NCBI GenBank assembly: GCA_934230415.1
Contig: CAKQEW010000003.1
Span: 73,837-137,836 of the forward strand
Direction of reading: 5' to 3'
DNA length: 64,000 nt
Origin: an uncultured Alphaproteobacteria bacterium
Lineage (GTDB): Bacteria > Pseudomonadota > Alphaproteobacteria > Rs-D84
Shown: piece by piece, positions 1 through 64,000 of the stretch
Numbering within the stretch: the stretch's first letter is position 1
Layout of the letters: every line of letters begins with the position of its first letter
Made by a program: the position numbers and the translations under genes
Notes under the pieces: generated by a model
Told to the model about the DNA's origin: nothing
The model's input: the letters and a program-made list of their open reading frames with translations, nothing else
The model's database searches: none

Positions 1-111
1 AATATGTTTGCGATAAACGCCAAACAAAAACTGGCGTTCCAATTCCAATTCTGTGATACCCATTTCGTCCATAATTTTAGACATGGATTCAACAGTTGCA
101 CGAAAAGACAT
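1..111 (-). CDS. 5' portion (37 codons) of an unidentified gene that runs off the window start
   Basis: ATG at 109-111 (minus) preceded by an AAGGA RBS. Frame stays open to position 1. Translation is MSFRATVESMSKIMDEMGITELELERQFLFGVYRKHI. Absent from the ORF track because no stop falls in the window. Confidence 0.4.
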   Translation of the reverse strand, partial: MSFRATVESMSKIMDEMGITELELERQFLFGVYRKHI

Positions 112-173
112 AACTAATATCCTTTTTATTTATTTCGCATATTGACCAGATTCTAGCACATTCAGGACACTTG

Positions 174-422
174 TCAAGAGACAGGGTCGTATCCCCATCC
201 GCCACCGGGGCGACATCGCATTATCCGACGCACCGCCATCAGTCCGCCACGAAATGCACCGTATTTTGCGATTGCGTCCATGGCATATTGGCTGCAACTG
301 GGGGTAAAACGGCACGCGGCGCGCCCACCGATAAACGGCGAAATACACGCCTGGTACGCACGCACCAGGGCCAGCGCAATTCGTGCCAATATTGTTGGAT
401 TATTTTTTGATGCTGCGTTCAT
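174..422 (-). CDS. yidD: membrane protein insertion efficiency factor YidD
   Basis: 82 aa. Has the ISP..CRFTPSCSQYA..A....G...G motif typical of YidD. Overlaps the rnpA stop as in the rnpA-yidD operon. Confidence 0.8.
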   Translation of the reverse strand: MNAASKNNPTILARIALALVRAYQACISPFIGGRAACRFTPSCSQYAMDAIAKYGAFRGGLMAVRRIMRCRPGGGWGYDPVS

Positions 423-753
423 ATTCGTGTTTCATAAATCGCAATGCGCGCACCATGGCGGCACGCCCATCGTCACGCGCCGCATCCAGAATTGCACGCC
501 GTGCGATAAAAACATAATCGGCCGCCGGATTCAATGCATCATCACCCGCAAATCGTATCCAGTCGCGCAATTTACGCTTTGCCAGGTTGCGCTGGACCGC
601 GAAACGAAATGTCTTTTTGGTGGCAACCAGGCCAAATCGCGCATCGCCTGGGAACTTGGCCGGTTTTGCCCGAATTATAAAGTACGCACAACGGGCAATC
701 GGATTTTCATCCGTCATTAAAAAGTCATTATGATTTTTAATTGTGTTTCTCAT
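400..753 (-). CDS. rnpA: ribonuclease P protein component
   Basis: 117 aa basic protein. Contains RL....F..V...G......RFGL.V.KK and RNLAKRKLRD signature-like segments. Sits immediately upstream of yidD. Confidence 0.8.
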   Translation of the reverse strand: MRNTIKNHNDFLMTDENPIARCAYFIIRAKPAKFPGDARFGLVATKKTFRFAVQRNLAKRKLRDWIRFAGDDALNPAADYVFIARRAILDAARDDGRAAMVRALRFMKHEYERSIKK

Positions 754-864
754 GCCGCCTATAATACCAGAATCTGGTAATAATCAAATAAAAAAGCATA
801 TTTTTTATGTGTGGGTGGCTTGATTTTTCATTATTCACGATTTATAGTTGCAAAAAAGAAATAA

Positions 865-1935
<1,071 letters not shown>

Positions 1936-1959
1936 AAAACGCCCACATGGGCGTTTTTT
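1936..1959 (+). terminator. intrinsic terminator after mreB
   Basis: Hairpin AACGCCCACATGGGCGTT followed by a T-run directly after the mreB stop. Confidence 0.6.
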
Positions 1960-1976
1960 AATCTCTATTTTTACTG

Positions 1977-2004
1977 TTGCAATCGGGAAAAACTCTGTTA
2001 TAAT
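1977..2004 (+). promoter_or_regulatory. sigma70-like promoter for tRNA-Val
   Basis: TTGCAA, a 16-nt spacer, then TATAAT ending about 11 nt before the tRNA 5' end. Confidence 0.4.
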
Positions 2005-2015
2005 GCCCGATGCCT

Positions 2016-2092
2016 GGGTGGTTAGCTCAGTTGGTTAGAGCGTTACGTTGACATCGTAAAGGTCGTTGGTTCGAGTCCAATACCACCCACCA
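2016..2092 (+). tRNA. tRNA-Val (anticodon GAC)
   Basis: Cloverleaf resolved by eye. Acceptor GGGTGGT/ACCACCC, D-arm GCTC-AGTTGGTTA-GAGC, anticodon stem TTACG/CGTAA with loop TTGACAT, T-arm GTTGG-TTCGAGT-CCAAT, then discriminator A and encoded CCA. Confidence 0.9.
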
Positions 2093-2287
2093 CAAATTTT
2101 CACCGCAGCGTCAGCAATGGCTGGAAATTTAGTGTCGCGGCGCAGTAACAAAACCGGACAACAAATATAAATTTATTAGGAAATTAAAATAATGCGAATG
2201 CAGAACTAATCTTGAATTAAAATTTCTGACGGGATTCTGTGCGGCGCCCCGTTGGGCGTCGCATTTTTATTTGATAAAGGCACAAAA

Positions 2288-4285
2288 ATGACAAATAAAA
2301 ACAATAAATATTTAATTACATCCGCATTGCCATACGTTAACGGCGAATTACACCTGGGGCATTTGGTGGGTTGCCTGTTGCCATCTGACATTTATGCGCG
2401 TTTTTGTCGCGCACGTGGTCGCGATGTTCTGTATGTTTGTGGGGCCGATGAACACGGCACACCGATTATTGTCGGCGCAAATGCCGCCGGTATGTCTGTC
2501 CAAGATTACGCAAACACATGGTATGAAAAACACTTGCAGGCGGTGCGTGATTTCAATCTGTCATGTGACCTGTACGGGCGCACCCATACCGAACGCCAAG
2601 AAAAACTGATTCACGAATTGTTCGCGCGCCTGGATGCCCAGGGATTAATAGAAGAACGCGAAACATTGCAGCCGTTTTCAATTACTGACAACATGTTTTT
2701 AACAGACCGCCAGGTACTGGGCATATGTCCAAAGTGTGGTTATGAAAACGCACGTGGTGACCAATGCGATAAATGTGGTGCAACATACGAAGTTGATGAA
2801 TTAAAGAATCCACGCAGTGCGATTTCTGGGGCGTGTGACGTTGAAATGCGCCCGACAAAAAATCTGTTCTTTATGGCATCACGCGTGGAAAGCGCATGGC
2901 GCGAATGGTTAAAATCACATGCGCCAAAATGGTCAAAAACCGCCAGTGCGATTGCAAACGGTTGGGCCAGCGAAGGTCTGCGCGATACATCAATAACACG
3001 CGATTTGCCGTGGGGAATTTCTGTTAACAAACCAGGATATGAAAACAAGGTGTTTTATGTATGGTTTGACGCGCCATGGGGATACATTTCAATTTCCCAG
3101 GCCGCGCGTGAAAATTGGGATTCATGGTGGAAAAACCCAGATGCACACTATGCACAATTTATGGCCAAGGATAATGTTAAATTCCACGCCGTATTTTTCC
3201 CAGAACAACAGTTAGCGATGAACGATGGGTGGAAAACCGTGGATATGTTAAAATCCATGAATTTCCTGAACTTTGAAGGTGGTAAATTTTCCAAATCTGA
3301 AAAACGCGGAATATTCCTGGATGGCGCATTGGAAATCGCCCCGGCGGACGCGTGGCGTTACGCGCTGATTGCGTCGGCCCCGGAAACAGACGATACAGAT
3401 TTCACATTTGCGCGATTTGCCGATATCGTGAACAAGGACCTGAATGGCATGCTGGGTAATTTTGTTTCGCGTGTTTGCAAATTAACCGCCAAGAATTTTG
3501 GCACAAATGTGCCGGCATCTGGCGCACACGATGCCGATTTGGAAAAACAAATTAATGAAAAGTTAACCGAACTGACAACGGCGCTGGACACATGCGAATT
3601 CCGCAATGCGGTTGCGGCATTGCGCGCACTGTACGCGATTGGTAACGAGTATATGACGCGATGCGAACCATGGACACTGGTCAAAAATGGCGATATGACG
3701 GCGGCCGCGGCGGTACTGAACGAATGTTTCCAGTTAATTGACCTGTATGCACGTGTATCTGCGCCATTTATACCGAACGCCGCGGAAAAAATGCAAAATA
3801 TATTTGCCACGCCGCATGATATGACATGGCCGGAAAATTTTGAATGCCGCATCACAGATGGTGCTGAATTTGTTGTACCAGAAAACCTGTTTGCGCGCAT
3901 TGATGATGATACGGTTGCGGCATTAACAGAGCAATATGCCCCACGTGATGAAAACAAAATCGTACCAATTGTTGCAAAAATTGTTGCGGTAAAAAATCAT
4001 CCGACGCGGGAAAATTTGCACATACTGACGGTGGATGATGGCACAAATCACGAATTGCAAATTGTATGTGGCGCACCGAATGTACGCGCGGGAATGATTG
4101 GCGTGTTGGCGCCGGTCGGCACAACGTTACCAGGTATGAAAAAGCCCATATCCCAGCGCACCGTCGCCGGCACAGAATCGTTTGGCATGATGTGCAGTGG
4201 CGCCGAACTGGGCATAAATGACAACAGTGACGAAATTGTTGAACTGGGCACTGATGCCATGATTGGCGATGCATACGAAAAATAA
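2288..4285 (+). CDS. metG: methionyl-tRNA synthetase with C-terminal tRNA-binding (EMAP/Trbp111-like) domain
   Basis: HLGH-type class I motif (PYVNGELHLGHL), zinc knuckle CPKCGYENARGDQCDKCG, KFSKSE (KMSKS) motif, and a C-terminal tRNA-binding domain ending ...VCGAPNVRAGM. Start chosen at the Met 12 codons into the tracked ORF. Confidence 0.9.
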   Translation: MTNKNNKYLITSALPYVNGELHLGHLVGCLLPSDIYARFCRARGRDVLYVCGADEHGTPIIVGANAAGMSVQDYANTWYEKHLQAVRDFNLSCDLYGRTHTERQEKLIHELFARLDAQGLIEERETLQPFSITDNMFLTDRQVLGICPKCGYENARGDQCDKCGATYEVDELKNPRSAISGACDVEMRPTKNLFFMASRVESAWREWLKSHAPKWSKTASAIANGWASEGLRDTSITRDLPWGISVNKPGYENKVFYVWFDAPWGYISISQAARENWDSWWKNPDAHYAQFMAKDNVKFHAVFFPEQQLAMNDGWKTVDMLKSMNFLNFEGGKFSKSEKRGIFLDGALEIAPADAWRYALIASAPETDDTDFTFARFADIVNKDLNGMLGNFVSRVCKLTAKNFGTNVPASGAHDADLEKQINEKLTELTTALDTCEFRNAVAALRALYAIGNEYMTRCEPWTLVKNGDMTAAAAVLNECFQLIDLYARVSAPFIPNAAEKMQNIFATPHDMTWPENFECRITDGAEFVVPENLFARIDDDTVAALTEQYAPRDENKIVPIVAKIVAVKNHPTRENLHILTVDDGTNHELQIVCGAPNVRAGMIGVLAPVGTTLPGMKKPISQRTVAGTESFGMMCSGAELGINDNSDEIVELGTDAMIGDAYEK

Positions 4286-4286
4286 A

Positions 4287-4823
4287 ATGGAAAACGTAAA
4301 ACTGGTTTTAATGTCGTGTTGTGCGCCGTGCAGTGCCGGCGCAATAAAACAGCTGGCCGATGGCGCGGTACCGGGCGTTTCTGACTTTATCGTATTGTTT
4401 TTTAATCCGAATATTTTTCCAGAATCGGAATACACAAAACGATTAAATGAACAGATAAAATACTGTGATGCACTGGGCGTTAAATACGCCGTTGGTAATT
4501 ACGACCACGCGGCATGGCGCGCGCATGTGATTGGATTGGAAAACGAACCAGAACGTGGCGCACGATGCAGCAAATGTTTTGAATTTCGTTTTAAATATGC
4601 GGCCGCATTTGCACGCGAAAATGGATATGACGCGGTGGCATCTGTATTTGGTGTTTCCCGGCACAAGGACCAATCCCAGGTGGATTCCGCAGGGCGTGCG
4701 ATGCTGGGCACGTGTTACATTCCGATTTCATGGGACGAAAAATTACGCCAACAAATTGGGCGTGCGTCTGATTTTTACCGCCAGAATTATTGCGGTTGCG
4801 AATTCAGTATTCGCAAAGTATAA
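4287..4823 (+). CDS. queH: epoxyqueuosine reductase QueH-like (DUF208)
   Basis: Conserved SCCAPCS cysteine cluster near the N-terminus and CGCEFS near the C-terminus, as in QueH/DUF208. Start 2 nt after the metG stop. Confidence 0.7.
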   Translation: MENVKLVLMSCCAPCSAGAIKQLADGAVPGVSDFIVLFFNPNIFPESEYTKRLNEQIKYCDALGVKYAVGNYDHAAWRAHVIGLENEPERGARCSKCFEFRFKYAAAFARENGYDAVASVFGVSRHKDQSQVDSAGRAMLGTCYIPISWDEKLRQQIGRASDFYRQNYCGCEFSIRKV

Positions 4824-4852
4824 TTAACGCTGAACACAGCAAAGGAATAATT

Positions 4853-5728
4853 ATGTCACGCATATTTGTTTTCCCAGGCCAGGGTGCCCAGACCGTTGGT
4901 ATGGGACGCGAACTGTATGAAAATAACGCCGCCGCCCGCGCCGTATTTGACGAAGTGGACGACGCATTAAACCAAAAATTATCTGATATTATTTTTAATG
5001 GACCAATGGATGAATTGACATTGACCGCGAATGTTCAGCCGGCAATTATGGCAACGTCCATTGCGATGCTGCGGGCGTCTGGGGACGCGTTACCAGAATT
5101 TGTCGCGGGACACAGTCTGGGTGAATACACCGCCCTGTGCGCGGCGGGTGCGTTATCATTGGCGGACACGGCGCGGTTGTTGCGCGCACGTGGAAACGCA
5201 ATGCAAAATGCGGTACCGGTGGGCCATGGCCTGACCGCGGTGATTTTGGGATTAGATATTGATGTTGTTCGTGACATTTGTGCCAAAACAGATTGTGACG
5301 TTGCAAACGATAATTGCCCCGGCCAGGTTGTTGTATCTGGGGCCCGGCAGGTGGTAGAGGCAACCCTGGACGCCGCCCGCGCCGCCGGTGCACGTCGTGC
5401 GATGCCACTGGCGTTATCTGTGCCAGTTCATTGCCGGATTCAGGCACCGGCCGCCGATGCGATGCAGGATGCATTGGCGCATATTGAAATTCGTCAACCC
5501 GACGCGACGTTTATTGCAAACAAAACCGCCGCGCCAATGTCAGACGTAAATGAAATCAAGGCAGAACTGGTATACCAAATGACCCATGGCGTACGCTGGC
5601 GCGAAAGTGTTATGGAAATGCATCGCCTGGGGATAACAGAGCAGGTTGAAATCGGTCCGGGTAATGTATTAACAGGACTGGCATCCAGAATTTGTCCAGA
5701 AATAACCGCAAAGAAATTGGAGATATAA
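4853..5728 (+). CDS. fabD: malonyl-CoA:ACP transacylase
   Basis: FVFPGQGAQTVGMG and GHSLGEYTAL active-site serine motif. Confidence 0.9.
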   Translation: MSRIFVFPGQGAQTVGMGRELYENNAAARAVFDEVDDALNQKLSDIIFNGPMDELTLTANVQPAIMATSIAMLRASGDALPEFVAGHSLGEYTALCAAGALSLADTARLLRARGNAMQNAVPVGHGLTAVILGLDIDVVRDICAKTDCDVANDNCPGQVVVSGARQVVEATLDAARAAGARRAMPLALSVPVHCRIQAPAADAMQDALAHIEIRQPDATFIANKTAAPMSDVNEIKAELVYQMTHGVRWRESVMEMHRLGITEQVEIGPGNVLTGLASRICPEITAKKLEI

Positions 5729-5730
5729 TT

Positions 5731-6462
5731 ATGTTTGATTTAACAGGACGTGTTGTTTTAATCACCGGTGCAACCGGCGGAATTGGTGGTGCGATTGCGC
5801 ACAAAATGCGCGCCGCGGGTGCAACGGTTGTTGTATCGGGTCGCAATATCGCAAAACTGGAATCTGAATTTGGTGGCGACGGGTTCATTAAATTGCCGTG
5901 TGACCTGGCGGCCGATGGCGGTGCGGTTGAATTGGTCATGAATACGATTGAATCCGCCGGTAAAATTGACGTTTTAATTAATAATGCCGGTATTACCAAG
6001 GACACATTGCTGATGCGTATGTCCGATGAACAATTTGACGATGTTATTAACACAAACCTGCGCGCATGCTTTAAAATGTGCCGCGCGGCGATTATGCCAA
6101 TGATGAAAAATCGCTTTGGCCGTATTATTAACATGGCATCCATTATCGGCGTTATTGGTGGCCCGGGCCAGGCAAACTATGCCGCGTCCAAGGGCGGAAT
6201 GATTGCGATGACAAAATCCATCGCAGCCGAGGTTGCATCCCGTGGTATCACCGCGAACTGTATTGCACCTGGATTCATTCAGACCCCAATGACAGATGTT
6301 TTGCCTGATGAATTAAAGAAAACCTATCTGGCCCAGATTCCGGCCGGCCGTTTTGGCACACCTGATGACATTGCAAACGCATGTGTGTTCCTGGCATCGG
6401 ACGAGGCATCATATATCAATGGCCAGACATTAAATATTAACGGTGGCATGGGACGCTTTTAA
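5731..6462 (+). CDS. fabG: 3-oxoacyl-ACP reductase (SDR family)
   Basis: TGATGGIGGAIA Rossmann motif, catalytic NAG...YAASK segment, conserved fabD-fabG order. Confidence 0.85.
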   Translation: MFDLTGRVVLITGATGGIGGAIAHKMRAAGATVVVSGRNIAKLESEFGGDGFIKLPCDLAADGGAVELVMNTIESAGKIDVLINNAGITKDTLLMRMSDEQFDDVINTNLRACFKMCRAAIMPMMKNRFGRIINMASIIGVIGGPGQANYAASKGGMIAMTKSIAAEVASRGITANCIAPGFIQTPMTDVLPDELKKTYLAQIPAGRFGTPDDIANACVFLASDEASYINGQTLNINGGMGRF

Positions 6463-6465
6463 TAG

Positions 6466-8112
6466 ATGATTGAATACGATGTAATCATTATTGGTGGTGG
6501 ACATGCCGGGACCGAGGCCGCGGCGGCCGCGGCACGACGTGGGGCAAAAACATTGCTGATGACGCAATGCGAAACAGACCTGGGTGCGATGTCATGTAAC
6601 CCCAGTATTGGTGGCCCCGGCAAATCACAAATGGTTGCAGAAATTGACGCAATGGGTGGTGTTATGCCACGCGCCGCAGACGCCGCCGGGATTCATTTCA
6701 GAACACTGAATGCATCGCACGGTGCGGCGACGCGCGCGTTGCGCGCACAAATTGACCGCGAAATGTATCACAACGCGGTGGTAAAAATTTTGGCGGAATT
6801 ACCAACACTTGCCATACGTTTTGAAAAAGTTACATCGCTGGATTTACAAAATAAAATCGTAAATGGCGAATATCACGCGCGCGCAATCGTGCTGACCACT
6901 GGGACATTTCTGGGCGCGCTGGTAACGCGTGGTAATGAAAAGATTGCGTCTGGGCGCCTGCAGGATGATGGCACGTACCAGGATAACGATACTGTGATAT
7001 CGGGTGTGTTGCGCGAAAATGGGTTTAATTTGTTACGTCTGAAAACGGGAACGCCGGCGCGTATTTATCGCGACAGTATTGATTTTTCCGTATGTGAATT
7101 GCAACCGGGCGACAACCCCCACGACTGGTTTTCTGCACCAAATGCGGATAATGATTATTCTGCGGTATGTTATATAACGCACACAACCGAAAAAACACAT
7201 CAAATAATTCGTGACAACATTGCAAACGCCCCAATGTATAATGGCGACATCCGTGGCACCGGCCCGCGTTATTGCCCCAGTTTGGAAGACAAGGTTATGC
7301 GTTTCCCAGATCACACGTCGCATCACGTTTTTCTGGAACCCGAAGGATTGCACAGCGATTTAATTTATCCGAACGGCATTTCAACCAGTTTTGGTGCAGA
7401 TATTCAGGACACGTGGATTCGTACAATTCCAGGATTAGAAAACGCGCGCATTGCGCGTTATGGATATGCAATTGAATATGATGCGATTGATGCACGCGCA
7501 CTGAATACCACACTGGAATCGCGTGAAATGCCAGGCATATTTTTTGCCGGCCAAATCAACGGTACATCCGGATATGAAGAGGCCGCCGCCCAAGGCATCG
7601 TTGCCGGCGCAAATGCCGCCGCGCGCGCACTGGACGCGCCATGGTTAAACCTGAATCGCACAAACGCAATGATTGGCGTTTTGATTGATGATATTACAAC
7701 GTTGGGTGTGGATGAACCCTATCGCATGTTTTCATCACGTGCGGAATATCGTTTAAACCTGCGCGCGGATAATGCCATTGCACGTCTGGGCGATATGGCG
7801 GTGGGGTGCGGGCTGGTTACGTGCGCGGCGCGTGATGAAAAAATGGCATTGCATGCGGCGGAAATTGCCGAAAACGATAAATTCTATGCCGGGTATATCG
7901 CACGCAACGCGCGCGAAATCGCATCCGCACAACGTGATATGGAATTAAAGATTCCACGCAATATGGATTATGCAAATATGCCGGGGCTGACCAACGAATT
8001 GGTTGAAAAATTAACCGCCGCGCGGCCGGAAAATATCGCCGCACTGTCGCGAATTCCGGGCATGACGCCGGCGGGCATAATGGTCGTCTTGCGCAAAATA
8101 AAATGTTCATGA
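6466..8112 (+). CDS. mnmG: tRNA uridine-5-carboxymethylaminomethyl modification enzyme MnmG (GidA), shortened C-terminal region
   Basis: [18 protein letters not shown] motif, [58 protein letters not shown]. 548 aa, versus about 620 aa for typical MnmG. Confidence 0.85.
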
Positions 8113-8113
8113 C

Positions 8114-8677
8114 ATGCACGAATTTATAAATGACATTATAAATAAAAAAATTCTGTCTGAATACAGTCATTCAAATTATATTGATAAATTTGACGGTCGT
8201 GATTTCTTGCACCTGGATTGCAGTGGGTTTGTGTTTTGGTGGCTGGCCAAAAATAAATATATACGTGCGTTGGCGGAAATAAAGGGATTCCTGCGCCAAC
8301 GGAAATACATAAAAATAAACAGATTTTACTGTCGCGATTTTCATGAAATGTTCCATTCAAGAAATGATTTTTCATACTGGGAATTCATGGATATTCCACA
8401 AAAAAACGACATTATCGTTGTTGTTTTTGACAGTGGTAATGGACATTGTATGTTTATAAACCGCGTCATACAGCAGACACAAAATCATTTGGTTCTGAAC
8501 ATCACAGATTCCACGCGATATCCACATAAAAATGACAGCCGCCACACCCCAGAAACGGGTATTGGCACGGGCGATATAACCATAGAATATTCAAATGGAC
8601 AAACAATATACGACGCTGGGAATAAAAAATTAAAACCCAAGAAATGTAATGTTTATTTTATTCACCCAAAACGATAA
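8114..8677 (+). CDS. hypothetical protein with NlpC/P60-like Cys-His motifs (putative cysteine peptidase/amidase)
   Basis: 187 aa in AT-rich DNA. LDCSGFVFWW resembles the NlpC/P60 catalytic-Cys motif DCSG[FL]V, and NGHCMF is a downstream His candidate. No further family assignment is possible by eye. Confidence 0.45.
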   Translation: MHEFINDIINKKILSEYSHSNYIDKFDGRDFLHLDCSGFVFWWLAKNKYIRALAEIKGFLRQRKYIKINRFYCRDFHEMFHSRNDFSYWEFMDIPQKNDIIVVVFDSGNGHCMFINRVIQQTQNHLVLNITDSTRYPHKNDSRHTPETGIGTGDITIEYSNGQTIYDAGNKKLKPKKCNVYFIHPKR

Positions 8678-8683
8678 AAAAAA

Positions 8684-8708
8684 CACCGGCAAATGCCGGT
8701 GTTTTTTT
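8684..8708. terminator. bidirectional intrinsic terminator (member of the CCGGCAAATGCCGG hairpin family)
   Basis: Perfect hairpin CACCGGCAAATGCCGGTG flanked by an A-run on one side and a T-run on the other. Lies between convergent genes. Confidence 0.6.
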
Positions 8709-8712
8709 AATA

Positions 8713-9006
8713 CTATTTTGAACGAACCAGGTCACAAAACGCACGCATGCCAATTAATACTTTCAGTTTTTTAACATCACGGGCGGGGATTTTCATAACC
8801 TGGCGCGGGCCACATGAAATGGTTTGAACCGGCCAATAATTGATACGCAGGTTACCGACATATGAAAAATATGGCGCGCCACTGGCATCCACACGTGTGC
8901 GCGGGTCACGTATCATATGCGCCAGGTATTTCATACCGACCTGTGGCGACAATGGCGCGGCACCATTGGCAAAATTATACATTTCGGTAAATTTTGATAA
9001 ATTCAT
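8713..9006 (-). CDS. hypothetical protein (97 aa)
   Basis: ORF with coding-like composition sitting between two terminators. No recognisable motifs. Confidence 0.3.
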   Translation of the reverse strand: MNLSKFTEMYNFANGAAPLSPQVGMKYLAHMIRDPRTRVDASGAPYFSYVGNLRINYWPVQTISCGPRQVMKIPARDVKKLKVLIGMRAFCDLVRSK

Positions 9007-9116
9007 CAGTAAATCCTTTTATTTACATATATCAACATAGCAATAAAAATACATTGCAACAATGAAAATAAAATGTGGAAATTAGTTTTTACATATACTA
9101 TGATTATGCACGCCGT

Positions 9117-9192
9117 GCCGGTGTAGCTCAGCTGGTAGAGCATCTCATTCGTAATGAGGGGGTCGTAGGTTCAAGTCCTATCACCGGCACCA
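9117..9192 (+). tRNA. tRNA-Thr (anticodon CGT)
   Basis: Acceptor GCCGGTG/CACCGGC, D-arm GCTC-AGCTGGTA-GAGC, anticodon stem TCTCA/TGAGG with loop TTCGTAA, T-arm GTAGG-TTCAAGT-CCTAT, discriminator A, CCA encoded. Confidence 0.9.
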
Positions 9193-9200
9193 TATTTATT

Positions 9201-9224
9201 AACGCCCGCGTGGCGTTTTTTTTA
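9201..9224 (+). terminator. intrinsic terminator after tRNA-Thr
   Basis: ACGCC-cgcgt-GGCGT hairpin followed by TTTTTTTT. Confidence 0.55.
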
Positions 9225-9244
9225 TTGCGATACACATAAAAAAA

Positions 9245-9268
9245 CACCGGCATTTGCCGGTGTTTTTT
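9245..9268. terminator. bidirectional terminator (hairpin family variant CACCGGCATTTGCCGGTG)
   Basis: Perfect 18-nt palindromic hairpin with a T-run. Lies between tRNA-Thr (+) and the convergent 313-aa gene (-). Confidence 0.55.
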
Positions 9269-9270
9269 AA

Positions 9271-10212
9271 CTATTTCTCACTTACATTTGCGCGCAGTAG
9301 CGCCTGTTTCATTGGACCCTGCACTTCTTCTTGCAGCCGCTTTAGTTCTCTTTCCTCGGCCAGTTGCTTTCTGTACTCCCATAGATCTTTTTCTTTTTCC
9401 GACAGGTTTAGGTTTCGTTCTTCTTCATATTTCAACCTGTTTTGTTGCAACCTTTGCTGATAACACTTTTCAACAGTTGCTTGCTGTAATTCTGGAATAT
9501 CTAATACTTTTTCACGCCCCAAAAAAACAGCAGATTTATAAACGCTAATTGCATGACGTCCACCGCCAATTACTACATAATAATGCTGGCCTACTTCTTC
9601 TATATGGTCTTCTCCGACCATATCTTCTGTGAACACAAAATATTTTATAGTGGGTACAACAAGATCTTTAGGAACCGGACAATATCCCAGTCCTGGGGCT
9701 GTTTTAATTATATCCAACAGGTCCTGGACACCACTTTTGGCAAGTGCCTCGGGGGTATTTGCTTCTTGTTCTGCTGCCTGTTGCCGTTGTTTTCGCTCTT
9801 CTGCTGCTATTTTTCTTTCCAATTCCTGGGCGGCGGCAACCATCTTATCGTCATACTGTTTCAATTCTTTTTTACCCTTTTCGGCATCATTTTTCATCTC
9901 TGCTATTACACTACGTGTCGGCTGCATCAAGGCCTGACTATATATCTGTAATGCACGCAATACATCTTCCTTGTTGGATACATGTATATCTTTCTCTTTT
10001 TTCTCTTTTATATATTTCACAACATTCACAGTACCCACCACCGGTGCCAATGCGGTAAATACGGCCGCACATACCGGCAAAAAAGTCCCCTTTGCAACAT
10101 GGGTTGCTGTATTCTTAACTTGTATCTTTTTTCTTTCGTCCATAACAAAGCCCCTTTTTATTTTTGTATCAAAAAACCACCTGTTATTCTGGTGGTTGGA
10201 GCTTGAGAACAA
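9271..10212 (-). CDS. hypothetical membrane-anchored coiled-coil protein
   Basis: 313 aa in AT-rich DNA. One hydrophobic segment (FLPVCAAVFTALAPVVGTVNVV) is followed by long K/E/Q-rich heptad-like stretches (EERKQRQQAAEQE..., KEKDLWEYRKQLAEERELKRLQEE). No enzymatic motif. Confidence 0.45.
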   Translation of the reverse strand: MFSSSNHQNNRWFFDTKIKRGFVMDERKKIQVKNTATHVAKGTFLPVCAAVFTALAPVVGTVNVVKYIKEKKEKDIHVSNKEDVLRALQIYSQALMQPTRSVIAEMKNDAEKGKKELKQYDDKMVAAAQELERKIAAEERKQRQQAAEQEANTPEALAKSGVQDLLDIIKTAPGLGYCPVPKDLVVPTIKYFVFTEDMVGEDHIEEVGQHYYVVIGGGRHAISVYKSAVFLGREKVLDIPELQQATVEKCYQQRLQQNRLKYEEERNLNLSEKEKDLWEYRKQLAEERELKRLQEEVQGPMKQALLRANVSEK

Positions 10213-10563
10213 TATCGTGAATTGCGTGGTTTATTCGTATATTCACCACACTCCAACCGACTGGTTGGATTTTTCGTCTGTTACTGACGCACGATCTGGG
10301 TTCTCACGCCCATACAGGAACACCCTGCACATGTATAAATATACCATAAATTCGGCTAAAAACAAATAATTTATAACAAATGGATATATACGGTCTTATT
10401 TCTTGCTTTTTCTTAAAATCCAGTGTAAAATTTCGCCGAAATGATGAACAAGGCAATAATTATTATTAAATAAACCGGCACTGCGCCTTTGGCGGTGGCT
10501 GGGGCGCGCATGCGCCTGTTTTTTTTTAATAAATGCAAAAACAATATAAAAAGGACACAAAAC

Positions 10564-13500
10564 ATGGCATACCCAAAGACCGATGCGCGTGCGGATTTTC
10601 CCAAACTGGAACAGGAAATATTGGCGTTCTGGCGTGCAGATGACACGTTTCACAAATCACTGAACCAGACCAAGATGGGGCATCCATTTTCGTTCTATGA
10701 CGGGCCACCGTTTGCAAATGGTTTGCCACACTGGGGGCATTTGGGGGTATCCGCGGTCAAGGATATGATTTCGCGGTACCAGACCATGCGTGGTCGCCAT
10801 GTTGTACGCGAACTGGGGTGGGATTGCCACGGTTTGCCGGCCGAATCATCGGTGGAAAAAAAGCAACATCGCCAGGCCAAAGATATTGTTGCAACCGATG
10901 GAATTGCGGCGTTCTGTGATATGTGTCGCACAGACGTTATGACATATTCCAACGAATGGTTAAAATTTATTGAACGTATTGGTCGTTGGGTTGATGGGGG
11001 TAACAATTATGGTTATCGCACCATGGATAAAAATTACATGGAATCGGTTATATGGGCGATAAAGGAATTACATAACCGCGGCCTGCTGTACAAGGATTAC
11101 CGTGTAAATCCGTTTGACTGGAAATTAGGTACTGTTCTGTCTAATTCAGAGGCATCATCCGAATACCAGGATGTCACCGACGATGCCATCACCGTATGGT
11201 TTGCATTGGAAAATGGCGACCGCGCATTGGCGTGGACAACAACGCCATGGACACTGCCCGCGAACAGTGCACTGGCCGTGAATCCAAATATGAAATACCT
11301 GCGGATGCAGGATACCGATGGCAACGTTTATGTTATCGCCGAATCACGTCTGAAATCGTATGAAAAGCAATTTACAAATGCGACCCAGGTTGGTGCGGTA
11401 TTTGGTCGTGATTTGGTCGGTATGAAATATACACCGCTGTTTGATTACTACGCGGGGACATCTGATTTGTTGTACCAGGTGATACCGGCAGACTATGTTT
11501 CTGATGGTGATGGTACCGGTATCGTGCATATTGCCCCCGCATATGGTGAAGACGATTTCTGGGCGGCAAAAAATTTAAACCCGAAATTCCCGGTAATCTT
11601 GAACGTTGATGACTATGGCAACTATACATCTGATGTTCGTGATTGGGCGGGCGAAAATATATTCGCGGCAAATCCGAAAATTATTAACCACCTGCGCGAA
11701 AATGGACATTTGGTAAAGAAAGAACAACATCGTCATTCATACCCATATGGCCCACGCAGCAAGGAAAAGCTGATTTATCGTGCAACTGATTCATGGTACA
11801 TTGACGTGCCAAAAATCCGCAGCCGCCTGGTTGAAATTACAAAAAATCAAACACGTTGGACATCCGCCGGCGACCGTTTTTTAACATGGATAGAGGGCGC
11901 ACGCCCATGGTCAATTTCCCGTAATCGTTTTTGGGGAACACCATTGCCGATATGGACACGTGATGGCGAATACAAAATATTTGGCTCTATTGCAGAGATA
12001 GAAGAATTCTTTGGCGTGAAAATAAATGACCTGCATCGGCCGACATTGGACGCGTTGGAAAAAGATGGTTGGAAACGTATTCCTGACGTTTTGGATTGCT
12101 GGGTTGAATCTGGGTCAATGCCATTTGCATCACTGCATTACCCGTTTGAAAACGCCGATAAATTCGCGGCAACATTCCCGGCAGATTATATCATAGAAGG
12201 CCAGGATCAAACCCGTGGTTGGTTTTATTCATTAATGGTGATGGCGACCGCATTGTTTGATAGCCCGGCGTTCCGCACGGTATCGGCAAACGGTATGATT
12301 GTTGACGAACATAAAAAGAAATTATCAAAATCCGTTGGCAATTTTGTGAACCCAGAACAGCAGATTGAACAATCTGGGGCGGACGCAATTCGTTTGTTTA
12401 TTCTGGGGTCTGGGTTTATGAAGGCCGAACCGGTGTCTATTGATATGGCGGGCAAGGTATTCAGTGACGCCACAAAAACAATCCTGACACCATTGTGGAA
12501 TGCGTATCACTTCTTTACACTGTACGCAAATGCGGGCAATATTGTCGCAGATGGCACAATCACCGCCACAGACAACGTGTTGGATAAATACATTGTTGCC
12601 GAATTAAACGAACTGATTTGCGTGGTTGGTGCGGCATTGGATGAATACAAACCAGATGTTGCAATCAAAGAATTCGTGCGATTCTTGGACGTATTAAATA
12701 ACTGGTACATTCGTCGGTCGCGCGCACGCTTCTGGGACGAAGATGTGGATGCATTTAACACATTGCACTATGTGTTGGTCAATCTGTGTAAATGCCTGGC
12801 ACCGTTTGCCCCGTTTATCAGTGAATATATTTACAAAAACCTGACTGGGAATGAATCTGTGCATTTGGAATTGTTCCCGTGTGTCACAGATACAGATGAA
12901 AAAATTGTATCTGATATGCGACATGTTCAATCGGTTGTATCCGTCGGAAAACAATTGCGCGAACAATATAAATTACGCAATCGTTTGCCACTGGGTAAAA
13001 TCACCATCGCAGGCAGTGATCTGCACGCATATGCAGATATTATCGCCGATGAACTGAACGTTAAACATGTGGATTTCACACCGAATATTTCTGATGTCGC
13101 CGACAGTTTTATTTACCTGATTACACCAAAGATTGGCACACGTCTGGGGCCGGCATTACGCGAAATTATCCCGGCGGTAAAGCAGGGCGCATATGAAATC
13201 AGTGGTGACAAACTGGTGGTTGGCGCGCATACATTGAATGCAGATGAATTTGAAAATCGTCTGACGGTGCGTGATGGAATCACTGGCGCGGCATTGCCTG
13301 ATAATACCGCGGTGGTTGTTCTGGATACAGAAATTAACGCCGAATTGGTGTCAGAAGGTCTGGCAAACGATGCATTGCGATTCATCCAGGATTCGCGCAA
13401 GGCCGCGGGACTGGACGTATCAGACCGTATCAAATTAACGTACCAGGCCGACCCAGCCCTGGCGGCGGCGATTGCGGCACATCGCGACCGCATTATGTCG

Positions 13501-13593
13501 GATGCGCTGATTACAGATATGTCATTGGGCGCCGGCGAATATAATACTGACATAGAAGGCTATGGATTATCCATCGGCATAACCAAGGCATAA
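10564..13593 (+). CDS. ileS: isoleucyl-tRNA synthetase, type 2 (eukaryote/archaeal-like)
   Basis: About 1010 aa. GPPFANGLPHWGHL (HIGH region), KKLSKSVGN (KMSKS). N-terminal architecture is typical of type-2 IleRS rather than the E. coli type-1 enzyme. Confidence 0.9.
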   Translation: MAYPKTDARADFPKLEQEILAFWRADDTFHKSLNQTKMGHPFSFYDGPPFANGLPHWGHLGVSAVKDMISRYQTMRGRHVVRELGWDCHGLPAESSVEKKQHRQAKDIVATDGIAAFCDMCRTDVMTYSNEWLKFIERIGRWVDGGNNYGYRTMDKNYMESVIWAIKELHNRGLLYKDYRVNPFDWKLGTVLSNSEASSEYQDVTDDAITVWFALENGDRALAWTTTPWTLPANSALAVNPNMKYLRMQDTDGNVYVIAESRLKSYEKQFTNATQVGAVFGRDLVGMKYTPLFDYYAGTSDLLYQVIPADYVSDGDGTGIVHIAPAYGEDDFWAAKNLNPKFPVILNVDDYGNYTSDVRDWAGENIFAANPKIINHLRENGHLVKKEQHRHSYPYGPRSKEKLIYRATDSWYIDVPKIRSRLVEITKNQTRWTSAGDRFLTWIEGARPWSISRNRFWGTPLPIWTRDGEYKIFGSIAEIEEFFGVKINDLHRPTLDALEKDGWKRIPDVLDCWVESGSMPFASLHYPFENADKFAATFPADYIIEGQDQTRGWFYSLMVMATALFDSPAFRTVSANGMIVDEHKKKLSKSVGNFVNPEQQIEQSGADAIRLFILGSGFMKAEPVSIDMAGKVFSDATKTILTPLWNAYHFFTLYANAGNIVADGTITATDNVLDKYIVAELNELICVVGAALDEYKPDVAIKEFVRFLDVLNNWYIRRSRARFWDEDVDAFNTLHYVLVNLCKCLAPFAPFISEYIYKNLTGNESVHLELFPCVTDTDEKIVSDMRHVQSVVSVGKQLREQYKLRNRLPLGKITIAGSDLHAYADIIADELNVKHVDFTPNISDVADSFIYLITPKIGTRLGPALREIIPAVKQGAYEISGDKLVVGAHTLNADEFENRLTVRDGITGAALPDNTAVVVLDTEINAELVSEGLANDALRFIQDSRKAAGLDVSDRIKLTYQADPALAAAIAAHRDRIMSDALITDMSLGAGEYNTDIEGYGLSIGITKA

Positions 13594-13594
13594 T

Positions 13595-14251
13595 ATGACA
13601 CCCGCGCAATATTTTAAAATTGTGCCAACACGGCTGAACATGGAAATTCGTTCAGAGTTATATTTTGTGAACGAATTTACGTTCGCCGTGGCGGTCATTT
13701 TATCCGCCCAGGCAACCGATAAAAAGGTTAACGAGGTCACACCAACACTGTTTGCGATTGCACCAACACCGGCAAAAATGATTGCACTGGGGATTGATGG
13801 GTTAACGCAATATATACGCGTAATTTCATTTTTTAATAACAAGGCAAAAAGTATTATTGGTCTGGCGTCCCAGTTAATGGAATATCCCGGCAATGATGAT
13901 GCGGATTATAAATTTCCGCTAAAATTTCATAATCGTGATGAACTGATGAAATTACCTGGTATCGGACAAAAAACCGCAAATGTCGTCATGAACGTTTTAT
14001 GGAACGCGCCGAATATTGGTGTTGATACGCACGTTTTTCGCAATGCGCATCGCTATGGATGGGTGGGTGCTGATGCAAATACACCTGAACGCGTTGAACG
14101 TGAACTGTTAAAAATTATACCGAAAAAATATCATGCAATTTGTAATCACGTAATGGTTTTACATGGTCGGTATACGTGTCGCGCACTGCGCCCGAAATGC
14201 AGCGAATGCCCGGTTGCACACATATGCACCGCCCGCGACAAAACGATATAA
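13595..14251 (+). CDS. nth: endonuclease III (HhH-GPD DNA glycosylase/AP lyase)
   Basis: AVILSAQATDKKVN, HhH LPGIGQKTANVV, VDTHVFR, and a C-terminal 4Fe-4S cluster CRALRPKCSECPVAHIC. Start 2 nt after the ileS stop. Confidence 0.85.
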   Translation: MTPAQYFKIVPTRLNMEIRSELYFVNEFTFAVAVILSAQATDKKVNEVTPTLFAIAPTPAKMIALGIDGLTQYIRVISFFNNKAKSIIGLASQLMEYPGNDDADYKFPLKFHNRDELMKLPGIGQKTANVVMNVLWNAPNIGVDTHVFRNAHRYGWVGADANTPERVERELLKIIPKKYHAICNHVMVLHGRYTCRALRPKCSECPVAHICTARDKTI

Positions 14252-14254
14252 AAA

Positions 14255-14279
14255 AGCCGGCAAATGCCGGCTTTTTTTA
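14255..14279. terminator. bidirectional terminator (GCCGGCAAATGCCGGC hairpin family)
   Basis: Perfect hairpin plus T7 run between convergent nth (+) and pheT (-). Confidence 0.6.
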
Positions 14280-16580
14280 TTTATCACGGATGTGCGCATT
14301 ATATTTACTTTCAACGTTTTTGATAACCGCGTTTTGTAATGCCAATAAATCAGAATCAGACATATTGTCATTTGGCGTAATCGTTATCGCAATTGCGATT
14401 GATTTATTGCCATCTGGCATTACAAACGCATCAAATACAATCGCGTCTGTGATACGATTATCCGCGCTGCGCGCCGCCGAAACCAATTTTTCCGCCGGCA
14501 CATCAGACGATACAATAAATGCAAAATCACGTGAAATCGGCTGAAAATCAGACAATGCATATTCACGTGCATGCCGCGCCGACGGCAGGTTATTAATATC
14601 ATCCACCAACCCAATCATAACATTGGTTTTGATTTTCAGCGCACGCGCCACAACCGGGGACAATTCACCGAATTCTGCGATTTTTTTCTTGCCCTGGTAA
14701 ATTGCACCGTATCTGAACGGATGTGCCCAATGTGGCGGGTTATCGGTTGATACAGTGAACCGCTGGCCATGCATTAATGCAATCAGGTCTGCCTTGACAT
14801 CATATACATCATACGCGCGATTGCGGCCCGACCAATGACGTGGCGCGTTTGTACCCGCACGCAAAATGCAAATCTGGGTATGTTGCGCCCCGGGCGTATC
14901 CCCATCAAACACGGTCCCTAATTCAAACATTGCCAGGTCTGGGTATCCGCGCTTTTCATTATTTGCAACAAATCCCAACATATTACCAACCAGGCAATTA
15001 CGCAACGTATCCATATCAGCAACAATTGGATTTGCAACCATAACTGATTGCTTGTCTGATACCAGTTTTTCAACGCGCGAATTTCCGAAACCAAATGATT
15101 TAGCCTCGTACAAACCACGCGCCGCCAATTCAGATTTTGTGCCGAAATAGTAATCGTTGTGTACCACAGAATCGGTTGCTGTGTGTGTTGCCACCGCCGC
15201 CAATTTATCATACCCGTGTATACGCAACAATTCCGCCACCAGGTTTTCTGGTATCGTTACATCAACACGTGCGGGGCGGGGTGTGACCATCCATTTGTCG
15301 CCTGCATCAGATACCACAAAGCCCAGGTGCGTAAATATATCACGCTGGGTATCCGCCGGCATATCAATGCCTGTTTTTTTCATAAATATGTCTGGGGTGT
15401 ATGCGATTTGAACCGTGGCATCTGGGATTGCACCCGCGCACCCAGTACCGGTAATTTTACCACTGCATACATCTGTTATTATTTTTGCCGCACGCGCCAG
15501 CGCAACCCCGCTGATTGTTGGGTCAATTCCGCGTTCATAACGATATGATGCATCGGTTGATACACCAATACGTTTTGCCGATTTACGCACAGATACCGGA
15601 TTGAAATATGCACTTTCCAGAATGATATTTTTTGTTGTGTCTGTGGTCATTGCGCGCGCGCCACCAATCACACCCGCCAACGCCAATATACCATCATCAT
15701 CCGCGATAACCATATCATTTTCGGTCAATTCATATTCGTGTCCAAACAGGTCTGTGAACCGTTCCCCAGGCGTTGCCATACGCACAACAATATCGCCACG
15801 AACCGCATCGGCATCAAAGCAATGCATCGGTTGCCCCATGTCATAACAGATATAGTTTGTTGCATCAATCGGCGCATTTTTCGGATTAATACCAATTCCG
15901 CCCAGACGCGTGGCAATCACGCCATCTGATGGACGCACATTAATCCCACTGATTTCACAGAATTGATACACCGGGCAACGGTCTGTTTTTATAACAACAT
16001 TACGTGATGTTTTTACCGGCGGTAACGTTTCATCATTTGGCGCAATATATTCACCCAAACCCGCCGCCGCCAGGTCGCGTGCAATTCCACGCACCGCCAG
16101 GTAATCAGGACGATTTGGTGTAATACCCGCATCAAATACAATTGGCATATCCATCACAGGCGCACCAATCACGGTATCCGCCGGCAATTCAATAATACCA
16201 CTGTTGTCATCATTTATCCCCAGTTCGGCACCACTGCACATCATTCCATTTGACATGACACCACGCAATTTACCCGCAGTGATTTCGTGTCCCTGGATTA
16301 CGCATCCCGGCCGTGCCAGCGCAGATATCAATCCAACGCGTGCGTTCGGTGCGCCACACACAACCTGACGCAGGGCGCCGGTGCCATCGTCAACCTGTAA
16401 TATATGCAGGTGGTCGCTGCCGGCCAGTGGTTCACACTGAACAATACGGGCGGCAATCGGGGCCACAGGTGCGATTACATCTTCTACCTCTAGCCCGATG
16501 TGGGTTAACGTATTGGATATATCATCCACAGACGCATCTGTTTTTAAATAATCACGTAACCAATCAAGTGTCCATTTCAT
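14277..16580 (-). CDS. pheT: phenylalanyl-tRNA synthetase beta subunit
   Basis: 767 aa. Has the N-terminal tRNA-binding domain, B3/B4 and B5 regions, and C-terminal anticodon-binding domain typical of PheT. Immediately downstream of pheS. Confidence 0.9.
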   Translation of the reverse strand: MKWTLDWLRDYLKTDASVDDISNTLTHIGLEVEDVIAPVAPIAARIVQCEPLAGSDHLHILQVDDGTGALRQVVCGAPNARVGLISALARPGCVIQGHEITAGKLRGVMSNGMMCSGAELGINDDNSGIIELPADTVIGAPVMDMPIVFDAGITPNRPDYLAVRGIARDLAAAGLGEYIAPNDETLPPVKTSRNVVIKTDRCPVYQFCEISGINVRPSDGVIATRLGGIGINPKNAPIDATNYICYDMGQPMHCFDADAVRGDIVVRMATPGERFTDLFGHEYELTENDMVIADDDGILALAGVIGGARAMTTDTTKNIILESAYFNPVSVRKSAKRIGVSTDASYRYERGIDPTISGVALARAAKIITDVCSGKITGTGCAGAIPDATVQIAYTPDIFMKKTGIDMPADTQRDIFTHLGFVVSDAGDKWMVTPRPARVDVTIPENLVAELLRIHGYDKLAAVATHTATDSVVHNDYYFGTKSELAARGLYEAKSFGFGNSRVEKLVSDKQSVMVANPIVADMDTLRNCLVGNMLGFVANNEKRGYPDLAMFELGTVFDGDTPGAQHTQICILRAGTNAPRHWSGRNRAYDVYDVKADLIALMHGQRFTVSTDNPPHWAHPFRYGAIYQGKKKIAEFGELSPVVARALKIKTNVMIGLVDDINNLPSARHAREYALSDFQPISRDFAFIVSSDVPAEKLVSAARSADNRITDAIVFDAFVMPDGNKSIAIAITITPNDNMSDSDLLALQNAVIKNVESKYNAHIRDK

Positions 16581-16595
16581 AATAAAACCCCTACA

Positions 16596-17549
16596 TTAAA
16601 TATCTGCATTTTCCAACCAGCGAATATCACCATCATAAAACTGGCGAATATCGTTCAGGCCATATTTCAACATTGACAACCGGTCCCAACCAAATCCAAA
16701 TGCAAATCCCTGGTATTCATCAGGATTCACACCACAGTTACGCAATACGTTCGGATGTACCATCCCGGCCCCCATGATTTCCAGCCACTTTTTACCCTGC
16801 CACAACAGGTCAATTTCAATACTGGGTTCGGTAAATGGGAAATACGATGGACGAATACGCAATTTAACATCATCTATTTCAAAGAATCGCTGCAAGAACG
16901 CCTTGATATCACCAATTAAATCACGCATTGTGACGTTTTTATCAATATACAGGCCTTCTATCTGGTGAAACATTGGGGCGTGTGTGGCGTCCATTTCACA
17001 ACGATATGTTGGTCCAATACCAAAAATTTTAATCGGCACACCCAATTTTTCCATACTGCGAATTTGAATTGCCGATGTCTGGGTGCGCAACACATTGCCA
17101 TTTAACAAAAAGAAACTGTCTTGCATATCACGTGCGGGATGATATTCCGGTGTATTCAGCGCGGTAAAGTTATGCCAGTCATCTTCAACCTCGGGCCCGG
17201 TTTGCATCGTATAACCAAATGATTCCAGAATTGCGGAAATATCGGCCAACGCACGCGTCTGGGGGTGCAAACCACCACACGATTCCGGTATTGGATTCAG
17301 GGTTGTGTCCAGGCGCTGGGATTCCAGTTTTTTTATTAATTCTGATTCTTCTATTTCTGCCTGGCGCGATTTAAATGCCGCACGCAATTCGGTGTTTTCT
17401 GTATTCAGTGCCGCACGCGAGGCATTATCTAAATCCTTCATCTGTTTCAGGCGCATTGTCATTGTGCCGTTTTTACCAAATACGGACGTGTACAAGGCCT
17501 GTAATTCATCCAATGTTGTTATATTTTTAATCTGTTCCAGCATATCCAT
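16596..17549 (-). CDS. pheS: phenylalanyl-tRNA synthetase alpha subunit
   Basis: Class II motifs FTEPSIEIDL and GFAFGFGWDRLSMLKYG. Confidence 0.9.
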   Translation of the reverse strand: MDMLEQIKNITTLDELQALYTSVFGKNGTMTMRLKQMKDLDNASRAALNTENTELRAAFKSRQAEIEESELIKKLESQRLDTTLNPIPESCGGLHPQTRALADISAILESFGYTMQTGPEVEDDWHNFTALNTPEYHPARDMQDSFFLLNGNVLRTQTSAIQIRSMEKLGVPIKIFGIGPTYRCEMDATHAPMFHQIEGLYIDKNVTMRDLIGDIKAFLQRFFEIDDVKLRIRPSYFPFTEPSIEIDLLWQGKKWLEIMGAGMVHPNVLRNCGVNPDEYQGFAFGFGWDRLSMLKYGLNDIRQFYDGDIRWLENADI

Positions 17550-17559
17550 ACCCTTTACA

Positions 17560-17590
17560 AAAAATAAAAGCCGTATATTTACGGCTTTTA
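17560..17590 (-). terminator. intrinsic terminator/attenuator between rplT and pheS
   Basis: On the minus strand, hairpin AAAGCCGTAAATATACGGCTTT is followed by ATTTTTTGT and ends 16 nt before the pheS ATG. The RBS AAAGGG follows the T-run. Confidence 0.55.
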
Positions 17591-17621
17591 TTATGACAAA
17601 ACAATCAGCTGCCGCAAAGCA

Positions 17622-17990
17622 TTATTTGGATTCGGCGCCGATAAATCGTTTTGCTGTTTCCACCAATTTGGTGAAGTTTTCGTCCCCTGCATACGCCATT
17701 TCTGCCAAGACCTTGCGATCCAAGGCAACACCGGCCTTTTTCAGACCGTTCATAAACTGGCTGTATGTCATGCCGGCATTACGCACAGCAGCGTTGATAC
17801 GGACAATCCACAGACCGCGGAATTCACGTTTTTTAACGCGACGATCACGGTATGCATACTGACCCGCTTTTTCCGTTTTTTCACGGGCGGCACGGTATGT
17901 CGTGCTGTGGCGACCCAGATACCCTTTGGCACGGGCCAATATTTTATTATGTTTCTGTTTAACGGTTGTACCGCGTTTTACTCTTGCCAT
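17622..17990 (-). CDS. rplT: 50S ribosomal protein L20
   Basis: [18 protein letters not shown]...[11 protein letters not shown], typical bL20. Confidence 0.9.
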
Positions 17991-18006
17991 CTTAACACCC
18001 CTTTAC

Positions 18007-18210
18007 TTATTTCAGACCATATGGGGCCAAGATTTTCGCCTGACCGATCATGTTATCGTTCAGATACTGTGGTTTTGAACCCGCGTTGTTTGCACGTGCG
18101 GATTTATGACGCAACAGTTTCTTGTGGGCATTACGGGCAACACGGATTTTACCGGTCGCAGTCATAGAAGCGCGCTTTTTCAAGTACGACTTTGTCTTTA
18201 ATTTTGGCAT
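18007..18210 (-). CDS. rpmI: 50S ribosomal protein L35
   Basis: MPKLKTKSYLKKR...GKIRV..NAHKK, typical bL35, upstream of rplT. Confidence 0.85.
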   Translation of the reverse strand: MPKLKTKSYLKKRASMTATGKIRVARNAHKKLLRHKSARANNAGSKPQYLNDNMIGQAKILAPYGLK

Positions 18211-18348
18211 TTTTTCACCTTTTTTTATTATCCTGATGGCAATGCCTTGCCATTTCGGACTGTTTCAACACGGCATTATTCTGGCATAACTAAATAAAAA
18301 ATCAAGTTTTTATTGAATGTTGGGGTTTTAGCGTCTAAACTGTCAGCT

Positions 18349-19173
18349 ATGAATCCACCAAAGCCATCTTCACGTATATATTCATTGGTTAAATCTGCCG
18401 TTGCGGCGGCGGCATTGCCGTTGATTTTTATATACATTATGATTGCAAAGCCAGATTACAGGATTATGAACGCAATGGGGCATGTTGTTGTTCCGGTGGC
18501 AACAGTCGTGGGCGATGTTGTAACATGGCCATTTCGGGCGGGCGCAAATTTAATTGCCAATGTGCATGAATTATCCAGCTTGCGCAGTGAAAACGAAGAA
18601 TTACGTGTGCGCTTGGATGCGGCATTACGCGATAAAAATACATGTGATATTGCAATTGCTGAAAATCAAAAACTGTCGCGTGAATTAGATATCGTGCGTG
18701 CCCAACCGCGTGATGCAATTATGGCGGATGTTATTCATGACACATCGGCATTTCATCATAACACATTTATGATAAACAAGGGCGTACGCAGTGGCCTGGC
18801 ACGTGGAATGGTTATTGTATCGCCTGATGGTATGATGGTTGGTGTAATCAGTGATGTTGCGCCAAATTATGCGCGTGTGCGGGCACTGACTGATTCTGAA
18901 TCAAATATCGCTGTACGTATTATCGGATCAGAGGTTTATGGTTTCCTGACCGGGACCGGCGGTTCACACCCAACAATGGGATTTTTCAGTGACCCTGAAT
19001 TTGAACCAACACCGGGAATAAAATTGGTTACCAGTAATATCAGTGGGGTTTTGCCGGCGGGAATAATCGTTGGCGAAATGATAAACAGCAGCGATGTTCG
19101 CACGGTACCGGTTGGGCGCCTGTCGCGGGTGATGGTATTGGAATTTGACACGGCAAATAAATATAACAAATGA
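18349..19173 (+). CDS. mreC: rod shape-determining protein MreC
   Basis: N-terminal TM segment, coiled-coil (LSSLRSENEELRVRLDAA) and beta-rich C-terminal domain with GFLTGTGG/GVLPAGIIVG. The tracked ORF begins at a TTG 36 nt upstream; the ATG at 18349 was preferred. Confidence 0.8.
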   Translation: MNPPKPSSRIYSLVKSAVAAAALPLIFIYIMIAKPDYRIMNAMGHVVVPVATVVGDVVTWPFRAGANLIANVHELSSLRSENEELRVRLDAALRDKNTCDIAIAENQKLSRELDIVRAQPRDAIMADVIHDTSAFHHNTFMINKGVRSGLARGMVIVSPDGMMVGVISDVAPNYARVRALTDSESNIAVRIIGSEVYGFLTGTGGSHPTMGFFSDPEFEPTPGIKLVTSNISGVLPAGIIVGEMINSSDVRTVPVGRLSRVMVLEFDTANKYNK

Positions 19174-19628
19174 ACAGGGATATAGTTATCTTTCTGCGTC
19201 GCGCATTTCCGTTTTTGTTGACGGTGGGGCTGTGGCGGTTGGCAATGCCGATTTGGAATCCAGGCGGTATGCTGGCCATTATACCAATTTTTTACTGTTC
19301 GTTTGTGCGGCCAATTGATTGGTTTCCGATGTTGTCGGTGATTTTCTGTTTTTTAATTGATTATAATGCAGGTACGTTGTTTTTCTGGACCGCGCTGTAT
19401 TGCCTGGTATATGCAATAAACGGATTCCAGAATTATGTTGATGTCGTGCGCGCGCCGCACCGCGGAATATGGCTGTTTACGGCATATGTTGCGATTGGTA
19501 TTCTGGTTTTATTTTTCAGACATATGTCATTTGCAACACTGGCGCGGGCGCTGTGGCTGATTATATGGCTGTGCGCACTGTATACACCAATAACTGTATT
19601 AATTGATGGGGCACGAAATGATAGATAA
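19170..19628 (+). CDS. mreD: rod shape-determining protein MreD
   Basis: 152 aa polytopic membrane protein overlapping the mreC stop (ATGA). Position and hydrophobicity match MreD. Confidence 0.7.
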   Translation: MNRDIVIFLRRAFPFLLTVGLWRLAMPIWNPGGMLAIIPIFYCSFVRPIDWFPMLSVIFCFLIDYNAGTLFFWTALYCLVYAINGFQNYVDVVRAPHRGIWLFTAYVAIGILVLFFRHMSFATLARALWLIIWLCALYTPITVLIDGARNDR

Positions 19629-21393
19629 AGAAGTCGCCCGTACATTTGACCGCCGCGCCGCCCTGTTTTTAACCGCAGGCAGCGTTTTGACATCTGTGCT
19701 GATTTTGCGCATGTTACAGATGCAGGTGTTTAATTATCGCGAATACACAAAAAAGAGCGAGAATAATTCGTTCCGTATCCAGATTAATATGCCGGAACGT
19801 GGACGAATTTTATCGGCATCTGGGACACCAATTTCACGTGACGCCCCAATATACAGAATTTATATTATTCCCGAAGAAGCCCCAGATGTTAATGCCCTGA
19901 TTGATACGGTGGCATCTGAATTAAAATTGCGGCCAAAACGTGTAAAGAAAATTCGCGAACGCGTGCGGCGTGGTCCACGTTTTCAACCAGTACTGGTCAG
20001 CGAAAATACAAATTGGGCAACATTGGCGGGATTACAGGCGCAAAACCTGGCGGGGTTGCGCGTGGCCAGTGGATATGCCCGTGTATATGAACTGGGGCCG
20101 GCCGGCGCCCAGGTGTTTGGATATGTCGGCGCGCCAAATAAACCGGTCGCAAACGCACCATTTTTTTCAACCGGTATTACCGGCCTGGAAAAACGATTTG
20201 ATGACATATTGGCGGGCACACCAGGTCAAACTGTGATGATTACCAATGCGGTTGGTCGCGTCACAGGCGAAGACAAGTCACAATTTATTGCACCAACACC
20301 CGGCGAAAATATAAAAACAACGATTAATGACACGGCCCAGCGTGCAATGTATGACGCATTGACGGCGTCACGTGCGGGATGCGGGGTTGCACTGGATATA
20401 AATACGGGTGATGTCTTGGCAATGGTTTCCACCCCCAGTTTTGACCCAAATGCATTCAGTGCTGATGATGGGGATGAATATATTGCATCATTGCGTAATG
20501 ACCGTGCAAAACCATTTATGAACAAAACGGTTGAGGGGTTATATCCACCCGGTTCAACATTTAAAATTGTTGTGGCATTGGCGGGTCTGGAATCAGGTGC
20601 AATCACACCAAATGAAAAGATATTCTGTCCGGGACATTGGGATTATGGTGACCGGCGTTATCACTGTTGGGAAAAACAGGGACATGGATGGGTTGACCTG
20701 GCCGGGGCATTAAAGCATTCGTGCGACATATACTTTTACCAGATGGCGCTGCGCATTGGTATTGATGCAATTCGCGAAATGGCGATAAAGTTGGGATTTA
20801 CAGAAAAATATATGGATGATGTAATCGCGCGCGAAATGCCTGGCGTTATTCCAGACCGTTATTGGAAAGAAAAAAATATCGGCGCGCGTTGGGTACATGG
20901 CGACACGATTATTTCCGGTATCGGCCAGGGATTTATCCTGGCAAACTGTATGCAATTGGCGGTCATGATGGCGCGTACGGCATCCAATCGTGTTGTGCGT
21001 CCACGCCTGATATTGACTGATAAAAAGCCAGAATTTGATTCGTTGGGGCTGCAACAGAAAAATATAAAATATGTACTGAATGGTCTGGAACAGGTAACGC
21101 GTCCCGGTGGGACCGCCGCGGGCAGTGCGATTAATGTTGGTGGTGCAAAAATGGGGGGTAAAACCGGCACATCCCAGGTCCGCAGTATTTCCAAGGCTGA
21201 ACGCCAGAGTGGTGTTTTAACCAACGAACAATTAAAATGGAATATGCGTAACCATGGTCTGTTTGTTGGTTACGCCCCAACAACAAATCCAAAATATGCG
21301 GTATGTGTTATCACAGAACACAGTGGTGGCAGTGGGTCTGCGGCACGCACAGCCGCCGCAGTTATGCGCGAATTATTAAAGGGTGGTAAATAA
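19618..21393 (+). CDS. mrdA: penicillin-binding protein 2 (elongasome transpeptidase)
   Basis: N-terminal membrane anchor followed by STFK (active-site SxxK: GSTFKIVVALAGLE), SGN-like and KTGT (GGKTGTSQ) motifs. Start ambiguous among TTG 19603, ATG 19606 and ATG 19618. Confidence 0.85.
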   Translation: MIDKEVARTFDRRAALFLTAGSVLTSVLILRMLQMQVFNYREYTKKSENNSFRIQINMPERGRILSASGTPISRDAPIYRIYIIPEEAPDVNALIDTVASELKLRPKRVKKIRERVRRGPRFQPVLVSENTNWATLAGLQAQNLAGLRVASGYARVYELGPAGAQVFGYVGAPNKPVANAPFFSTGITGLEKRFDDILAGTPGQTVMITNAVGRVTGEDKSQFIAPTPGENIKTTINDTAQRAMYDALTASRAGCGVALDINTGDVLAMVSTPSFDPNAFSADDGDEYIASLRNDRAKPFMNKTVEGLYPPGSTFKIVVALAGLESGAITPNEKIFCPGHWDYGDRRYHCWEKQGHGWVDLAGALKHSCDIYFYQMALRIGIDAIREMAIKLGFTEKYMDDVIAREMPGVIPDRYWKEKNIGARWVHGDTIISGIGQGFILANCMQLAVMMARTASNRVVRPRLILTDKKPEFDSLGLQQKNIKYVLNGLEQVTRPGGTAAGSAINVGGAKMGGKTGTSQVRSISKAERQSGVLTNEQLKWNMRNHGLFVGYAPTTNPKYAVCVITEHSGGSGSAARTAAAVMRELLKGGK

Positions 21394-21394
21394 A

Positions 21395-22540
21395 ATGGCA
21401 CGTCAGACACGCGTTTCAAATGCCAGTATGATGACATTTTCTGAAAAACTGTCGCGTTTTTCGGTGGCGCTGTTTATACCAATGTGCCTGGTGCTGGCAA
21501 CATCAATCGTTGTTCTGTATTCGGCGGGCGGGGGTGCATGGAAACCGTTTGCGTTATCGCAACTGGTTAAAATTTTATTGGGGTTTGGTGTATTTTTCTT
21601 TGCCGCGTTCACCAATATAAAAACATGGATAAAATCTGCATATGTGATTTATGCAATCGCGCTGGTTATGATTATACTGGTGACGTTTGTTGGCCATACT
21701 GGTATGGGGGCGCAGCGGTGGCTGAACCTGGGGTTTATTCATATTCAGCCATCTGAATTTATAAAAATTGCACTGGTGTTGGCATTGGCGCGTTATTTTG
21801 CATGGATGAATTCCGTAGAACTGGGCCAGATAAAAAATTACCTGGTGCCGATTGCAATGTTGCTGGTGCCATTTGGTCTGATTGTGGCCCAGCCAGATTT
21901 GGGTACCGCACTGTCAATGGGTATGATTACCGTTGGTGTGTTTTACATCGTTGGTGCACAAAAAAAATGGTTTATTATCGCGATTATATTGGGACTGATG
22001 GCGGCGCCGGTTGTGTGGTATGGGGGACTGCATGATTACCAGCGTGACCGCATAATAACATTTATAAATCCCGACCATGACGCCCAGGGTGCCGGTTATC
22101 AAATCAACCAGGCGAAAATTGCATTTGGCAGTGGTGGTCTGACCGGCAAAGGATACCTGAACGGGTCACAGTCCCAGCATTCATTCCTGCCGGAAAAACA
22201 GACTGATTTTATATTCACAATGTTGGGCGAAGAACTGGGGTTTGTTGGCGCATTTGGCCTGTTGGCGATATACACATGGATAATATTAGTATTGTTCTGG
22301 TGTGCAAAAACATGCCGAAATCGTTTTGGGCAACTTATCTGTTTTGGTTTTATGTTGAACTTTTTTATTTATTATTTTATAAATATTTCAATGGTTCTGG
22401 GGCTGATGCCAACTGTGGGGGTGCCGTTGCCGTTAATGTCATTCGGCGGCAGCAGCCTGTTATCACTGATGTTTGGATTCGGTCTGGCCCAGAATGCCCA
22501 TATTCACAAGGATCAACAATTATCTGCCAGGGGGAGTTAG
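21395..22540 (+). CDS. mrdB: peptidoglycan glycosyltransferase RodA (SEDS family)
   Basis: 10-TM FtsW/RodA-like protein immediately downstream of mrdA. Conserved PDLGTAL and GGSS..S segments. Confidence 0.85.
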   Translation: MARQTRVSNASMMTFSEKLSRFSVALFIPMCLVLATSIVVLYSAGGGAWKPFALSQLVKILLGFGVFFFAAFTNIKTWIKSAYVIYAIALVMIILVTFVGHTGMGAQRWLNLGFIHIQPSEFIKIALVLALARYFAWMNSVELGQIKNYLVPIAMLLVPFGLIVAQPDLGTALSMGMITVGVFYIVGAQKKWFIIAIILGLMAAPVVWYGGLHDYQRDRIITFINPDHDAQGAGYQINQAKIAFGSGGLTGKGYLNGSQSQHSFLPEKQTDFIFTMLGEELGFVGAFGLLAIYTWIILVLFWCAKTCRNRFGQLICFGFMLNFFIYYFINISMVLGLMPTVGVPLPLMSFGGSSLLSLMFGFGLAQNAHIHKDQQLSARGS

Positions 22541-22546
22541 GTTATT

Positions 22547-24811
22547 ATGAATTTACTGATTGTGGAATCACCGTCCAAGGCGAAAACAATTGAAAAATAC
22601 CTGGGGGCCGGGTGGCGCGTTATTGCGTCTGTGGGACATGTTCGTGATTTGGTCCCCGAAAACGGCAGTGTTGATACAGAACATAATTTTGATATGCGCT
22701 GGCAAATTATGCCTGGCAAGGAAAAACAAATTAAATTAATCACCGATGAATTAAAAAAGGCTGATGCAGTGTACCTGGCATCCGACCCGGACCGCGAAGG
22801 TGAAGCAATTGCGTGGCATATTCTGGACATCCTGACTGCAAAAAAAGCATTGGCGGGCAAACCAGTATATCGTGTTGCGTTTCATGAAATTACAAAAAAG
22901 GCCGTTATGGCAGCAATTGAACATCCGCGCGAAATTGACCAGAATTTGGTTGATGCATATATGGTACGGCGCGCATTGGATTACCTGATTGGATTTGGAA
23001 TTTCGCCATTGTTGTGGCGGCGCAACTTGGGTAAATCCGCGGGGCGCGTGCAATCCGTTGCGGTTAAATTGGTTGTTGACCGTGAACGCGAGATAGAGGC
23101 ATTTAAGCCAATTGAATACTGGTCATTGGGCGCAACGTGCAATGCACATGATTGTGATTTTAACGCGAATCTGATTTCCACAGGTGGCAAAAAGATAGAC
23201 AAAATGACCATAGGAAATAAATCCCAAATGGATGAAATTTTGTCACAAATTGGTACGCCTGAAATTCCGGCAACGGTTATTGCGATTGATAAAAAGAAAA
23301 CATCGCGTCGCGCCGCCGCACCATTTACAACCAGCACATTACAACAAGAGGCCGCACGTAAATTATACTTTGCATCCAAGCGCACAATGAGTGTTGCCCA
23401 AAAATTATACGAACACGGTTTGATTACGTATATGCGTACGGACGCAACAAACCTGTCGGCGGATGCAGTAAACGATATTCGTGCGTATATTGGTCGCACA
23501 TATGGTGATGCGTTTGTTCCAAAATCACCGAACGTATATATAACAAAATCTAAAAACGCCCAGGAAGCGCACGAGGCAATTCGTCCGACACACTTTGATG
23601 GCGACGCACCAAAATTAACCGGGGACGAGGCAAAACTGTATGACCTGATTTGGAAACGCACAATTGCATGTCAAATGACCAATGCTGAATTTGACAGTGT
23701 GGCCGCAGATATAGAAAACAGTGCACACAGCGCGATTTTCCATGCGGTTGGAACCACACGTATATTTGATGGATTTATGCGCGTGTACACTGAATCACGT
23801 GATGATGACACGGATTCAAACGAATCAAAATTACCACCATTGGCAACTGGCGATGCGGTTACAATAACCGCATTAACACCCGAACAACACTTTACACAAC
23901 CACCCGCCCGTTATACCGAGGCATCATTGGTAAAAAAACTGGAAGAACTGGGAATCGGGCGTCCATCAACATATGCAACAATTATGTCCACGATTGTTGA
24001 CCGTGGATATGTTGACCAGGATAAGCAGCGTCGTTTTCATCCGACCGCCGGGGGATGGGTTATTGCAGCATATTTGGCGAAATATTTTGATGAACTGGTT
24101 GATGTGAATTTTACCGCAAAAACCGAAGATACCCTGGACGATGTATCAAATGGAAAACAAGATAAAATCGCGGCATTGCGCGCGTTCTGGACCCCGACCG
24201 CGGGTATGATTGATGGTGCACGTGGTGTAAAAACGACCGAAATTATTGACCAGATAAATTCAGTTATGCATAATCACCTGTTCCCAGCTGGTAATGATAA
24301 ATGTCCAAAATGTGGCGGAAAACTGGGGATAAAATTATCTAAATTTGGCGCATTTATCGGGTGCGAAAATTATCCGACATGCAATTATACACAACGCCTG
24401 GGCACGGCAACAAATCCCGCACCAGATGGCGATACGGACACCACGGCGCGCGCAACCCCAACATCGGTTGATTTGGGTGATGGTATTTCATTCCGTGTTG
24501 GACGTTTTGGTCCATATGTGTCTGATGGCGTAAAAAATGTTGCCGCAAAACAATATACGGCGGAAACAATCACACTGGACGTGGCACGTGATTTATTGGC
24601 GGGCGGCGTGAAAAAGGCCGAACCAATTGAACTGGGGAAAAATCCAGCAACCGATAAGATGATTTATTTTTATCCAACCGGGCGATATGGCGCATATATA
24701 TCATCAAACAAGGTGAATGTTTCTGTACGTGGACAACCCGATTTAGACACCGCAATTGATTTAATTAATAATAAAAAACCGACAACGCGTTTTCGTAAAA
24801 AAAGTAAATAA
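22547..24811 (+). CDS. topA: DNA topoisomerase I (compact, single C-terminal zinc ribbon)
   Basis: TOPRIM N-terminus (LLIVESPSKAKTIEKYLG...VGHVRDL). Active-site Tyr region (YITYMRTD). C4 zinc ribbon CPKCGGKLGIKLSKFGAFIGCENYPTC. Confidence 0.85.
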   Translation: MNLLIVESPSKAKTIEKYLGAGWRVIASVGHVRDLVPENGSVDTEHNFDMRWQIMPGKEKQIKLITDELKKADAVYLASDPDREGEAIAWHILDILTAKKALAGKPVYRVAFHEITKKAVMAAIEHPREIDQNLVDAYMVRRALDYLIGFGISPLLWRRNLGKSAGRVQSVAVKLVVDREREIEAFKPIEYWSLGATCNAHDCDFNANLISTGGKKIDKMTIGNKSQMDEILSQIGTPEIPATVIAIDKKKTSRRAAAPFTTSTLQQEAARKLYFASKRTMSVAQKLYEHGLITYMRTDATNLSADAVNDIRAYIGRTYGDAFVPKSPNVYITKSKNAQEAHEAIRPTHFDGDAPKLTGDEAKLYDLIWKRTIACQMTNAEFDSVAADIENSAHSAIFHAVGTTRIFDGFMRVYTESRDDDTDSNESKLPPLATGDAVTITALTPEQHFTQPPARYTEASLVKKLEELGIGRPSTYATIMSTIVDRGYVDQDKQRRFHPTAGGWVIAAYLAKYFDELVDVNFTAKTEDTLDDVSNGKQDKIAALRAFWTPTAGMIDGARGVKTTEIIDQINSVMHNHLFPAGNDKCPKCGGKLGIKLSKFGAFIGCENYPTCNYTQRLGTATNPAPDGDTDTTARATPTSVDLGDGISFRVGRFGPYVSDGVKNVAAKQYTAETITLDVARDLLAGGVKKAEPIELGKNPATDKMIYFYPTGRYGAYISSNKVNVSVRGQPDLDTAIDLINNKKPTTRFRKKSK

Positions 24812-26427
24812 TGGCAAATTACGATAAAAATTTTACCGATGAATTGCGCACACGATTATCAATCGTTGATGTGGTGTCACGGCGCGTGCCACTGACCAAA
24901 AAAGGTCAGAATTATTGGGGATGTTGCCCATTTCATAATGAAAAAACGCCCAGTTTTTCTGTGAACGAGGACAAGGGATTTTATCACTGTTTTGGTTGTG
25001 GCGAACATGGCGACATTATTTCGTTCACAATGAAATCTGAAAATATCGGATTCGTTGATGCAATCAAAGAATTGGCAGATATGGCGGGTATGAAATTACC
25101 AGAATTCAAGCCACGCGACCCCACACTGGTTGCACGCGAAGAATCATTTTTCCAAATAATGGAACGCGCCGCCGCAGAATATCAAAAGCAATTATTTACC
25201 CCCGCGGGCGCGGTTGCGCTGGAATACATCCGGCGGCGCGGATTCAGTGATGAAATGATAAAAAAATATCGTCTGGGGTATGCACCAAAAAACAATTTAA
25301 TCGCAAATAAATTTGTTAATACAAAACAAGATATTTTAATCGGTACCGGTCTGTGTCGGCGTGGCGATTATGGGATGTATGATTTCTTTCGCGATAAATT
25401 AATGTTTCCGATTTTTTCCGCCCGCGGCCAGGTTGTTGCGTTTTCAGGGCGCAGTTTGGATGGTTCGGAACCTAAATATATTAATACAACCGATACGGAA
25501 ATATTCCATAAACGCAAAACAATTTTTGGATTTAATTTTGCCCGCGACAGCATTCATCGCAATAACCGCAGTATTATCGTAGAAGGCCAAATTGACGCAA
25601 TCCAAATGCAATGCCACGGTTTCCCAGAAACAGTTGCACCATTGGGAACAGCCCTGACCGAAGATCACCTGGCTGTGCTGTGCAAGGCAAACAGAAATAT
25701 CGTATTTTGTTTTGATGGTGATAACGCCGGGCAAAAGGCGGCGGCGCGTGCGGCAAACCTGGTATTGCCATTTATTCGCGATAATTCTGATATAAAATTT
25801 GCATTTGTATCTGGTGGCAAGGACCCCGATGAAATATTAAAAAATTCCGGGGAATCCGCCATGCACGCGATTATTGATGGTGCGGTTGGATTGACCGATT
25901 TTCTGTGGGATATTGCGAATAAAAATTATGTTGTATCAACCCCCGGTGGTCGCGCCCAGGCAGAAAAGTTTTTAAAATCCCAGACCGATAAAATTACAGA
26001 TGTTGCACTGCGCGCGGAATACGAAAACGAATATAATTCGCGCAAATTTAACCATTGGCACAAATGGTCACGTAAATCATCGGCGCCGGAAATTGCGGTT
26101 CCTGAAATTGATGCAATAACACGCAATACATTGATATTTATTACAAATCGTTTTCCAGAAATTGCCGAACGTTATGCGGAATTTTTGGCGACATTAAATG
26201 TTTCGCTGGATGGGGATGCGCCCGAAATAAACCTGGATGCGGCCGGGGCAGAAAAATACATCGTGTCGTTAAAATTGCAAAAATACCTGGAAAAATTACA
26301 GGCACAAAAGAAAGAACTGACGGCGGCATTGTTGGCGGGCGCGTCGGATGCGGCGAAAAAAATATCCGAAACAGATGCCGAAATAAAAAAATGTCATGAA
26401 AAACTGGACCTGTTAATCAACATATAA
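24811..26427 (+). CDS. dnaG: DNA primase
   Basis: Zinc-binding domain CCPFHNEKTPSFSVNEDKGFYHCFGCGEHGD. TOPRIM region (IVEGQIDAI...FDGDNAGQKAA). Confidence 0.85.
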   Translation: MANYDKNFTDELRTRLSIVDVVSRRVPLTKKGQNYWGCCPFHNEKTPSFSVNEDKGFYHCFGCGEHGDIISFTMKSENIGFVDAIKELADMAGMKLPEFKPRDPTLVAREESFFQIMERAAAEYQKQLFTPAGAVALEYIRRRGFSDEMIKKYRLGYAPKNNLIANKFVNTKQDILIGTGLCRRGDYGMYDFFRDKLMFPIFSARGQVVAFSGRSLDGSEPKYINTTDTEIFHKRKTIFGFNFARDSIHRNNRSIIVEGQIDAIQMQCHGFPETVAPLGTALTEDHLAVLCKANRNIVFCFDGDNAGQKAAARAANLVLPFIRDNSDIKFAFVSGGKDPDEILKNSGESAMHAIIDGAVGLTDFLWDIANKNYVVSTPGGRAQAEKFLKSQTDKITDVALRAEYENEYNSRKFNHWHKWSRKSSAPEIAVPEIDAITRNTLIFITNRFPEIAERYAEFLATLNVSLDGDAPEINLDAAGAEKYIVSLKLQKYLEKLQAQKKELTAALLAGASDAAKKISETDAEIKKCHEKLDLLINI

Positions 26428-26440
26428 AAACATCAAAAAA

Positions 26441-26465
26441 GGCCGGCAAATGCCGGCTTTTTTTA
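26441..26465. terminator. bidirectional terminator (GCCGGCAAATGCCGGC hairpin family)
   Basis: Perfect hairpin with a flanking A-run and T-run between convergent dnaG (+) and ychF (-). Confidence 0.6.
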
Positions 26466-26480
26466 TGCACTTTTTTACCG

Positions 26481-27560
26481 TTAATTATTGAACAAGAAAT
26501 GACATATATCGCCTTCTTGCATAACGTATTCTTTGCCAACCAGGCGCATTTTGCCGGCCTCTTTGACCGCAACTTCGCCCCCCAGCGCAATATAATCAGA
26601 TGGTGAAATAATTTCCGCACGAATAAATCCACGTTCAAAATCAGTATGAATTTTGCCCGCGGCCTGGGGCGCGGTCATACCACGTGTGATTGTCCACGCG
26701 TGCGCTTCCTTGGGACCAACGGTATAAAATGTTTGCAATCCCAATGTTTCGTACCCGGTTTTTATAACCTGTTCCAGACCAGAATGTGCCAATCTCAAAT
26801 CGTCCAAGAACATTTTACGTTCGTCTGGATTTACAATTTGCGAAATTTCCATTTCAATTTTTGACGAAATAACCAATACAGGCGCCGCATCACCATATTT
26901 GGCGCGTACCGCATCAGAATATTTGTTTCCGGTTGCGGCGGCAGCCTCTTCAACATTACAGACGTAAATCACAGGCTTTGCCGTCAACAGGTTAAATGGC
27001 GTTGCATCAACCCCAGATTTACGCGCCGGCGTGCCGGATTTCAGACCGTTATAAATTACGTTCGCGTCATTTAATAATTTAATGGCGTTTTTATCCAGAC
27101 CGTGTGCCTTTTTTTCCAGGTTTTTAATCTGTTTTTCCATGCTTTCCATATCGGCCAGCATTAATTCTGTTTCAATTGTTTCAATATCGTCCAACGGGTC
27201 AATACGACCGTTTACATGCACAATATCATCGTTTTCAAAACAACGAACAACGTGAATAATCGCGTCAGTTGATAAAATATTGCCCAAGAATTTATTTCCC
27301 AAACCTTCGCCATTTGATGCACCACGAACCAGTCCGGCAATATCAACAATTTCCAGTTGCGTCGGAATGATTTTCGCACTGTTATCCACCGCCGCCAGTT
27401 TCAGTAATATTTCATCAGGCACCACAACACGTCCTGTATTCGGTTCAATGGTACAAAACGGATAATTTTGCGCATCGGCCGCCGCTGACTGGGTTAACGC
27501 ATTAAACAGGGTTGATTTGCCAACATTTGGCAAACCGACAATTCCACAATTGAATCCCAT
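26481..27560 (-). CDS. ychF: ribosome-binding ATPase YchF (Obg-family GTPase-like)
   Basis: GIVGLPNVGKSTLFNALT P-loop, TGS C-terminal domain. 359 aa is typical. Confidence 0.9.
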   Translation of the reverse strand: MGFNCGIVGLPNVGKSTLFNALTQSAAADAQNYPFCTIEPNTGRVVVPDEILLKLAAVDNSAKIIPTQLEIVDIAGLVRGASNGEGLGNKFLGNILSTDAIIHVVRCFENDDIVHVNGRIDPLDDIETIETELMLADMESMEKQIKNLEKKAHGLDKNAIKLLNDANVIYNGLKSGTPARKSGVDATPFNLLTAKPVIYVCNVEEAAAATGNKYSDAVRAKYGDAAPVLVISSKIEMEISQIVNPDERKMFLDDLRLAHSGLEQVIKTGYETLGLQTFYTVGPKEAHAWTITRGMTAPQAAGKIHTDFERGFIRAEIISPSDYIALGGEVAVKEAGKMRLVGKEYVMQEGDICHFLFNN

Positions 27561-27587
27561 AACTAAATCCTTTATAATGCCTGTAAT

Positions 27588-28259
27588 ATGTCATACATGT
27601 GGAACGAATTCAATATAAAAACCATACGCGCAGAAACAGTTGTTTTCCGCGATGGTGTGCTGTGCGATGATTTATCAACATTAAAATCAACCACAATCAA
27701 TAAAAAATACGATTTACCGGTTCATATCATTTATGTTGGCAAAATTGCCGGTGATTGCCGGTTAAATATTGATATTTTGGTCCCGGACCAGCCGGTTATT
27801 TTATCAGTAAATGTAAAAAATGATTTGCCGGCCTTTTTGAACATTTTTATCAAAAACACCGGGAAAAATTCTGAATTACGTGGTAATATTTTACTGGAAA
27901 ATAACAGCACCCTGGATTACACATGCACCGCCCAGCATAATGGGGCAAACACGACAATTTTGTTAAAAAACAAGTTAATTGCCGGCAAAAACACAAAATC
28001 GCGTATGTCTGGGACCGCAATAATTGGTCGCGATGCCCGTGATGCGGTGTCCGATGTTGCGTTTTCAGCCATCGCTGATAAAACCGCGCGGATTGAATTT
28101 ACCCCGGCCCAGCGTATATCAATCGCCCCCCAGCGTGCCGACCACAGTGCATCAATTTATCGTCCAACGGATTGCCAAATTGAATATTTACGCGAAAGTG
28201 GCCTGGGCACCGCAGAGGTTGCCACCGCAATCCGTGAAGCATTTATGAACGATTTTTAA
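27588..28259 (+). CDS. short SufB/SufD-family protein (Fe-S assembly-like)
   Basis: C-terminal ...ADHSASIYRPTDCQIEYLRESGLGTAEVATAIREAF resembles the conserved SufBD C-terminus (H.A..G.ID.EQLFYLRSRGI..EA..L...F). At 223 aa it is about half the length of SufD. Confidence 0.45.
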   Translation: MSYMWNEFNIKTIRAETVVFRDGVLCDDLSTLKSTTINKKYDLPVHIIYVGKIAGDCRLNIDILVPDQPVILSVNVKNDLPAFLNIFIKNTGKNSELRGNILLENNSTLDYTCTAQHNGANTTILLKNKLIAGKNTKSRMSGTAIIGRDARDAVSDVAFSAIADKTARIEFTPAQRISIAPQRADHSASIYRPTDCQIEYLRESGLGTAEVATAIREAFMNDF

Positions 28260-28342
28260 TAATTCAGACATAAAAAAGCGCCCGGCAAACATACGCTTGT
28301 CGGGTACAAAATAACCACCGCGCCCATTGGACGCCCCAGGAT

Positions 28343-28477
28343 TTATTTTTTCTTAAATCCCTGTTTGGCTTTTAATTTAGGATTGGTTGGGTCAATCAAG
28401 ATAACCTGTTTACCACGGCGAATTTGTTTTATGTTACCGCGTTTTTTCCAAGCCTTTAATGAACTTAAAAATTTCAT
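28343..28477 (-). CDS. rpmJ: ribosomal protein bL36 paralogue, cysteine-free (non-zinc) type; not in ORF track (44 aa)
   Basis: Hand-translated MKFLSSLKAWKKRGNIKQIRRGKQVILIDPTNPKLKAKQGFKKK. Closely resembles L36 (MKV.SSLKS.K.R...CQIVKRRG...VI.K.N.RFKA.QG) but lacks all Zn-ligand Cys/His. ATG 28475-28477 (minus) with a GGA RBS. Confidence 0.65.
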   Translation of the reverse strand: MKFLSSLKAWKKRGNIKQIRRGKQVILIDPTNPKLKAKQGFKKK

Positions 28478-28561
28478 ATCTAAATCCTTTATTGCGTGGT
28501 GATTATAAACGCTTTTTGTAAAAAATCAAATAATTATTATATTTTTGTTGTAGTTATTGGC

Positions 28562-28767
28562 CCTGTTTATATTGTTGAAAACATTTGTTAACTTTTTATA
28601 AACAGGTTTTCAACATAAAAATCCGCGGTTTTTGTGGGGTTGGTGCAATTGTGTTGATAAATATTGGCAAAAATAAACATGTTTAAAAAGTGCCAGTTTT
28701 CATCATTTTTAACAATTTTCAGGGGTTGCTTTTTATACTTGTTGAAAATTGTTGAAATTGTTATAAT
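28562..28767 (+). promoter_or_regulatory. virB3-virB4 upstream control region with TTGTTGAAA repeats and a sigma70-like promoter
   Basis: TTGTTGAAA at 28572, 28739 and 28749 (direct), with inverted copy GTTTTCAAC at 28606. A 10-bp inverted repeat CCTGTTTATA/TATAAACAGG sits at 28562 and 28597. TTGTTG (28739), 17 nt spacer, TATAAT (28762). GGAGAGAGG RBS before the ATG at 28800. Confidence 0.4.
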
Positions 28768-28799
28768 TCAAGCACAGGGAGAGAGGAAATCATATCCAC

Positions 28800-29096
28800 A
28801 TGAAACAACAAGTACTGAAAGCAATAGCGAATCCAGCGCGCATATTTTATGTGCCATATATGATGGCGGTGCTGAATTTTGCCATACAATTCATGATTTT
28901 TATTGTTGTTTTCGTTATTTCGTTAATCACGACACGTGGTAAAAATCCAATCAGTCCGATGTGGTTTCTGATTTCTGTGTTAATTGTTCATTTGATTTTG
29001 GCGGCATTTGCAAAGCGTGACCCACAACTGGGCCAGATTTTGTCCGCAAAAATTCAATTGTTCAAAAAAAAGATACCTAACAGATTGGCGGCATAA
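28800..29096 (+). CDS. virB3: type IV secretion system protein VirB3/TrbD-like
   Basis: 98 aa two-TM protein with L.KA.ANPARIFYVPYMMAVLN resembling the VirB3 L..A.TRPA...GVP motif. Sits immediately upstream of virB4. Confidence 0.7.
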   Translation: MKQQVLKAIANPARIFYVPYMMAVLNFAIQFMIFIVVFVISLITTRGKNPISPMWFLISVLIVHLILAAFAKRDPQLGQILSAKIQLFKKKIPNRLAA

Positions 29097-29099
29097 GAG

Positions 29100-31514
29100 A
29101 TGAATGGATTTTTTGAATATTTTGCAGGCAGCGGATTCCCAATCACAACCATGATAATGGTAATGGCGGTGATTTTTATATTCGTGGTTCTGATGATGTA
29201 TATGCCGGCAATTGCCCGTCGTGTGTTGCCGGGGTTTGGGTATATGCGTTATTCGCGGTACCTGCCGTTTCAGACGGTATATAACGATAATTCGTTGGAA
29301 TTGGCGGATGGGTCACTGCTGCGTGTTTATCGTGTTGCCGGTGTCCAGACCAGCATGCAGGACGCAATCACGCGTGAAAAATTCTTGGATTTACGTGCAC
29401 AGTTGTTTAACCAAATTCGCGATCCAAATGTTGTATTGCGTTTCTTTATGACACGTGATGCGACCGATGAAAATATGCATTATGAATTTGACCAGCCTGT
29501 ATTACAGAAAATTTACGATAAATGGGAATCCCAGGGATTACGCATTTTCCTGAATAATTACTATATCGTGCTGTCTGTTGGTGGGGCGAACGCGCGTGAT
29601 AAACTGAATCAGTATGGAAATTATCTGGAATCAATATTGGCGGCGTACAAGCCGAAATTATTAAAGAATAACGACCGGGATAACATGGCGCGATTCTTTG
29701 GCCGGATATTGTCACCGATTACAAAGCCGGAACCAGCGGTTGCGGATAATCAGATTGCAGATTTAGCAACGGTTGATGATGTTGAATTCTTGCCAGACGG
29801 CGTTGTTCGCTATATCAGTGGTGGCACACAATCATTTGCCGCAATGATGTCATTCCGTACGGCGCCTGATTACCTGGACGAAGAATTCTTTGATACCATA
29901 TCAACAATTCAGACAGAAATGATTTGTATGAATGGTTTTCAAATTATGGGCACGGCGGATGTAGAGGTTGCAATGCGCCAACGTCAATCATCGGACGAGG
30001 CCGAAACCGGTTCTGCAATCCAGCAGATATCAGATGCCCAGAGTGCGATGGATGAAAATATCGCTGGAAATCAGAGTTTGGTTAATTATTACCCGTTGTT
30101 TGTGATATTCGGTAAAACGCGCGATGAACTGAATCATTATGTTGATGAATTTAAAAAGATATCGGCATCATTTGGTGTATCGCCGATTTGTGAAACATAT
30201 GCGGCACGTGTTTCATGGTTTGCCCAGATTCCAGGATTTGATGTTTTCCCGCGCAGTTTTAAATTGCTGTCACGGACGGCCGCAATCAGTATCCCAATGT
30301 CAACCCAGCCACGTGGTGTTGCAAATTGCGATTGGGGTCCGGGGCCATTGGTTGTATTTCCAACCGCCCAGGGCACGCCATATCAATTTCAATTCCATGT
30401 ATCTGATAAACCGGCGGCGGTGGGGCACACGTTAACAATCGGGCCAACCGGTGGTGGTAAAACAACATTGTTCAGTTTTCTGATTGCGCAATCATTGCGT
30501 CACCAGAAATTAAAGGCGTTTTTCTTTGACCGCAACAAAGGGGCAGAGATATTTACATTATCAGTTGGTGGCAAATATATCACCATGCAAGGTAAAGAGA
30601 AAAACGAAGAAAATAACGCATTTTTGACACACTTGAATCCGCTGAAAATGCCGGACAGTGCGGCAAATCGTGCGTTCCTGCGTCGGTGGTTTGCGATTAT
30701 TACCGGGCAATCAGATGCGAATTCCGCAGATGAAATTGCGCGTGCGGTTTCTGTGAATTTTGATTATCTGTCGGACAAAGACCGTGTGTTAAAGAACCTG
30801 TGGGAGAGTTGTTTTTCATCATCTGGCAATATGCGCCCGGCGTTGAAAAAGTGGGTTGATCCGTTGCAATATGGTGACATATTTAATGAAACGTCTGATA
30901 CATTGGATTTGCATTCGCGTCTGACCACGTTTGATTTCACAGAAATATTACAAGATGAAACGTTGGCGCCGGCGGTGATTTCGTACATTCTGCACAGAAT
31001 TAATAATATAACTGTATCAGGGGGGAATCCATCACTGATTATGATTGACGAAACCGCGCCGATGTTGGAAAACAAGATGTTCCGTGATAACTTTATTGTT
31101 GGCCTGCAAGAAGGACGTAAAAACCGCCAGGCGTACATGGTTGCGTTCCAGCGCGCAAATGTTTTGGATAAACTGGGGATTGGTGATGTCGTTCGTGGCC
31201 AGGCGCAAACTGTGCTGTTTTTCCGTAATCCGGCGGCCGATGCATCGGATTATGCGCATTGGAATTTAAATCCGTTGGAAATGGCATTTATCCAGGGCAA
31301 GGCATATCCAAATCTGAAACGTGCGGTATTGTTGTCGCGACCGGTAACGGGTGAATCTGTGATTTTGAATACTGAATTAGGCGGTCTGGGCAATTTATTG
31401 CGTTTGTTTGAATCAGGGCGTTCGTCGGTGTTGTTGGCCGAAGAATTGTATAAACAATATGGCAATAATTTCGTGTCTGAATATTTGAAAAAGCAGGGCG
31501 CGGGTGACCTGTAG
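29100..31514 (+). CDS. virB4: type IV secretion system ATPase VirB4/TrbE
   Basis: 804 aa. N-terminal membrane-associated region. Walker A GPTGGGKTTLFSFLIAQ. Walker B/DE region IMIDETAPML. Size and architecture typical of VirB4/CagE. Confidence 0.85.
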   Translation: MNGFFEYFAGSGFPITTMIMVMAVIFIFVVLMMYMPAIARRVLPGFGYMRYSRYLPFQTVYNDNSLELADGSLLRVYRVAGVQTSMQDAITREKFLDLRAQLFNQIRDPNVVLRFFMTRDATDENMHYEFDQPVLQKIYDKWESQGLRIFLNNYYIVLSVGGANARDKLNQYGNYLESILAAYKPKLLKNNDRDNMARFFGRILSPITKPEPAVADNQIADLATVDDVEFLPDGVVRYISGGTQSFAAMMSFRTAPDYLDEEFFDTISTIQTEMICMNGFQIMGTADVEVAMRQRQSSDEAETGSAIQQISDAQSAMDENIAGNQSLVNYYPLFVIFGKTRDELNHYVDEFKKISASFGVSPICETYAARVSWFAQIPGFDVFPRSFKLLSRTAAISIPMSTQPRGVANCDWGPGPLVVFPTAQGTPYQFQFHVSDKPAAVGHTLTIGPTGGGKTTLFSFLIAQSLRHQKLKAFFFDRNKGAEIFTLSVGGKYITMQGKEKNEENNAFLTHLNPLKMPDSAANRAFLRRWFAIITGQSDANSADEIARAVSVNFDYLSDKDRVLKNLWESCFSSSGNMRPALKKWVDPLQYGDIFNETSDTLDLHSRLTTFDFTEILQDETLAPAVISYILHRINNITVSGGNPSLIMIDETAPMLENKMFRDNFIVGLQEGRKNRQAYMVAFQRANVLDKLGIGDVVRGQAQTVLFFRNPAADASDYAHWNLNPLEMAFIQGKAYPNLKRAVLLSRPVTGESVILNTELGGLGNLLRLFESGRSSVLLAEELYKQYGNNFVSEYLKKQGAGDL

Positions 31515-31520
31515 GAACGC

Positions 31521-32138
31521 ATGTTTTACCGCAATGTGTTGATTTTTTGTATTGCGCTGGCGCCGAATATTTCGGTGGCAGATGATTGTTTGCCGTATAA
31601 ACTAAATCCGGCGGTTTATATCAGTGCGCCATCATGGACAAAACAGGTTGTGCAACCGCTGCAACCAATGGATTTATTGCATGGCAATGTCATTGCCACA
31701 ATGACAGATAATTATGATATTGTCGCCGATATTACATCCATAGAAGACGGATTTTGTGTTGCGGTAAAATCAGTTGATGCAACCGTTGGGTACAGTGATT
31801 TCTTGGTCCAGATTGATATGCGCCATGTGCCGGATTCGTGTTCGTACAACGCGATTTTATCACACGAAGATGGGCATATTCGCGCATACCTGTCGGTAAT
31901 TGACGATTTTAAACCAGAATTACAACGTGCAATATATTCAGCCGCAGATTCAATTACACCAATATTTGTGAAATCTGGGGCGGATGTATCCGCGGCGGTT
32001 GATGAATTAAATTTGGAATTACAGGCGCATCCTGATTTAATATTGGTAAAACAAAAAATTCAGGCCGCCCAGGAAATTCGTAATAAACGTGTTGATCAGA
32101 ATGATACTGGTGAAACCCTGAAACGCTGTTTGTTATAG
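31521..32138 (+). CDS. secreted hypothetical protein, possible DUF922-like zinc-metallopeptidase fold
   Basis: Signal peptide MFYRNVLIFCIALAPNISVA. HExGH-like motif LSHEDGHIRAY. RBS AGGAA before the ATG. Assignment is from memory of the DUF922 HE.GH motif only. Confidence 0.4.
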   Translation: MFYRNVLIFCIALAPNISVADDCLPYKLNPAVYISAPSWTKQVVQPLQPMDLLHGNVIATMTDNYDIVADITSIEDGFCVAVKSVDATVGYSDFLVQIDMRHVPDSCSYNAILSHEDGHIRAYLSVIDDFKPELQRAIYSAADSITPIFVKSGADVSAAVDELNLELQAHPDLILVKQKIQAAQEIRNKRVDQNDTGETLKRCLL

Positions 32139-32141
32139 TAA

Positions 32142-33755
32142 TTATTGTTCCTGGTTCACACTGTAATAATATTCCAGTTTATCGTGATCATAATCTTCTA
32201 TGCGGCCCGCGGGCAGTACCAACATACGTGTTATGCCGATTTGTTCAACGAATTCTGGATTGTGGCTGACCACTATAATTGTGCCGGTAAAATCGTGAAA
32301 ATTATCACCGATAATACGTTGGGTTTCGGGGTCCAGGTGATTTGTCGGTTCGTCCAGAATCAACATATTTGCACGCCGCAACAATATCTTGCATAACGCA
32401 ACACGTGCACGTTCACCGGGCGACAGAACAGATACAGGCTTAAAAACATCCATATCGTAAAACAAGAAATTACCCAGTACTGCACGCAATTGTTGGTCGG
32501 TATAATCAGGATGCGCAACATTTTCCAAAACGGTTTTTGATGTGTCCAGACCTTCCAGTTCCTGGGCATAATACGCGATGTCTGTTTTGGGGTTTATTTC
32601 AATTGTCCCGCGTTGTGGTGTTAATTGTCCCAGAATTAATTTCAGTAATGTTGATTTACCGGTTCCATTTTCACCGCATATTAAAAATCGTTCGCCACCG
32701 GTAATTGTAAACGACATATTACGATACAACAGTGGCGCCCCCGGATACCGGAACCATAATTCATTAACCATAATTGGATGGCGTGCACCATCACGCAGTG
32801 GCGTCAGGTTCATATTTAATTTTTTATATGTTACATCACGCACGGTACGGTTTTTCAGCACGCGTTCCAGTATCGCCGCGCGAACATTTCCCGCGCGCTT
32901 CATGGCGTGATTTGTCGGACTGGCGGCATTGGCACGTGCAACGAATTCAGACAGTTTTTGTATATGGCGTTCTTCGTCTTGTATCTTTTTTTCGCGTTGA
33001 CGTTTTAATTCGGCCAATTTTAATTTATACTCATCATAGTTTCCAGAAAATACGGTGATGTTTTTATTTACCTTGTCCACATACAGGATTTTATTCACAA
33101 CACTGTTTAAAAATTCTGCATCATGGCTGATTATTAATACAGTGCCACGATATTTTTTCAGGTAATTTGCAACCCAATCCTTGGTCATTGCGTCCAGGTG
33201 GTTTGTCGGTTCGTCCAACAGTACCACGCCTGCCAATGAATACAACAGACGTGCGAATGCAACCTTGGATTTCTGGCCGCCTGACAGGTCGCGCAATCGC
33301 ATATCCAGCATGGCGGCATCAATATGCATGTTTTCAATAATTTCCAGTAATGTGTTTTCGGCCGTATAATATTCATAATAATCCAGTTCTGATTGTACAC
33401 GGTCAATTTCGGATTGTGTGTATTCGTCATCTGGGGTTGCGGCAATTTGTTCATATAATTTGTGCAGTTCTTGTTCCAGTTTGGCAATCGGCCGCCCGGT
33501 TGTTAAAAAATCCCATACGGTGATTTCAGGATTTTGTAATTCAATCGTCTGGGGCAGGTAACCAATACGTGCGCCGTTCATATCAATGCGCCCGGCATCA
33601 GGCATAATTTGCCCCAACAATATTTTGAACAGTGTGGTTTTACCCGCGCCATTGACACCAACAATACCAACCTTGTCCCGCGGGGCCAGGTTGAATTCCG
33701 CGTTATTATAAACAACAGTTGTTCCAAACGATAAAGATAATCCAGATACATGCAT
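32142..33755 (-). CDS. ABC-F family ATP-binding cassette protein (translation factor-like, no TMD)
   Basis: Two ABC ATPase cassettes. Walker A GVNGAGKTTLFKIL and GENGTGKSTLLKLIL. LSGGQKSKVAFARLL and LSPGERARVALCKIL signatures. 537 aa, typical of EttA/YheS/Uup-like ABC-F proteins. Confidence 0.8.
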   Translation of the reverse strand: MHVSGLSLSFGTTVVYNNAEFNLAPRDKVGIVGVNGAGKTTLFKILLGQIMPDAGRIDMNGARIGYLPQTIELQNPEITVWDFLTTGRPIAKLEQELHKLYEQIAATPDDEYTQSEIDRVQSELDYYEYYTAENTLLEIIENMHIDAAMLDMRLRDLSGGQKSKVAFARLLYSLAGVVLLDEPTNHLDAMTKDWVANYLKKYRGTVLIISHDAEFLNSVVNKILYVDKVNKNITVFSGNYDEYKLKLAELKRQREKKIQDEERHIQKLSEFVARANAASPTNHAMKRAGNVRAAILERVLKNRTVRDVTYKKLNMNLTPLRDGARHPIMVNELWFRYPGAPLLYRNMSFTITGGERFLICGENGTGKSTLLKLILGQLTPQRGTIEINPKTDIAYYAQELEGLDTSKTVLENVAHPDYTDQQLRAVLGNFLFYDMDVFKPVSVLSPGERARVALCKILLRRANMLILDEPTNHLDPETQRIIGDNFHDFTGTIIVVSHNPEFVEQIGITRMLVLPAGRIEDYDHDKLEYYYSVNQEQ

Positions 33756-33818
33756 AACGCATGTATTCTAAAAAAAATTGCAATATTGGCAAGTGATATT
33801 ATGCCTAGCGTATTCAGA

Positions 33819-34169
33819 TTATTTACAGATTTTACGCCCCATGGCGTCTGTGTGGCATGTGATTTTCTGGCCTGCACCCGTTGTGCATGCAGTGCGTCCC
33901 AGTACGCCCGGGCGACATGTTGTACGTGCGCCGGTATTATCTGTATATATGGTTGCGCCATCACCGCGGCGGTGTGATTTGATTGTTTTGCCAGCGTTTG
34001 TTGTAAATTTCTGGTTGCCCATCGCGTCCATGCGCCCACGTATGGTTTCGCCGGTTGTGCGGTCTGTACAGGTTTGCGCGCCAATCGCATTTTTGCGACA
34101 TGACACGGCGGCATTTGCCGTGGTCGCCACCATTATCGCCAATATAAAAATCACATTGTGCAGTTTCAT
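33819..34169 (-). CDS. small secreted Cys/Thr/Gly-rich repeat protein
   Basis: Signal peptide MKLHNVIFILAIMVATTANAAVSC. Internally repetitive (TDAMG twice, TTNAG/TDNTGA/TTGAG, seven Cys). No family recognised. Confidence 0.4.
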   Translation of the reverse strand: MKLHNVIFILAIMVATTANAAVSCRKNAIGAQTCTDRTTGETIRGRMDAMGNQKFTTNAGKTIKSHRRGDGATIYTDNTGARTTCRPGVLGRTACTTGAGQKITCHTDAMGRKICK

Positions 34170-34207
34170 ATATTAAATAATAAGACATTATTTACCCATG
34201 TCAAATT

Positions 34208-34435
34208 TTAGCCGCCGCAAATATGGCATGGACGACCGCCACGCGCGCGTGCGGCGGAATCGGTCGTTGTAATGCAATTGCGTGTGCAACGCGCGGCCGC
34301 GGAACACGAGTGTTTATGGTATATGTGCGATTTTGTGTTGTAATATACGCTGTGCGCATATGCTGGCGCAGATGGGGCGCCCGCCGCCACACCCAGACAG
34401 CAAATTATACCGATAACAGAAATTAATTTACGCAT
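34208..34435 (-). CDS. small secreted protein with Ada-like metal-binding Cys motif
   Basis: Start at MRKLISVIGIICCLGVAAGAPSAPAYA (signal peptide, AGGA RBS). C-terminal IYHKHSC....C.RNC......AARARGGRPCHIC resembles the YH...C...(n)...G.RPC..C Ada_Zn-binding-like small-protein motif. The tracked ORF extends 19 codons further upstream. Confidence 0.4.
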   Translation of the reverse strand: MRKLISVIGIICCLGVAAGAPSAPAYAHSVYYNTKSHIYHKHSCSAAARCTRNCITTTDSAARARGGRPCHICGG

Positions 34436-34666
34436 GTTTTCAATCCTGTGTTTTGCGTAAATATTAAAATATAAAAACAATATATCAAGCATAAATTAAA
34501 TACAAAAATCAATCACAGGTTGATTTTATACAAAAATACGCTTATAAAATAGAATAATTACAAAAAATCAACTATAACGCGAATTTGTATTGTATATACG
34601 GCGGTAAACATACAAATATTTTATATTTAATTTTATTTTTTTTTGCTGTTTGATTATATTAAAAAA

Positions 34667-34692
34667 ACACACCAATTGTGGTGTGTTTTTTA
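34667..34692. terminator. hairpin terminator abutting the left island boundary
   Basis: ACACACCAATTGTGGTGTGT perfect hairpin plus a T-run, with an A-run on the other side. Confidence 0.5.
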
Positions 34693-34698
34693 TTTAAC

Positions 34699-34735
34699 TG
34701 GTTGCGGAGTGTGGATTTGAACCACAGACCTTCAG
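34699..34735 (-). repeat. attL-type direct repeat: 37-bp duplicate of the 3' end of tRNA-fMet
   Basis: TGGTTGCGGAGTGTGGATTTGAACCACAGACCTTCAG is identical to 45650..45686, which is the 3' acceptor/T-arm of the intact tRNA-fMet on the minus strand. Similarity decays after about 45 nt. Confidence 0.8.
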
Positions 34736-34836
34736 TTAATGGGTTAGATATTTAATAATGTTTAATATTGTTTAATTTTTCTTGATTTTCTGCATATTAT
34801 GTCGCATAATAACTTTAACAAGATTTAATAAAAAAT

Positions 34837-34886
34837 GGTAGCAAAATGTGAAAATTTGTGATATTAGTAGCAAATAGGTAGTAAAA
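34837..34886 (+). repeat. GGTAGCAAA(T/A) arm-type repeats near the left island end
   Basis: GGTAGCAAAA (34837) and AGTAGCAAATAGGTAGTAAAA (34866). The same motif recurs at 45559..45588 near the right end. Confidence 0.45.
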
Positions 34887-34924
34887 CGAAAAAGATAACG
34901 GGTCAAATTTACAGGGGTAAAAAA

Positions 34925-35749
34925 ATGACAGATACGACACTGAAACTGTTCCAAGATACAAATATCAGAACCCAATGGGATGCGGATGCTGAAAAGTGGT
35001 ATTTTTCCATTATTGATGTTATTGCGGCATTGACCGGCACAGACAACCCAAGACGTTATTGGTCTGACTTAAAACGCAAGTTAATTCAGGAAGGTAGTGA
35101 GTTGTACGAAAAAATCGTACAACTGAAATTACAATCGTCCGATGGCAAGTTTTATAGTACTGATGTGGCGGACACAGAACAGTTGTTGCGTTTGATTCAA
35201 TCTGTGCCGTCTAAGAAAGCTGAACCCTTTAAGTTATGGTTGGCCAGTGTTGGTAGTGAAAGAATTGATGAAATATCAGACCCTGAAATCGCAATACAAC
35301 GTGCATTAAATTACTACCAGCGGTTGGGATATTCTGATGAATGGATTGCCCAGCGGTTGCGTTCTATTGAAATTCGTAAAGACCTGACTAATCAATGGGA
35401 CAGGTGTGGAATTAAACAGGGGTTGGAATATGCTTTGCTGACCGATGAAATTACACGTTCTTGGTCGGGGATGAAGACCAAAGAATATAAACAGCACAAA
35501 GGGTTAAAGAAAGAATCCCTGCGTGATAATATGACGAATGCCGAATTGGTTTTGAATATGTTGGCGGAATTGTCTGCAACCGAAATTGCAAAAAATGAAA
35601 AACCAATGGGATTGGCTGAAAATATGGCGGTAGCCAAGCGTGGTGGCAATGTCGCCCGTCAGGCACGGTTACAATTGGAACAAGAAACCGGTAAAAAGGT
35701 TGTGTCGGGTGCAAATTCAAAACTGTTAAAGCGTGTGGATAAAGAATAA
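34925..35749 (+). CDS. BRO-N domain protein (phage antirepressor/DinD-like)
   Basis: N-terminal LKLFQDTNIRTQWDADAEKWYFSIIDVIAALTG matches the Bro-N/KilA-N-like DNA-binding module. 274 aa. First gene inside the island. Confidence 0.55.
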   Translation: MTDTTLKLFQDTNIRTQWDADAEKWYFSIIDVIAALTGTDNPRRYWSDLKRKLIQEGSELYEKIVQLKLQSSDGKFYSTDVADTEQLLRLIQSVPSKKAEPFKLWLASVGSERIDEISDPEIAIQRALNYYQRLGYSDEWIAQRLRSIEIRKDLTNQWDRCGIKQGLEYALLTDEITRSWSGMKTKEYKQHKGLKKESLRDNMTNAELVLNMLAELSATEIAKNEKPMGLAENMAVAKRGGNVARQARLQLEQETGKKVVSGANSKLLKRVDKE

Positions 35750-36931
35750 ATGTCTTCAAGTCGTATCAATTTTACAGAAGGGGCGTTGAAAAACCTGAGT
35801 ATTCCCACATCGGGTCAGGCGGTGTATTATGACACAGGCAGCCATGATGGATTGTGTGTCATTGTGACCTATGGCGGGGCAAAGACTTATTATGCATATA
35901 TGAAATTTCAAGGCACACCAAAGCGTGTAAAAATCGGGCGTGTGGGGCAGATTAAACTGTGTGATGCCCGTCGGCAGGCACATAGCTTAAAAGAAATGGC
36001 GACCAATGGCACAGACCCCAGTGTTCAAAGACAGGAAAATCTGAATGATATGACGTTGCGCCAGTTTTATGAAAATATCTATAAACCCGAATATTCCACA
36101 ATCTATAAAAAGCAACATTCGGTTGTGAATGATGACAGTGTGTTCAAGCACAGGTTGAATCAATTCCATAATCGCAAGTTGTTAAGCATTAAGGCGGACG
36201 AGATTGAACACCTGCATGCGGAAACTTGTAAAACACACAGTCCATATACGGCCAATCGGGTGTTGTCGCTGATTAAGCATATGTATGTGATTGCAGTGAA
36301 GAAAGGTCTGATGGGGGGGCGTGGCAATCCAGCCGGCGGAATTCGGAAATTTACAGAAAAAAGTCGGGACAGATTCTTGAACGGCGATGAATTAAAGCGG
36401 TTTTGGACGGCCTTGGCGGAATGCAAAAATGATGTATTCAGGAACTATGTGATGATATCACTGATGACAGGGATGCGGCGGAATAATGTGCTGACTATGC
36501 GCTGGGAACATGTGGATTTTACGTCGGGGTTGATATATGTGCCTGATTCCAAGGGTGGGCAACCGTTGCAGATTCCAATAGTGAATCAATTGCGTGAATT
36601 ATTATTAAAAATCAACCAAGGCAAGAAAAACGGTTGGGTGTTGCCAAGTAATAAAAGTGCCAGTGGGCATCTGGAAGACCCGAAGCGTCCGTGGCAATCG
36701 TTGTTGCGGGTGGCAAACATTACAGATATGCGGATTCATGACCTGCGCCGCACAATGGGTTCATGGCAGGCGATATCAGGTGCCAGTTTGCCAGTTATTG
36801 GTAAATCACTTGGCCACAAATCCACCAGCGCAACACAGGTTTATAGCCGACTGACCGTTGACCCAATTCGTGATTCAATGCAAACCGCCACAGATAAAAT
36901 GCTGGGGTTTGTGGATTCCGACTCAAAATAA
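35750..36931 (+). CDS. int: tyrosine site-specific integrase (P4-type, N-terminal arm-binding DUF4102-like domain)
   Basis: 393 aa. N-terminal L.IP.SGQAVYYDTGSHDGLCVIVTYGGAKTYY (P4-integrase arm-binding fold). C-terminal catalytic R...HDLRRT...Y segment (MRIHDLRRTMGSW, ...ATQVYSR). Confidence 0.85.
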   Translation: MSSSRINFTEGALKNLSIPTSGQAVYYDTGSHDGLCVIVTYGGAKTYYAYMKFQGTPKRVKIGRVGQIKLCDARRQAHSLKEMATNGTDPSVQRQENLNDMTLRQFYENIYKPEYSTIYKKQHSVVNDDSVFKHRLNQFHNRKLLSIKADEIEHLHAETCKTHSPYTANRVLSLIKHMYVIAVKKGLMGGRGNPAGGIRKFTEKSRDRFLNGDELKRFWTALAECKNDVFRNYVMISLMTGMRRNNVLTMRWEHVDFTSGLIYVPDSKGGQPLQIPIVNQLRELLLKINQGKKNGWVLPSNKSASGHLEDPKRPWQSLLRVANITDMRIHDLRRTMGSWQAISGASLPVIGKSLGHKSTSATQVYSRLTVDPIRDSMQTATDKMLGFVDSDSK

Positions 36932-37073
36932 GTGTTTTTGTTGAAAAAAATACATTTTGTACGAATCGGGAATTTTAATATTTGGTTGTGAAACAGTTGG
37001 TTTTCTGCGGTTTTAAATAAGTTCTTGCTTTAATTTTGTAAAATCTATATGAATCGTGAATATTAGAAAAAAA

Positions 37074-37153
37074 GACCCGTATAAATTCACACGGGTCGGG
37101 TTCTAAGCAATGTAAAAGTGCTTAGCTTGTGGTGCTTTCACCTTACATTGCTT
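37074..37153 (+). promoter_or_regulatory. hairpin plus 11-bp inverted repeat upstream of the CD-NTase gene; candidate operator/promoter region
   Basis: GACCCGT...ACGGGTC hairpin (37074-37097). Perfect IR AAGCAATGTAA (37105) / TTACATTGCTT (37143). Downstream TTGACG-16-TATAAA (37177-37204) and AGGAG RBS before the ATG at 37220. Confidence 0.3.
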
Positions 37154-37219
37154 TATGGGGCCTTGTCAAATGTTTTTTGACGGGGGATGTTTTTGCCGTA
37201 TAAATGTAAGGAGAATAAA

Positions 37220-38074
37220 ATGGCATATACAGAAGAACAATTAATTGCTTTTACAAAGCCGCTTTCGGATACTGAAGATCAAAAGGCACAAAATTCCATC
37301 AACATGGTTCAATCGGCTATTGATAATTATGATTGGAATGTTGTTGGGTTGCAAAAACCGGAGGTGCGCTTAAAGGGGTCGTATCATAATGATACTAATG
37401 TAAAATTAGATAGCGATGTTGATACTTATGTATTGTTTACGGGGTATACATATAAGGTTTGTACGAATAGTCAATCTATCAGTCCGTATCATATGGGGAC
37501 AGGACAACCCTGGGGGTATTTCAAGGATCGTTTACATGAGGCTTTAAAAAACAAATTTGGCACGGATGTTCATCGTGGAAATAAGTCGTTTAAGATAAAA
37601 GAAAATTCATACAAACACCAAACTGATGTTGTGTGTGCATTTAGTGCGATTGATGATCGAGGTGAAAAAAATAATTGTGGTATTTGTCTGTTTCCTGATG
37701 ACGACACCGGGGTTATAATTAATTATCCTGAACAGGATACCGAAAGGGGGAATGAGAAAAATTTTTGGACAGATCATTATTACAAGAAGATTGTTCGTAT
37801 TTTTAAGGCGATAAAGAATGATGTTGGGTTAAGTACCCCGTCATATTTGATTGAATGTTTGATTAGTAATGTTGATAATCATTTAATTGCTGATAATTCC
37901 AAACGCTACAAGGATAAATTGACTGAAATAATAGATTTTTTACTTCGGTTCTTGTATGTGTCACCTGGGAGTTTTTATGAGGTTAATCAAGTTAAACCTT
38001 TGTTTCACGAAAAACAAAAATGGACGGTGGACGAGGCAGTTGGTTTTTTGCACGTGGTTAAAGAGGTATTATAA
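37220..38074 (+). CDS. CD-NTase/SMODS-like nucleotidyltransferase (putative cyclic oligonucleotide synthase)
   Basis: Pol-beta-type NTase signature GSYHNDTNVKLDSDVD (GS-x11-DVD) is near-identical in spacing to the DncV GS...SDVD motif. A further acidic cluster (AIDD, DDD) follows, then a helical C-terminal domain. 284 aa. Strong AGGAG RBS. Start chosen at the internal Met of the tracked ORF. Confidence 0.55.
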   Translation: MAYTEEQLIAFTKPLSDTEDQKAQNSINMVQSAIDNYDWNVVGLQKPEVRLKGSYHNDTNVKLDSDVDTYVLFTGYTYKVCTNSQSISPYHMGTGQPWGYFKDRLHEALKNKFGTDVHRGNKSFKIKENSYKHQTDVVCAFSAIDDRGEKNNCGICLFPDDDTGVIINYPEQDTERGNEKNFWTDHYYKKIVRIFKAIKNDVGLSTPSYLIECLISNVDNHLIADNSKRYKDKLTEIIDFLLRFLYVSPGSFYEVNQVKPLFHEKQKWTVDEAVGFLHVVKEVL

Positions 38075-38643
38075 TGATAACAAAATATGATACTTATTTT
38101 ATTGGAGGGATTGCGATAGTTGCGTTTTTTCTGGTGGATTTTATTTCGCCAAAAAATACAATTTTGCAAAATTTAACCGAGTGTATAGGGTGGACATCAA
38201 CCGTATGTTTGGCATCGTACGCTTTGTTTAATAAATATTTGTGGAGAAAATGGCCGATATGTAAGTTTATAAATCGTCCATATGTTGGTGGAATATGGTT
38301 TGGAAATATTCATTATAATTTTAATGGTGTTGCGGGCAAAAAAAGGGTAACAGTGCAAATTCAGCAAGATTTTTATAATATAAAAATTTGTTTAAAAACA
38401 GACATAAATTTAAGTAAAAGTTGTACAGCGGAATATTGTGCCGAAGAATCAAAAATATTTTACGTGTATAAAACGGATCCACATTCAAGAATGAAGGATA
38501 TAAACCCAGTTCAGTATGGGGCTGCACAGATAGTTATAGACCAGAATAATCTTAATAAAATTCGTATTGAGTATTGGACAGATCGTCGAACAAAAGGCTA
38601 TATGGATTTAAAGCGTGTATTGAACAATAAACGGCGTTTTTAG
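38074..38643 (+). CDS. small 2-TM protein with C-terminal beta-rich domain (candidate Cap15/SLATT-like membrane effector)
   Basis: Translationally coupled (TAATG overlap) to the NTase gene. Two N-terminal hydrophobic helices (IGGIAIVAFFLVDFI, CIGWTSTVCLASYALF) and a roughly 120-aa soluble domain. No catalytic motif. Confidence 0.45.
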   Translation: MITKYDTYFIGGIAIVAFFLVDFISPKNTILQNLTECIGWTSTVCLASYALFNKYLWRKWPICKFINRPYVGGIWFGNIHYNFNGVAGKKRVTVQIQQDFYNIKICLKTDINLSKSCTAEYCAEESKIFYVYKTDPHSRMKDINPVQYGAAQIVIDQNNLNKIRIEYWTDRRTKGYMDLKRVLNNKRRF

Positions 38644-38737
38644 AATTTTTTTGCATTTTTTTGGGGTTCTTGTTATTATGGGCATTGAATCCGATGGAAA
38701 TTGGGTTCGGGGCCGTGATAAGCCTAGTTTTAATCCG

Positions 38738-38827
38738 GTGCAGTTTTGCATCGTTATTTGATGTGGTGCAAACTGCACTGTTATCAACCCTGACTCGTAT
38801 GTCGGGGGGCTGTCTGTTATATAACAG
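38738..38827 (+). promoter_or_regulatory. structured intergenic region: 12-bp-stem hairpin plus perfect 14-bp palindrome upstream of mod
   Basis: GTGCAGTTTTGCA...TGCAAACTGCAC (38738-38778) and CTGTTATATAACAG (38814-38827). Lies between the 2TM gene and the Type III mod gene. Confidence 0.3.
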
Positions 38828-38961
38828 GGGAAACCCGAAAGCAGCAGGAATCCAGTGATTAAAACTGATTTTATCAACTCCCCGACCGTCAATTTCAAGA
38901 TTGGCGGTTGTTTTTTTAGGCCGTGTTTCCATTTGGGTTCCGAAACAAAAAGGAACGAGAT

Positions 38962-40857
38962 ATGTGGGATGGGTTGCAGGCGGTACGCAAGGAAATACAA
39001 GAATCTGTTAATACAATTCATGATAACGAAGAAATTCATGATGGGTTTCAATTACGTTTTGTGGGTAAGAGTTATGCCAAATTTGTGACCGGGTTGCCCA
39101 GCGAGACGGTCTTGGTTCCGGATAATGATTGGAATAATCAAGAAAACAATAAAGATAGCCAGAATATATTTATTACCGGTGATAATTTAGATGCGTTAAA
39201 ACATCTGGTGAATGCGTATTCCGGTGCGATTAAGATGATATATATTGACCCACCATATAATACTGGGGCGGATGGGTTTGTTTACAAGGACAGTTTTAAA
39301 TTTTCAGATGATGACCTGAAACAGAAATTAGGGTTTTCGGATACAGAGTTGGCACGTTTGCGTGCGCTGGATGGCAAGTGTTCGCATTCGGCATGGTTGA
39401 CCTTTATGCTGCCACGATTGATATTGGCAAAACGCCTGTTGTCAGACGACGGGGTGATGTTTATCAGTATTGACGATAACGAGCAGGCAAATTTGAAAAT
39501 GATTTGTGATGAGGTGTTTGGTGAGAGTAATTTTCATGTTTGTTTTCCTAGGGTAACAAAGAAAGGGGGAAAATCTTCTGATACGACAGCAAAAAATCAT
39601 GATTATGTGTTAATGTATAAAAAAACATCTTATGCAGATATTGTAGGGGTTGAACACAATGATGACTCTTATTGTAACAAAGATGAATTTTTTGATGAGA
39701 GGGGATATTATAAGTTAAATCAAACTTTAGATTATGATTCATTGGGCTGGGTTAGGTCTTTGGATTATCCGATAGAGATAGAAGGTGAAGTTTTTTATGC
39801 TGGTGGCAGCAAAGAAGAATATAAAAAGAGACAAGAGGGACAACACGGACGTGCGGACTGGGGATGGAGATGGAGTGTAGATTTATTTGATTTTGGTGTC
39901 AAGAATGGATTTATTGAAGTTAAGCGTGGTGGAGTTAGGCCACGTATTTATACAAAAACATATCAAAATGTTAAAATTGAGAAAATTAATAACAGTTATA
40001 AAATTGTCAAAATTGATAGAACTAAACCTTTGTCTACTCTTGAGTTTACAGATAATAAATATTCAAATGATTCTGCTACAAAAGTGATAGCTGAATTGTT
40101 GGGGAAAGGGGTTTTTGAGTATACAAAAGCTCCAGAATTAATATCGTCTTTGATGAAGCTTGTTGCAGGTAATGATTTTACAATCCTTGATTTCTTTGCA
40201 GGGTCGGCGACTACGGCGCAAGCGGTTATGCAGTTGAACAAGGATGACGGTGGTAATCGTAAATATATCATGGTGCAATTGAATGAAGCGGTGAAACCGG
40301 GTAGCGAGGCGGAAAATCAGGGATTTAAGACCATTGATGAAATTTCACGTAAACGTATTAAACTGGCGGCGGAACAAATTGGTGATACGTCTGGGTTTAA
40401 ACACTATAAGTTAGCCAAAGTAACCGATGATTTAATATTAGATAAAATTGATGAATTTGACCCCACAAAGCCCAATCTGTTGTCGGATGATATGGTTAGT
40501 CCGTTTTCAGGTGATGCGCTGGGGACGGGGTTAAATGCGTCTGGATTGGATACTTTATTAACCACATGGATGGTTGATGATGGATATCCGATAAATACCA
40601 AGGTTGAAGAATTTAAATTTGGAAATTATGTTGCATATTCACCGGTGGGGTCACGACGCTTGTATCTGATTTCAGATGGTTTGGATTCAAATGCCACACA
40701 AGATTTGTTGAATAAAATCGGGTGTAATGAAATCAGTGTTCAAACAATCATTATTTATAATCATTCGTTTAATTTTACGATGCTGACCGAGTTAAAAAAT
40801 AACCTGAAGCATGTGTTGGATGATGATAAAAAGATTGAAATTATAGAGAGATTTTAA
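38962..40857 (+). CDS. mod: Type III restriction-modification methyltransferase (Mod, N6-adenine, beta class)
   Basis: DPPYN catalytic motif (IYIDPPYNTGADGFVYKD). SAM-binding FxGxG-like motif (LDFFAGSATTAQAV). Central variable target-recognition region. ATG 38962 with AAGGAA RBS; the tracked ORF starts at an upstream GTG. Confidence 0.8.
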   Translation: MWDGLQAVRKEIQESVNTIHDNEEIHDGFQLRFVGKSYAKFVTGLPSETVLVPDNDWNNQENNKDSQNIFITGDNLDALKHLVNAYSGAIKMIYIDPPYNTGADGFVYKDSFKFSDDDLKQKLGFSDTELARLRALDGKCSHSAWLTFMLPRLILAKRLLSDDGVMFISIDDNEQANLKMICDEVFGESNFHVCFPRVTKKGGKSSDTTAKNHDYVLMYKKTSYADIVGVEHNDDSYCNKDEFFDERGYYKLNQTLDYDSLGWVRSLDYPIEIEGEVFYAGGSKEEYKKRQEGQHGRADWGWRWSVDLFDFGVKNGFIEVKRGGVRPRIYTKTYQNVKIEKINNSYKIVKIDRTKPLSTLEFTDNKYSNDSATKVIAELLGKGVFEYTKAPELISSLMKLVAGNDFTILDFFAGSATTAQAVMQLNKDDGGNRKYIMVQLNEAVKPGSEAENQGFKTIDEISRKRIKLAAEQIGDTSGFKHYKLAKVTDDLILDKIDEFDPTKPNLLSDDMVSPFSGDALGTGLNASGLDTLLTTWMVDDGYPINTKVEEFKFGNYVAYSPVGSRRLYLISDGLDSNATQDLLNKIGCNEISVQTIIIYNHSFNFTMLTELKNNLKHVLDDDKKIEIIERF

Positions 40858-40860
40858 CCG

Positions 40861-43647
40861 ATGAAAAAGCATTTGGAACAATTACCACATCAAGAAGATG
40901 CGATTAAAGCGATAATGGATGCGATGCAAGGATGTCGTGATATTGATAATAATACCGATGTTTATGCAAATCCAAACATTAGTGTAAAGTCAGGGATTGA
41001 TGTGAAAATGGAAACAGGGACGGGTAAGACGTATGTTTATACCCGTATGATGTTCGAGATGTTTCAAAAATACGGAATTAGTAAATTTATTATATTTGTT
41101 CCTTCATTGGCGATTAAAGAAGGCACTAAGTCGTTTATAATGGCTGATTACAGTCGGCAACATTTTTCAGAATTATATGAGAATGTGCATATTGATTTGG
41201 ATGTTATTAATGCAGGTGATTTTAATACTAAAAGGGGTCGCAAAACAATACCGTCTGCGTTAATGGATTTCTTGGAAGGGACACGGAACGACCATAAAAG
41301 CATAAAATGTTTATTGTTGAATGATGCGATGTTGACCAGTAAGTCAATGACCCGTGATGACTATGACCAAACGTTGATAAATTCTTGTTCGTGTCCGATT
41401 GAATCAATTAAGATGACCAGACCGGTGGTTATTATTGATGAACCACACAGGTTTAATAAAAATGGCAAGGCATGGACAGCAATACAGCAATTAAAACCAC
41501 AGTTGATTGTCCGTTTTGGGGCGACTTTCCCGATGATTCAAATAGGTACAGGCAGAAACAAGGTTATAAAGAAGGATTATGATAATCTGGTGTATGACCT
41601 GAATGCGATACAGGCGTTTAATGAAAATCTTGTTAAGGGAATTAATGTTTTGTTTCCAGAGATAGATGCCGTAGATGCAGCATATAAATACAAGGTAAAA
41701 TCAGTTAGTGATAAAAAACTGGTTTTGAATGATGGACGGGCAGACTATGAATTGAAGATAGGTGATAAGTTGCCGGCTGATTTTGAAGGCGGATTGAATT
41801 ATGAAGGTAAAAAAGTGCTGTCAAATGACCTTGAATTGTCAGAAGGGATGGTGTTGATTCCAAAATTGTTTTCGTGTTCATATCAAGAATTATTATTAAA
41901 TCAGGCCATTAATGCACACTTTATGGCGGAACGTGAAAACTGGATACGTGAAAATTCAGGGGTGAATCCAGCTAGGATTAAAACACTTTCGTTGTTCTTT
42001 ATTGATGATATCAAATCGTATCGGTCGGATGATGGGTGGTTAAAATTGACTTTTGAACGCCTGTTAAGAAAAAAGTTAACTGAATTAATAGAAAAAGAAA
42101 CGGTTGCAGAATATAAACAATTTTTACAGGAAAGCTTGAATCATATACCAGAGACACACGGTGGATATTTTGCCGAAGATACAGGTAAAACAGGTGATGA
42201 AGCGATACAGGCAGAAGTGGATGATATCTTGCGTAGTGGGCAAAAATTGTTGCAGTTTAAGGATGCGTCAGGTAATTGGATATTACGCCGATTTTTGTTT
42301 TCAAAGTGGACATTGCGCGAAGGGTGGGATAACACAAATGTGTTCACGATTACCAAACTTAGAACCAGCGGCAGTGAAAATAGTAAAATACAAGAGGTTG
42401 GGCGTGGACTGCGTTTGCCGGTTGATGAAACTGGGAAAAGATTGTCTGATGACGATTTTAGATTGAATTTTATCGTGGATTGGTCTGAAAAGGAATTTGC
42501 AGAAAAACTGCGTTCAGAAATCAATGGTGATGGTGGTGTTGTGGATTCAATGAAGATAACGGATGTTATATTAAATGCACTAGTATCACGAAAATATGCG
42601 GATAATACGGCTGTTGCAAAGGCTAAATTATTGATAGACGGTATTATTGACACTAATGATGCGATATTAAAGGTTGAAGAGCTGTTAAAACTGTTGCCGG
42701 AACAATTCCAATTAAAGAAAAATGCGATTATTACTAATCACTTGGGAAAGAGTGTCGTAAAGCTGAGAAAGAATAATTGGATGCCGCTAAAAGAACTGTG
42801 GGGACGTGTTGTTCGCCGGTATATGATTAAGTATGATAATATTTCGCTCGATGATTTGTTAGAAATGGCAAAAGGGGCAGTGGAAGACAGTTTTACACCG
42901 GCTTTTGGTCGTGTTAAATGTTATATATTGGAAGAACAGGATGGGCAAATGATTGTAAAGTCAACAATCGTTGATACCAGAATTCCATTGGATAAGATAT
43001 CGTATGGCTTGTTTATTCAAAAGCTTTCAAAGCGGACACAGGTTGCGGTAAATGTTTGGCATCAGGCTATGTGTGAAAAGTATCCAAATGGTCTAAAATC
43101 AGATGATTTTAATGTTCAGAGCTTAGAAAATATCATAAATAAATTTTTGAAATCTTTTGCGGATGTGTTTGCACAACGGTTTGAATACAGTTCGTTGGAA
43201 TTTACTGCAAATACCAGTTTGATAAAAAATGGCGAGTTTGTAGATGAAGTTCCACAGGGTGCGCTGGGGACACATTTGGCGGAAGATGCCTGTGTTGAAA
43301 GTTGTTATATGTATGACAAAAAGTGTTATGACACAGAGCCAGAACACGAGATATTAAAATTACAGCCACATGGGGTTGTGACTGCATTTGGTAAGTTGCC
43401 TAGACGTTCTATTAAGGTGCCGTTGTATACGGGTGGGACAGCATCGCCGGACTTTGTGTATGCCATAGAAAGCGATAATGGTGTGAAATTGAACCTGCTG
43501 GTTGAGGTTAAGGCGGATAATGAGCGGCGTAGCGATTCAATTATCACCAAGAGCCAGCAAGAGTTCTTTAGGCAAATAAAAGGTGTTGAATGGCGCAAGG
43601 TTGTCAAGGCTGATGATTTGCGAAGTGCGATAGAAAAATTGGTTTAG
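40861..43647 (+). CDS. res: Type III restriction enzyme Res subunit (SF2 helicase plus PD-(D/E)xK nuclease)
   Basis: 928 aa. Helicase motif I (METGTGKTYV), DEAH-like motif II (VVIIDEPHRF), motif VI region, C-terminal endonuclease segment. Immediately follows mod with a 3-nt gap. Confidence 0.8.
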   Translation: MKKHLEQLPHQEDAIKAIMDAMQGCRDIDNNTDVYANPNISVKSGIDVKMETGTGKTYVYTRMMFEMFQKYGISKFIIFVPSLAIKEGTKSFIMADYSRQHFSELYENVHIDLDVINAGDFNTKRGRKTIPSALMDFLEGTRNDHKSIKCLLLNDAMLTSKSMTRDDYDQTLINSCSCPIESIKMTRPVVIIDEPHRFNKNGKAWTAIQQLKPQLIVRFGATFPMIQIGTGRNKVIKKDYDNLVYDLNAIQAFNENLVKGINVLFPEIDAVDAAYKYKVKSVSDKKLVLNDGRADYELKIGDKLPADFEGGLNYEGKKVLSNDLELSEGMVLIPKLFSCSYQELLLNQAINAHFMAERENWIRENSGVNPARIKTLSLFFIDDIKSYRSDDGWLKLTFERLLRKKLTELIEKETVAEYKQFLQESLNHIPETHGGYFAEDTGKTGDEAIQAEVDDILRSGQKLLQFKDASGNWILRRFLFSKWTLREGWDNTNVFTITKLRTSGSENSKIQEVGRGLRLPVDETGKRLSDDDFRLNFIVDWSEKEFAEKLRSEINGDGGVVDSMKITDVILNALVSRKYADNTAVAKAKLLIDGIIDTNDAILKVEELLKLLPEQFQLKKNAIITNHLGKSVVKLRKNNWMPLKELWGRVVRRYMIKYDNISLDDLLEMAKGAVEDSFTPAFGRVKCYILEEQDGQMIVKSTIVDTRIPLDKISYGLFIQKLSKRTQVAVNVWHQAMCEKYPNGLKSDDFNVQSLENIINKFLKSFADVFAQRFEYSSLEFTANTSLIKNGEFVDEVPQGALGTHLAEDACVESCYMYDKKCYDTEPEHEILKLQPHGVVTAFGKLPRRSIKVPLYTGGTASPDFVYAIESDNGVKLNLLVEVKADNERRSDSIITKSQQEFFRQIKGVEWRKVVKADDLRSAIEKLV

Positions 43648-44303
43648 TCCGAATATACATCTGTGGCGGTTTCGCGTGATTGCATATTTGGATTAAATCC
43701 GTATTTGTTTCCATGCCCGTTGCGTTCTTCGGCGATTGTTTTCTTGATATCTGCTGTTTCTATGGCGAGACTAATTGACCGCCATTTGCGAACAAGTCGT
43801 TCAATACAATGTGTTTTGCGAATTTGTAAGAAATAGTTGATGTCATAAACGGTTTTTCGTTCACGCCAGTGTGTAATTTTATTATGCTTTCGTTGTGGTG
43901 GCAGGTTACTGTTTTGAAGCTCAAGAATCTTTTGGTCGCAAATTTCCATTTGCTCTAAAAACCATTGTTCGGTTTTGTAACATCGTTGAATTTTATTTTC
44001 GTATCTGTCCAGTAATTCAAACGCATCACGTTGTTTTATTTTTCCATCTGCACGTATACGAATGTCATCTGCTTCTAGTTCTTGCCATTCTTTCTTGTGT
44101 TTGGCGTCGTTTAGTGCGGTTTGTATGAATTTTTGTTCGTATTGCTGTTGAAAGCGTTTCAGAAAATCGGACTGGGTCTGTGATGCGGTTTCAAACAATT
44201 TTCCAATGTCTGTGTAGGCAAATTCGTCTGCAGGTTGAAAAGAGTTATTTTGCATAGATTTGGCATATTCTTGGTAAATGTCGTGATTTTGTTGCAGTGT
44301 CAT
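43644..44303 (-). CDS. hypothetical protein (219 aa), island-encoded
   Basis: Convergent with res, and the two stop codons overlap by 4 nt. Q/E/K-rich, no recognisable motif. Confidence 0.4.
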   Translation of the reverse strand: MTLQQNHDIYQEYAKSMQNNSFQPADEFAYTDIGKLFETASQTQSDFLKRFQQQYEQKFIQTALNDAKHKKEWQELEADDIRIRADGKIKQRDAFELLDRYENKIQRCYKTEQWFLEQMEICDQKILELQNSNLPPQRKHNKITHWRERKTVYDINYFLQIRKTHCIERLVRKWRSISLAIETADIKKTIAEERNGHGNKYGFNPNMQSRETATDVYSD

Positions 44304-44434
44304 TTTTTGTATCCTTTCCGGGGCGCACGGGTTGATAAATGATTTAATAAAAAATGATATATGTGTGTTGTTTGGGTATGTAAAATATTGACATGGTTAT
44401 GCCTTTTGTTTTCGAGTGATTATGAGTGTTCTGT

Positions 44435-44629
44435 TTATGGGTTAGGTATGTGCAGATTATTTTCAATCCATGTGTCTAAATCAGCTTTGCGATATCTTAT
44501 GCGGTTACCCCAGCGGACAAATGGAATGGTATTTTTACCATAGTGTCGCCAACAATTAAGTGTTCCGACAGTTGTTCCAAGGTATTTAGCGGCCTGTGCC
44601 TGTGTCATTAAAATAGTGTCTGTGTTCAT
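44435..44629 (-). CDS. alpA: AlpA-family phage/island excisionase-transcriptional regulator (MerR-like wHTH)
   Basis: 64 aa. ILMTQAQAAKYLGTTVGTLNCWRHYGKNTIPFVRWGNRIRYRKADLDTWIENN matches the AlpA/Xis pattern (L....E....G.S..T....R..G.FP.P...G.R...W...D...W). Confidence 0.6.
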   Translation of the reverse strand: MNTDTILMTQAQAAKYLGTTVGTLNCWRHYGKNTIPFVRWGNRIRYRKADLDTWIENNLHIPNP

Positions 44630-44743
44630 GTCTTTCCGTTTCTTTTAAATCTGATTAAATCTTGCTGCGTGTTGGTAATAAAAACAAGTGCAAGCATAGC
44701 TTGCACAAATTGTTATCTTGATGAATTTACATGGTATTTTTTA

Positions 44744-45484
44744 TTAAATTTTGTTTAATGTTTTGAGTGCAGATAATACGTGTTCTGAATCGTTTTCTGA
44801 TAGAAAGCAGTGTTCTTGGATGTATAAAATCTGTTCATCGTGTGGCTTGTTTTTTATAATTTCATAATGTTTATCTTTTAATATTTTTGAAATGGCTTTG
44901 TTTTGTCTGTTTTGTGGTGTGTGAATTATGTGTCCGCCGGCAATGTATTTTGCTTGTTTTTGTATTATTTGGTTAATTTCGGTTATGTCGGCTATAATGC
45001 TACCAAACACGAAAAAGTCGTTGTTGTGAATTGATTTTATAAGTTCTGGTAGCAGGGCAAAAATACATCCCGCCAGTAATGTTTCAGGCATCGCTTTAAA
45101 ATGCTTTTTAAATGTGCGTCGTAATGACGTATAAGATGATTTGTTTATTTGCCAGATGTATTCGGGTGTTTTTATTTGATTGTTTTTGCTTTTGTTGTTC
45201 TTGTAGAACCAGTGGGTGATAGCAATGCGGGTGTAATAATATATTGTGTGTTGTGGGATGTCGTTTGGTTCAATTTTCGGTAGTGTTGAAATTAACAAAA
45301 GACAGGACTTCAGTAGTGTATTTATGTGTGTAAGTTCGTCAGGGGTAAGGTCTGAATTGAATGTATATGCTTTTTGAAAGATTGTGCGGTATGCGTTTAA
45401 CACAGGGGTTTGTATGGTGTGTAATGCTGGATATTTAATAAATATTGTGCTTACATTATTAATGTTAAAATTTTCGTATTTCAT
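44744..45484 (-). CDS. hypothetical protein with AraC-like HTH-resembling segment
   Basis: Start placed at MKYENF (AAGGAT RBS). Segment SSYTSLRRTFKKHFKAMPETLLAGCIFALL resembles the AraC-family signature (S.S.L.R.FKK..G.SP..Y......). Very AT-rich. Confidence 0.35.
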   Translation of the reverse strand: MKYENFNINNVSTIFIKYPALHTIQTPVLNAYRTIFQKAYTFNSDLTPDELTHINTLLKSCLLLISTLPKIEPNDIPQHTIYYYTRIAITHWFYKNNKSKNNQIKTPEYIWQINKSSYTSLRRTFKKHFKAMPETLLAGCIFALLPELIKSIHNNDFFVFGSIIADITEINQIIQKQAKYIAGGHIIHTPQNRQNKAISKILKDKHYEIIKNKPHDEQILYIQEHCFLSENDSEHVLSALKTLNKI

Positions 45485-45558
45485 ACGTATCCTTTTTGCG
45501 AAATATACTAGGTATTGCCGGGATTGCAAGGTTTTTGCTTAATAACAATTAGTGTTGT

Positions 45559-45588
45559 TGGTAGCAAATAGGTAGCAAAAAGGTAAAA
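45559..45588 (+). repeat. GGTAGCAAA arm-type repeats near the right island end
   Basis: GGTAGCAAATAGGTAGCAAAAAGGTAAAAG. Same motif as 34837..34886. Confidence 0.45.
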
Positions 45589-45626
45589 GCGGGGTGGTTT
45601 TTAGGGTGTAAAAAAGCATTAAAAAA

Positions 45627-45649
45627 GCCCAGAAAACTGGGCGGAATCT
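45627..45649 (-). terminator. terminator downstream of tRNA-fMet
   Basis: On the minus strand, GCCCAGTTTTCTGGGC hairpin followed by TTTTTT immediately 3' of the tRNA. Confidence 0.5.
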
Positions 45650-45726
<77 letters not shown>

Positions 45727-45926
45727 ATGAACAGGGGCTATTATATATCAATGTATCGGTATGTCAAATAAATTTTATGTTTTTTATGATTTTGTGCCGG
45801 CGGGTACGGTGTTTGGTATTGGGGCGGTGGTTTTTGGGTGGTGTGTGGCGGTATTTATGCCTAATGCAGTGTTGAAATATGTTTTTTTTGTTGCTATTAT
45901 CCACTTGATTTATCCAAGGGTGTATA

Positions 45927-46718
45927 ATGAGTAAGACGTTTAGAAAATTATGGAAAGGGTTCTGGGAACCAGTATTACATTTGCCGATTATTCAATGGTT
46001 GGTTGCCGGATTAATGGCGACATGTATTTGGTTTGCGTACCTGACATCATGGCGTAAAATCACGAATTATCAGGTGTTTAAAAAATACCGCCGCCGGCCG
46101 GCAATATTTGTGTTCTGGCATGGGCGCAGTATGATGTTGTCGCCGATAATCTGTGTTGGTGGTATGCGTGCGTATGCGGTTGCATCACGGCACATTGATG
46201 GTCGCATGATGGCAAAGTTACAGCGCCTGTTCGGGTTAAAACCAATTTATGGCAGTACGTCTGATGGTGGAATATCTGTGTTGCGCCAGGGCGTGCGCGT
46301 GTTGCGCGATGGGCGGTATTCACTGTGTATTTCGCCCGATGGACCGGGTGGGCCATCTTTGCGCGTTCAAGAAGGTGCATTGTATTTTGCGAAAATGACC
46401 GGTGCGCCGATTATACCGGTGTGTTTTTCATCGTCGCGTGCATGGTTCCAGAAACGCTGGGATCGGTATTTAATCGCATTGCCTTTTTCACGCATTACGT
46501 GTCATGTTGGTGAACCTATATTTATTGACAAGAAAATCAGCGCCACTGATTTTGAGGCGACACGTAAACGCCTGGAAGATATCATGGTGCGCCAGGTACG
46601 CGAAATGGACGGCGAATTTGATTTATTCCGCGTGGAACAAGACCTGACCGCCAGTGAATTTAAACAAAAACTGCGCGATGAACGCGCGGCACGGAAAAAT
46701 GCCAGACGGAGAAAATAA
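45927..46718 (+). CDS. DUF374-like lysophospholipid/lipid A-associated acyltransferase family protein
   Basis: 263 aa with an N-terminal TM segment. Positioned immediately upstream of lpxK, as DUF374 genes commonly are in alphaproteobacteria. Assignment is by context and general similarity only. Confidence 0.5.
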   Translation: MSKTFRKLWKGFWEPVLHLPIIQWLVAGLMATCIWFAYLTSWRKITNYQVFKKYRRRPAIFVFWHGRSMMLSPIICVGGMRAYAVASRHIDGRMMAKLQRLFGLKPIYGSTSDGGISVLRQGVRVLRDGRYSLCISPDGPGGPSLRVQEGALYFAKMTGAPIIPVCFSSSRAWFQKRWDRYLIALPFSRITCHVGEPIFIDKKISATDFEATRKRLEDIMVRQVREMDGEFDLFRVEQDLTASEFKQKLRDERAARKNARRRK

Positions 46719-46721
46719 GTC

Positions 46722-47654
46722 ATGAAAACACCATGGTGGTTCTTGCATAAAACGCCAATTTCATTTGCCTTGTTGCCGGTGTCTTGGGTGTATTATGGTT
46801 TGTCGCGGGCGGTATATGCGATGCGACGAATTGGTGCGTATCAATCCCGGCGGCCGGTGATTTGTATTGGAAATATCCTGGCAGGTGGGGTTGGCAAGAC
46901 CCCAATCGTGCGCGAGGTTGCTATGCGATTTGATGCGCCGGTTGTTATGCGTGGGTATAAAAAGAGTGCGAATACCGGAAATGCCGGGGACGAGGCATTG
47001 ATGCTGGCGCGCAGTGGATTACAGGTGCATACTGGTAATCGTCGTGCGGCGATAAAATTATTGAATAATGCATCAGATTCAGATACCCCAATCGTTATGG
47101 ATGACGGTTTTCAAAATCCGCGTGTAAAGAAAGATGTATCCATACTGGTGTTTGACCAGGGACTGGGGTTTGGTAATGGATTTTTGTTGCCGGCCGGGCC
47201 ATTGCGTGAACCACGCCGTGCGATTTCACGCGCGGATGCAGTGATTGTTATTCGCAGTGCGCATCCACGTAAAAAGTTTAAATTGCCAGATAATATTCCT
47301 GTGTTTTATGCCACAAATCAGACTGTATCCCCATATGACGAAGGTGTGCGTGTTTGCGCATTTGCGGGAATTGGATATCCGAAAAAGTTTTTCAGAATGC
47401 TGAACAATGTTGTTGTATCACGTCGTTCATATCCGGACCATTATCAATATACTGATGCAGATATAGAGAGCCTGTTTGCGTGGGCGGCGCGTAAAAATGC
47501 GCAACTGGTTACCACGGAAAAAGACTGGGTTCGGTTGCCATCATATGCGCGTGACCGTATTAAATATGCGCGTTTGGTTACCAGTGTAGAAGGTGCGTTT
47601 TTTGATTGGTTAAAGGAGAAAATAGACAATGACCACAATCGCAAAAAAAATTAA
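46722..47654 (+). CDS. lpxK: tetraacyldisaccharide 4'-kinase
   Basis: P-loop GNILAGGVGKTP. Size of 310 aa and lipid A context are consistent with LpxK. Confidence 0.85.
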   Translation: MKTPWWFLHKTPISFALLPVSWVYYGLSRAVYAMRRIGAYQSRRPVICIGNILAGGVGKTPIVREVAMRFDAPVVMRGYKKSANTGNAGDEALMLARSGLQVHTGNRRAAIKLLNNASDSDTPIVMDDGFQNPRVKKDVSILVFDQGLGFGNGFLLPAGPLREPRRAISRADAVIVIRSAHPRKKFKLPDNIPVFYATNQTVSPYDEGVRVCAFAGIGYPKKFFRMLNNVVVSRRSYPDHYQYTDADIESLFAWAARKNAQLVTTEKDWVRLPSYARDRIKYARLVTSVEGAFFDWLKEKIDNDHNRKKN

Positions 47655-48570
47655 AATCACGGGTGTTGGGATTCATTCTGGGTTACCGGTGAATATGGTT
47701 GTGAAACCATCACGCGTGCCGGGAATATTCTTTCGCCGCAGTGATATGACGGGCGCCAAACCCATCCAGGCGTTGGCGCAAAATGTTGGTGAAACCAAGA
47801 TGCGCAATACAACAATTGGAAACCCGTCTGGGGCACATGTTCAGACAATTGAACATTTGATGGCGGCGTTATTCTTGGCCGGAATTGACAGCGCGGTTAT
47901 TGATATTGATGGCCCAGAAACACCAATTCTGGATGGCAGTGCGTCTGAATTTTTATCTGTATTTATGGGCAATACAACAGGTGCGCCGACCATGAAAAAA
48001 ATCGTTGTGCGTCGCCCAGTTATTGTTTATGCGCGCGAAATATTGCGAACATTGCCGTGGCATGTACGTCTGCAATTATGGGTGATGAATAAAATCGCCG
48101 GGCGTCGTACGGACGGGTTTGTAAAATTGGCGCCGAATGATGGTAAATCACTGAACATAACGGCGACATTGGTATATCCAGAAAAAATTATTGGTCGCCA
48201 GACGTTTTCATACAGTTTTAATGGCACCAAGAAATCCGTAAATGATTTTGTGAAAAATATCGCGCGTGCACGTACGTTTGGGAAATATTCTGAATGGGAA
48301 TATCTGAAGGCGCACGGAATGGGACGCGGGGCCAGTGAACGAAATGTTATCGCATTAAATAATGCAGGGGATGGGACACTGAATCCGGTAATTTGGCCAG
48401 ATGAATTTGTACGGCACAAGATTATTGATGCAATTGGGGATATGTTCACATCAGGTGGCTTTGTGATTGGTGACCTGGAATCATACAAGGGCAGCCATGC
48501 GTTGAACAACCTGGTGCTGAAAAAATTATTCAGCGACCCGGCGAATTATGATATAATTGAATGCAAATAA
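47629..48570 (+). CDS. lpxC: UDP-3-O-acyl-N-acetylglucosamine deacetylase
   Basis: ITGVGIHSG, HTIEHLMAAL, ILDGSASEF zinc-site motifs of LpxC. Confidence 0.85.
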   Translation: MTTIAKKIKITGVGIHSGLPVNMVVKPSRVPGIFFRRSDMTGAKPIQALAQNVGETKMRNTTIGNPSGAHVQTIEHLMAALFLAGIDSAVIDIDGPETPILDGSASEFLSVFMGNTTGAPTMKKIVVRRPVIVYAREILRTLPWHVRLQLWVMNKIAGRRTDGFVKLAPNDGKSLNITATLVYPEKIIGRQTFSYSFNGTKKSVNDFVKNIARARTFGKYSEWEYLKAHGMGRGASERNVIALNNAGDGTLNPVIWPDEFVRHKIIDAIGDMFTSGGFVIGDLESYKGSHALNNLVLKKLFSDPANYDIIECK

Positions 48571-48580
48571 AGGATTCGTT

Positions 48581-48910
48581 ATGAAAAAGGTTTTATCTGT
48601 ATTGGCGGTGGTGGCGTTGGCCGCATGTGGCGGTATGATAAAAAATGAAAACGGCAGTGAATTTTTAACACAACTGGATGGGGAACCAACGGCGTGTGTA
48701 TATTTGTACAAGATTGAATCAGAAGTATCTGTGTATGATGCAGATGATGCACGCAGATACCTGGAAAACCGTATCGCAGACCAGGCGCGTGGTGGTAACG
48801 CATATTGGATTACCAGTCAACGTACCCGTCCAAATGAATGGGTTGTGTTTGGCCCAGAACGTGCGTTTATTTTAACGGCAAATGTATATGATTGCCCATT
48901 AAATCGTTAA
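48581..48910 (+). CDS. small lipoprotein (110 aa)
   Basis: Lipobox MKKVLSVLAVVALAACGG (LAAC). AAGGAT RBS. Own terminator downstream. Confidence 0.5.
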   Translation: MKKVLSVLAVVALAACGGMIKNENGSEFLTQLDGEPTACVYLYKIESEVSVYDADDARRYLENRIADQARGGNAYWITSQRTRPNEWVVFGPERAFILTANVYDCPLNR

Positions 48911-48933
48911 CGAATGTAAAATATTTATTTTAT

Positions 48934-48962
48934 ACGCCTGCTGATTTTTAGCAGGCGTTTTC
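48934..48962 (+). terminator. intrinsic terminator
   Basis: ACGCCTGCT-gattttt-AGCAGGCGT 9-bp stem followed by TTTT. Confidence 0.6.
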
Positions 48963-49000
48963 ATTCTGTGTTTGCGTTGTTTGTAATTTTTATGTTATAA

Positions 49001-50281
49001 TTGCCGTATCAAGCAGAACAGAGAGAGAAATTGCCTGGACAAGTTATTAATATAAACCGCAGAAAGTATGCTGTTGGGCTGTTTTGGCAACCCACAGGTG
49101 CCGGATTTGCCGCGCGTACGTACGCGCGCATGTTGGCGCGCAGCGTTGATAAAAAATTGCGCCTGTATACAGAATATCGTGCGATGGTTGGGCTGGGGTC
49201 ACAACGCGCCGGACATCATTCTGGAATGCCATCGGCCGCGGCCGAGGTTATGGATGCCATGACGGAATTTAATTCGTTTCTGGCGGTGTTTGCGGTTGGA
49301 AATAAATTCTATCTGGTTGCGGTGCGTAATGGAATTGTTTTAGAAGATAAACTGTTTGATAACGCAGACAGTGCGCGCGCCGAATATTCGCGTTTATTTG
49401 AAATTCCAGATTGGGGTGCATTGATTGCACCGGGCGCATGGGGAATGCCGCGTGCGATTGAACGAAATTTATCAGAACTGGTGACGGGAATGGCGCGCGC
49501 AACGCTGCATCCAATCAGTCGTTTGTCCCGTGTTGTGGCATCGGTGGCGATGGTTTTGGTATTCTTGGTTGCGTTGGGAATGTTTTTCCGTGAACCATTA
49601 AAACAAATGATGACGCCGCCCCAGATTGCCCAAATTAATCCAGAATTGGCCGCGGAATATAAACGCCAAATTGCCGAAAAGGACAAGGAACTGGATGCGC
49701 AATTTGATATAAAAAAGCCCCAGCCGATTGTACTGCCGTATGATAATTTGCCGGATGTTGCGATACGTGCAGAAACCTGTTACCAGGCGATTGGGTTTGT
49801 AATGCAACCGATTCCGGGATGGAACCAGGTTTCGGCCGATTGTGGTGAAACACATGCGTCGGCACGTTTTTCGCGCAGTTTTGGAACACTGGCTGATTTT
49901 TATAATGTTGCCACCGGGTTAATGCCGGGCGCGTTTGTTACAGAAAATTCCCCAGATTCAATTTCATTGCGGGTGACACTGCCGGTGGTGGCGTCGCATG
50001 CATCCATTGATGAACGTGATGCGGATACGGTCGTGCGTGCGATTCAGACCGCGTTTCAGGGTATTTCCACAGATGTTGATACGAATGTTGTTGTGGATAC
50101 ATTGACGAATGGAATTGAAACGGTGATCTTGAATATAGTAGAGGTTGCGGCGCAATCAAAACTGACCCCGATGCAGTTTATGAAAATATTTGATGATTTT
50201 GGTGGTGTGTATATGACGCGGTGCGCATGGAACGCCAATAACAGAATCTGGAACTATGAGGTGATAATATATGTCAAATAA
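49001..50281 (+). CDS. bitopic type IVb-pilus assembly protein (BfpC / R64 PilO / GspL-like)
   Basis: 426 aa. A cytoplasmic N-domain of about 170 aa, a single TM segment (VASVAMVLVFLVALGMFF), then a periplasmic domain. Position before a PilP-like gene, ATPase and platform matches BfpC-BfpU-BfpD-BfpE / PilO-P-Q-R order. Start uncertain (TTG 49001 or TTG 49031 with a GAGAGAG RBS). Confidence 0.45.
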   Translation: MPYQAEQREKLPGQVININRRKYAVGLFWQPTGAGFAARTYARMLARSVDKKLRLYTEYRAMVGLGSQRAGHHSGMPSAAAEVMDAMTEFNSFLAVFAVGNKFYLVAVRNGIVLEDKLFDNADSARAEYSRLFEIPDWGALIAPGAWGMPRAIERNLSELVTGMARATLHPISRLSRVVASVAMVLVFLVALGMFFREPLKQMMTPPQIAQINPELAAEYKRQIAEKDKELDAQFDIKKPQPIVLPYDNLPDVAIRAETCYQAIGFVMQPIPGWNQVSADCGETHASARFSRSFGTLADFYNVATGLMPGAFVTENSPDSISLRVTLPVVASHASIDERDADTVVRAIQTAFQGISTDVDTNVVVDTLTNGIETVILNIVEVAAQSKLTPMQFMKIFDDFGGVYMTRCAWNANNRIWNYEVIIYVK

Positions 50282-50969
50282 ATTAAAGTTTGGTTTATTG
50301 TTTGTTGCAATGTTTGCGTTTGTATATGCACCGGCGTATGCAGATGAAATTGTTGATACAGAAATTATTTCTGACACGATTGTCACCGATGATGATGTGG
50401 ATATGGAACAGGTATCTGCGGATGCGGTGGCGAACTATAATGTTGATGGTTCCCTGTTTCAACAGATTACTGATTTGGAACAGGAAAAGGTTTTGATGCA
50501 ATTGGAAAAAGAACGTGCCCAGTTGGATTTGGAACTGGACAGATTGGCGGCAGAAAAAATCAAACTGCATATGGAAATTGATACGCTGTCGGGACGTGCA
50601 GAACAGCAACAACAGGAACTGGAGGCCGCCAAGGCGAAATTAGAGGCGGAAACCGCAAAACTGGAACGTGAAAAAGAAGCGTTACAGGCCGAACCAGTGA
50701 CAAAGAAAGTTTCGGCCAGTGTGGCGGCGTCTGATGATGATATGGCGGACAAAAAAATCACAGATGATTATAAATTGGTGAATGTTTTTGGTGCGGGTAA
50801 TCAATTACAGGCAACCGTTGCAGATTTGAAAACCGGCCAGAATAAAAAGATTTCTGTGGGACGTACACTGGATGGGTTCACGGTAAAGTCAATATCACTG
50901 GATGAAGGAATTGTGTTTGTTGATGCCACAGGTGCGACCCAGACACTGAATGTTTCCAGCACAAAATAA
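50271..50969 (+). CDS. periplasmic coiled-coil protein (PilP/BfpU/GspM-like)
   Basis: Signal peptide MSNKLKFGLLFVAMFAFVYAPAYA. Long coiled coil (LEQEKVLMQLEKERAQLDLELDRLAAEKIKL...). C-terminal beta-rich domain. Overlaps the upstream gene's stop. Confidence 0.4.
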   Translation: MSNKLKFGLLFVAMFAFVYAPAYADEIVDTEIISDTIVTDDDVDMEQVSADAVANYNVDGSLFQQITDLEQEKVLMQLEKERAQLDLELDRLAAEKIKLHMEIDTLSGRAEQQQQELEAAKAKLEAETAKLEREKEALQAEPVTKKVSASVAASDDDMADKKITDDYKLVNVFGAGNQLQATVADLKTGQNKKISVGRTLDGFTVKSISLDEGIVFVDATGATQTLNVSSTK

Positions 50970-50981
50970 AATGGACACATT

Positions 50982-52613
50982 ATGAACGAAAACGATGTTT
51001 TGAATAATATCCCTGTGGAAAACCGACCGTCTGTGCCGGCCGGCCTGGAAACGGCCGAGGTCAAGGATATTGTTGATTATCTGTTTTCAAATGGAAACCG
51101 TTTGATGACGGCAACCGGCGCACCCCAGGAATTACCCAAGGATACCCAGGGTTTGGTTGCGTATTTTTCGGGTGGTGAAATTATTATATCGCGCACGCAT
51201 CGTTATGATGGGCGTGTGTTGGCATTTCTGGATTTGTTGCGCGCGCGCGCGCGGCCAATGCGTATGCCGTTTTATTCTGATTTGGGATTGGTATCGGCGA
51301 TTTATAAATCATATGACGCACGCCTGGGCGGTGGGCCACGCAATGCGCGTGATTATGATAACCAGATGCAGAAAGACTTTGTTGATATCGTTGCCCGTGC
51401 CGCCGCGCAAAAGGTTTCTGATATTCATATAGAGGTTGCCGATCAAACTACAATTTATTTCCGTATTGATGGCAGTATGCAGCCGGTTCTGGAATATAAT
51501 TCCCAGTGGGGTGAATCATTTGTTCGTGCGGCGTTTGCGTCGTCTGATATGTCTAATGCGAACTATGCCCAAAACGAATATCAATCCGCCCAGAAAGATG
51601 GACATACCCCGTTGCGCGGGACCAAGGATTTATACCTGCCACTGGGGATATTAAGTATCCGTATGCAGTTTAACCCGATTGCGTTTGGGTCGCGTTATGT
51701 CGTGATGCGATTGCTGTATGATAATCCATCAGAGGGTATAAAGACCGAGCAAGAATTTGGTGAATACGAACGGCGCCTGTTGATGCGTCTGCGTGCATTT
51801 CCGACCGGATTGGTAATTGTTGCCGGCCCGACCAGTTCTGGGAAATCAACGACATTGGTGCGCAATATGTCGCTGATGTTAAAAGAACACAATTACGAAA
51901 TTAATATGATTACCGTGGAAAATCCGGTTGAACAAAAGATTTTTGGTGCGCACCAAATGCCGGTTGTGAACACCACAAACGAAGAACAACGCGAAGAAAA
52001 ATATACAGAAGCATTGGCGGCGGCATTGCGCAGTGACCCTGATACATTGATGGTTGGTGAAATTCGTACGCTGGCGGCGGCGCAATTGACGGTGCGTGGC
52101 GCGTTATCTGGGCATAATGTTTGGACAACGTTGCATGCGAATTCGGCGATGGCGGCATTAACACGTTTGCTGGATTTGGGGATAGAGCCGTTTAAGTTAA
52201 AAGAAGAAACCATGATGCGTGGATTGATTTCTATGCGTCTGTTTAAAAAATTGTGTCCGTATTGTCGTGAACGTCTGATTGACCATCCAGAACATCCGGC
52301 GTATTCGCGTGTGTTAAATGCGTTTGGTGAATTGGGTCTGCGCCAGGTTTATATTCGTGGCGCCGGTTGCAGTGAATGCAAGGGTACCGGTACCCTGGGC
52401 CGTATCAAGGCAGGCGAAATCATCATAACAAACAGCGAATTTTTACGTCTGGCATTGGCGGGTAACACCGATGGCGCGTTGCGTTATTGGCTGGAAGATA
52501 TGGATGGCCGCACGTTAAAGGAAGCGGCGATGTCGCTGATGTTACAGGGTATAATTGGCGTTGATGAATTGGAACGTTGGGTTGGTTTGTTGGACAGACC
52601 TGGGGTATATTAA
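50982..52613 (+). CDS. GspE/PilB-family secretion ATPase (type IVb pilus extension ATPase, PilQ/BfpD/TcpT-like)
   Basis: Walker A AGPTSSGKSTTL. Asp box and His box regions. Tetracysteine zinc site CPYCRE...CSECKGTG characteristic of GspE/PilB ATPases. Confidence 0.85.
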   Translation: MNENDVLNNIPVENRPSVPAGLETAEVKDIVDYLFSNGNRLMTATGAPQELPKDTQGLVAYFSGGEIIISRTHRYDGRVLAFLDLLRARARPMRMPFYSDLGLVSAIYKSYDARLGGGPRNARDYDNQMQKDFVDIVARAAAQKVSDIHIEVADQTTIYFRIDGSMQPVLEYNSQWGESFVRAAFASSDMSNANYAQNEYQSAQKDGHTPLRGTKDLYLPLGILSIRMQFNPIAFGSRYVVMRLLYDNPSEGIKTEQEFGEYERRLLMRLRAFPTGLVIVAGPTSSGKSTTLVRNMSLMLKEHNYEINMITVENPVEQKIFGAHQMPVVNTTNEEQREEKYTEALAAALRSDPDTLMVGEIRTLAAAQLTVRGALSGHNVWTTLHANSAMAALTRLLDLGIEPFKLKEETMMRGLISMRLFKKLCPYCRERLIDHPEHPAYSRVLNAFGELGLRQVYIRGAGCSECKGTGTLGRIKAGEIIITNSEFLRLALAGNTDGALRYWLEDMDGRTLKEAAMSLMLQGIIGVDELERWVGLLDRPGVY

Positions 52614-52614
52614 T

Positions 52615-53688
52615 ATGACAACCAAACTGGATAAATTATACGCAAAATTGGCATTCAGGTTGAATACTGAAAAGCGTATGGCGCTGGCGCGTAAGTTGGT
52701 GTCGCTGTTGCGTAATGATTTTTCGCTGATGAATGCGCTGGGGCGGTTGGAAATGGTTGAATCAAAAAATGGAACCAAGCCAGATGAACCGTTTGCAATT
52801 GCATTGCGTGAATTTCAGATAAATCTGGAACGTGGGATGAGTTTTTCAGACGCAACCCGTGGATGGGTGCCGATGAATGAAACACTGCTGCTGACGTCTG
52901 GGAATCTGACTGATTTGGTGGTTTCATTGGAAAATATCAGTCGGGCGGTTGATGGTATTCGCCGGATAAAGCGTGCGATGGTTGGCGCGATTGCGTATCC
53001 GCTGTTTCTGTTGGCGTTAACGTTTGGCATAATTATTATGGTTGGGGTGTATTTGGTGCCGCCGTTGGCCGATGTTGCCGGCACAGATATGATTTGGCGC
53101 GGGACGGCGGCATCGCTGATATGGCTGTCGGAATTTGCAATAAAATACTGGTATGGTTTTATGTTGGTATTTGGTTGTGCAATCGGGGTTATTTGGGTCA
53201 GTTTGTCGCACTGGACGGGACCATTGCGTCGCGTGTTTGATAAATTGCCGCCATGGAATATTTATAAAATTCAGGTTTCGGTTGGCTGGCTGATGAGTTT
53301 GTCATCAATGGTTGCCGCCGGTGTTACAATTCCGGATGCAATGCGTATGTTGGCGGATAATTCAAACAGATATCTGCGCAGTATTTTGGACAGTACGTTA
53401 CGCCATATTGCAAATGGTGATAATCTGGGGATGGCGTTGGCAAATACCGGGCGTGATTTTCCAAATGCAGAATTGATTGGGGATTTGGCCATATACGCGG
53501 ATATGAACGGATTTGATACGAATTTGACGCGTGTGGCGAATGATTATTTGGATGAATCAGTGCGCAAAATGGAATCAATTTCAAACGTGCTGAACAGTGT
53601 GGGTATTTTATTAGTGTCTGCGGTTATCGCATGGGTCGTGCTGGGGACATTCCAGATGCAAGACCAAATTACCAGCGCACTGTCATAA
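52615..53688 (+). CDS. GspF/PilC-family inner-membrane platform protein (PilR/BfpE/TcpE-like)
   Basis: 358 aa. Two repeated T2SS-F domains and three TM segments. Starts 2 nt after the ATPase stop. Confidence 0.8.
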   Translation: MTTKLDKLYAKLAFRLNTEKRMALARKLVSLLRNDFSLMNALGRLEMVESKNGTKPDEPFAIALREFQINLERGMSFSDATRGWVPMNETLLLTSGNLTDLVVSLENISRAVDGIRRIKRAMVGAIAYPLFLLALTFGIIIMVGVYLVPPLADVAGTDMIWRGTAASLIWLSEFAIKYWYGFMLVFGCAIGVIWVSLSHWTGPLRRVFDKLPPWNIYKIQVSVGWLMSLSSMVAAGVTIPDAMRMLADNSNRYLRSILDSTLRHIANGDNLGMALANTGRDFPNAELIGDLAIYADMNGFDTNLTRVANDYLDESVRKMESISNVLNSVGILLVSAVIAWVVLGTFQMQDQITSALS

Positions 53689-53692
53689 AAAA

Positions 53693-53714
53693 ATGCCCCG
53701 GTGGGGCATTTTTT
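53693..53714. terminator. bidirectional terminator
   Basis: ATGCCCCGGTGGGGCAT hairpin plus TTTTT. Lies between convergent platform gene (+) and the 189-aa gene (-). Confidence 0.6.
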
Positions 53715-54282
53715 ATACCATAAATGGCAGGTTTTCCAGATTACCTTCGGCGACACGGACATTTACGTCCAGTAACATAAACACGGCATCTGGCGTTTTT
53801 GGGATGGATTCGCTGAATATATCTGTGGTCAGCAGGTGGCTGGTATTCACAGACAGTTTGGTTATCAGGTGGTCGTCATCCAGCAATGTGTAAATCGGGC
53901 CGATATCACGTGGGGTATTTTCACCGATTTCGTGTTCGTTTTGTGGACAACGCAGGCCATCCAGCAGCGTTTTTACGCGGTTATCAATATCGCGACGGGG
54001 CACACCCACAATTTCAGGATGCATCATCTGGATATCAATTTCAGCCAATAATTTCAGATTTGGTGTGATAATTGGGTTCCAGTCAATTCCACCAACGTGA
54101 CGCGTGGTAATCGGACTCTTGGTCGCCCCAGGCATCATATACTGGGTCATATTGTTCCACGGCTGATGTTCCAGCAAGCGTTTCAATTGTGGATGAAACT
54201 GCATACGGATGTCCGCAATGTGTTGTGCGCGCTTTTTAGGATTGATTAAAATATCGCCAAAATACAATAACTTAAATTTCAT
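53713..54282 (-). CDS. hypothetical protein (189 aa), downstream gene of a two-gene operon
   Basis: Start overlaps the upstream gene's stop (ATGA). No recognisable motif. Confidence 0.4.
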   Translation of the reverse strand: MKFKLLYFGDILINPKKRAQHIADIRMQFHPQLKRLLEHQPWNNMTQYMMPGATKSPITTRHVGGIDWNPIITPNLKLLAEIDIQMMHPEIVGVPRRDIDNRVKTLLDGLRCPQNEHEIGENTPRDIGPIYTLLDDDHLITKLSVNTSHLLTTDIFSESIPKTPDAVFMLLDVNVRVAEGNLENLPFMV

Positions 54283-54584
54283 TTTTCTTTCATCCTTTGT
54301 GCCATAAATTCTTCAAATTCTGCGATTGCCAGTGGGTGCAGGCGGTAATGATGCGGGGTCTTGGATGTGCTGTGTGACCATTTGGCATCATATACCATCT
54401 CGTGCGGGACATTGCCGATTTTAAATCGCTTTTTTAATTTGTTGGCGGCGGCCATCAGTTTCGTCGCTTCTTCCGTAGAGAGATTGTATTTTTCTGCAAC
54501 CTGGGCAGGCTTTAAAAAGTCAGATTTTGTAAATTTTGGTGTGTTACTTTCTGCCATAATTTTTATCCCCTTTTTCCTGGACAA
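54279..54584 (-). CDS. hypothetical small protein with HTH-like segment (101 aa)
   Basis: AAGGGG RBS. PAQVAEKYNLSTEEATKLMAAAN looks like a helix-turn-helix. Lys-rich. Confidence 0.4.
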   Translation of the reverse strand: MSRKKGIKIMAESNTPKFTKSDFLKPAQVAEKYNLSTEEATKLMAAANKLKKRFKIGNVPHEMVYDAKWSHSTSKTPHHYRLHPLAIAEFEEFMAQRMKEK

Positions 54585-54633
54585 TTATACCAGAAATTGC
54601 TATTTTTTACACTGAAAAAAGAAAGGAATATAA

Positions 54634-57033
<2,400 letters not shown>

Positions 57034-57047
57034 CGCGGGGGGGATGC

Positions 57048-57356
57048 ATGGCTGAATTTGTTGATAAATACGGTCAAATTCATCGTGCGGTTGTAAACGA
57101 CCTGGTTTCGCGGGATTTGGTCGCGAAACAGAAAGAACGCGCCGAATTGGAAGAATTAGTTTATAACAATTCAGACAGACTTGGGAATGTTAACTTTGCG
57201 CGCCGACGTCTGGAGCAACTGAATCAAGAACTGGCGGGTGGTGATAAAAAGTCAGGGTTCAAGGCCGCCAACCAGAAGTTGCAGGCGAAAATGAACGCCA
57301 ATGGTATGTCGCCAGAAATGCTGGCGGCGATGGCCAGTGCGACCGAAAAAGAATAA
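57048..57356 (+). CDS. hypothetical protein (102 aa)
   Basis: ORF immediately downstream of gyrB. Charged, predicted helical. No motif. Confidence 0.35.
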   Translation: MAEFVDKYGQIHRAVVNDLVSRDLVAKQKERAELEELVYNNSDRLGNVNFARRRLEQLNQELAGGDKKSGFKAANQKLQAKMNANGMSPEMLAAMASATEKE

Positions 57357-57360
57357 AGCG

Positions 57361-58008
57361 ATGTTTGACGCGGAATGGTTCTTTGATTTGGATTCGCACC
57401 TGCGTGCAGCCGGCATGGACAGTGATGCACAATCGTTTGACCAAATACGTGAAAATTTATCGCATCGCCATGTTTGCAATGCAGATGAATTTGCCACGCA
57501 TTGTGCATATGTGATTTTGGCGGGTGGTTTTTCGCAAAAAACAGCCAAGGCAATTCATGAAAAAATTATGTCTGCACTGCGCGGCCGCGGTGCGGATTTT
57601 GATTATCTGTTCACGATTTTTCATAATAAAAACAAGATAAGTGCAATTTGCAAAATCTGGGATGCGCGTGACACATTGTGCGCGGAATATTACAAATTAA
57701 ATGATGTATCTGCGCGGCTGGATTTTCTGGCACGATTGCCACATATTGGTAAAATAACGGCAAATCATTTGGCGCGCAACCTGGGCGAAGATGTTGTGAA
57801 ATATGATATATGGATTCAACGTCTGGGCGCGGTATACAGCGGAAATCCGGCATTAGAATCAAAAATAGATAACAAAAAATTAAACCCAGATATTCGCAAC
57901 GCGTGTGATGCGATGTTTGGTCATCTGTGTTCTGAAACGGGTTTGCCGCGTGGGTATATTGATGTTGTTTTGTGGAAATCATTACAAACAGGATTGATAA
58001 AACTATGA
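57361..58008 (+). CDS. HhH-GPD superfamily DNA glycosylase-like protein (MagIII/3-methyladenine glycosylase-like)
   Basis: Helix-hairpin-helix LARLPHIGKITANHLARNLG. About 215 aa. Directly upstream of, and overlapping, ung. Family call is tentative. Confidence 0.4.
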   Translation: MFDAEWFFDLDSHLRAAGMDSDAQSFDQIRENLSHRHVCNADEFATHCAYVILAGGFSQKTAKAIHEKIMSALRGRGADFDYLFTIFHNKNKISAICKIWDARDTLCAEYYKLNDVSARLDFLARLPHIGKITANHLARNLGEDVVKYDIWIQRLGAVYSGNPALESKIDNKKLNPDIRNACDAMFGHLCSETGLPRGYIDVVLWKSLQTGLIKL

Positions 58009-58667
58009 ATGTAAAAATTGAACAATCATGGAAAGACGCATTGGCGGATGAATTTGATAAAGAATATTTTATCAAACTGACGGATTTTGTGCGTGCCCAG
58101 TATTTATCTGGTCGGGCGGTTTTTCCCGCGCCACAAAATATATTTAATGCGTTTAACCTGTGCCCATTGCCAGATGTCAAGGTTGTGATTATTGGCCAGG
58201 ACCCATATCATGAACCGGGCCAGGCGCATGGACTGTGTTTTTCAGTGTTGCCACCAACCCCCGTCCCGCCCAGTTTGGTGAATATATATCGCGAAATTGA
58301 ATCAGACCTGGGGCGCCCCAGCATAACGCATGGTGATTTAACCGCGTGGGCACGCCAGGGTGTATTACTGTTAAATTCCACACTGACGGTGGCGGCACAC
58401 CAGGCGGCATCGCACGCCGGGCGCGGGTGGGAACAATTTACCGATGCCGTTATCCGGGCCACGGCCGCACGCGATAATATTGTTTATATGCTGTGGGGAT
58501 TGTATGCCCAGCGCAAGGCGGAATTCGTAGACCCGACAAAAAATCTGATTCTGAAATCGGTGCATCCATCACCGCTGTCGGCACATCGTGGATTTTTTGG
58601 CAATCATCATTTTTCACGTGCGAACGAATACTTGGTCGCGCACGGAAAAACACCAATAGAATGGTAA
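58005..58667 (+). CDS. ung: uracil-DNA glycosylase (family 1)
   Basis: GQDPYHEPGQAHGLCFSV water-activating motif, and HPSPLSA C-terminal motif with catalytic His. Confidence 0.85.
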   Translation: MNVKIEQSWKDALADEFDKEYFIKLTDFVRAQYLSGRAVFPAPQNIFNAFNLCPLPDVKVVIIGQDPYHEPGQAHGLCFSVLPPTPVPPSLVNIYREIESDLGRPSITHGDLTAWARQGVLLLNSTLTVAAHQAASHAGRGWEQFTDAVIRATAARDNIVYMLWGLYAQRKAEFVDPTKNLILKSVHPSPLSAHRGFFGNHHFSRANEYLVAHGKTPIEW

Positions 58668-58785
58668 TCCGTCGCCGCTGACACTCCGACAGAGAGCAAA
58701 GAGAAGAGAGCAGAGCGCAATATTTGTGCGTCAGCGCACATCTATTTGTCCTTGCTGGACCTGGGCGTCGGGGTAATGTGCACTG

Positions 58786-59343
58786 TCAAAAATTATATGT
58801 AATTCCCAGGCCGTAAAATGCGTATGAGTAATTTTCACGTGCGGTATTTGCGTTGGAAAAATGTTGCATAAATAATTCCAGATTTGTGCGGTCGTTTAAT
58901 TTGTAACCGCCAATCATTTTGAATTGAAATAACAATTTTGCGCCCAGGCGTTCATTCTGTTGCGCCTGTAACCCAACGCCAACACCGTTGGCATAGTACC
59001 ATTTGCGGCCGTGCAACAGGACGACATCTTCGCTGATGAATACCATTGGGATACTGTATTTATCCCAATGCCAACCATATTTTGAACCAAAACCGATTGT
59101 TTGACCAATGTTCAGTGATTGGCGCGCCGGAATTTTGAAAAACGTTGTCGGCTGGGAATACTGGAAATGCAGCATATAGAACGGAACGGGGCGCAGTGGT
59201 GGCGGTACCAAGAAACCACTGTCAATACCCTGGCCCAGGTGGAACGCGATTTGGTTTTCGTATTTCCCCATCAGCGGGTTTTCCGCCGCCATCGCGGTCG
59301 TTGCGGTTGCCAGTGCCAACAAAGATAATGCTATTTTTTTCAT
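58786..59343 (-). CDS. pagL: outer-membrane lipid A 3-O-deacylase PagL-like beta-barrel
   Basis: Signal peptide MKKIALSLLALATATTAMA. Beta-barrel periodicity. HFSN (His-x-Ser-Asn) catalytic motif near the C-terminus. Ends with an aromatic residue (YNF). Confidence 0.55.
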   Translation of the reverse strand: MKKIALSLLALATATTAMAAENPLMGKYENQIAFHLGQGIDSGFLVPPPLRPVPFYMLHFQYSQPTTFFKIPARQSLNIGQTIGFGSKYGWHWDKYSIPMVFISEDVVLLHGRKWYYANGVGVGLQAQQNERLGAKLLFQFKMIGGYKLNDRTNLELFMQHFSNANTARENYSYAFYGLGITYNF

Positions 59344-59444
59344 AACGCATAATCATACACTATTTTTGACCATTATTCAAATAAATTTATTAAAATTTAT
59401 AATGATTTTTGCAATCGGAATAAAAACCGGGCGTCGGGGGTGAC

Positions 59445-59473
59445 TTGATTTTTTTGCCGATTTGTGATATAAT
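59445..59473 (+). promoter_or_regulatory. strong sigma70 promoter with extended -10
   Basis: TTGATT, 17 nt spacer, TGaTATAAT. Confidence 0.45.
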
Positions 59474-59479
59474 TCACGC

Positions 59480-59546
59480 ACATGGTCGCCAGATGTTTTG
59501 GTGGCTGTTTTTTTGCCTGTTGCGTTTTGCAACGGGCATTTTTTAT
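59480..59546 (+). ncRNA. candidate about 66-nt terminated transcript (small RNA or attenuating 5' leader)
   Basis: The promoter above is followed about 45 nt later by a 9-bp-stem hairpin and T-run, all upstream of the next gene's RBS. No ORF. Confidence 0.3.
59515..59546 (+). terminator. intrinsic terminator inside the 5' leader
   Basis: GCCTGTTGC-gtttt-GCAACGGGC followed by ATTTTTT. Confidence 0.6.
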
Positions 59547-59564
59547 AACCAAAAGGATTAATAA

Positions 59565-60026
59565 ATGTCACGAGAAGTTCAACTGCGTCGCGGTACGGCG
59601 AACGAACATACCACATTTACCGGCGCCGAAGGCGAGGTAACATTTGACACCACGCAAAAAACACTGCATGTCCACGATGGTGTTACGCCGGGCGGAACAG
59701 TATTGGCCAAAAAATCAGAAATCCCAGAAATGGCAAATATTGTTAAATCAGGAATGCCCAGCACGCGTGTGGAAAGTTTAACATTGGTGGCGGGGGTTGA
59801 AACAAACTTTATTGCGCCCGCCGATGGGTATTTTTGCCTGCGTGCCAGTGGCGCAAATGCAATCATAGAATTGCGTAATGAATCGCGCAGTTCGTTCGGG
59901 GTGCGCATGTCTGGGTCATATGCAATGGGATATATCCCGGTTCAACGTGGGGATAAAGTAATGATGTCATCCACCACAACACCGCAATTTTGCAGATTCT
60001 TTTACGCAACCGGTACAACGAATTAA
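59565..60026 (+). CDS. stand-alone protein with phage tail-fibre N-terminal motif
   Basis: VQLRRGTANEHTTFTGAEGEVTFDTTQKTLHVHDGVTPGG matches the conserved tail-fibre/hyaluronidase N-terminal motif LRRGT......G..GE...DT....KIGDG.T. Only 153 aa. Confidence 0.5.
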   Translation: MSREVQLRRGTANEHTTFTGAEGEVTFDTTQKTLHVHDGVTPGGTVLAKKSEIPEMANIVKSGMPSTRVESLTLVAGVETNFIAPADGYFCLRASGANAIIELRNESRSSFGVRMSGSYAMGYIPVQRGDKVMMSSTTTPQFCRFFYATGTTN

Positions 60027-60066
60027 TAAATTTAGGAAAACATACCCAAACCCAGGGCAAAAAAAA

Positions 60067-60143
60067 TGGTAGCGGGAGAGGGACTCGGACCCCCGACACG
60101 TGGATTATGATTCCACTGCTCTAACCAGCTGAGCTATCCCGCC
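60067..60143 (-). tRNA. tRNA with CAT anticodon (elongator Met or lysidine-modified Ile2)
   Basis: Reverse complement is GGCGGGATAGCTCAGCTGGTTAGAGCAGTGGAATCATAATCCACGTGTCGGGGGTCCGAGTCCCTCTCCCGCTACCA. G1-U72 wobble. Regular D- and anticodon arms. Atypical T-loop (TCCGAGT). Confidence 0.8.
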
Positions 60144-60273
60144 ACTGCCCATGCAGTATAATCATAAAAAAATGAAAGTCCACAAAAAAATATCCCCCGT
60201 ACTTGCTTTCTGGCAATTTAGTTAGTATACTTACGGCGTTCAAACAACTTAATCAAACAGACAGGTCATAATT

Positions 60274-61833
60274 ATGAATGCTGGTTTTTACAGATTACTG
60301 TCTCATGTAACATGTGGGGCGATGTCCCATAAGTATCGTGAAAAATACCATCGGTTGAAATATTGTGGAAAACCAAAGGCACTGGATCCGAATGTTTTGC
60401 GTATTGCTATTTTAGAAGGCGGTGGTATGGGCGATGCCACATTTCAGGTTACGTATATAAAAGAAATTCGTAAACTGTTTGATAAACCTGTGATAATTGA
60501 TTTTTATTGTAATGCGTATCGTGCATTTCAGGGATTTCCATTTATTGATAATTGTTTGCCATGCAAAGAGACTCTTGATATTGATAATTATGATGTTTAT
60601 ATTGTTGCGCGACGTGTTGATAATGTAATCAAAATTGATGAAGAGAAAGTAAAAAAGTTTTCTTTGAAATTTTATGATTTTTGTATGGACTGTAAAAATG
60701 TTCAAACATTGTATGATGAATACCAGAATGATAAAATTTTTAACGACTATGCATTATTATTTGGCAAGAATAGATTTGAGCAAACGAATATACACAACGT
60801 ATTACCAATTGACAGAAATACGAAAACATATTTTCAATTAAATGAAAAAGATATGGATGTATTACAGGCGTATGACCTGGTACCGGGGCAATATATAACA
60901 ATGTGCCGAATGGTTGATGCCAGACATAATAATATGCATCCAAAAATGTGGCCGGTTAAACATTACAACGAATTGGTTCGTTTGTTACATCGTGCGTATC
61001 CAGATATAAAACTGGTTCAAATTGGTTCCAAGGATACATTTGAATTAATAGATGGCGTTGATGTTAATTTGGTCGGCATGACATCACTGGGCCAATCGGC
61101 CGTAATATTAAAAAATTCGTTATTGCACATTGATGGCGAAGGCGGTCTGCCCCATCTGCAACACATGCTGAACAACAGGTCGTTGGTTATGTTTGGACCA
61201 ACAAGTCCGGATGTTTTTGGATATCCAGAAAATATAAATTTACGCAGTACGGATTGTCCATATCCGTGTGAATGGATTGTTAAAAACTGGGCATCGGGGT
61301 GCGTACGCGGGTTCGCGGTTCCACCATGTATGCACGGTTTGAAACCGAAATCTGTTTTTGATGCGGTAAAAAAACACATAGATTCACGTGTGGTGCATGA
61401 ATATAAGTTTTTACATGCGACACCAAAATTTTCCAATAAATCAAAGGTTGCAATTTTGGGTCGTATGAAAAACACAGATGTCGCCGCAATTGTGAAATCT
61501 GGGGCAAATGTGATTGTGTATGATAATAACTTGGCAATTAGTAATTCGGAAAATCCGAAAAACTGTGATTATTTGCACTATGCACAAAAACATGGATTTA
61601 ATGCCGAATATTGTAATCAATATAACATTCCGTCGGCGAATGATACGTACGATGTGTTGATTTATAATATGGATATTAATACACAGTACGCAGACTTTGC
61701 TATTAACGAAGCGTTGCGTGTAATCAAGCCTGGTGGCAAGTTGTTTATTCCTGTGCGTCCTGGAAAACAAATCGTATATAACGGTACTGTGTTGTGCGGA
61801 ACCGATAAACCTGTATGTGTATGCAAATGCTGA
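60274..61833 (+). CDS. GT9-family (heptosyltransferase-like) glycosyltransferase fused to a C-terminal methyltransferase-like domain
   Basis: N-terminal RIAILEGGGMGDATFQV (GT9 LGD motif). GMTSLGQSAVILKNSLLHIDGEGGLPHLQHMLNNRSLVMFGPTSP (GT9 C-terminal signature). Extra 140 aa ending LRVIKPGGKLFIPV (MTase post-II-like). Low GC. Confidence 0.55.
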   Translation: MNAGFYRLLSHVTCGAMSHKYREKYHRLKYCGKPKALDPNVLRIAILEGGGMGDATFQVTYIKEIRKLFDKPVIIDFYCNAYRAFQGFPFIDNCLPCKETLDIDNYDVYIVARRVDNVIKIDEEKVKKFSLKFYDFCMDCKNVQTLYDEYQNDKIFNDYALLFGKNRFEQTNIHNVLPIDRNTKTYFQLNEKDMDVLQAYDLVPGQYITMCRMVDARHNNMHPKMWPVKHYNELVRLLHRAYPDIKLVQIGSKDTFELIDGVDVNLVGMTSLGQSAVILKNSLLHIDGEGGLPHLQHMLNNRSLVMFGPTSPDVFGYPENINLRSTDCPYPCEWIVKNWASGCVRGFAVPPCMHGLKPKSVFDAVKKHIDSRVVHEYKFLHATPKFSNKSKVAILGRMKNTDVAAIVKSGANVIVYDNNLAISNSENPKNCDYLHYAQKHGFNAEYCNQYNIPSANDTYDVLIYNMDINTQYADFAINEALRVIKPGGKLFIPVRPGKQIVYNGTVLCGTDKPVCVCKC

Positions 61834-61834
61834 T

Positions 61835-63043
61835 ATGGTGGTTGGGATGATAACGGCTGATTGTTCATCAAAATTATGTTCCCAGATATGCGAATATCGC
61901 CGGCGTTATGGTCATAATTCGCGGCGCATCAGTTGGCATACGTTGTTATTCTTGTTGCGGAATTGGTCCGGGGATAAACATAAATATAAACGGTGCGGCG
62001 ATACGGTAAATATCGGATTTATGTTGTGTGGTGGTATTGGCGATGTTGTTATGTCGGGTGCATACCTGGACAAATTTTTACAGCGCGTGCGCCAATATAA
62101 TCACACCGTATATGTATTTACCCAGCAACCAGATGCGGTGATAAAAACACTGTTTGCAAAATATCCTGTTATTGTTCGTGGGGCGGATGACGATGTTATC
62201 CGGCGTACGCCATTGGATTTATTAATAAAAATTAATGTTCAATTTCCAGAGGTTTTATTCAGTCGCGATAAATATCTGGCGAATGTGGCGCCATGGCTGG
62301 TTCAGTATTCAGATGCCGTGCGGCGATTCTGTGATTTATATCCAGATTCCATAGAACGCGAAAATGTGTTTTCGCGCTATGGTGTTTTATTTGTACACAA
62401 TCGTACGCGTGTTGATGGAATTGATATATTAAATATTGTTGGATTGACGCATACGGATGTAATGCAAATTGATGTGCACCCGGAATGGATGGCGGTGGCG
62501 AAAAAGTTCGGTTTGGCACGCGGAAAATTTATCACGTTTTCAAATGAGACGGGAAATATGTCGTCTGATACATCTGTGCGTTTATGGCCGGCGGATTATT
62601 ACGAAAAACTGTTCCAGAAAATTCATTCGGAATTCCCAGATTACAAAATTGTTCAACTGGGGACACGCGGCCCAGACGATATACCGGGCGTGGATGTAAA
62701 TCTGGTTGGAAAAACATCATTTGGCGAAATGTTGGCATTGCTGAAAATGTCACGTTTGTTTATTGGGCCTGAATCAGGCATGGTTCATTTGCGCCATGCG
62801 ATATCTGGTGGTGTGTCTGTGGTTTTGTTTGGACCAACGCCGGTTGATTTATATGGGTACCCCGAAAATATAAATATTCGCAGCAATGCATGTGCGTGTC
62901 GGTATTGCGACGGAATGGTTGGGCGACATTGGGAAACATTCTGTCCCAAGACAGAGTCCCCCGTTGCGGTATGCATGCGCGCAATCACGGTTAAAAATGT
63001 TTTTGCTGCGGTAAAAAACGTATTGCGAAAAAGAGATAAATAA
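61835..63043 (+). CDS. GT9-family (heptosyltransferase-like) glycosyltransferase, paralogue
   Basis: MLCGGIGDVVMSGAYL and GKTSFGEMLALLKMSRLFIGPESGMVHLRHAISGGVSVVLFGPTP. Same family as the upstream gene. Start chosen at the ATG 2 nt after the upstream stop. Confidence 0.55.
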   Translation: MVVGMITADCSSKLCSQICEYRRRYGHNSRRISWHTLLFLLRNWSGDKHKYKRCGDTVNIGFMLCGGIGDVVMSGAYLDKFLQRVRQYNHTVYVFTQQPDAVIKTLFAKYPVIVRGADDDVIRRTPLDLLIKINVQFPEVLFSRDKYLANVAPWLVQYSDAVRRFCDLYPDSIERENVFSRYGVLFVHNRTRVDGIDILNIVGLTHTDVMQIDVHPEWMAVAKKFGLARGKFITFSNETGNMSSDTSVRLWPADYYEKLFQKIHSEFPDYKIVQLGTRGPDDIPGVDVNLVGKTSFGEMLALLKMSRLFIGPESGMVHLRHAISGGVSVVLFGPTPVDLYGYPENINIRSNACACRYCDGMVGRHWETFCPKTESPVAVCMRAITVKNVFAAVKNVLRKRDK

Positions 63044-63057
63044 AGAGGTTACATCAG

Positions 63058-64000
63058 ATGGCACTGATATCATCCTATATTAAAAAATTCAAAGATGTAC
63101 GCGCGCTGTGCGTGGGTGACATTATGCTGGACGAATTTGTGTATGGTTCGGTTAAACGCATTTCGCCAGAGGCACCCGTCCCGGTATTTGCACCATCCCA
63201 GACGAAAAAGATGCTGGGCGGTGCGGGTAATGTTGCGGCAAACCTGTGTGCACTGGGGTGCCAGACGTCGTTTGTTGGCGCGATTGGTGATGATGACCAG
63301 GGTAAATTGGTGCGTGAAAAATTAACCGCCATGGGCGCGAATGCAAAACTGGTTGTGATTCCAAATTGGACGACGATTTTAAAGACGCGTTTGATATCGG
63401 GGTCTAATCATATGATGCGGGTTGACCACGAAGAGAAATTGGTTGTGTCGTCCGAAATACATGAACAATTTATTCGTGATTTTGATGTACTGGTGCAGGA
63501 CAGTGATGTCGTATTGCTGTCTGATTATAACAAGGGTGTGTTAAATGATATTTCAACGCCGGAATTAATCCAGATTTGCAATCGGTATAATAAACCAGTC
63601 CTGATTGACCCAAAGGGAACAAATTATGAAAAATACCGTGGCGCAACGCTGGTAAAGCCAAACCTGAAAGAATTTACAGAAGCGACCGGTATGACATTTA
63701 ACCCAACTGATGCAGATTTTCATGGTCAGATTACAAAGGGCGCGAAAAAGTTATTCGGTGAATATGGGATTAAAAACCTGATTGTCACACTCAGTGAACA
63801 TGGTATGTTATATGTGTCGGCGGATTCGCCGTCTGATATTCTGCAAATACCGACGGTGGCCAAGGAAGTATACGATGTATCTGGGGCGGGGGATACGTCG
63901 CTGGCAACATTGGGGGCATCAATTGGCGCAAACGCACCGATAGATGACGCGATGAAATTGGCAAACCGTGCGTCTGGTATCGTGGTGGGCAAGGTTGGAA
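63058..64000 (+). CDS. hldE: D-beta-D-heptose 7-phosphate kinase domain of HldE/RfaE (3' end beyond window)
   Basis: Hand-translated MALISSYIKKFKDVRALCVGDIMLDEFVYGSVKRISPEAPVPVFAP...GGAGNVAANL, a ribokinase-like RfaE domain I. Open to the window end, hence absent from the ORF track. Confidence 0.8.
   Translation, partial: MALISSYIKKFKDVRALCVGDIMLDEFVYGSVKRISPEAPVPVFAPSQTKKMLGGAGNVAANLCALGCQTSFVGAIGDDDQGKLVREKLTAMGANAKLVVIPNWTTILKTRLISGSNHMMRVDHEEKLVVSSEIHEQFIRDFDVLVQDSDVVLLSDYNKGVLNDISTPELIQICNRYNKPVLIDPKGTNYEKYRGATLVKPNLKEFTEATGMTFNPTDADFHGQITKGAKKLFGEYGIKNLIVTLSEHGMLYVSADSPSDILQIPTVAKEVYDVSGAGDTSLATLGASIGANAPIDDAMKLANRASGIVVGKVG

What the first reader, a model, noticed from the sequence alone, without database searches (positions are those of the whole stretch)
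28562..31514. Isolated virB3-virB4 pair with a repeat-rich promoter
Only VirB3 and VirB4 are encoded here, with no VirB6/8/9/10/11/D4 nearby. A split arrangement of this kind is known from Rickettsiales-type rvh systems. The 240-bp upstream region holds three direct TTGTTGAAA copies and one inverted copy. It also holds a 10-bp inverted repeat CCTGTTTATA/TATAAACAGG and a well-spaced TTGTTG-17-TATAAT promoter. These are likely transcription-factor sites controlling the T4SS. The same AT-rich region is shared divergently with a cysteine-free L36 paralogue.
Basis: partly seen in the sequence, partly recalled or inferred. Interest (0 to 1): 0.5.

Follow-up and report, generated by a model that had tools for sequence, protein, structure and literature searches.

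The report
Isolated virB3-virB4 operon with conserved operator array
A tiny-genome gut bacterium (Candidatus Enterousia) keeps a lone, strongly conserved three-gene piece of a type IV secretion machine behind a control region of about ten repeated 8-bp boxes, which gives a way to study how these uncultured, probably partner-dependent bacteria switch on contact with other cells.

Summary
That gene is a secreted 205-aa HExxH protein (31521-32138). No other vir gene lies within about 81 kb in this organism, or within ±10 kb of virB4 in 80 related species.

The window is chromosome of Candidatus Enterousia, a gut alphaproteobacterium with a genome of about 0.9 Mb. The block L36 | ~315-bp spacer | virB3-virB4-orf205 is present in all 80 species. 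VirB4 is 78-90% identical, as conserved as housekeeping proteins.

The repeats are not chance. About ten TGTTRAAA boxes, mostly tandem pairs about 10 bp apart on both strands, hold fixed positions across the genus and in a sister genus. Neutral sites are nearly saturated over the same distances. One pair overlaps the -35 region of an invariant extended -10 promoter. No conserved RNA structure is found.

The architecture resembles ArcA/PhoB-type response-regulator operators, but no regulator was identified.

The rest of the secretion system was not located. More distant relatives show similarly split vir islets, so a Rickettsiales-like scattered system is plausible but unproven. The L36 "paralogue" claim is unsupported.

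The parts
28343..28477 (-). Ribosomal protein L36, cysteine-free 'type B' form, 44 aa, transcribed divergently from virB3
   Evidence: Pfam L36 E 3.8e-5 and NF002021 E 1.2e-6, both below their curated cut-offs. 86-98% identical in the related species where it was found.
28502..28529 (-). L36 promoter, TTGATT-16-TATAAT
   Evidence: Consensus scan scores 10 of 12. Both hexamers are invariant or nearly so in 77 species.
28564..28766 (.). Array of about ten TGTTRAAA boxes (S1-S9), mostly tandem pairs 9-11 bp apart, in both orientations
   Evidence: Box positions and conservation per box are. The spacer is 66% identical across species against 41% at 4-fold sites. The same array is present in a sister genus, L090.
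28564..28580 (+). Distal tandem pair S1 (28564-71, degenerate in this species: TGTTTATA) and S2 (28573-80, TGTTGAAA)
   Evidence: S2 has at most 1 mismatch in 76 of 77 species. S1 has at most 1 mismatch in 43 of 77.
28597..28615 (-). Inverted tandem pair S3a (28608-15, TGTTGAAA) and S3b (28597-604, TGTTTATA)
Evidence: S3a matches TGTTRAAA exactly in 77 of 77 species. S3b has at most 1 mismatch in 55 of 77.
28622..28640 (.). Variable G+C-rich semi-palindrome around an invariant TTT, flanked by an A-tract or a T-tract
   Evidence: It folds as a weak hairpin in many species but not all. The A-run and T-run swap between species. Its role is unknown.
28652..28659 (+). Box S4 (TGTTGATA here)
   Evidence: At most 1 mismatch in 72 of 77 species.
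28680..28687 (+). Box S5 (TGTTTAAA here; most species have AGTTGAAA one base to the side)
28698..28714 (-). Inverted tandem pair S6b (28707-14, TGTTAAAA) and S6a (28698-705, TGATGAAA)
   Evidence: At most 1 mismatch in 67 of 77 species (S6b) and 73 of 77 (S6a).
28740..28757 (+). Promoter-proximal tandem pair S7 and S8 (TGTTGAAA-AT-TGTTGAAA), overlapping the -35 region and the spacer
   Evidence: Present upstream of virB3 in all 80 species. In the flanking DNA only two other matches turn up: a second one inside the same spacer (L030) and one chance-level match (L040). Both boxes have at most 1 mismatch in 77 of 77 species.
28759..28767 (+). Extended -10 element TGTTATAAT of the virB3 promoter (also a degenerate third tandem box, S9)
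   Evidence: TATAAT is invariant in 44 of 44 aligned species. The TG lies one base upstream, as read from the sequence.
28778..28790 (+). Purine-rich ribosome-binding region (GGGAGAGAGGAAA) ahead of the virB3 ATG
   Evidence: Read from the sequence. A G-rich block lies at the same place in all aligned species.
28800..29096 (+). virB3, 98 aa, two hydrophobic segments
   Evidence: PF05101 scores 26.1 bits, above its cut-off. 57-81% identical across 80 species.
29100..31514 (+). virB4 ATPase, 804 aa, with an N-terminal hydrophobic segment and intact Walker A and B motifs
   Evidence: TIGR00929 E 3.6e-107. TrwK E 4.6e-33 with aligned motifs. 78-90% identical in 80 species.
31521..32138 (+). orf205: a secreted or periplasmic 205-aa protein with conserved Cys23/79/107 and an HExxH motif (H115-E-D-x-H119). 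It is the third gene of the operon.
   Evidence: - It starts 6 nt after the virB4 stop.
- Present in all 80 species.
- 769 homologues, none with a Pfam domain.
- Invariant residues are listed.
- The model has pLDDT 90.6.
- Homologues lie next to virB3-virB4 in L091 and L088.

Best explanation
**What it is.** This is a chromosomal, vertically inherited operon, virB3-virB4-orf205, of Candidatus Enterousia. VirB3 and the VirB4 ATPase form the inner-membrane energising module of a P-type (VirB-like) type IV secretion system. orf205 adds a periplasmic HExxH protein of unknown role, possibly a small metallopeptidase. The other parts of the machine are presumed to be encoded elsewhere in the ~0.9-Mb genome, as split islets. 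This is inferred, not shown.

**How it is transcribed.** Transcription starts at an extended -10 sigma-70 promoter (TGTTATAAT, 28759-67) with a poor -35.

**How it is probably controlled.**
- The promoter lies at the end of a 200-bp array of about ten TGTTRAAA boxes. They are arranged mainly as head-to-tail pairs about one helical turn apart, in both orientations.
- One pair covers the -35 region and the spacer.
- The most likely mechanism is cooperative binding of an oligomerising DNA-binding regulator. The best guess is a winged-helix response regulator of the OmpR/PhoB/ArcA type.
- Such a regulator could either replace the missing -35 contact, giving activation as with PhoB or VirG, or occlude the promoter, giving repression as with ArcA.
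- The distal pairs, about 167 bp upstream and hence on the same face of the helix, together with phased A/T tracts, would allow looping.

**Shown and inferred.** Shown: the genes, the operon layout, the isolation of the locus, the promoter elements, the boxes and their conservation. Inferred: the identity of the regulator, the sign of regulation, and the existence of the rest of the secretion system.
For: **Gene identities and intact ATPase motifs.**

**Operon layout.** The gaps are 3 nt and 6 nt, and the next gene is convergent.

**Conservation of the block.**
- The block is present in all 80 GTDB species representatives found, even where the flanks are rearranged.
- VirB4 is 78-90% identical. 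TopA is 68-87% and DnaG 64-84%.

**Selection on the spacer.**
- Mean pairwise VirB4 identity is 81% while 4-fold sites are 41% identical. Random expectation is 27%.
- The spacer is 66% identical, against a random expectation of 32%.

**The boxes.**
- They hold fixed offsets in 77 species.
- The S7-S8 pair is in 80 of 80 species. In the neighbouring DNA it recurs only inside the same spacer (L030) and at one chance-level site (L040).
- A sister genus (VirB4 58% identical) has the same array upstream of virB3, with a tRNA in place of L36.

**DNA-level rather than RNA-level function.**
- There is no consensus RNA structure: -4.1 kcal/mol and no covariation.
- A-tracts and T-tracts swap between species.

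**Resemblance to known operators.**
- The ArcA repeat element is ATGTTAAAAA-1-ATGTTAAAAA. ArcA sites hold 2-5 repeats and overlap sigma-70 elements. PhoB binds such repeats head to tail (PMC4173790).
- VirG binds vir boxes upstream of vir genes (PMC4086400).

**Split vir islets in relatives, all in housekeeping contexts.**
- L124: virB3-virB4-orf60-virB8-virB9.
- L088: virB3-virB4 with a solitary virB11 3 kb away.
- L091: virB3-virB4-orf205 homologue.
Against: - No regulator gene was identified, and there is no binding evidence.
- Box spacing is 9-10 bp. ArcA and PhoB sites are spaced 11 bp.
- No second promoter with the box pair was found in about 84 kb of this genome, so a regulon could not be shown.
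- No other T4SS gene was found in any Enterousia DNA available. A VirB11 search seeded from a relative returned only other lineages.
- The box contains TTGAAA, which resembles a -35 hexamer.
Confidence: 0.6

Rival explanations
1. The module is stand-alone or repurposed. Enterousia has lost the rest of the type IV secretion system. VirB3-VirB4-orf205 then works alone, or with other envelope machinery such as the nearby R64-type pilus genes (PilO-like, ATPase and platform protein at 49001-53688).
For: - No VirB6/8/9/10/11/D4 was found in 1.64 Mb of Enterousia DNA around the locus or in 81 kb of this genome.
- None of the 120 listed best VirB11 hits came from Enterousia.
- In many species the pilus-like genes lie only about 5-8 kb downstream of the block.
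- orf205 is a lineage-specific partner with no known T4SS counterpart.
Against: - Only about 9% of any one genome was examined.
- To my knowledge, VirB4 has not been shown to act without a channel.
- Relatives with the same VirB4 clade carry virB8, virB9 or virB11 on separate islets, so dispersal is the pattern in this clade.
- The link to the pilus genes runs through housekeeping lpx genes. In this window it is broken by a 13.6-kb insertion.
Confidence: 0.15
2. The boxes are not operator sites for a dedicated regulator. They might be stacked -35-like or UP-like promoter elements giving several start sites. Or they might be low-affinity DnaA boxes: TTTTCAACA matches TTWTNCACA at 8 of 9 positions. 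In that case they would tie expression to the replication initiator.
For: - The box contains TTGAAA, which resembles a -35 hexamer.
- S2 lies 16 nt upstream of a TATAAA/TATTAA hexamer.
- The similarity to the relaxed DnaA-box consensus is from my own knowledge.
- Reduced genomes have few regulators, so a general factor is plausible.
Against: - Only S7-S9 have an invariant -10 partner. The other boxes have no conserved -10 at the right distance.
- Boxes occur on both strands as head-to-tail pairs, which fits dimer binding better than promoters.
- GC skew does not change sign here, so this is not the origin.
- The mismatch to the DnaA box falls in the conserved CCACA core.
Confidence: 0.15
3. 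The conserved spacer encodes a structured leader or a small RNA that controls virB3-virB4 after transcription starts.
For: - The spacer is long (~315 bp), its length is conserved, and it is under selection.
- Many species have a small G+C hairpin followed by T residues at 28622-28645.
Against: - RNAalifold on 44 species gives -4.1 kcal/mol. The only pairs are between box copies, with no compensatory changes.
- The invariant -10 lies only 32 nt from the ATG, so most of the spacer is upstream of the likely start.
- The hairpin is absent in several species.
- A-runs swap with T-runs, which would not preserve an RNA.
- There is no Rfam match.
Confidence: 0.04
4. The pair is a decaying remnant or duplicate of a conjugative element (ICE or plasmid) inserted in the chromosome.
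For: VirB4 is typical of conjugative elements, and a separate integrase island lies 3 kb away.
Against: - The block is at the same housekeeping locus in 80 species.
- It is under strong purifying selection and has intact motifs.
- There is no relaxase, integrase or repeat boundary next to it.
- The island at 34.9-45.7 kb is a separate, species-specific insertion that is absent from most species.
Confidence: 0.03

Closest known systems
[quoted passage not shown]
   Same: - It is chromosomal, vertically inherited, and split into islets among housekeeping genes in a reduced alphaproteobacterial genome.
- virB3 lies directly upstream of virB4.
- Protein sizes are almost identical: R. typhi VirB3 95 aa and VirB4a 805 aa, against 98 and 804 aa here (PMC2653234).
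   Different: - No VirB6 genes follow; an HExxH protein follows instead.
- The organism is in order Rs-D84, not Rickettsiales.
- The rvh hallmarks are duplicated B4/B8/B9, multicopy B6 and no B5 (PMC11077975). They could not be checked.
- VirB4 scores well below the curated cut-offs of every equivalog model.
ArcA-P operators of Escherichia coli (OmpR/PhoB-family direct-repeat sites)
   Same: - The repeat element ATGTTAAAAA is nearly the same sequence as the box here, (T)TGTTRAAA(A).
- Repeats are head to tail, about one helical turn apart.
- A site holds two to five repeats.
- Sites overlap sigma-70 promoter elements (PMC4173790).
   Different: - Spacing here is 9-10 bp, not 11 bp.
- Boxes occur in both orientations over 200 bp.
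- ArcA itself is, as far as I recall, a gammaproteobacterial protein, and no regulator was identified here.
- This is a resemblance in site architecture only.
VirG/vir-box control of Agrobacterium vir operons, and PhoB/pho-box promoters
   Same: - A response regulator binds short boxes just upstream of the start of type IV secretion genes (PMC4086400).
- In PhoB promoters, the box pair takes the place of a -35 element next to a good -10. This point is from my own knowledge.
   Different: - No VirA/VirG pair was seen.
R388 TrwK / Agrobacterium VirB4 (canonical contiguous VirB operons)
   Same: The same ATPase family, with aligned Walker motifs.
   Different: - These operons are contiguous, virB1-virB11, and often lie on mobile elements.
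- Here the gene is separated from all channel genes and is a core chromosomal gene.

Membership tests
VirB4/CagE/TrbE ATPase family | Profile match to the family over the ATPase region | tested here: met
   PF03135 scores 34.3 bits against a cut-off of 21. TIGR00929 gives E 3.6e-107 over residues 176-798, although its 359 bits are below that model's trusted cut-off of 643.
VirB4/CagE/TrbE ATPase family | Intact Walker A and Walker B motifs | tested here: met
   GPTGGGKT and IMIDET align with the TrwK motifs.
VirB3 family | Profile match, about 100 aa, two membrane segments, gene directly upstream of virB4 | tested here: met
   PF05101 scores 26.1 bits against 23.9. There are two hydrophobic stretches with conserved flanks. 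The gap to virB4 is 3 nt.
rvh (Rickettsiales vir homolog) T4SS | Scattered chromosomal islets of vir genes | tested here: inconclusive
   The pair is isolated in at least 81 kb, but no second islet was found in Enterousia. Relatives of the same VirB4 clade do show islets.
rvh (Rickettsiales vir homolog) T4SS | Islet A layout: virB3-virB4 followed by multicopy virB6 | tested here: not met
   The next gene is orf205, with no TrbL/VirB6 domain. No VirB6 homologue lies within ±10 kb in 80 species.
rvh (Rickettsiales vir homolog) T4SS | Duplicated RvhB4, RvhB8 and RvhB9, and no VirB5 (PMC11077975) | not testable with these tools
   This needs whole genomes. Only ±10 kb around given proteins could be fetched.
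rvh (Rickettsiales vir homolog) T4SS | Host organism belongs to Rickettsiales | tested here: not met
   Records are named Candidatus Enterousia, which GTDB places in order Rs-D84 (PMC12306168). Some NCBI records say 'uncultured Rickettsiales'.
Sigma-70 extended -10 promoter | TATAAT with TG one base upstream, at a suitable distance from the start codon, and conserved | tested here: met
   TGTTATAAT lies at 28759-67. TATAAT is invariant in 44 of 44 species and ends 32 nt before the ATG. The -35 matches at only 3 of 6 positions. The start site is not mapped.
OmpR/PhoB/ArcA-type direct-repeat operator | Head-to-tail repeats about one helical turn apart | tested here: met
   S1-S2, S3a-S3b, S6b-S6a and S7-S8-S9 are spaced 9-11 bp apart.
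OmpR/PhoB/ArcA-type direct-repeat operator | A cognate winged-helix response regulator that binds the repeats | not testable with these tools
   No regulator gene lies in the window or the flanks.
Type B (zinc-free) ribosomal protein L36 | Profile match and absence of the zinc-binding cysteines | tested here: inconclusive
   NF002021 gives E 1.2e-6 but 28 bits against a cut-off of 70. Pfam L36 gives 24.1 bits against 26.1. There is no Cys in the 44 aa. Whether a second L36 exists cannot be tested.
Small zinc metallopeptidases (zincins / minigluzincins) for orf205 | HExxH on an active-site helix within a zincin-like fold | tested here: inconclusive

The most novel reading that the evidence does not exclude
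Enterousia, and perhaps its whole clade of reduced gut alphaproteobacteria, has no outer-membrane core, VirB6, VirB11 or coupling protein. The VirB3-VirB4-HExxH module would then be a minimal translocation or assembly engine. It would work on its own or be plugged into the neighbouring type IVb-pilus-like machinery, under a dedicated multi-site switch. This would be a new kind of VirB4-based apparatus in a diderm bacterium with a partner-dependent lifestyle.
Probability: 0.1. Interest if true: 0.85.

Novelty: new variant of a known kind. Interest (0 to 1): 0.45.

Why it matters
Candidatus Enterousia and its order Rs-D84 are widespread, uncultured gut bacteria. Their genomes are 0.75-1.0 Mb, and they have no respiration and no standard nutrient transporters. 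A partner-dependent life has been proposed for them, but no contact machinery has been described (PMC12306168).

This work adds two things:
- **A candidate machine.** A secretion-system ATPase module is as conserved as their housekeeping genes, which makes it a concrete candidate for that contact machinery.
- **A candidate switch.** The regulatory array is conserved across the genus and gives a defined DNA probe. It can be used to look for the regulator, the regulon and the signal without a culture.

The conserved linkage of an unknown HExxH protein to VirB3-VirB4 in lineages with only 39-42% VirB4 identity also nominates a new accessory component of type IV secretion.

Tried and rejected
- **Structured RNA.** RNAalifold on 44 species gave no structure or covariation. 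Rfam found only tRNAs.
- **Terminator or attenuator at 28622-28640.** The hairpin is weak and missing in several species.
- **Replication origin.** GC skew does not change sign.
- **Other promoters with the box pair.** There are none in the window beyond chance. In 80 flanking loci the only other matches are one inside the same spacer and one at chance level.
- **Hidden vir genes among unannotated ORFs.** Inspection and clustering of ORFs from the 80 loci showed outer-membrane proteins, rhamnose genes and defence genes, but no vir genes.
- **Finding the rest of the system.** I seeded a VirB11 search from a relative (L088).
  - The listed best hits were other organisms.
  - One was a ~1.9-Mb gut alphaproteobacterium with virB8-9-x-10-11.
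  - The others carry a solitary virB11, and where a TopA gene was present for comparison it is only 47% identical to the window's.
- **Matching contig lengths** between the VirB4, orf205 and VirB11 hit lists gave no shared contig.
  - The afdb50 fold library was unavailable.
  - The Begmatov 2023 Enterousia paper is not held.
- **Not run.** A 16-base box pattern would be swamped by chance matches, and no Enterousia seed existed for the other vir proteins.


Full report
**Where the window comes from**

The exact VirB4 protein is found on human-gut metagenome contigs, including Hadza samples. A scan of one genome per species found it at 78-90% identity in the 80 best loci. Their records are named Candidatus Enterousia, 'uncultured Rickettsiales' or Alphaproteobacteria MAGs, and include a closed 958,618-bp genome, OZ007020.1.

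Enterousia belongs to order Rs-D84. Its genomes are 0.75-1.0 Mb, it has no TCA cycle, respiration or standard transporters, and a partner-dependent life has been proposed for it. That paper does not mention a type IV secretion system (PMC12306168).

**Checking the observation**

- **virB3** (28800-29096) passes the Pfam VirB3 cut-off.
- **virB4** (29100-31514) matches the VirB4 profiles strongly. It has Walker motifs that align with TrwK of R388.
- **Neighbours are housekeeping genes:** mreB, mreC, PBP2, rodA, topA, dnaG, ychF, a SufBD-like gene, L36, an ABC-F gene, lpxK, lpxC and gyrB.
- **No other vir family** appears among the window's ORFs of 150 aa or more or in 10 kb beyond each end.
  - The inverted 9-mer matches at 8 of 9 positions. 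The 10-mer TGTTGAAAAC / GTTTTCAACA is exact.
  - The -35 hexamer is poor at 3 of 6, so the consensus scan skipped the promoter. The -10 is of the extended type, TGTTATAAT.

**A third gene**

orf205 (31521-32138) starts 6 nt after the virB4 stop.

- It has a signal-like N-terminus.
- It has conserved cysteines at 23, 79 and 107, and a conserved HExxH motif.
- It has 769 homologues of about 205 aa, none with a Pfam domain.
- It has no relative by sequence in the PDB.
- Foldseek finds nothing.

**Conservation of the block**

- In all 80 species the order is L36 (-), a ~310-325-bp spacer (longer in a few species), then virB3, virB4 and orf205. The genes on either side are rearranged in several species.
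- In many species orf205 is followed directly by DUF374-lpxK-lpxC and the pilus-like genes. These lie at 45.9-53.7 kb in the window. The ABC-F gene and the low-GC island at 32.1-45.8 kb are therefore insertions.
- VirB4 is as conserved as RodA or YchF, and more conserved than TopA or DnaG.
- Over 400 species pairs, VirB4 protein identity is 81% while its 4-fold sites are 41% identical. Random expectation is 27%.
- This is a core gene under strong purifying selection, not a remnant.

**The spacer**

It is 66% identical between species, against a random expectation of 32%, so it is itself under selection. Alignment of 77 and of 44 species shows the following.

- **The L36 promoter** is invariant.
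- **The virB3 promoter block** CTTGTTGAAAAYTGTTGAAATTGTTATAAT is almost invariant.
- **A series of 8-bp TGTTRAAA boxes** sits at fixed offsets.
  - + strand: S1-S2
  - - strand: S3a-S3b
  - + strand: S4 and S5
  - - strand: S6b-S6a
  - + strand: S7-S8, followed by S9, which is the extended -10
- Most boxes form head-to-tail pairs 9-11 bp apart.
- S3a, S7 and S8 have at most one mismatch in 77 of 77 species.
- The window's own species has several degenerate boxes (S1, S3b, S4, S5, S6a). That inverted repeat is simply the S1 and S3b half-sites.
- The S7-S8 pair occurs upstream of virB3 in 80 of 80 species. In the flanking DNA it recurs only inside the same spacer (L030) and at one chance-level site (L040).
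- In a sister genus with 58% VirB4 identity, the same array (TGTTAAAA boxes) sits upstream of virB3. L36 is replaced there by a tRNA-Met. The array therefore belongs to virB3.
- In a 42%-identity lineage, TGTTAATA boxes are eight times denser upstream of virB3 than in the rest of the locus. That DNA is 13% G+C, so this is weak evidence.

**What the array is not**

- **Not a structured RNA.** RNAalifold gives -4.1 kcal/mol and no compensatory changes. It pairs only box copies with each other.
- **Not a clear terminator.** A small G+C semi-palindrome around an invariant TTT forms a weak hairpin in many species but not all.
- **Acts as DNA, not RNA.** Runs of A swap with runs of T at the same place, which fits DNA bending rather than RNA.
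- **Not an origin.** GC skew stays positive across the region.

**What it resembles**

- The ArcA repeat element is ATGTTAAAAA-1-ATGTTAAAAA. ArcA sites hold two to five repeats and overlap sigma-70 elements. PhoB-family proteins bind such repeats as head-to-tail dimers (PMC4173790).
- VirG, of the same protein family (from my own knowledge), binds vir boxes upstream of Agrobacterium vir genes (PMC4086400).
- I therefore propose a winged-helix response regulator, or another oligomerising factor, that binds cooperatively and possibly loops the DNA. The exact TTGTTGAAAA copies at S2 and S7 are 167 bp apart, about 16 turns.
- Whether it activates by replacing the weak -35, or represses by occlusion, cannot be told from sequence.
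- No regulator gene was found.

**Where the rest of the machine is**

I could not find it.

The nearest VirB4 representatives outside the genus are 58, 42, 39 and 36% identical. Their contexts are informative.

| Locus | VirB4 identity | Context |
|---|---|---|
| L091 | 39% | virB3-virB4 followed by an orf205 homologue (E 7e-8, motif HEQKH) |
| L088 | 42% | orf205 homologue divergent upstream of virB3, and a solitary virB11 3 kb away |
| L124 | 36% | virB3-virB4-orf60-virB8-virB9 among housekeeping genes |

Split chromosomal islets are therefore the rule in this VirB4 clade, and the orf205 linkage is old.

A VirB11 search seeded from L088 returned only other organisms.

- **A ~1.9-Mb gut alphaproteobacterium.** It carries virB8, a 566-aa VirB9, an unknown 1138-aa protein, a 1530-aa VirB10, virB11, an 887-aa VirB6 and a double-HTH regulator.
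- **Low-GC lineages with a solitary virB11.** Where a TopA gene was present for comparison, it is only 47% identical to the window's.

tblastn with all these vir proteins finds no channel-gene homologue in 1.64 Mb of Enterousia DNA.

**Comparison with rvh**

- Rickettsia islet A is virB3-virB4a-virB6a-e, with VirB3 of 95 aa and VirB4a of 805 aa (PMC2653234).
- The rvh hallmarks are duplicated B4, B8 and B9, multicopy B6 and no B5 (PMC11077975).
- The sizes and the scattering here are alike. The B6 adjacency is not met, the order differs, and the hallmarks are untestable here.
- I treat rvh as the closest analogue. I do not file this locus as a member.

**Verdict**

The locus is a core virB3-virB4-orf205 operon with an extended -10 promoter. 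That promoter sits inside a genus-wide conserved array of ArcA-like boxes. It is a new variant of known kinds: a split chromosomal VirB-type system and a direct-repeat operator. The open questions are whether the rest of the machine exists, and which protein reads the boxes.

Noticed in passing
window 34925-45726: A low-GC (36-39%) island that is absent from most other Enterousia species. It holds a Bro-N protein, a tyrosine integrase, a CD-NTase-like gene plus a Cap15 effector (a CBASS defence system), and type III restriction-modification mod and res genes. It ends at tRNA-Met 45650-45726.
   Followed up: partly
window 48557-53688: A cluster resembling the R64 thin (type IVb) pilus: a small lipoprotein, a PilO-like protein (PF06864), a secreted coiled-coil protein, a 543-aa GspE/PilB-type ATPase and a T2SSF platform protein. 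In many species it lies only about 5-8 kb downstream of the virB4 block.
   Followed up: partly
window 59565-60026: A 153-aa protein with the N-terminal domain of the phage major tropism determinant (Mtd_N, E 2e-16), next to tRNA-Met 60067-60143. No reverse transcriptase was seen nearby.
   Followed up: no
window 27588-28259: A SufBD-like ORF of only 223 aa, corresponding to the C-terminal part of the SufBD core. It is conserved at 51-70% across species.
   Followed up: no
window 28618-28645 and alignment A1 columns 78-105: At one fixed place in the spacer, species carry either an A-run or a T-run next to a G+C semi-palindrome with an invariant TTT centre. The stems vary in a partly compensatory way (CCGG/CCGG, CTTG/CAAG, TTAG/CTAA, CACAG/CTGTG), but several species have no stem.
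   Followed up: partly
L093-L108 (for example L093:1-20969): A common ~1.9-Mb, 49% GC gut alphaproteobacterium has an unusual vir cluster: virB8, a 566-aa VirB9, an unknown 1138-aa protein, a giant 1530-aa VirB10 with Bflower-type repeats, and virB11. On the opposite strand are four unknown proteins, a double-HTH_3 regulator, an 837-887-aa VirB6 and a ~1050-aa M23 peptidase.
   Followed up: no
L109-L123 (for example L109:8933-10966): Low-GC (33-36%) gut alphaproteobacteria, some recovered from the same studies as the window, carry a solitary 321-aa virB11 between lptFG and a sigma-factor gene. The same lptFG-orf-virB11 order is seen in L088.
   Followed up: partly
L088:296-1288: The lineage with 42% VirB4 identity (29% GC) encodes an ankyrin-repeat protein close to its vir genes. 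This hints at a eukaryote-associated lifestyle.
   Followed up: no
window 36938 and 56996: These are the two other exact TTGTTGAAA copies in the window. One lies just after the integrase gene and one inside the end of gyrB. They are single boxes at chance frequency.
   Followed up: partly

Follow-up and report, generated by a model that had tools for sequence, protein, structure and literature searches.

A probable type I CBASS operon of cdnE and cap15 on an integrase island at tRNA-Met in an uncultured alphaproteobacterium

A type I-B CBASS composed of CdnE03 and Cap15 has been shown to defend its host and to be activated by phage cabRNA (PMC10686824). Cap15 oligomerizes in the membrane and senses uracil-containing cyclic dinucleotides, according to the summary of Duncan-Lowey 2021 given in PMC10419184. 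The cyclases EfCdnE, LpCdnE and ClCdnE are each encoded in a Cap15 operon, as is the cyclase described here, and the (R/Q)xW motif determines pyrimidine specificity in CdnE enzymes (PMC10442399).

We analyzed a 64,000-nucleotide stretch of DNA from an uncultured alphaproteobacterium (contig CAKQEW010000003.1), called the window below, and all coordinates count from its first nucleotide. Two of its genes, cdnE and cap15, very probably form a type I (I-B) anti-phage CBASS operon that is carried together with a type III restriction-modification (R-M) system on an integrase island of about 11 kb in tRNA-Met. The source databases hold no informative name for either protein, and the annotated plasmid homologues are called "nucleotidyltransferase" or "hypothetical protein." The main value of the analysis lies in annotation, in that the two proteins can be named as the cdnE and cap15 products of a type I CBASS.

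The cyclase, the effector and their operon

The cdnE gene (37220..38074, plus strand) encodes a 284-aa protein and has a Shine-Dalgarno-like AAGGAG (37208..37213, plus strand) 6 nt 5' of its ATG. We rejected a longer, 295-aa reading from a start at 37187; homologues start at the second ATG, which carries the ribosome-binding site, and their opening residues, MAYT or MYT, support the start at 37220. Residues 53 to 68, GSYHNDTNVKLDSDVD, contain G53 and S54, a spacing of 11 residues, and D66-V67-D68. An earlier note on this DNA had read these residues as the GS-x11-DVD nucleotidyltransferase signature of the CD-NTase family, and the searches bore this out. The motif is well above chance, the PADLOC cyclase model PDLC00801 matched with an E value of 1.2e-67, and a phmmer search of the PDB placed EfCdnE (7x4c) at the top with 1.1e-33, followed by LpCdnE, ClCdnE, EmCdnE and RmCdnE, so that all five significant sequence matches were CdnE enzymes (E values from 1e-33 to 3e-21). 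The catalytic residues G53, S54, D66, D68 and D136 are intact and are invariant across 84 distinct relatives.

The AlphaFold2 (AF2) model of the cyclase had a pLDDT of 91. In Foldseek searches with this model, LpCdnE was the best match (TM 0.87), ranks 1 to 14 were all CdnE structures, and each of the top 50 matches was a CD-NTase or cGAS. The Pfam SMODS family (PF18144) scored 19.0 bits, under its gathering threshold of 26.5, and the NCBIfam CBASS cyclase models scored far under their cut-offs; the precomputed database annotation is PF26305 (CD_NTase_C) in place of SMODS. The generic Pfam family NTP_transf_2 was also below threshold (15.9 bits versus 21). Assignment to the aminoglycoside nucleotidyltransferases or to AbiEii/MNT was rejected, with no profile match and no such protein among the top 50 structural matches. 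On the evidence of sequence and modeled fold, we assign the 284-aa protein to the clade-E cGAS/DncV-like nucleotidyltransferases; its active site (GS...DxD...D) is intact. In a scan of a genome collection, the matches listed did not include the species of the window, and the best among them was 37% identical. Plasmid relatives were at most 33% identical, and no record in the phage collection had a relative.

The cap15 gene (38074..38643, plus strand) encodes a 189-aa protein that matched Pfam PF18153 (Cap15_CD_rec; 61.3 bits, cut-off 31.2) and the PADLOC 2TM effector model (3.2e-33). Searched alone against the PDB, the protein gave only chance matches to antibody chains (E > 0.1), and a profile built from 61 Cap15-family sequences found Cap15 (7n34) at 2.6e-19. 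The AF2 model (pLDDT 91.5) has helices at residues 4 to 24 and 30 to 54 and an eight-stranded beta-barrel domain at residues 73 to 181, and Foldseek again returned 7n34 as the best match (TMt 0.82, rmsd 2.9 Å). The fold agrees with the two N-terminal transmembrane helices and beta-rich C-terminal domain that had been proposed for the protein, with weaker evidence for the second membrane span, since the 19-residue Kyte-Doolittle mean is strong for helix 1 (2.0) and only moderate for helix 2 (1.14). Because five positive charges come right after helix 2, we infer that the barrel lies in the cytoplasm. The protein is a member of the Cap15 family of S-2TMbeta effectors by sequence and by model, with a predicted two-helix membrane hairpin and a predicted cytoplasmic beta-barrel nucleotide receptor.

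The earlier note had offered a Cap15-type or a SLATT-type effector and had thought a new effector variant possible. The Cap15 part stood, on the PF18153 match and on the 7n34 profile and fold matches; the SLATT part fell, since Pfam gave none of these families at E ≤ 1 and no profile or fold match supports it. The effector belongs to a known family and is not new. Its closest relatives reach no more than 45% identity, and a word-indexed homologue search found only its own 90% cluster, while an exhaustive search of representatives found at least 755 clusters of the family. Nor is the protein an unrelated housekeeping membrane protein.

The stop codon of cdnE (TAA, 38072-38074) and the start codon of cap15 (ATG, 38074-38076) have one base in common, giving TAATG, and both reading frames lie on the same strand, as read directly from the sequence and as the earlier note had it. 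The cap15 ribosome-binding site, AAGAGG (38061..38066, plus strand), likewise read from the sequence, lies within the 3' end of cdnE, and with the overlap it suggests that translation of the two genes is coupled. Promoter-like sites around the operon did not exceed their frequency in shuffled sequence, and for this reason we claim no promoter. In 79 of 80 loci from unrelated genomes, which span many phyla and one archaeon, a Cap15-family ORF lies directly 3' of the cyclase gene, and the three closest relatives that we inspected, with 50 to 60% identity, show the pairing as well. Pfam and PADLOC scans of the eight other island ORFs (seven proteins and one antisense ORF) found no Cap2 or Cap3 (E1/E2-JAB) and no HORMA or TRIP13 gene. 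A cyclase-effector pair that has no accessory genes belongs to type I (I-B) CBASS, a class for which experiments exist in Yersinia and Staphylococcus. Sequence and profile matches, the modeled structures and the conservation of gene order all back the minimal CBASS-like module with no accessory genes that the earlier note had put forward.

A spacer of 279 nt (38644..38922, plus strand) separates cap15 from mod, the first gene of the R-M system. It is highly structured as RNA (MFE of -102 kcal/mol, z = -5.8), with a terminator-like hairpin at 38883-38910 followed by a T run at its end, and is 99.6% identical across eight loci (L001 to L008). The spacer may hold the terminator of the CBASS operon and the leader of mod. 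A match to the Rfam family sRNA-Xcc1 within it was below threshold (33.8 bits versus a gathering score of 53), and no sRNA-Xcc1-like element was found in the related loci L094, L096, L097 and L099.

The nucleotide pocket and the predicted product

The lids of the CdnE nucleotide pocket are N168 (lid 1), D173 (lid 2) and the motif Q266-K267-W268 (lid 3), with E254 as the partner residue. N168, E254 and Q266-K267-W268 align with N174, E267 and R279-K280-W281 of EfCdnE, and the signature of cyclic-dipyrimidine CdnE enzymes, a lid 1 Asn and an (R/Q)xW lid 3 with a Glu partner, is present in the window enzyme. Because Asn168 and Q266-K-W268 with Glu254 occur as in those enzymes, the predicted product is a cyclic dinucleotide with uracil or another pyrimidine, most likely cUU- or cUA-like, and this is the least certain step of our reading. 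The prediction may be wrong on account of two other residues of the pocket. The acceptor-base Gln (Gln51 in EfCdnE) is absent from the window enzyme and likewise across its subfamily, where the residue is Lys52; Gln occupies this position in 65 of the 84 relatives. Lid 2 is Asp173 in place of the usual His, and it is not Asn. Among the 84 relatives the combination of Lys52 and Asp173 is confined to the window subfamily, which is found mostly in metagenome assemblies. Cap15 is reported to prefer dinucleotides that contain uracil, and a pyrimidine product would agree with this.

In a bolder reading, the Lys52/Asp173 subfamily makes an undescribed product, be it a pyrimidine cyclic dinucleotide or a linkage isomer, and a co-diverged Cap15 reads it, or the unusually stable and almost invariant 279-nt element is a functional regulator of the module, or both. 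We consider this improbable. The subfamily is nonetheless a reasonable subject for product-specificity work on pyrimidine cyclic dinucleotides.

Proposed mechanism and the direction of signaling

We infer the product, trigger and phage range of the cdnE-cap15 operon from characterized homologues and from the specificity residues. As in the Yersinia aleksiciae Cap15 and Staphylococcus schleiferi CdnE03-Cap15 systems, the cyclase would remain silent until phage infection and would then perhaps be triggered by a phage-derived cue, for example a structured RNA, as for the staphylococcal enzyme. The activated cyclase would make a cyclic dinucleotide that binds the Cap15 barrel. Cap15 would then form higher-order assemblies in the inner membrane, membrane integrity would be lost, and the infected cell would die before phage release (abortive infection).

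The sign of this signaling could in principle be the reverse, as in Panoptes, with a constitutive nucleotide holding the S-2TMbeta effector inactive until a phage sponge or nuclease removes the nucleotide and the effector kills the cell. OptE, an S-2TMbeta effector closely related to Cap15, does signal inversely, and the sign of regulation is unreadable from sequence alone (PMC12657218, PMC12657230); in addition, several CdnE enzymes were assayed in vitro for product formation in a structural study (PMC10442399). However, the Panoptes synthase is mCpol, with a Cas10 palm, whereas the window synthase is a Pol-beta-fold clade-E CD-NTase. The two experimentally tested operons of this kind, CdnE-Cap15 and CD-NTase-Cap15, signal positively (PMC10686824; Duncan-Lowey 2021, as described in papers citing it), and we regard inverse signaling at the window locus as very unlikely. 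At the Vibrio navarrensis plasmid match, no Panoptes system was found alongside a CBASS.

The mobile island and comparison with known systems

On its left, the island is bounded by a 43-nt direct repeat (34699..34741) that copies the 3' half of tRNA-Met and is identical at 41 of 43 positions to 45650-45692. The latter segment, the right-hand repeat, is the 3' half of the tRNA-Met (CAT) gene itself (45650..45726, minus strand; ARAGORN, and Rfam tRNA with 62 bits) and marks the integration site. Next to the left repeat lies a gene for a 274-aa Bro-N domain protein (34925..35749, plus strand; Pfam Bro-N 36.9 bits, phrog_15286 3e-122), which also matches the PADLOC defense candidate PDC-S13 (4.5e-128). 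It is followed by a gene for a 393-aa tyrosine integrase (35750..36931, plus strand; Pfam Phage_integrase 84 bits, with Arm-DNA-bind_3). Directly downstream of the CBASS operon is the type III R-M system that the earlier note had placed beside it, with the methyltransferase gene mod (38923..40857, plus strand; Pfam N6_N4_Mtase and T3RM_EcoP15I_C, PADLOC MTase_III 3.7e-162) and the restriction enzyme gene res (40861..43647, plus strand; Pfam ResIII and RE_endonuc, PADLOC REase_III 4.8e-271). The true start of mod is probably slightly downstream of the GTG, and the central part of the gene (39534-40179) fails to align between island copies. A gene on the minus strand (44435..44629) encodes a 64-aa HTH_17 protein that is AlpA/excisionase-like (Pfam HTH_17 44 bits; phrog_66, excisionase and transcriptional regulator). 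No Neisseriaceae DUS or Pasteurellaceae USS words occur within the window.

The same 43-nt tRNA-Met repeats bracket the island in three loci (L001, L003 and L005). Island copies are 94 to 96% identical in hosts that show 70 to 77% identity in the flanking genes, a comparison that indicates recent spread among diverged gut bacteria into one and the same tRNA-Met site. With its CBASS and type III R-M systems, it is a compact integrase unit and can be seen as a mobile defense package. Close relatives of the cyclase are repeatedly found beside or within R-M operons or in mobile contexts, and the sample names include Hadza and Nepal human gut metagenomes.

That the pair rides a mobile island that moved between diverged hosts, and that close relatives share mobile or R-M contexts, could also mean that it mainly serves the island, as an addiction or stabilization module or in attacks on rival mobile elements, and not in phage defense. 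We give this little credence. Defense systems are usually carried on mobile islands with R-M systems, which counts against taking the setting as evidence of such a role, and no antitoxin-like arrangement is evident; moreover, homologous two-gene operons give naive hosts phage resistance (PMC10686824). Finally, it is extremely doubtful that the pair is a decaying or inactive remnant with intact but functionless ORFs: cap15 does have a high nonsynonymous fraction between the two island alleles (7 nonsynonymous versus 2 synonymous differences, pN/pS of about 0.87, too few to interpret or to establish purifying selection on the effector) and a Phe76 that is unique to the window allele (Ser in 13 other alleles), but every catalytic and family-conserved residue is kept, cdnE shows 15 synonymous versus 7 nonsynonymous differences (pN/pS 0.11), full-length ORFs are retained in more than 90 contigs, and both proteins give high-confidence folds.

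As a probable CBASS operon, cdnE-cap15 represents a new example of a well-studied, standard minimal anti-phage system and not a new kind. The type I-B CBASS of Staphylococcus schleiferi (Ssc-CdnE03 and Cap15; Banh et al. 2023, PMC10686824) has, like the window, a clade-E CD-NTase followed by a two-transmembrane Cap15, no accessory genes, and a flanking R-M system. That R-M system is of type I, whereas the one in the window is of type III, and unlike the staphylococcal operon, the window operon comes from a Gram-negative gut bacterium. Ssc-CdnE03 makes cGAMP (PMC10686824), whereas the window enzyme has the Asn and (R/Q)xW pyrimidine signature, the two being compared here by description and not by sequence.

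EfCdnE, LpCdnE and ClCdnE (7x4c, 7x4f and 7x4a) are the best matches of the window cyclase both in sequence (1e-33 to 2.5e-29, about 30 to 33% identity) and in structure (TM 0.86 to 0.87). They share with it the catalytic Asp triad, the lid 1 Asn (N168), Glu254 and the Q-K-W lid 3. They differ at lid 2, where Asp173 of the window enzyme corresponds to His in EfCdnE and ClCdnE and to Asn in LpCdnE, and in the acceptor pocket, where Gln51 of EfCdnE corresponds to Lys52. The Cap15 of Yersinia aleksiciae (7N34/7N35), in what is described of Duncan-Lowey et al. 2021, has two N-terminal helices and an eight-strand beta-barrel, as predicted for the window protein, at about 20 to 23% sequence identity. 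Panoptes (OptS-OptE, or mCpol-2TMbeta; PMC12657218, PMC12657230) resembles the window locus in having two genes and an effector of the S-2TMbeta superfamily, but its synthase is a minimal Cas10-like polymerase and its signaling is inhibitory, whereas the window synthase is a CD-NTase.

Identity of the cyclase and its effector

We read two open reading frames (ORFs) from the sequence, cdnE (37220 to 38074, forward strand, 284 amino acids) and cap15 (38074 to 38643, forward strand, 189 amino acids). The cdnE TAA stop (38072 to 38074) and the cap15 ATG (38074 to 38076) have one base in common, giving TAATG, and the motif GSYHNDTNVKLDSDVD spans CdnE residues 53 to 68, so that the coordinates, lengths, overlap and motif described in the earlier note were all found. 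AAGGAG (37208 to 37213) lies six bases before the cdnE ATG; a longer cdnE ORF from 37187 was rejected, as homologues begin MAYT/MYT instead. The AAGAGG seven bases 5' of the cap15 start, together with the TAATG overlap, makes translational coupling plausible. Three hairpins lie directly 5' of cdnE (37074 to 37185): a terminator-like stem on the reverse strand (37074 to 37097), a perfect 11-bp inverted repeat, AAGCAATGTAA...TTACATTGCTT (about 37107 to 37152), and a terminator-like stem about 22 nt before the cdnE ribosome-binding site (37161 to 37185). Folded as a whole, the region upstream of cdnE exceeded its shuffled versions in stability by no more than a modest margin (z = -2.6).

The 284-amino-acid protein had been taken for a CD-NTase, and our comparisons bear this out. 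Pfam SMODS scored 19 bits, under its threshold of 26.5, and PADLOC CBASS cyclase models covered CdnE end to end (best, 1.2e-67). A PDB sequence search returned five significant matches, every one a clade-E CD-NTase: EfCdnE (1.1e-33), LpCdnE (1.2e-32), ClCdnE (2.5e-29), Elizabethkingia CdnE (7.9e-27) and Rhodothermus CdnE (3.1e-21). The AlphaFold2 model, made with an alignment of 20 homologues (pLDDT 91), superposed on LpCdnE with a TM score of 0.87, and all 50 of its best structural matches were CD-NTases or cGAS. Residues G53, S54, D66, D68 and D136 did not vary among 84 distinct relatives. Aminoglycoside NTase and AbiEii/MNT, the identities that the earlier note had set against this reading, were rejected because neither family was among the matches.

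The 189-amino-acid effector is a recognizable Cap15 member. Pfam PF18153, the Cap15 cyclic dinucleotide receptor domain, matched residues 68 to 181 at 61.3 bits (curated cutoff, 31.2), and PADLOC 2TM CBASS effector models matched at 3.2e-33. A single-sequence search of the PDB did not find Cap15; a profile of 61 relatives found Yersinia aleksiciae Cap15 (7N34) at 2.6e-19. The AlphaFold2 model (pLDDT 91.5) has helices at residues 4 to 24 and 30 to 54 and eight strands between 73 and 181; its top structural match was 7N34 (TMt 0.82, rmsd 2.9 Å), followed by lipocalin-like barrels. When 1.84 billion representatives were searched exhaustively, at least 755 clusters proved to be related, with about 45% identity to the nearest. 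These results uphold the suggested Cap15-type architecture and do not support a new effector variant. No SLATT family matched, which speaks against the SLATT-type alternative. Helix 1 is strongly and helix 2 moderately hydrophobic, and the five Lys/Arg residues after helix 2 predict, by the positive-inside rule, a cytoplasmic barrel.

The window allele and the commonest other allele differ in cdnE at 15 synonymous and 7 nonsynonymous positions (pN/pS 0.11). In cap15 they differ at 2 and 7 (pN/pS 0.87), and these cap15 changes are too few to interpret. The cap15 changes fall mainly in the interhelix loop and the C-terminal tail; Phe76 occurs only in the window allele, with Ser in 13 other alleles.

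Gene pairing and the mobile island

We scanned 80 genome loci with cyclase relatives, among the matches listed, from Firmicutes, Proteobacteria, Actinobacteria, Saccharibacteria, Bacteroidetes, a Methanococcoides archaeon and others. A Cap15-family ORF lay directly downstream of the cyclase in 79 of these 80, upstream in one, and was absent from one. The three closest relatives with contigs examined (50 to 60% identity) keep the cyclase-Cap15 order. Pfam and PADLOC scans of the island ORFs found no Cap2/Cap3, HORMA or TRIP13 genes, as the earlier note had reported, and the pair is therefore a type I CBASS (type I-B as PMC10686824 applies the term). With both proteins identified, the pairing conserved and accessory genes lacking, the proposal of a minimal CBASS-like module was correct.

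A 43-nt direct repeat (34699 to 34741) copies the 3' half of tRNA-Met (45650 to 45692) with 41 of 43 bases identical, and this repeat pair bounds an island of about 11 kb with a G+C content of 0.33 to 0.39, versus about 0.45 outside. The island carries genes for a Bro-N protein, a tyrosine integrase, CdnE-Cap15, type III Mod and Res (the restriction-modification [R-M] neighbor noted earlier), a 219-amino-acid protein, an HTH_17 excisionase-like protein and a 261-amino-acid protein. The Bro-N gene (34925 to 35749, forward strand), directly upstream of the integrase, matched PADLOC PDC-S13, a single-gene defense candidate, almost end to end (4.5e-128), and also phrog_15286; the related island in contig L096 has a Bro-N gene as well. 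The 219-amino-acid (43644 to 44303, reverse strand) and 261-amino-acid (44744 to 45529, reverse strand) proteins had no matches in Pfam, PADLOC or PHROGs and may serve island replication or regulation.

Many metagenome contigs carry this same island at the same position. Over 34661 to 45790, it is 94 to 96% identical to the copies in L001, L003 and L005, whereas the flanking chromosomal genes are just 70 to 77% identical, and thus the island was recently transferred between diverged hosts, each time entering the same tRNA-Met site. Compared with these copies it is mosaic: the central part of Mod (39534 to 40179) fails to align, as expected of a variable target-recognition domain, L001 and L003 depart from the window in the region of the 261-amino-acid gene, and L005 lacks the HTH_17 segment. 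Adjoining the island, an ABC-F ATPase gene (32142 to 33755, reverse strand) is reversed in orientation relative to all three contigs, and between it and the island the window has 116- and 94-amino-acid ORFs where they have a Lipocalin_3 gene. The closest cdnE-cap15 relatives (L094, L096 and L097) lie repeatedly beside or inside R-M operons: an MmeI-like type IIG system, a type III system with Bro-N/HTH_17/integrase, and a type I hsd operon (L097, ordered hsdS, hsdM, cdnE, cap15, hsdS, an unknown gene, hsdR).

The 279-nt cap15-mod spacer (38644 to 38922, forward strand) has a much more stable fold than its shuffled versions (MFE -102 kcal/mol, z = -5.8) and is 99.6% identical between island copies, versus 97 to 98% for the genes flanking it. 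Positions 38800 to 38895 gave a subthreshold match (33.8 bits; gathering score, 53) to Rfam sRNA-Xcc1, an sRNA family of integrons and genomic islands. Some annotations place a 126-amino-acid antisense ORF in the spacer, which had no family match. No similar element was found in the related loci searched (L094, L096, L097 and L099).

Predicted action and comparison with known systems

By analogy with tested homologous systems, infection would activate CdnE to make a cyclic dinucleotide. This would bind the Cap15 barrel, and ligand-bound Cap15 would assemble in the inner membrane, where collapse of membrane integrity would abort the infection. Staphylococcus CdnE03 is activated by a structured RNA of the phage, which binds to a basic surface of the enzyme (PMC10686824). 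With a CD-NTase as the synthase in place of mCpol, a Panoptes-like inverse logic, known for the Cap15-related effector OptE (PMC12657218, PMC12657230), is an unlikely alternative.

For the product of such CBASS signaling, we mapped CdnE to EfCdnE by HMMER alignment and applied the rules of PMC10442399, by which a lid 1 Asn, a Glu salt-bridge/H-bond partner and an (R/Q)xW lid 3 motif mark enzymes that are uracil-selective in the acceptor position and bar donor-site purines. CdnE resembles EfCdnE in all three: Asn168 (EfCdnE Asn174), Glu254 (Glu267) and Gln266-Lys267-Trp268 (R279-K280-W281). However, it differs at the acceptor-base contact (Lys52 for Gln51) and in lid 2 (Asp173 for His179), a combination limited to its own subfamily among 84 relatives. 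With agreement at the three signature positions and divergence at these two, a uracil/pyrimidine-containing cyclic dinucleotide is predicted at roughly even odds. As a system, cdnE-cap15 is a further example of a well-characterized class.

Follow-up and report, generated by a model that had tools for sequence, protein, structure and literature searches.

The window analysed here, a stretch of 64,000 nucleotides (64 kb), comes from an uncultured gut alphaproteobacterium of the order Rs-D84. With a probability that we put at about 80%, its segment 49031-53688 holds the operon for the inner-membrane core of a PilO2-type type IVb pilus whose gene cluster has been broken up and is now vertically inherited. 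The operon is of the kind found in R64, PAPI-1 and the Tfp7 pili of Burkholderia, as is seen from the identities of its genes, their synteny, the purifying selection acting on them and the presence of other pilus parts in related genomes. The component families are known ones; what appears to depart from the usual single-locus arrangement is the chromosomal split over several loci in Rs-D84.

The uncultured bacteria of Rs-D84, including Candidatus Enterousia, occur widely in the guts of humans and animals, and a dependence on other cells is predicted for them. Genomes of the Candidatus Enterousia relatives are about 1 Mb or less, and one related circular MAG chromosome measures 958 kb. The genomic survey PMC12306168 describes the reduced genomes, presumes a symbiont or parasite lifestyle and notes type IV pili for another reduced lineage, not for Rs-D84; in the literature that we searched, pili of this order were not described.

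Gene content and limits of the operon

As the original prediction had it, the unit consists of four co-oriented, tightly packed genes, which the list of open reading frames and profile searches place in the order PilO2, PilP, ATPase, platform (Table 1). The PilO2 and PilP genes overlap by 11 nt, 12 nt lie between PilP and the ATPase gene, and a single nucleotide separates the latter from PilR if PilR begins at ATG 52615. The first protein had been described as bitopic and 426 aa long, of which the topology and the likeness to BfpC stand and the length does not: gene calls in the source assemblies begin at TTG 49031 rather than 49001, and the alternative TTG at 49001, an unlikely start, coincides in part with a TATAAT box at 48996-49001. 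For PilR the options are ATG 52615, the source assemblies' call at 52564 and the longest frame from 52555; the gene call of one relative gives 357 aa, beginning directly after the ATPase stop.

Table 1. Features of the four-gene unit and its boundaries (positions in the window)
Feature	Position	Strand	Description
Hairpin, intrinsic-terminator-like	48934-48958	+	11-bp stem, 6 GC pairs, T-rich tail
PilO2/BfpC-family gene	49031-50281	+	416 aa, PF06864
PilP-like gene	50271-50969	+	232 aa, TIGR03021
Assembly ATPase gene, R64 PilQ / BfpD type	50982-52613	+	543 aa, PF00437
GspF/PilC-family platform gene, R64 PilR type	52615-53688	+	357 aa, PF00482
Hairpin, bidirectional terminator-like	53693-53709	.	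7-bp stem ATGCCCC/GGGGCAT, loop GGT

Hairpins were found on both sides of the operon, in agreement with the flanking terminators of the original prediction. The upstream one is terminator-like and would mark the end of the lpxC-lipoprotein transcript and the 5′ limit of the unit. The downstream one, with a GC-rich stem, an A-run on its 5′ side and a T-run on its 3′ side, is common to the unit and the convergent 189-aa gene; it was read straight from the sequence, the terminator scan not having reported it. The core genes lpxC (47629-48570) and gyrB (54634-57033) do bracket the unit, but neither adjoins it directly: a 109-aa lipoprotein gene (48581-48910) intervenes on the lpxC side, and two small minus-strand genes, of which the 189-aa one occupies 53713-54282, intervene on the gyrB side.

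Being very conserved neighbours, the lipoprotein and the 189-aa gene were considered as extra parts of the machine and rejected. The lipoprotein gene is not beside the unit in three loci where the unit has another neighbourhood (L074, L081 and L052), and a terminator separates it from PilO2; the 189-aa gene is absent from the same three loci and elsewhere adjoins gyrB.

Protein families and relation to known machines

The PilO2 protein matches PF06864 (PAP_PilO) in Pfam with an E-value of 3.6e-9, above the curated cut-off. Its actin-like domain (residues 1-155) lies in the cytoplasm, a single transmembrane helix follows at about 165-185, and the periplasmic part is a double alpha-beta-beta domain; the resemblance of the protein to GspL and GspM is at the level of the fold only. 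PilP, which had been foreseen as a periplasmic coiled-coil protein, has a long coiled coil besides a Sec signal peptide, with a beta domain at the C terminus, and exceeds the cut-off of the pilP_fam model TIGR03021 over residues 111-212 (41.6 bits against 34.65, E 2.2e-10). The protein that holds this place in the Bosea cluster discussed below aligns with it, and a sequence search against solved structures returned coiled-coil noise and no real match. The GspL/GspM/PilO/PilP-like character sought in these two proteins is thus present, in the fold of PilO2 and in the family match of PilP.

The third protein is the GspE/PilB-type ATPase with a tetracysteine that the original prediction described: it matches PF00437 (T2SSE, Pfam) at E 4.8e-61 and contains a Walker A motif GPTSSGKS, an Asp box, a Walker B motif, a His-box-like stretch and CPYC...CSEC. 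The putative zinc site CxxC...CxxC is kept in all 82 orthologues compared, as are the catalytic motifs. Its best solved relative is BfpD (8dze), matched over residues 29-528 with 255 bits (E 1e-74), as against about 146-148 bits for GspE and PilF (148 for GspE) and 123 for PilB. Models of VirB11/TrbB/DotB type score 40-47 bits where their cut-offs are 250-463 (for VirB11 itself, 47 against 250), and the DotB structure is matched at E 3.8e-12. Judged by similarity scores, then, the nearest kin of the ATPase is BfpD of the type IVb pili, not VirB11. The fourth protein is a GspF/PilC platform, as predicted, with two PF00482 (T2SSF) stretches (E 4.1e-23), and scores 59 bits against the GspF model, whose cut-off is 424.

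In the classification of Denise et al. 2019 (PMC6668835), the mandatory parts of a type IVb pilus are an ATPase, a platform, a pilin, a secretin and a peptidase. The window supplies an ATPase and a platform of this class, and a pilin and a secretin were seen in relatives only. The PilO2-type subgroup (R64, PAPI-1, Tfp7) is further characterised by a PF06864 PilO2 followed by a TIGR03021 PilP, the ATPase and the platform, which is the succession found here; its PilN secretin accompanied by PilL or TcpQ appears as TcpQ with PilN at another locus, in relatives only. Carriage on a plasmid or ICE and a link to mating, which are typical of the subgroup without defining it, were not seen, the context being core chromosomal. 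Neither a type II secretion set (a GspE equivalog with GspC, D, F and G-M) nor an ATPase at the level of VirB11, TrbB or DotB was found.

The closest annotated match that we found is plasmid pBSY19_1 of Bosea sp. RAC05, where TcpQ, secretin, PilO2, (PilP), ATPase, platform and PilT are followed further along by PilV in one contiguous cluster; the order PilO2-P-Q-R is the same, and the ATPase, platform and PilO2 are respectively 35.5%, 32% and 24% identical to those of the window. TcpQ lies directly before a PilN-family secretin gene both in Bosea and in the Tfp7 cluster of Burkholderia pseudomallei, as it does in the Rs-D84 relatives. The differences are in layout and content. Tfp7 and Bosea have a single plasmid cluster or chromosomal operon, whereas in Rs-D84 the parts are split over three or more loci surrounded by core genes; the Rs-D84 loci examined showed no PilV, PilM or PilT-like ATPase, PilP is longer (232 aa) with a long coiled coil, and in the pilin of the relatives the leader counts 6 residues and Arg stands at +1. 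A PilV homologue was absent from every fetched locus, and the loci examined yielded no PilV-type adhesin, PilM, PilL, lytic transglycosylase or retraction ATPase either.

The IncI plasmid R621a carries pilL-M-N-O2-P-Q-R-S-T-U-V, alike in its O2-P-Q-R order and its PilN lipoprotein secretin, with PilO2, PilP, PilQ and PilR of 431, 150, 517 and 365 aa in IncI against 416, 232, 543 and 357 aa in the window; the sequences are only distantly alike, with 29.6% identity for the ATPase and 25% for the platform, and pairwise comparison barely picks up PilO2 and PilP. The R64 thin pilus serves liquid mating. R64 is a plasmid-borne system with PilL, PilM, PilS, PilT, PilU, PilV and a shufflon, none of which was found in the Rs-D84 loci examined. 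The bundle-forming pilus (BFP) of enteropathogenic Escherichia coli offers BfpC-BfpU-BfpD-BfpE as a counterpart, encoded in a single plasmid operon in contrast to the split chromosomal loci here; that operon has 14 genes, among them those for the peptidase BfpP, the retraction ATPase BfpF and the secretin BfpB. The likeness to BfpC-BfpU-BfpD-BfpE and to R64 PilO-PilP-PilQ-PilR that had been proposed holds for the identities of the genes and for their order, with PilP as the presumed counterpart of BfpU.

Type IVb pili usually occupy one locus, often on a plasmid, and PilO2, PilP, TcpQ and PilN-family secretins are hallmarks of these pili and not of type II secretion systems. These hallmarks and the PilO2 type are described in PMC3984277, in which Tfp7-type pili are R64-variant type IVb pili with TcpQ replacing PilL. 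Type IVa pili, by contrast with single-locus systems, have components scattered over several loci and are vertically inherited (PMC6668835). The Rs-D84 parts resemble them in being scattered over the chromosome and vertically inherited and differ in their composition, PilM, PilN, PilO (PF04350), PilP, PilQ and PilT in type IVa pili standing against PilO2 (PF06864) and a PilN-type secretin with TcpQ in Rs-D84.

Secretin and candidate pilin genes at other loci in relatives

The absence of pilin, secretin and prepilin peptidase genes that had been reported for at least 4 kb on either side extends to the whole 64-kb window and 10 kb beyond each end (84 kb in all), as covered by Pfam searches of the larger non-overlapping reading frames and pilin-motif scans, with the flanks taken from the source contig. 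Related genomes support the supposition that the other parts have their genes elsewhere. They contain a PilN-family lipoprotein secretin of about 540 aa (PF00263, E 1.6e-13) with TcpQ (PF10671, E 1.1e-17) directly on its 5′ side, at a locus near sufBC and dnaA. A protein-database search with a fragment had suggested that the secretin was rare and confined to short contigs (64 clusters); this was contradicted by a metagenome scan, in which 176 matching stretches were found, some on contigs of up to 935 kb.

A candidate pilin was found at L081:20017-20481, about 5 kb from the four-gene unit on the same contig. The protein is conserved, 154 aa long, and begins with the leader MIQESG followed by RSMIEMLGVLAIMGV, with G at -1, E at +5, Arg at +1 (G/RSMIE) and two invariant Cys. 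A strict pilin pattern (F/M/L at +1) missed it on account of this Arg, and a relaxed one detected it. There are 802 homologues, usually in the context uvrC-pilin-rluD, the last being a pseudouridine synthase gene, and a second paralogue adjoins the secretin gene in another locus (L171). The AF2 model of the pilin has a 50-residue N-terminal helix and a beta head, and TcpA, a type IVb pilin, was the sole significant match in Foldseek (E 8e-4); matches to the N_methyl and TIGR02532 profiles fall below the cut-offs. A short leader with Arg at +1 is unusual among type IVb pilins.

A pilin or secretin shares a contig with the four-gene unit in three cases, L081, L053 and L106. The latter two have the secretin, with a PilO2 that is 62% identical to that of the window in L053 and 46% in the more distant L106. 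In the search for a locus that ties the pilin or the secretin to the window's own species none turned up, L106 being the only fetched locus with genes in common with the window region. The description of the module as stand-alone is accordingly true of the local gene neighbourhood only, because relatives encode the pore and the fibre subunit at other loci.

Neither a phmmer search with R64 PilU nor a screen of polytopic membrane reading frames of 130-330 aa detected an A24 prepilin peptidase in about 2.8 Mb of related loci, which are highly redundant and are estimated to represent about a tenth of one genome; a GxGDxK pattern gave no match either, but it missed the R64 control as well.

Since TcpQ-PilN and the pilin occupy separate core loci in relatives, and the cluster is contiguous in Bosea and, minus TcpQ, in R621a, we read the parts as a fragmented pilus. 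In the ancestor, TcpQ, the PilN secretin, PilO2, PilP, the ATPase, the platform and the pilins would have formed one contiguous cluster, since broken into at least three pieces: TcpQ with the PilN lipoprotein secretin near sufBC and dnaA, the four-gene operon between lpxC and gyrB, and the gene for the 154-aa pilin, flanked by uvrC and a pseudouridine synthase gene. From its relatives, the genome of the window probably has a pilin and a secretin too, and the pieces would work together as one machine. By homology with the Bfp, R64 and type II secretion systems, PilR would be the membrane platform; a hexameric zinc-binding ATPase would dock on PilR and on the actin-like domain that PilO2 has in the cytoplasm, the periplasmic domain of PilO2 together with PilP would connect the platform to the outer-membrane secretin, and ATP hydrolysis would move pilin subunits from the membrane into the fibre. 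Such a pilus would likely serve attachment to a partner cell or host surface and possibly DNA uptake, in view of the partner-dependent lifestyle predicted for these bacteria.

Conservation, alternative readings and significance

The four-gene unit is present in all 80 related species examined, and a collection with one genome per species has 298 matched stretches that code for a PilO2 relative. When metagenomes were scanned with distant relatives of PilO2 (alignment A5), nothing matched, and two other alignments (A1 and A4) were too divergent to use for locus scans. Most of the 80 best loci keep the order lpxK-lpxC-lipoprotein, PilO2-P-Q-R, 189-aa gene-gyrB; in the three loci with another neighbourhood, the four genes alone remain together, and the unit thus relocates as a single block when rearranged. 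Among the 80 species, no complete locus has a broken frame for any of the four genes, some loci ending at contig ends. Values of dN/dS are 0.015-0.19 over the four genes (ATPase 0.015-0.06, platform 0.03-0.12, PilP 0.08-0.19), and strong purifying selection is evident. The ATPase is 82-95% identical among the 80 species, which is about the conservation of GyrB. About 17 kb upstream of the unit there is an orphan VirB3-VirB4 pair, which is only about 5 kb from the lpx genes in strains that do not have the integrase island found here.

There are three other ways in which these data might be read. One, to which we give a small chance, is a piston like that of type II secretion, in which a short periplasmic pseudopilus pushes cargo through the secretin and no extended surface pilus is made. 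One pilin homologue carries the NCBI name “type II secretion system protein”, the leader is short, weak N-terminal profile matches of the pilin include GspH and GspJ, GspE is the best-scoring NCBIfam model for the ATPase (216 bits), and neither a retraction ATPase nor a tip adhesin was seen. However, the GspE score is far from its cut-off of 630, BfpD outscores GspE among solved structures, PilO2 and PilP in the window and TcpQ and a PilN-family secretin in relatives are hallmarks of type IVb pili, the pilin model matches TcpA, and GspC, the GspG-K set and other Gsp genes were not seen in the loci examined.

A very slightly slimmer chance attaches to the co-option of PilO2-P-Q-R, in the window's lineage, by some other envelope machine, such as the scattered VirB-type type IV secretion system or another export route, so that a pilus would no longer be built. 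The original prediction had allowed for co-option, and it found no positive support. It would accommodate the missing pilin, secretin and peptidase in 84 kb of the window's genome, the failure to find a peptidase in the fetched loci as well, and the nearness of VirB3-VirB4. That nearness, however, is conserved genome order; TcpQ-PilN and the TcpA-like pilin are conserved in relatives on either side of the window's lineage and are joined to the unit by the three same-contig cases; and PilP, the usual linker of platform and secretin, is kept under purifying selection. We know of no system that has PilO2 or PilP and no pilins.

That the unit is a decaying, non-functional relic of a complete plasmid- or ICE-borne cluster is scarcely credible: the cluster is in fragments, the genome is strongly reduced and the secretin frame is split in two assemblies from one study, but the selection analysis contradicts it, with frames intact in all complete loci, an ATPase conserved as GyrB is and its motifs kept in every orthologue, and about 4.7 kb of dead genes would not be expected to persist in genomes that do not exceed 1 Mb and are about 90% coding.

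Taken as a fragmented type IVb pilus, the machine is a candidate for contact with a partner or host in genomes of about 1 Mb or smaller, its ATPase being conserved like gyrase. It also offers an example of a type IVb pilus becoming a vertically inherited, multi-locus chromosomal system, and annotation pipelines with single-locus models would score such split systems as incomplete. A more far-reaching proposal, which we consider unlikely, is that the pilus is a lineage-defining, near-essential organelle of Rs-D84 for attaching to a partner cell or taking up that cell's DNA, with a non-canonical peptidase, and the first chromosomally fixed multi-locus type IVb pilus. An ATPase as conserved as GyrB, the odd G/RSMIE leader and the negative search for an A24 peptidase are consistent with this and do not prove it. 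If it were true, there would be a parallel to the type IV pili of episymbiotic Saccharibacteria, and the pilus would serve bacteria that have genomes of about 1 Mb or smaller and have lost many metabolic pathways.

The integrase island, at 34.9-45.5 kb of the window, is strain-variable and unrelated to the pilus unit.

The operon and its conservation in Rs-D84

The plus strand between 49.0 and 53.7 kb carries four ORFs with nearly no spacing, bounded by hairpins at both ends (see the table); the terminator-flanked operon of the original prediction is confirmed. The proposed identity of the genes with BfpC-BfpU-BfpD-BfpE and PilO-PilP-PilQ-PilR also stands: the two small proteins belong to the PilO2 and PilP families, and the ATPase, which carries Walker A, Asp box, Walker B and tetracysteine (CPYC...CSEC) motifs, has as its best solved-structure match BfpD, the ATPase of the type IVb bundle-forming pilus (E 1e-74, residues 29-528), with GspE, PilF/PilB, PilT and DotB all far behind. 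VirB11 and TrbB models give it 40-47 bits against cut-offs of at least 250, in keeping with the earlier view that it is type IVb-like rather than a conjugative VirB11. The PilO2 start first placed at TTG 49001 has to be moved: gene calling in the source assemblies begins at TTG 49031, and a TATAAT box overlaps the codon at 49001. For PilR the likeliest start is ATG 52615, a single base past the ATPase stop, which agrees with a 357-aa call in a relative.

Features of the window, with identities to the window across the best 80 species
Feature	Position	Strand	Description	Identity
SufBD-core protein	27588-28259		223 aa	
VirB3-VirB4, then 205-aa protein	28800-32138		VirB3 98 aa, VirB4 804 aa	
Island	34925-45529		Integrated; low GC (0.36-0.40)	
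Mod	38923-40857		Type III restriction-modification, in island	
Res	40861-43647		Type III restriction-modification, in island	
tRNA-Met	45650-45726		Beside island	
Lipoprotein	48581-48910		109 aa; lipobox LAAC; no family match	
Hairpin	48934-48958		Strong; T-rich tail	
TATAAT box	48996-49001			
ORF 1, PilO2	49031-50281	+	PF06864 (PilO2 family, R64-type pili), above gathering score	59-74%
ORF 2, PilP	50271-50969	+	TIGR03021 (NCBIfam), above cut-off; signal peptide, long coiled coil	54-76%
ORF 3, ATPase	50982-52613	+	T2SSE family, E 4.8e-61	82-95%
ORF 4, platform (PilR)	52615-53688	+	Two T2SSF domains	69-84%
Hairpin	53693-53709		GC-rich, between A- and T-runs	
189-aa protein	53713-54282	-	Cytoplasmic; no Pfam or NCBIfam match	
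GyrB				about 85-97%
Mtd_N protein	59565-60026		153 aa; phage major tropism determinant N-terminal domain	
tRNA-Met	60067-60143		Beside Mtd_N gene	

Gut metagenome contigs, some from Hadza samples, carry identical copies of the ATPase, and a one-genome-per-species scan found PilO2 relatives encoded on 298 stretches. The best 80 of these loci are nearly all labelled as Candidatus Enterousia, "uncultured Rickettsiales" or Alphaproteobacteria metagenome-assembled genomes and include one circular chromosome of only 958 kb. Genomes of the GTDB order Rs-D84 are mostly below 1 Mb and lack most biosynthetic pathways, and a symbiotic or parasitic lifestyle is presumed; the same source notes type IV pili in a different lineage, not in Rs-D84 (PMC12306168).

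Gene order in most of the best 80 loci is DUF374-lpxK-lpxC-lipoprotein, PilO2-PilP-ATPase-platform, 189-aa gene-gyrB. At three loci from relatives (L074, L081 and L052) the unit sits in a different neighbourhood and exactly the four genes remain together; because neither the upstream lipoprotein gene nor the downstream 189-aa gene adjoins it there, these two are not part of the unit. Eight species pairs give Nei-Gojobori dN/dS values of 0.015-0.06 for the ATPase, 0.03-0.19 for PilO2, PilP and the platform, and 0.006-0.03 for GyrB, and the tetracysteine motif is kept in 82 of 82 ATPase orthologues. Judged from its sequence, the unit is a functional, vertically inherited operon.

The neighbouring genes are themselves well conserved. 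The lipoprotein is 73-90% identical over the 80 species, more than the adjacent lpxC, and the 189-aa protein, 81-94% identical between species and usually adjoining gyrB, is a highly conserved gene of unassigned function in a minimal genome.

Secretin and pilin in relatives

When the larger non-overlapping ORFs were scanned against Pfam, no secretin, A24 peptidase or pilin appeared in the 64-kb window, nor were any found in the 10 kb past either window end on the source contig, which extends considerably the absence originally noted around the unit. A phmmer search of all fetched loci with proteins of the IncI plasmid R621a and the Bosea plasmid pBSY19_1 matched the C-terminal region of a secretin that sits 9 kb upstream of the unit, at the edge of L053. 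The pairing of TcpQ (PF10671) with a PilN-family lipoprotein secretin about 540 aa long (PF00263) is conserved in relatives, where sufBC lies on one side of the two genes and a plsY-dprA-dnaA stretch on the other. Metagenome contigs, some as long as 935 kb, yielded 176 matching stretches, at odds with a protein-database search for the secretin, which returned few matches, all on short contigs. At L106, the sole fetched locus from the secretin or pilin side that overlaps the window's region, a single contig holds both TcpQ-PilN and lpxK-lpxC-lipoprotein-PilO2-PilP-ATPase, the former 7 kb upstream of the latter. L106 is a more distant relative than L053 and L081, because its PilO2 is 46% identical to the window's, as against 61-62% for theirs, which suggests that the secretin is older than the split of the window's lineage from theirs.

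PilN is split by a frameshift in two Logan assemblies that belong to one study (L093:8213-9840 and L094:5738-7365). The break separates the lipoprotein signal region from the protein body, and may reflect misassembly or a genuine pseudogene of that strain; at L092 what looks like a split is a gap in the scaffold. Directly downstream of PilN in several genomes (L137:11537-12900, L114:11393-12964) are two conserved genes of unassigned function. One encodes a protein of 120-190 aa with a single hydrophobic segment, the other a protein about 330 aa long; both lack a Pfam match and could be further pilus-associated proteins.

The candidate pilin is a 154-aa protein whose gene follows the unit, at a distance of about 5 kb, in the rearranged locus L081. 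Its sequence opens with MIQESG/RSMIEMLGVLAIMGVITVGAIG and contains two invariant cysteines; its leader is short, with Arg at +1, and HMM matches to the pilin N-terminal motif are below cut-offs. The protein collection contains 802 homologues of it, some labelled [quoted passage not shown] by NCBI, and its gene usually sits among core genes, flanked by uvrC and a gene for a pseudouridine synthase. An AlphaFold2 model of a homologue combines an N-terminal helix of 50 residues with a beta-sheet head, and the model's sole significant Foldseek match is TcpA of the toxin-coregulated pilus, with Salmonella PilS lower down. A pilin paralogue lies directly 3' of the secretin at L171.

A proposed type IVb pilus encoded in pieces

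Of the two explanations first offered for the isolated module, the one that places the remaining parts elsewhere is supported for the pilin and TcpQ-PilN, found at other loci in relatives; a prepilin peptidase was not found in any fetched DNA, which covers a minor part of one genome, by estimate about a tenth, and the regex among the tests had no positive control. An ancestral contiguous cluster of the R64/Tfp7 type was probably broken into at least three pieces, now among core genes, and the window holds the inner-membrane one. Going by homology, the motor would consist of the platform and the zinc-binding hexameric ATPase, the cytoplasmic domain of PilO2 would hold the ATPase as in GspL-GspE and BfpC-BfpD, and its periplasmic domain would link with PilP to the PilN secretin, which TcpQ would help to localise; the 154-aa pilin would be polymerised into the fibre.

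Every component is from a known family. The closest annotated cluster, on Bosea sp. RAC05 pBSY19_1, has TcpQ, secretin, PilO2, a PilP-position protein, ATPase, platform, PilT-like ATPase and PilV contiguously (ATPase 35.5%, platform 32% identical to the window's), and the R621a order is pilL-M-N-O2-P-Q-R-S-T-U-V; other type IVb pili are typically encoded at one locus, in contrast to the multi-locus layout in Rs-D84. Besides this layout, what is unusual is the host, a minimal-genome gut alphaproteobacterium, the chromosomal fixation and the atypical leader of the pilin. According to Denise et al. 2019 (PMC6668835), type IVb pili had until then been described only in Gammaproteobacteria, to which that study added detections in Acidithiobacillia and Nitrospirae.

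The second explanation, that the four-gene module was co-opted into a different machine, draws on negative evidence only. A T2SS-like pseudopilus is disfavoured, as GspE and GspF models score far below their thresholds and the accessory genes are those characteristic of type IVb pili, and a decaying remnant is contradicted by the dN/dS analysis. What such a split pilus might do is a matter of speculation: a role in DNA uptake, or in attaching to the mucosa or a partner cell, would suit the lifestyle predicted for these bacteria. dprA lies near the secretin locus, but is common in bacteria.

Other elements of the window and flanks

In the same Pfam scan the window otherwise holds housekeeping genes (mreBCD, PBP2, rodA, topA, dnaG, tRNA synthetases, lpxK, lpxC, gyrB and others), an orphan VirB3-VirB4 pair and a strain-variable island. 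The island, with a Bro-N protein, a tyrosine integrase, type III restriction-modification and a CBASS-like pair (a weak SMODS nucleotidyltransferase match and a Cap15 cyclic-dinucleotide receptor effector), is missing from L002, another strain of the species with an otherwise identical locus. That strain has a different restriction-modification cassette (L002:12827-15069; MethyltransfD12, N6_N4_Mtase and a PDDEXK nuclease) inserted precisely at the junction of the platform and 189-aa genes, from which the terminator region 3' of the pilus operon seems to be an insertion hot spot.

The VirB3-VirB4 pair has no other type IV secretion genes nearby and is followed by a secreted 205-aa protein without a family match; the synteny of this trio in many Rs-D84 species is suggestive of a scattered, Rickettsiales-style type IV secretion system. 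The short SufBD-core gene stands alone adjoining ychF; relatives have a full sufB-sufC pair beside TcpQ-PilN. The Mtd_N gene is likewise alone, between PagL and heptosyltransferase-like genes, a position kept in relatives.
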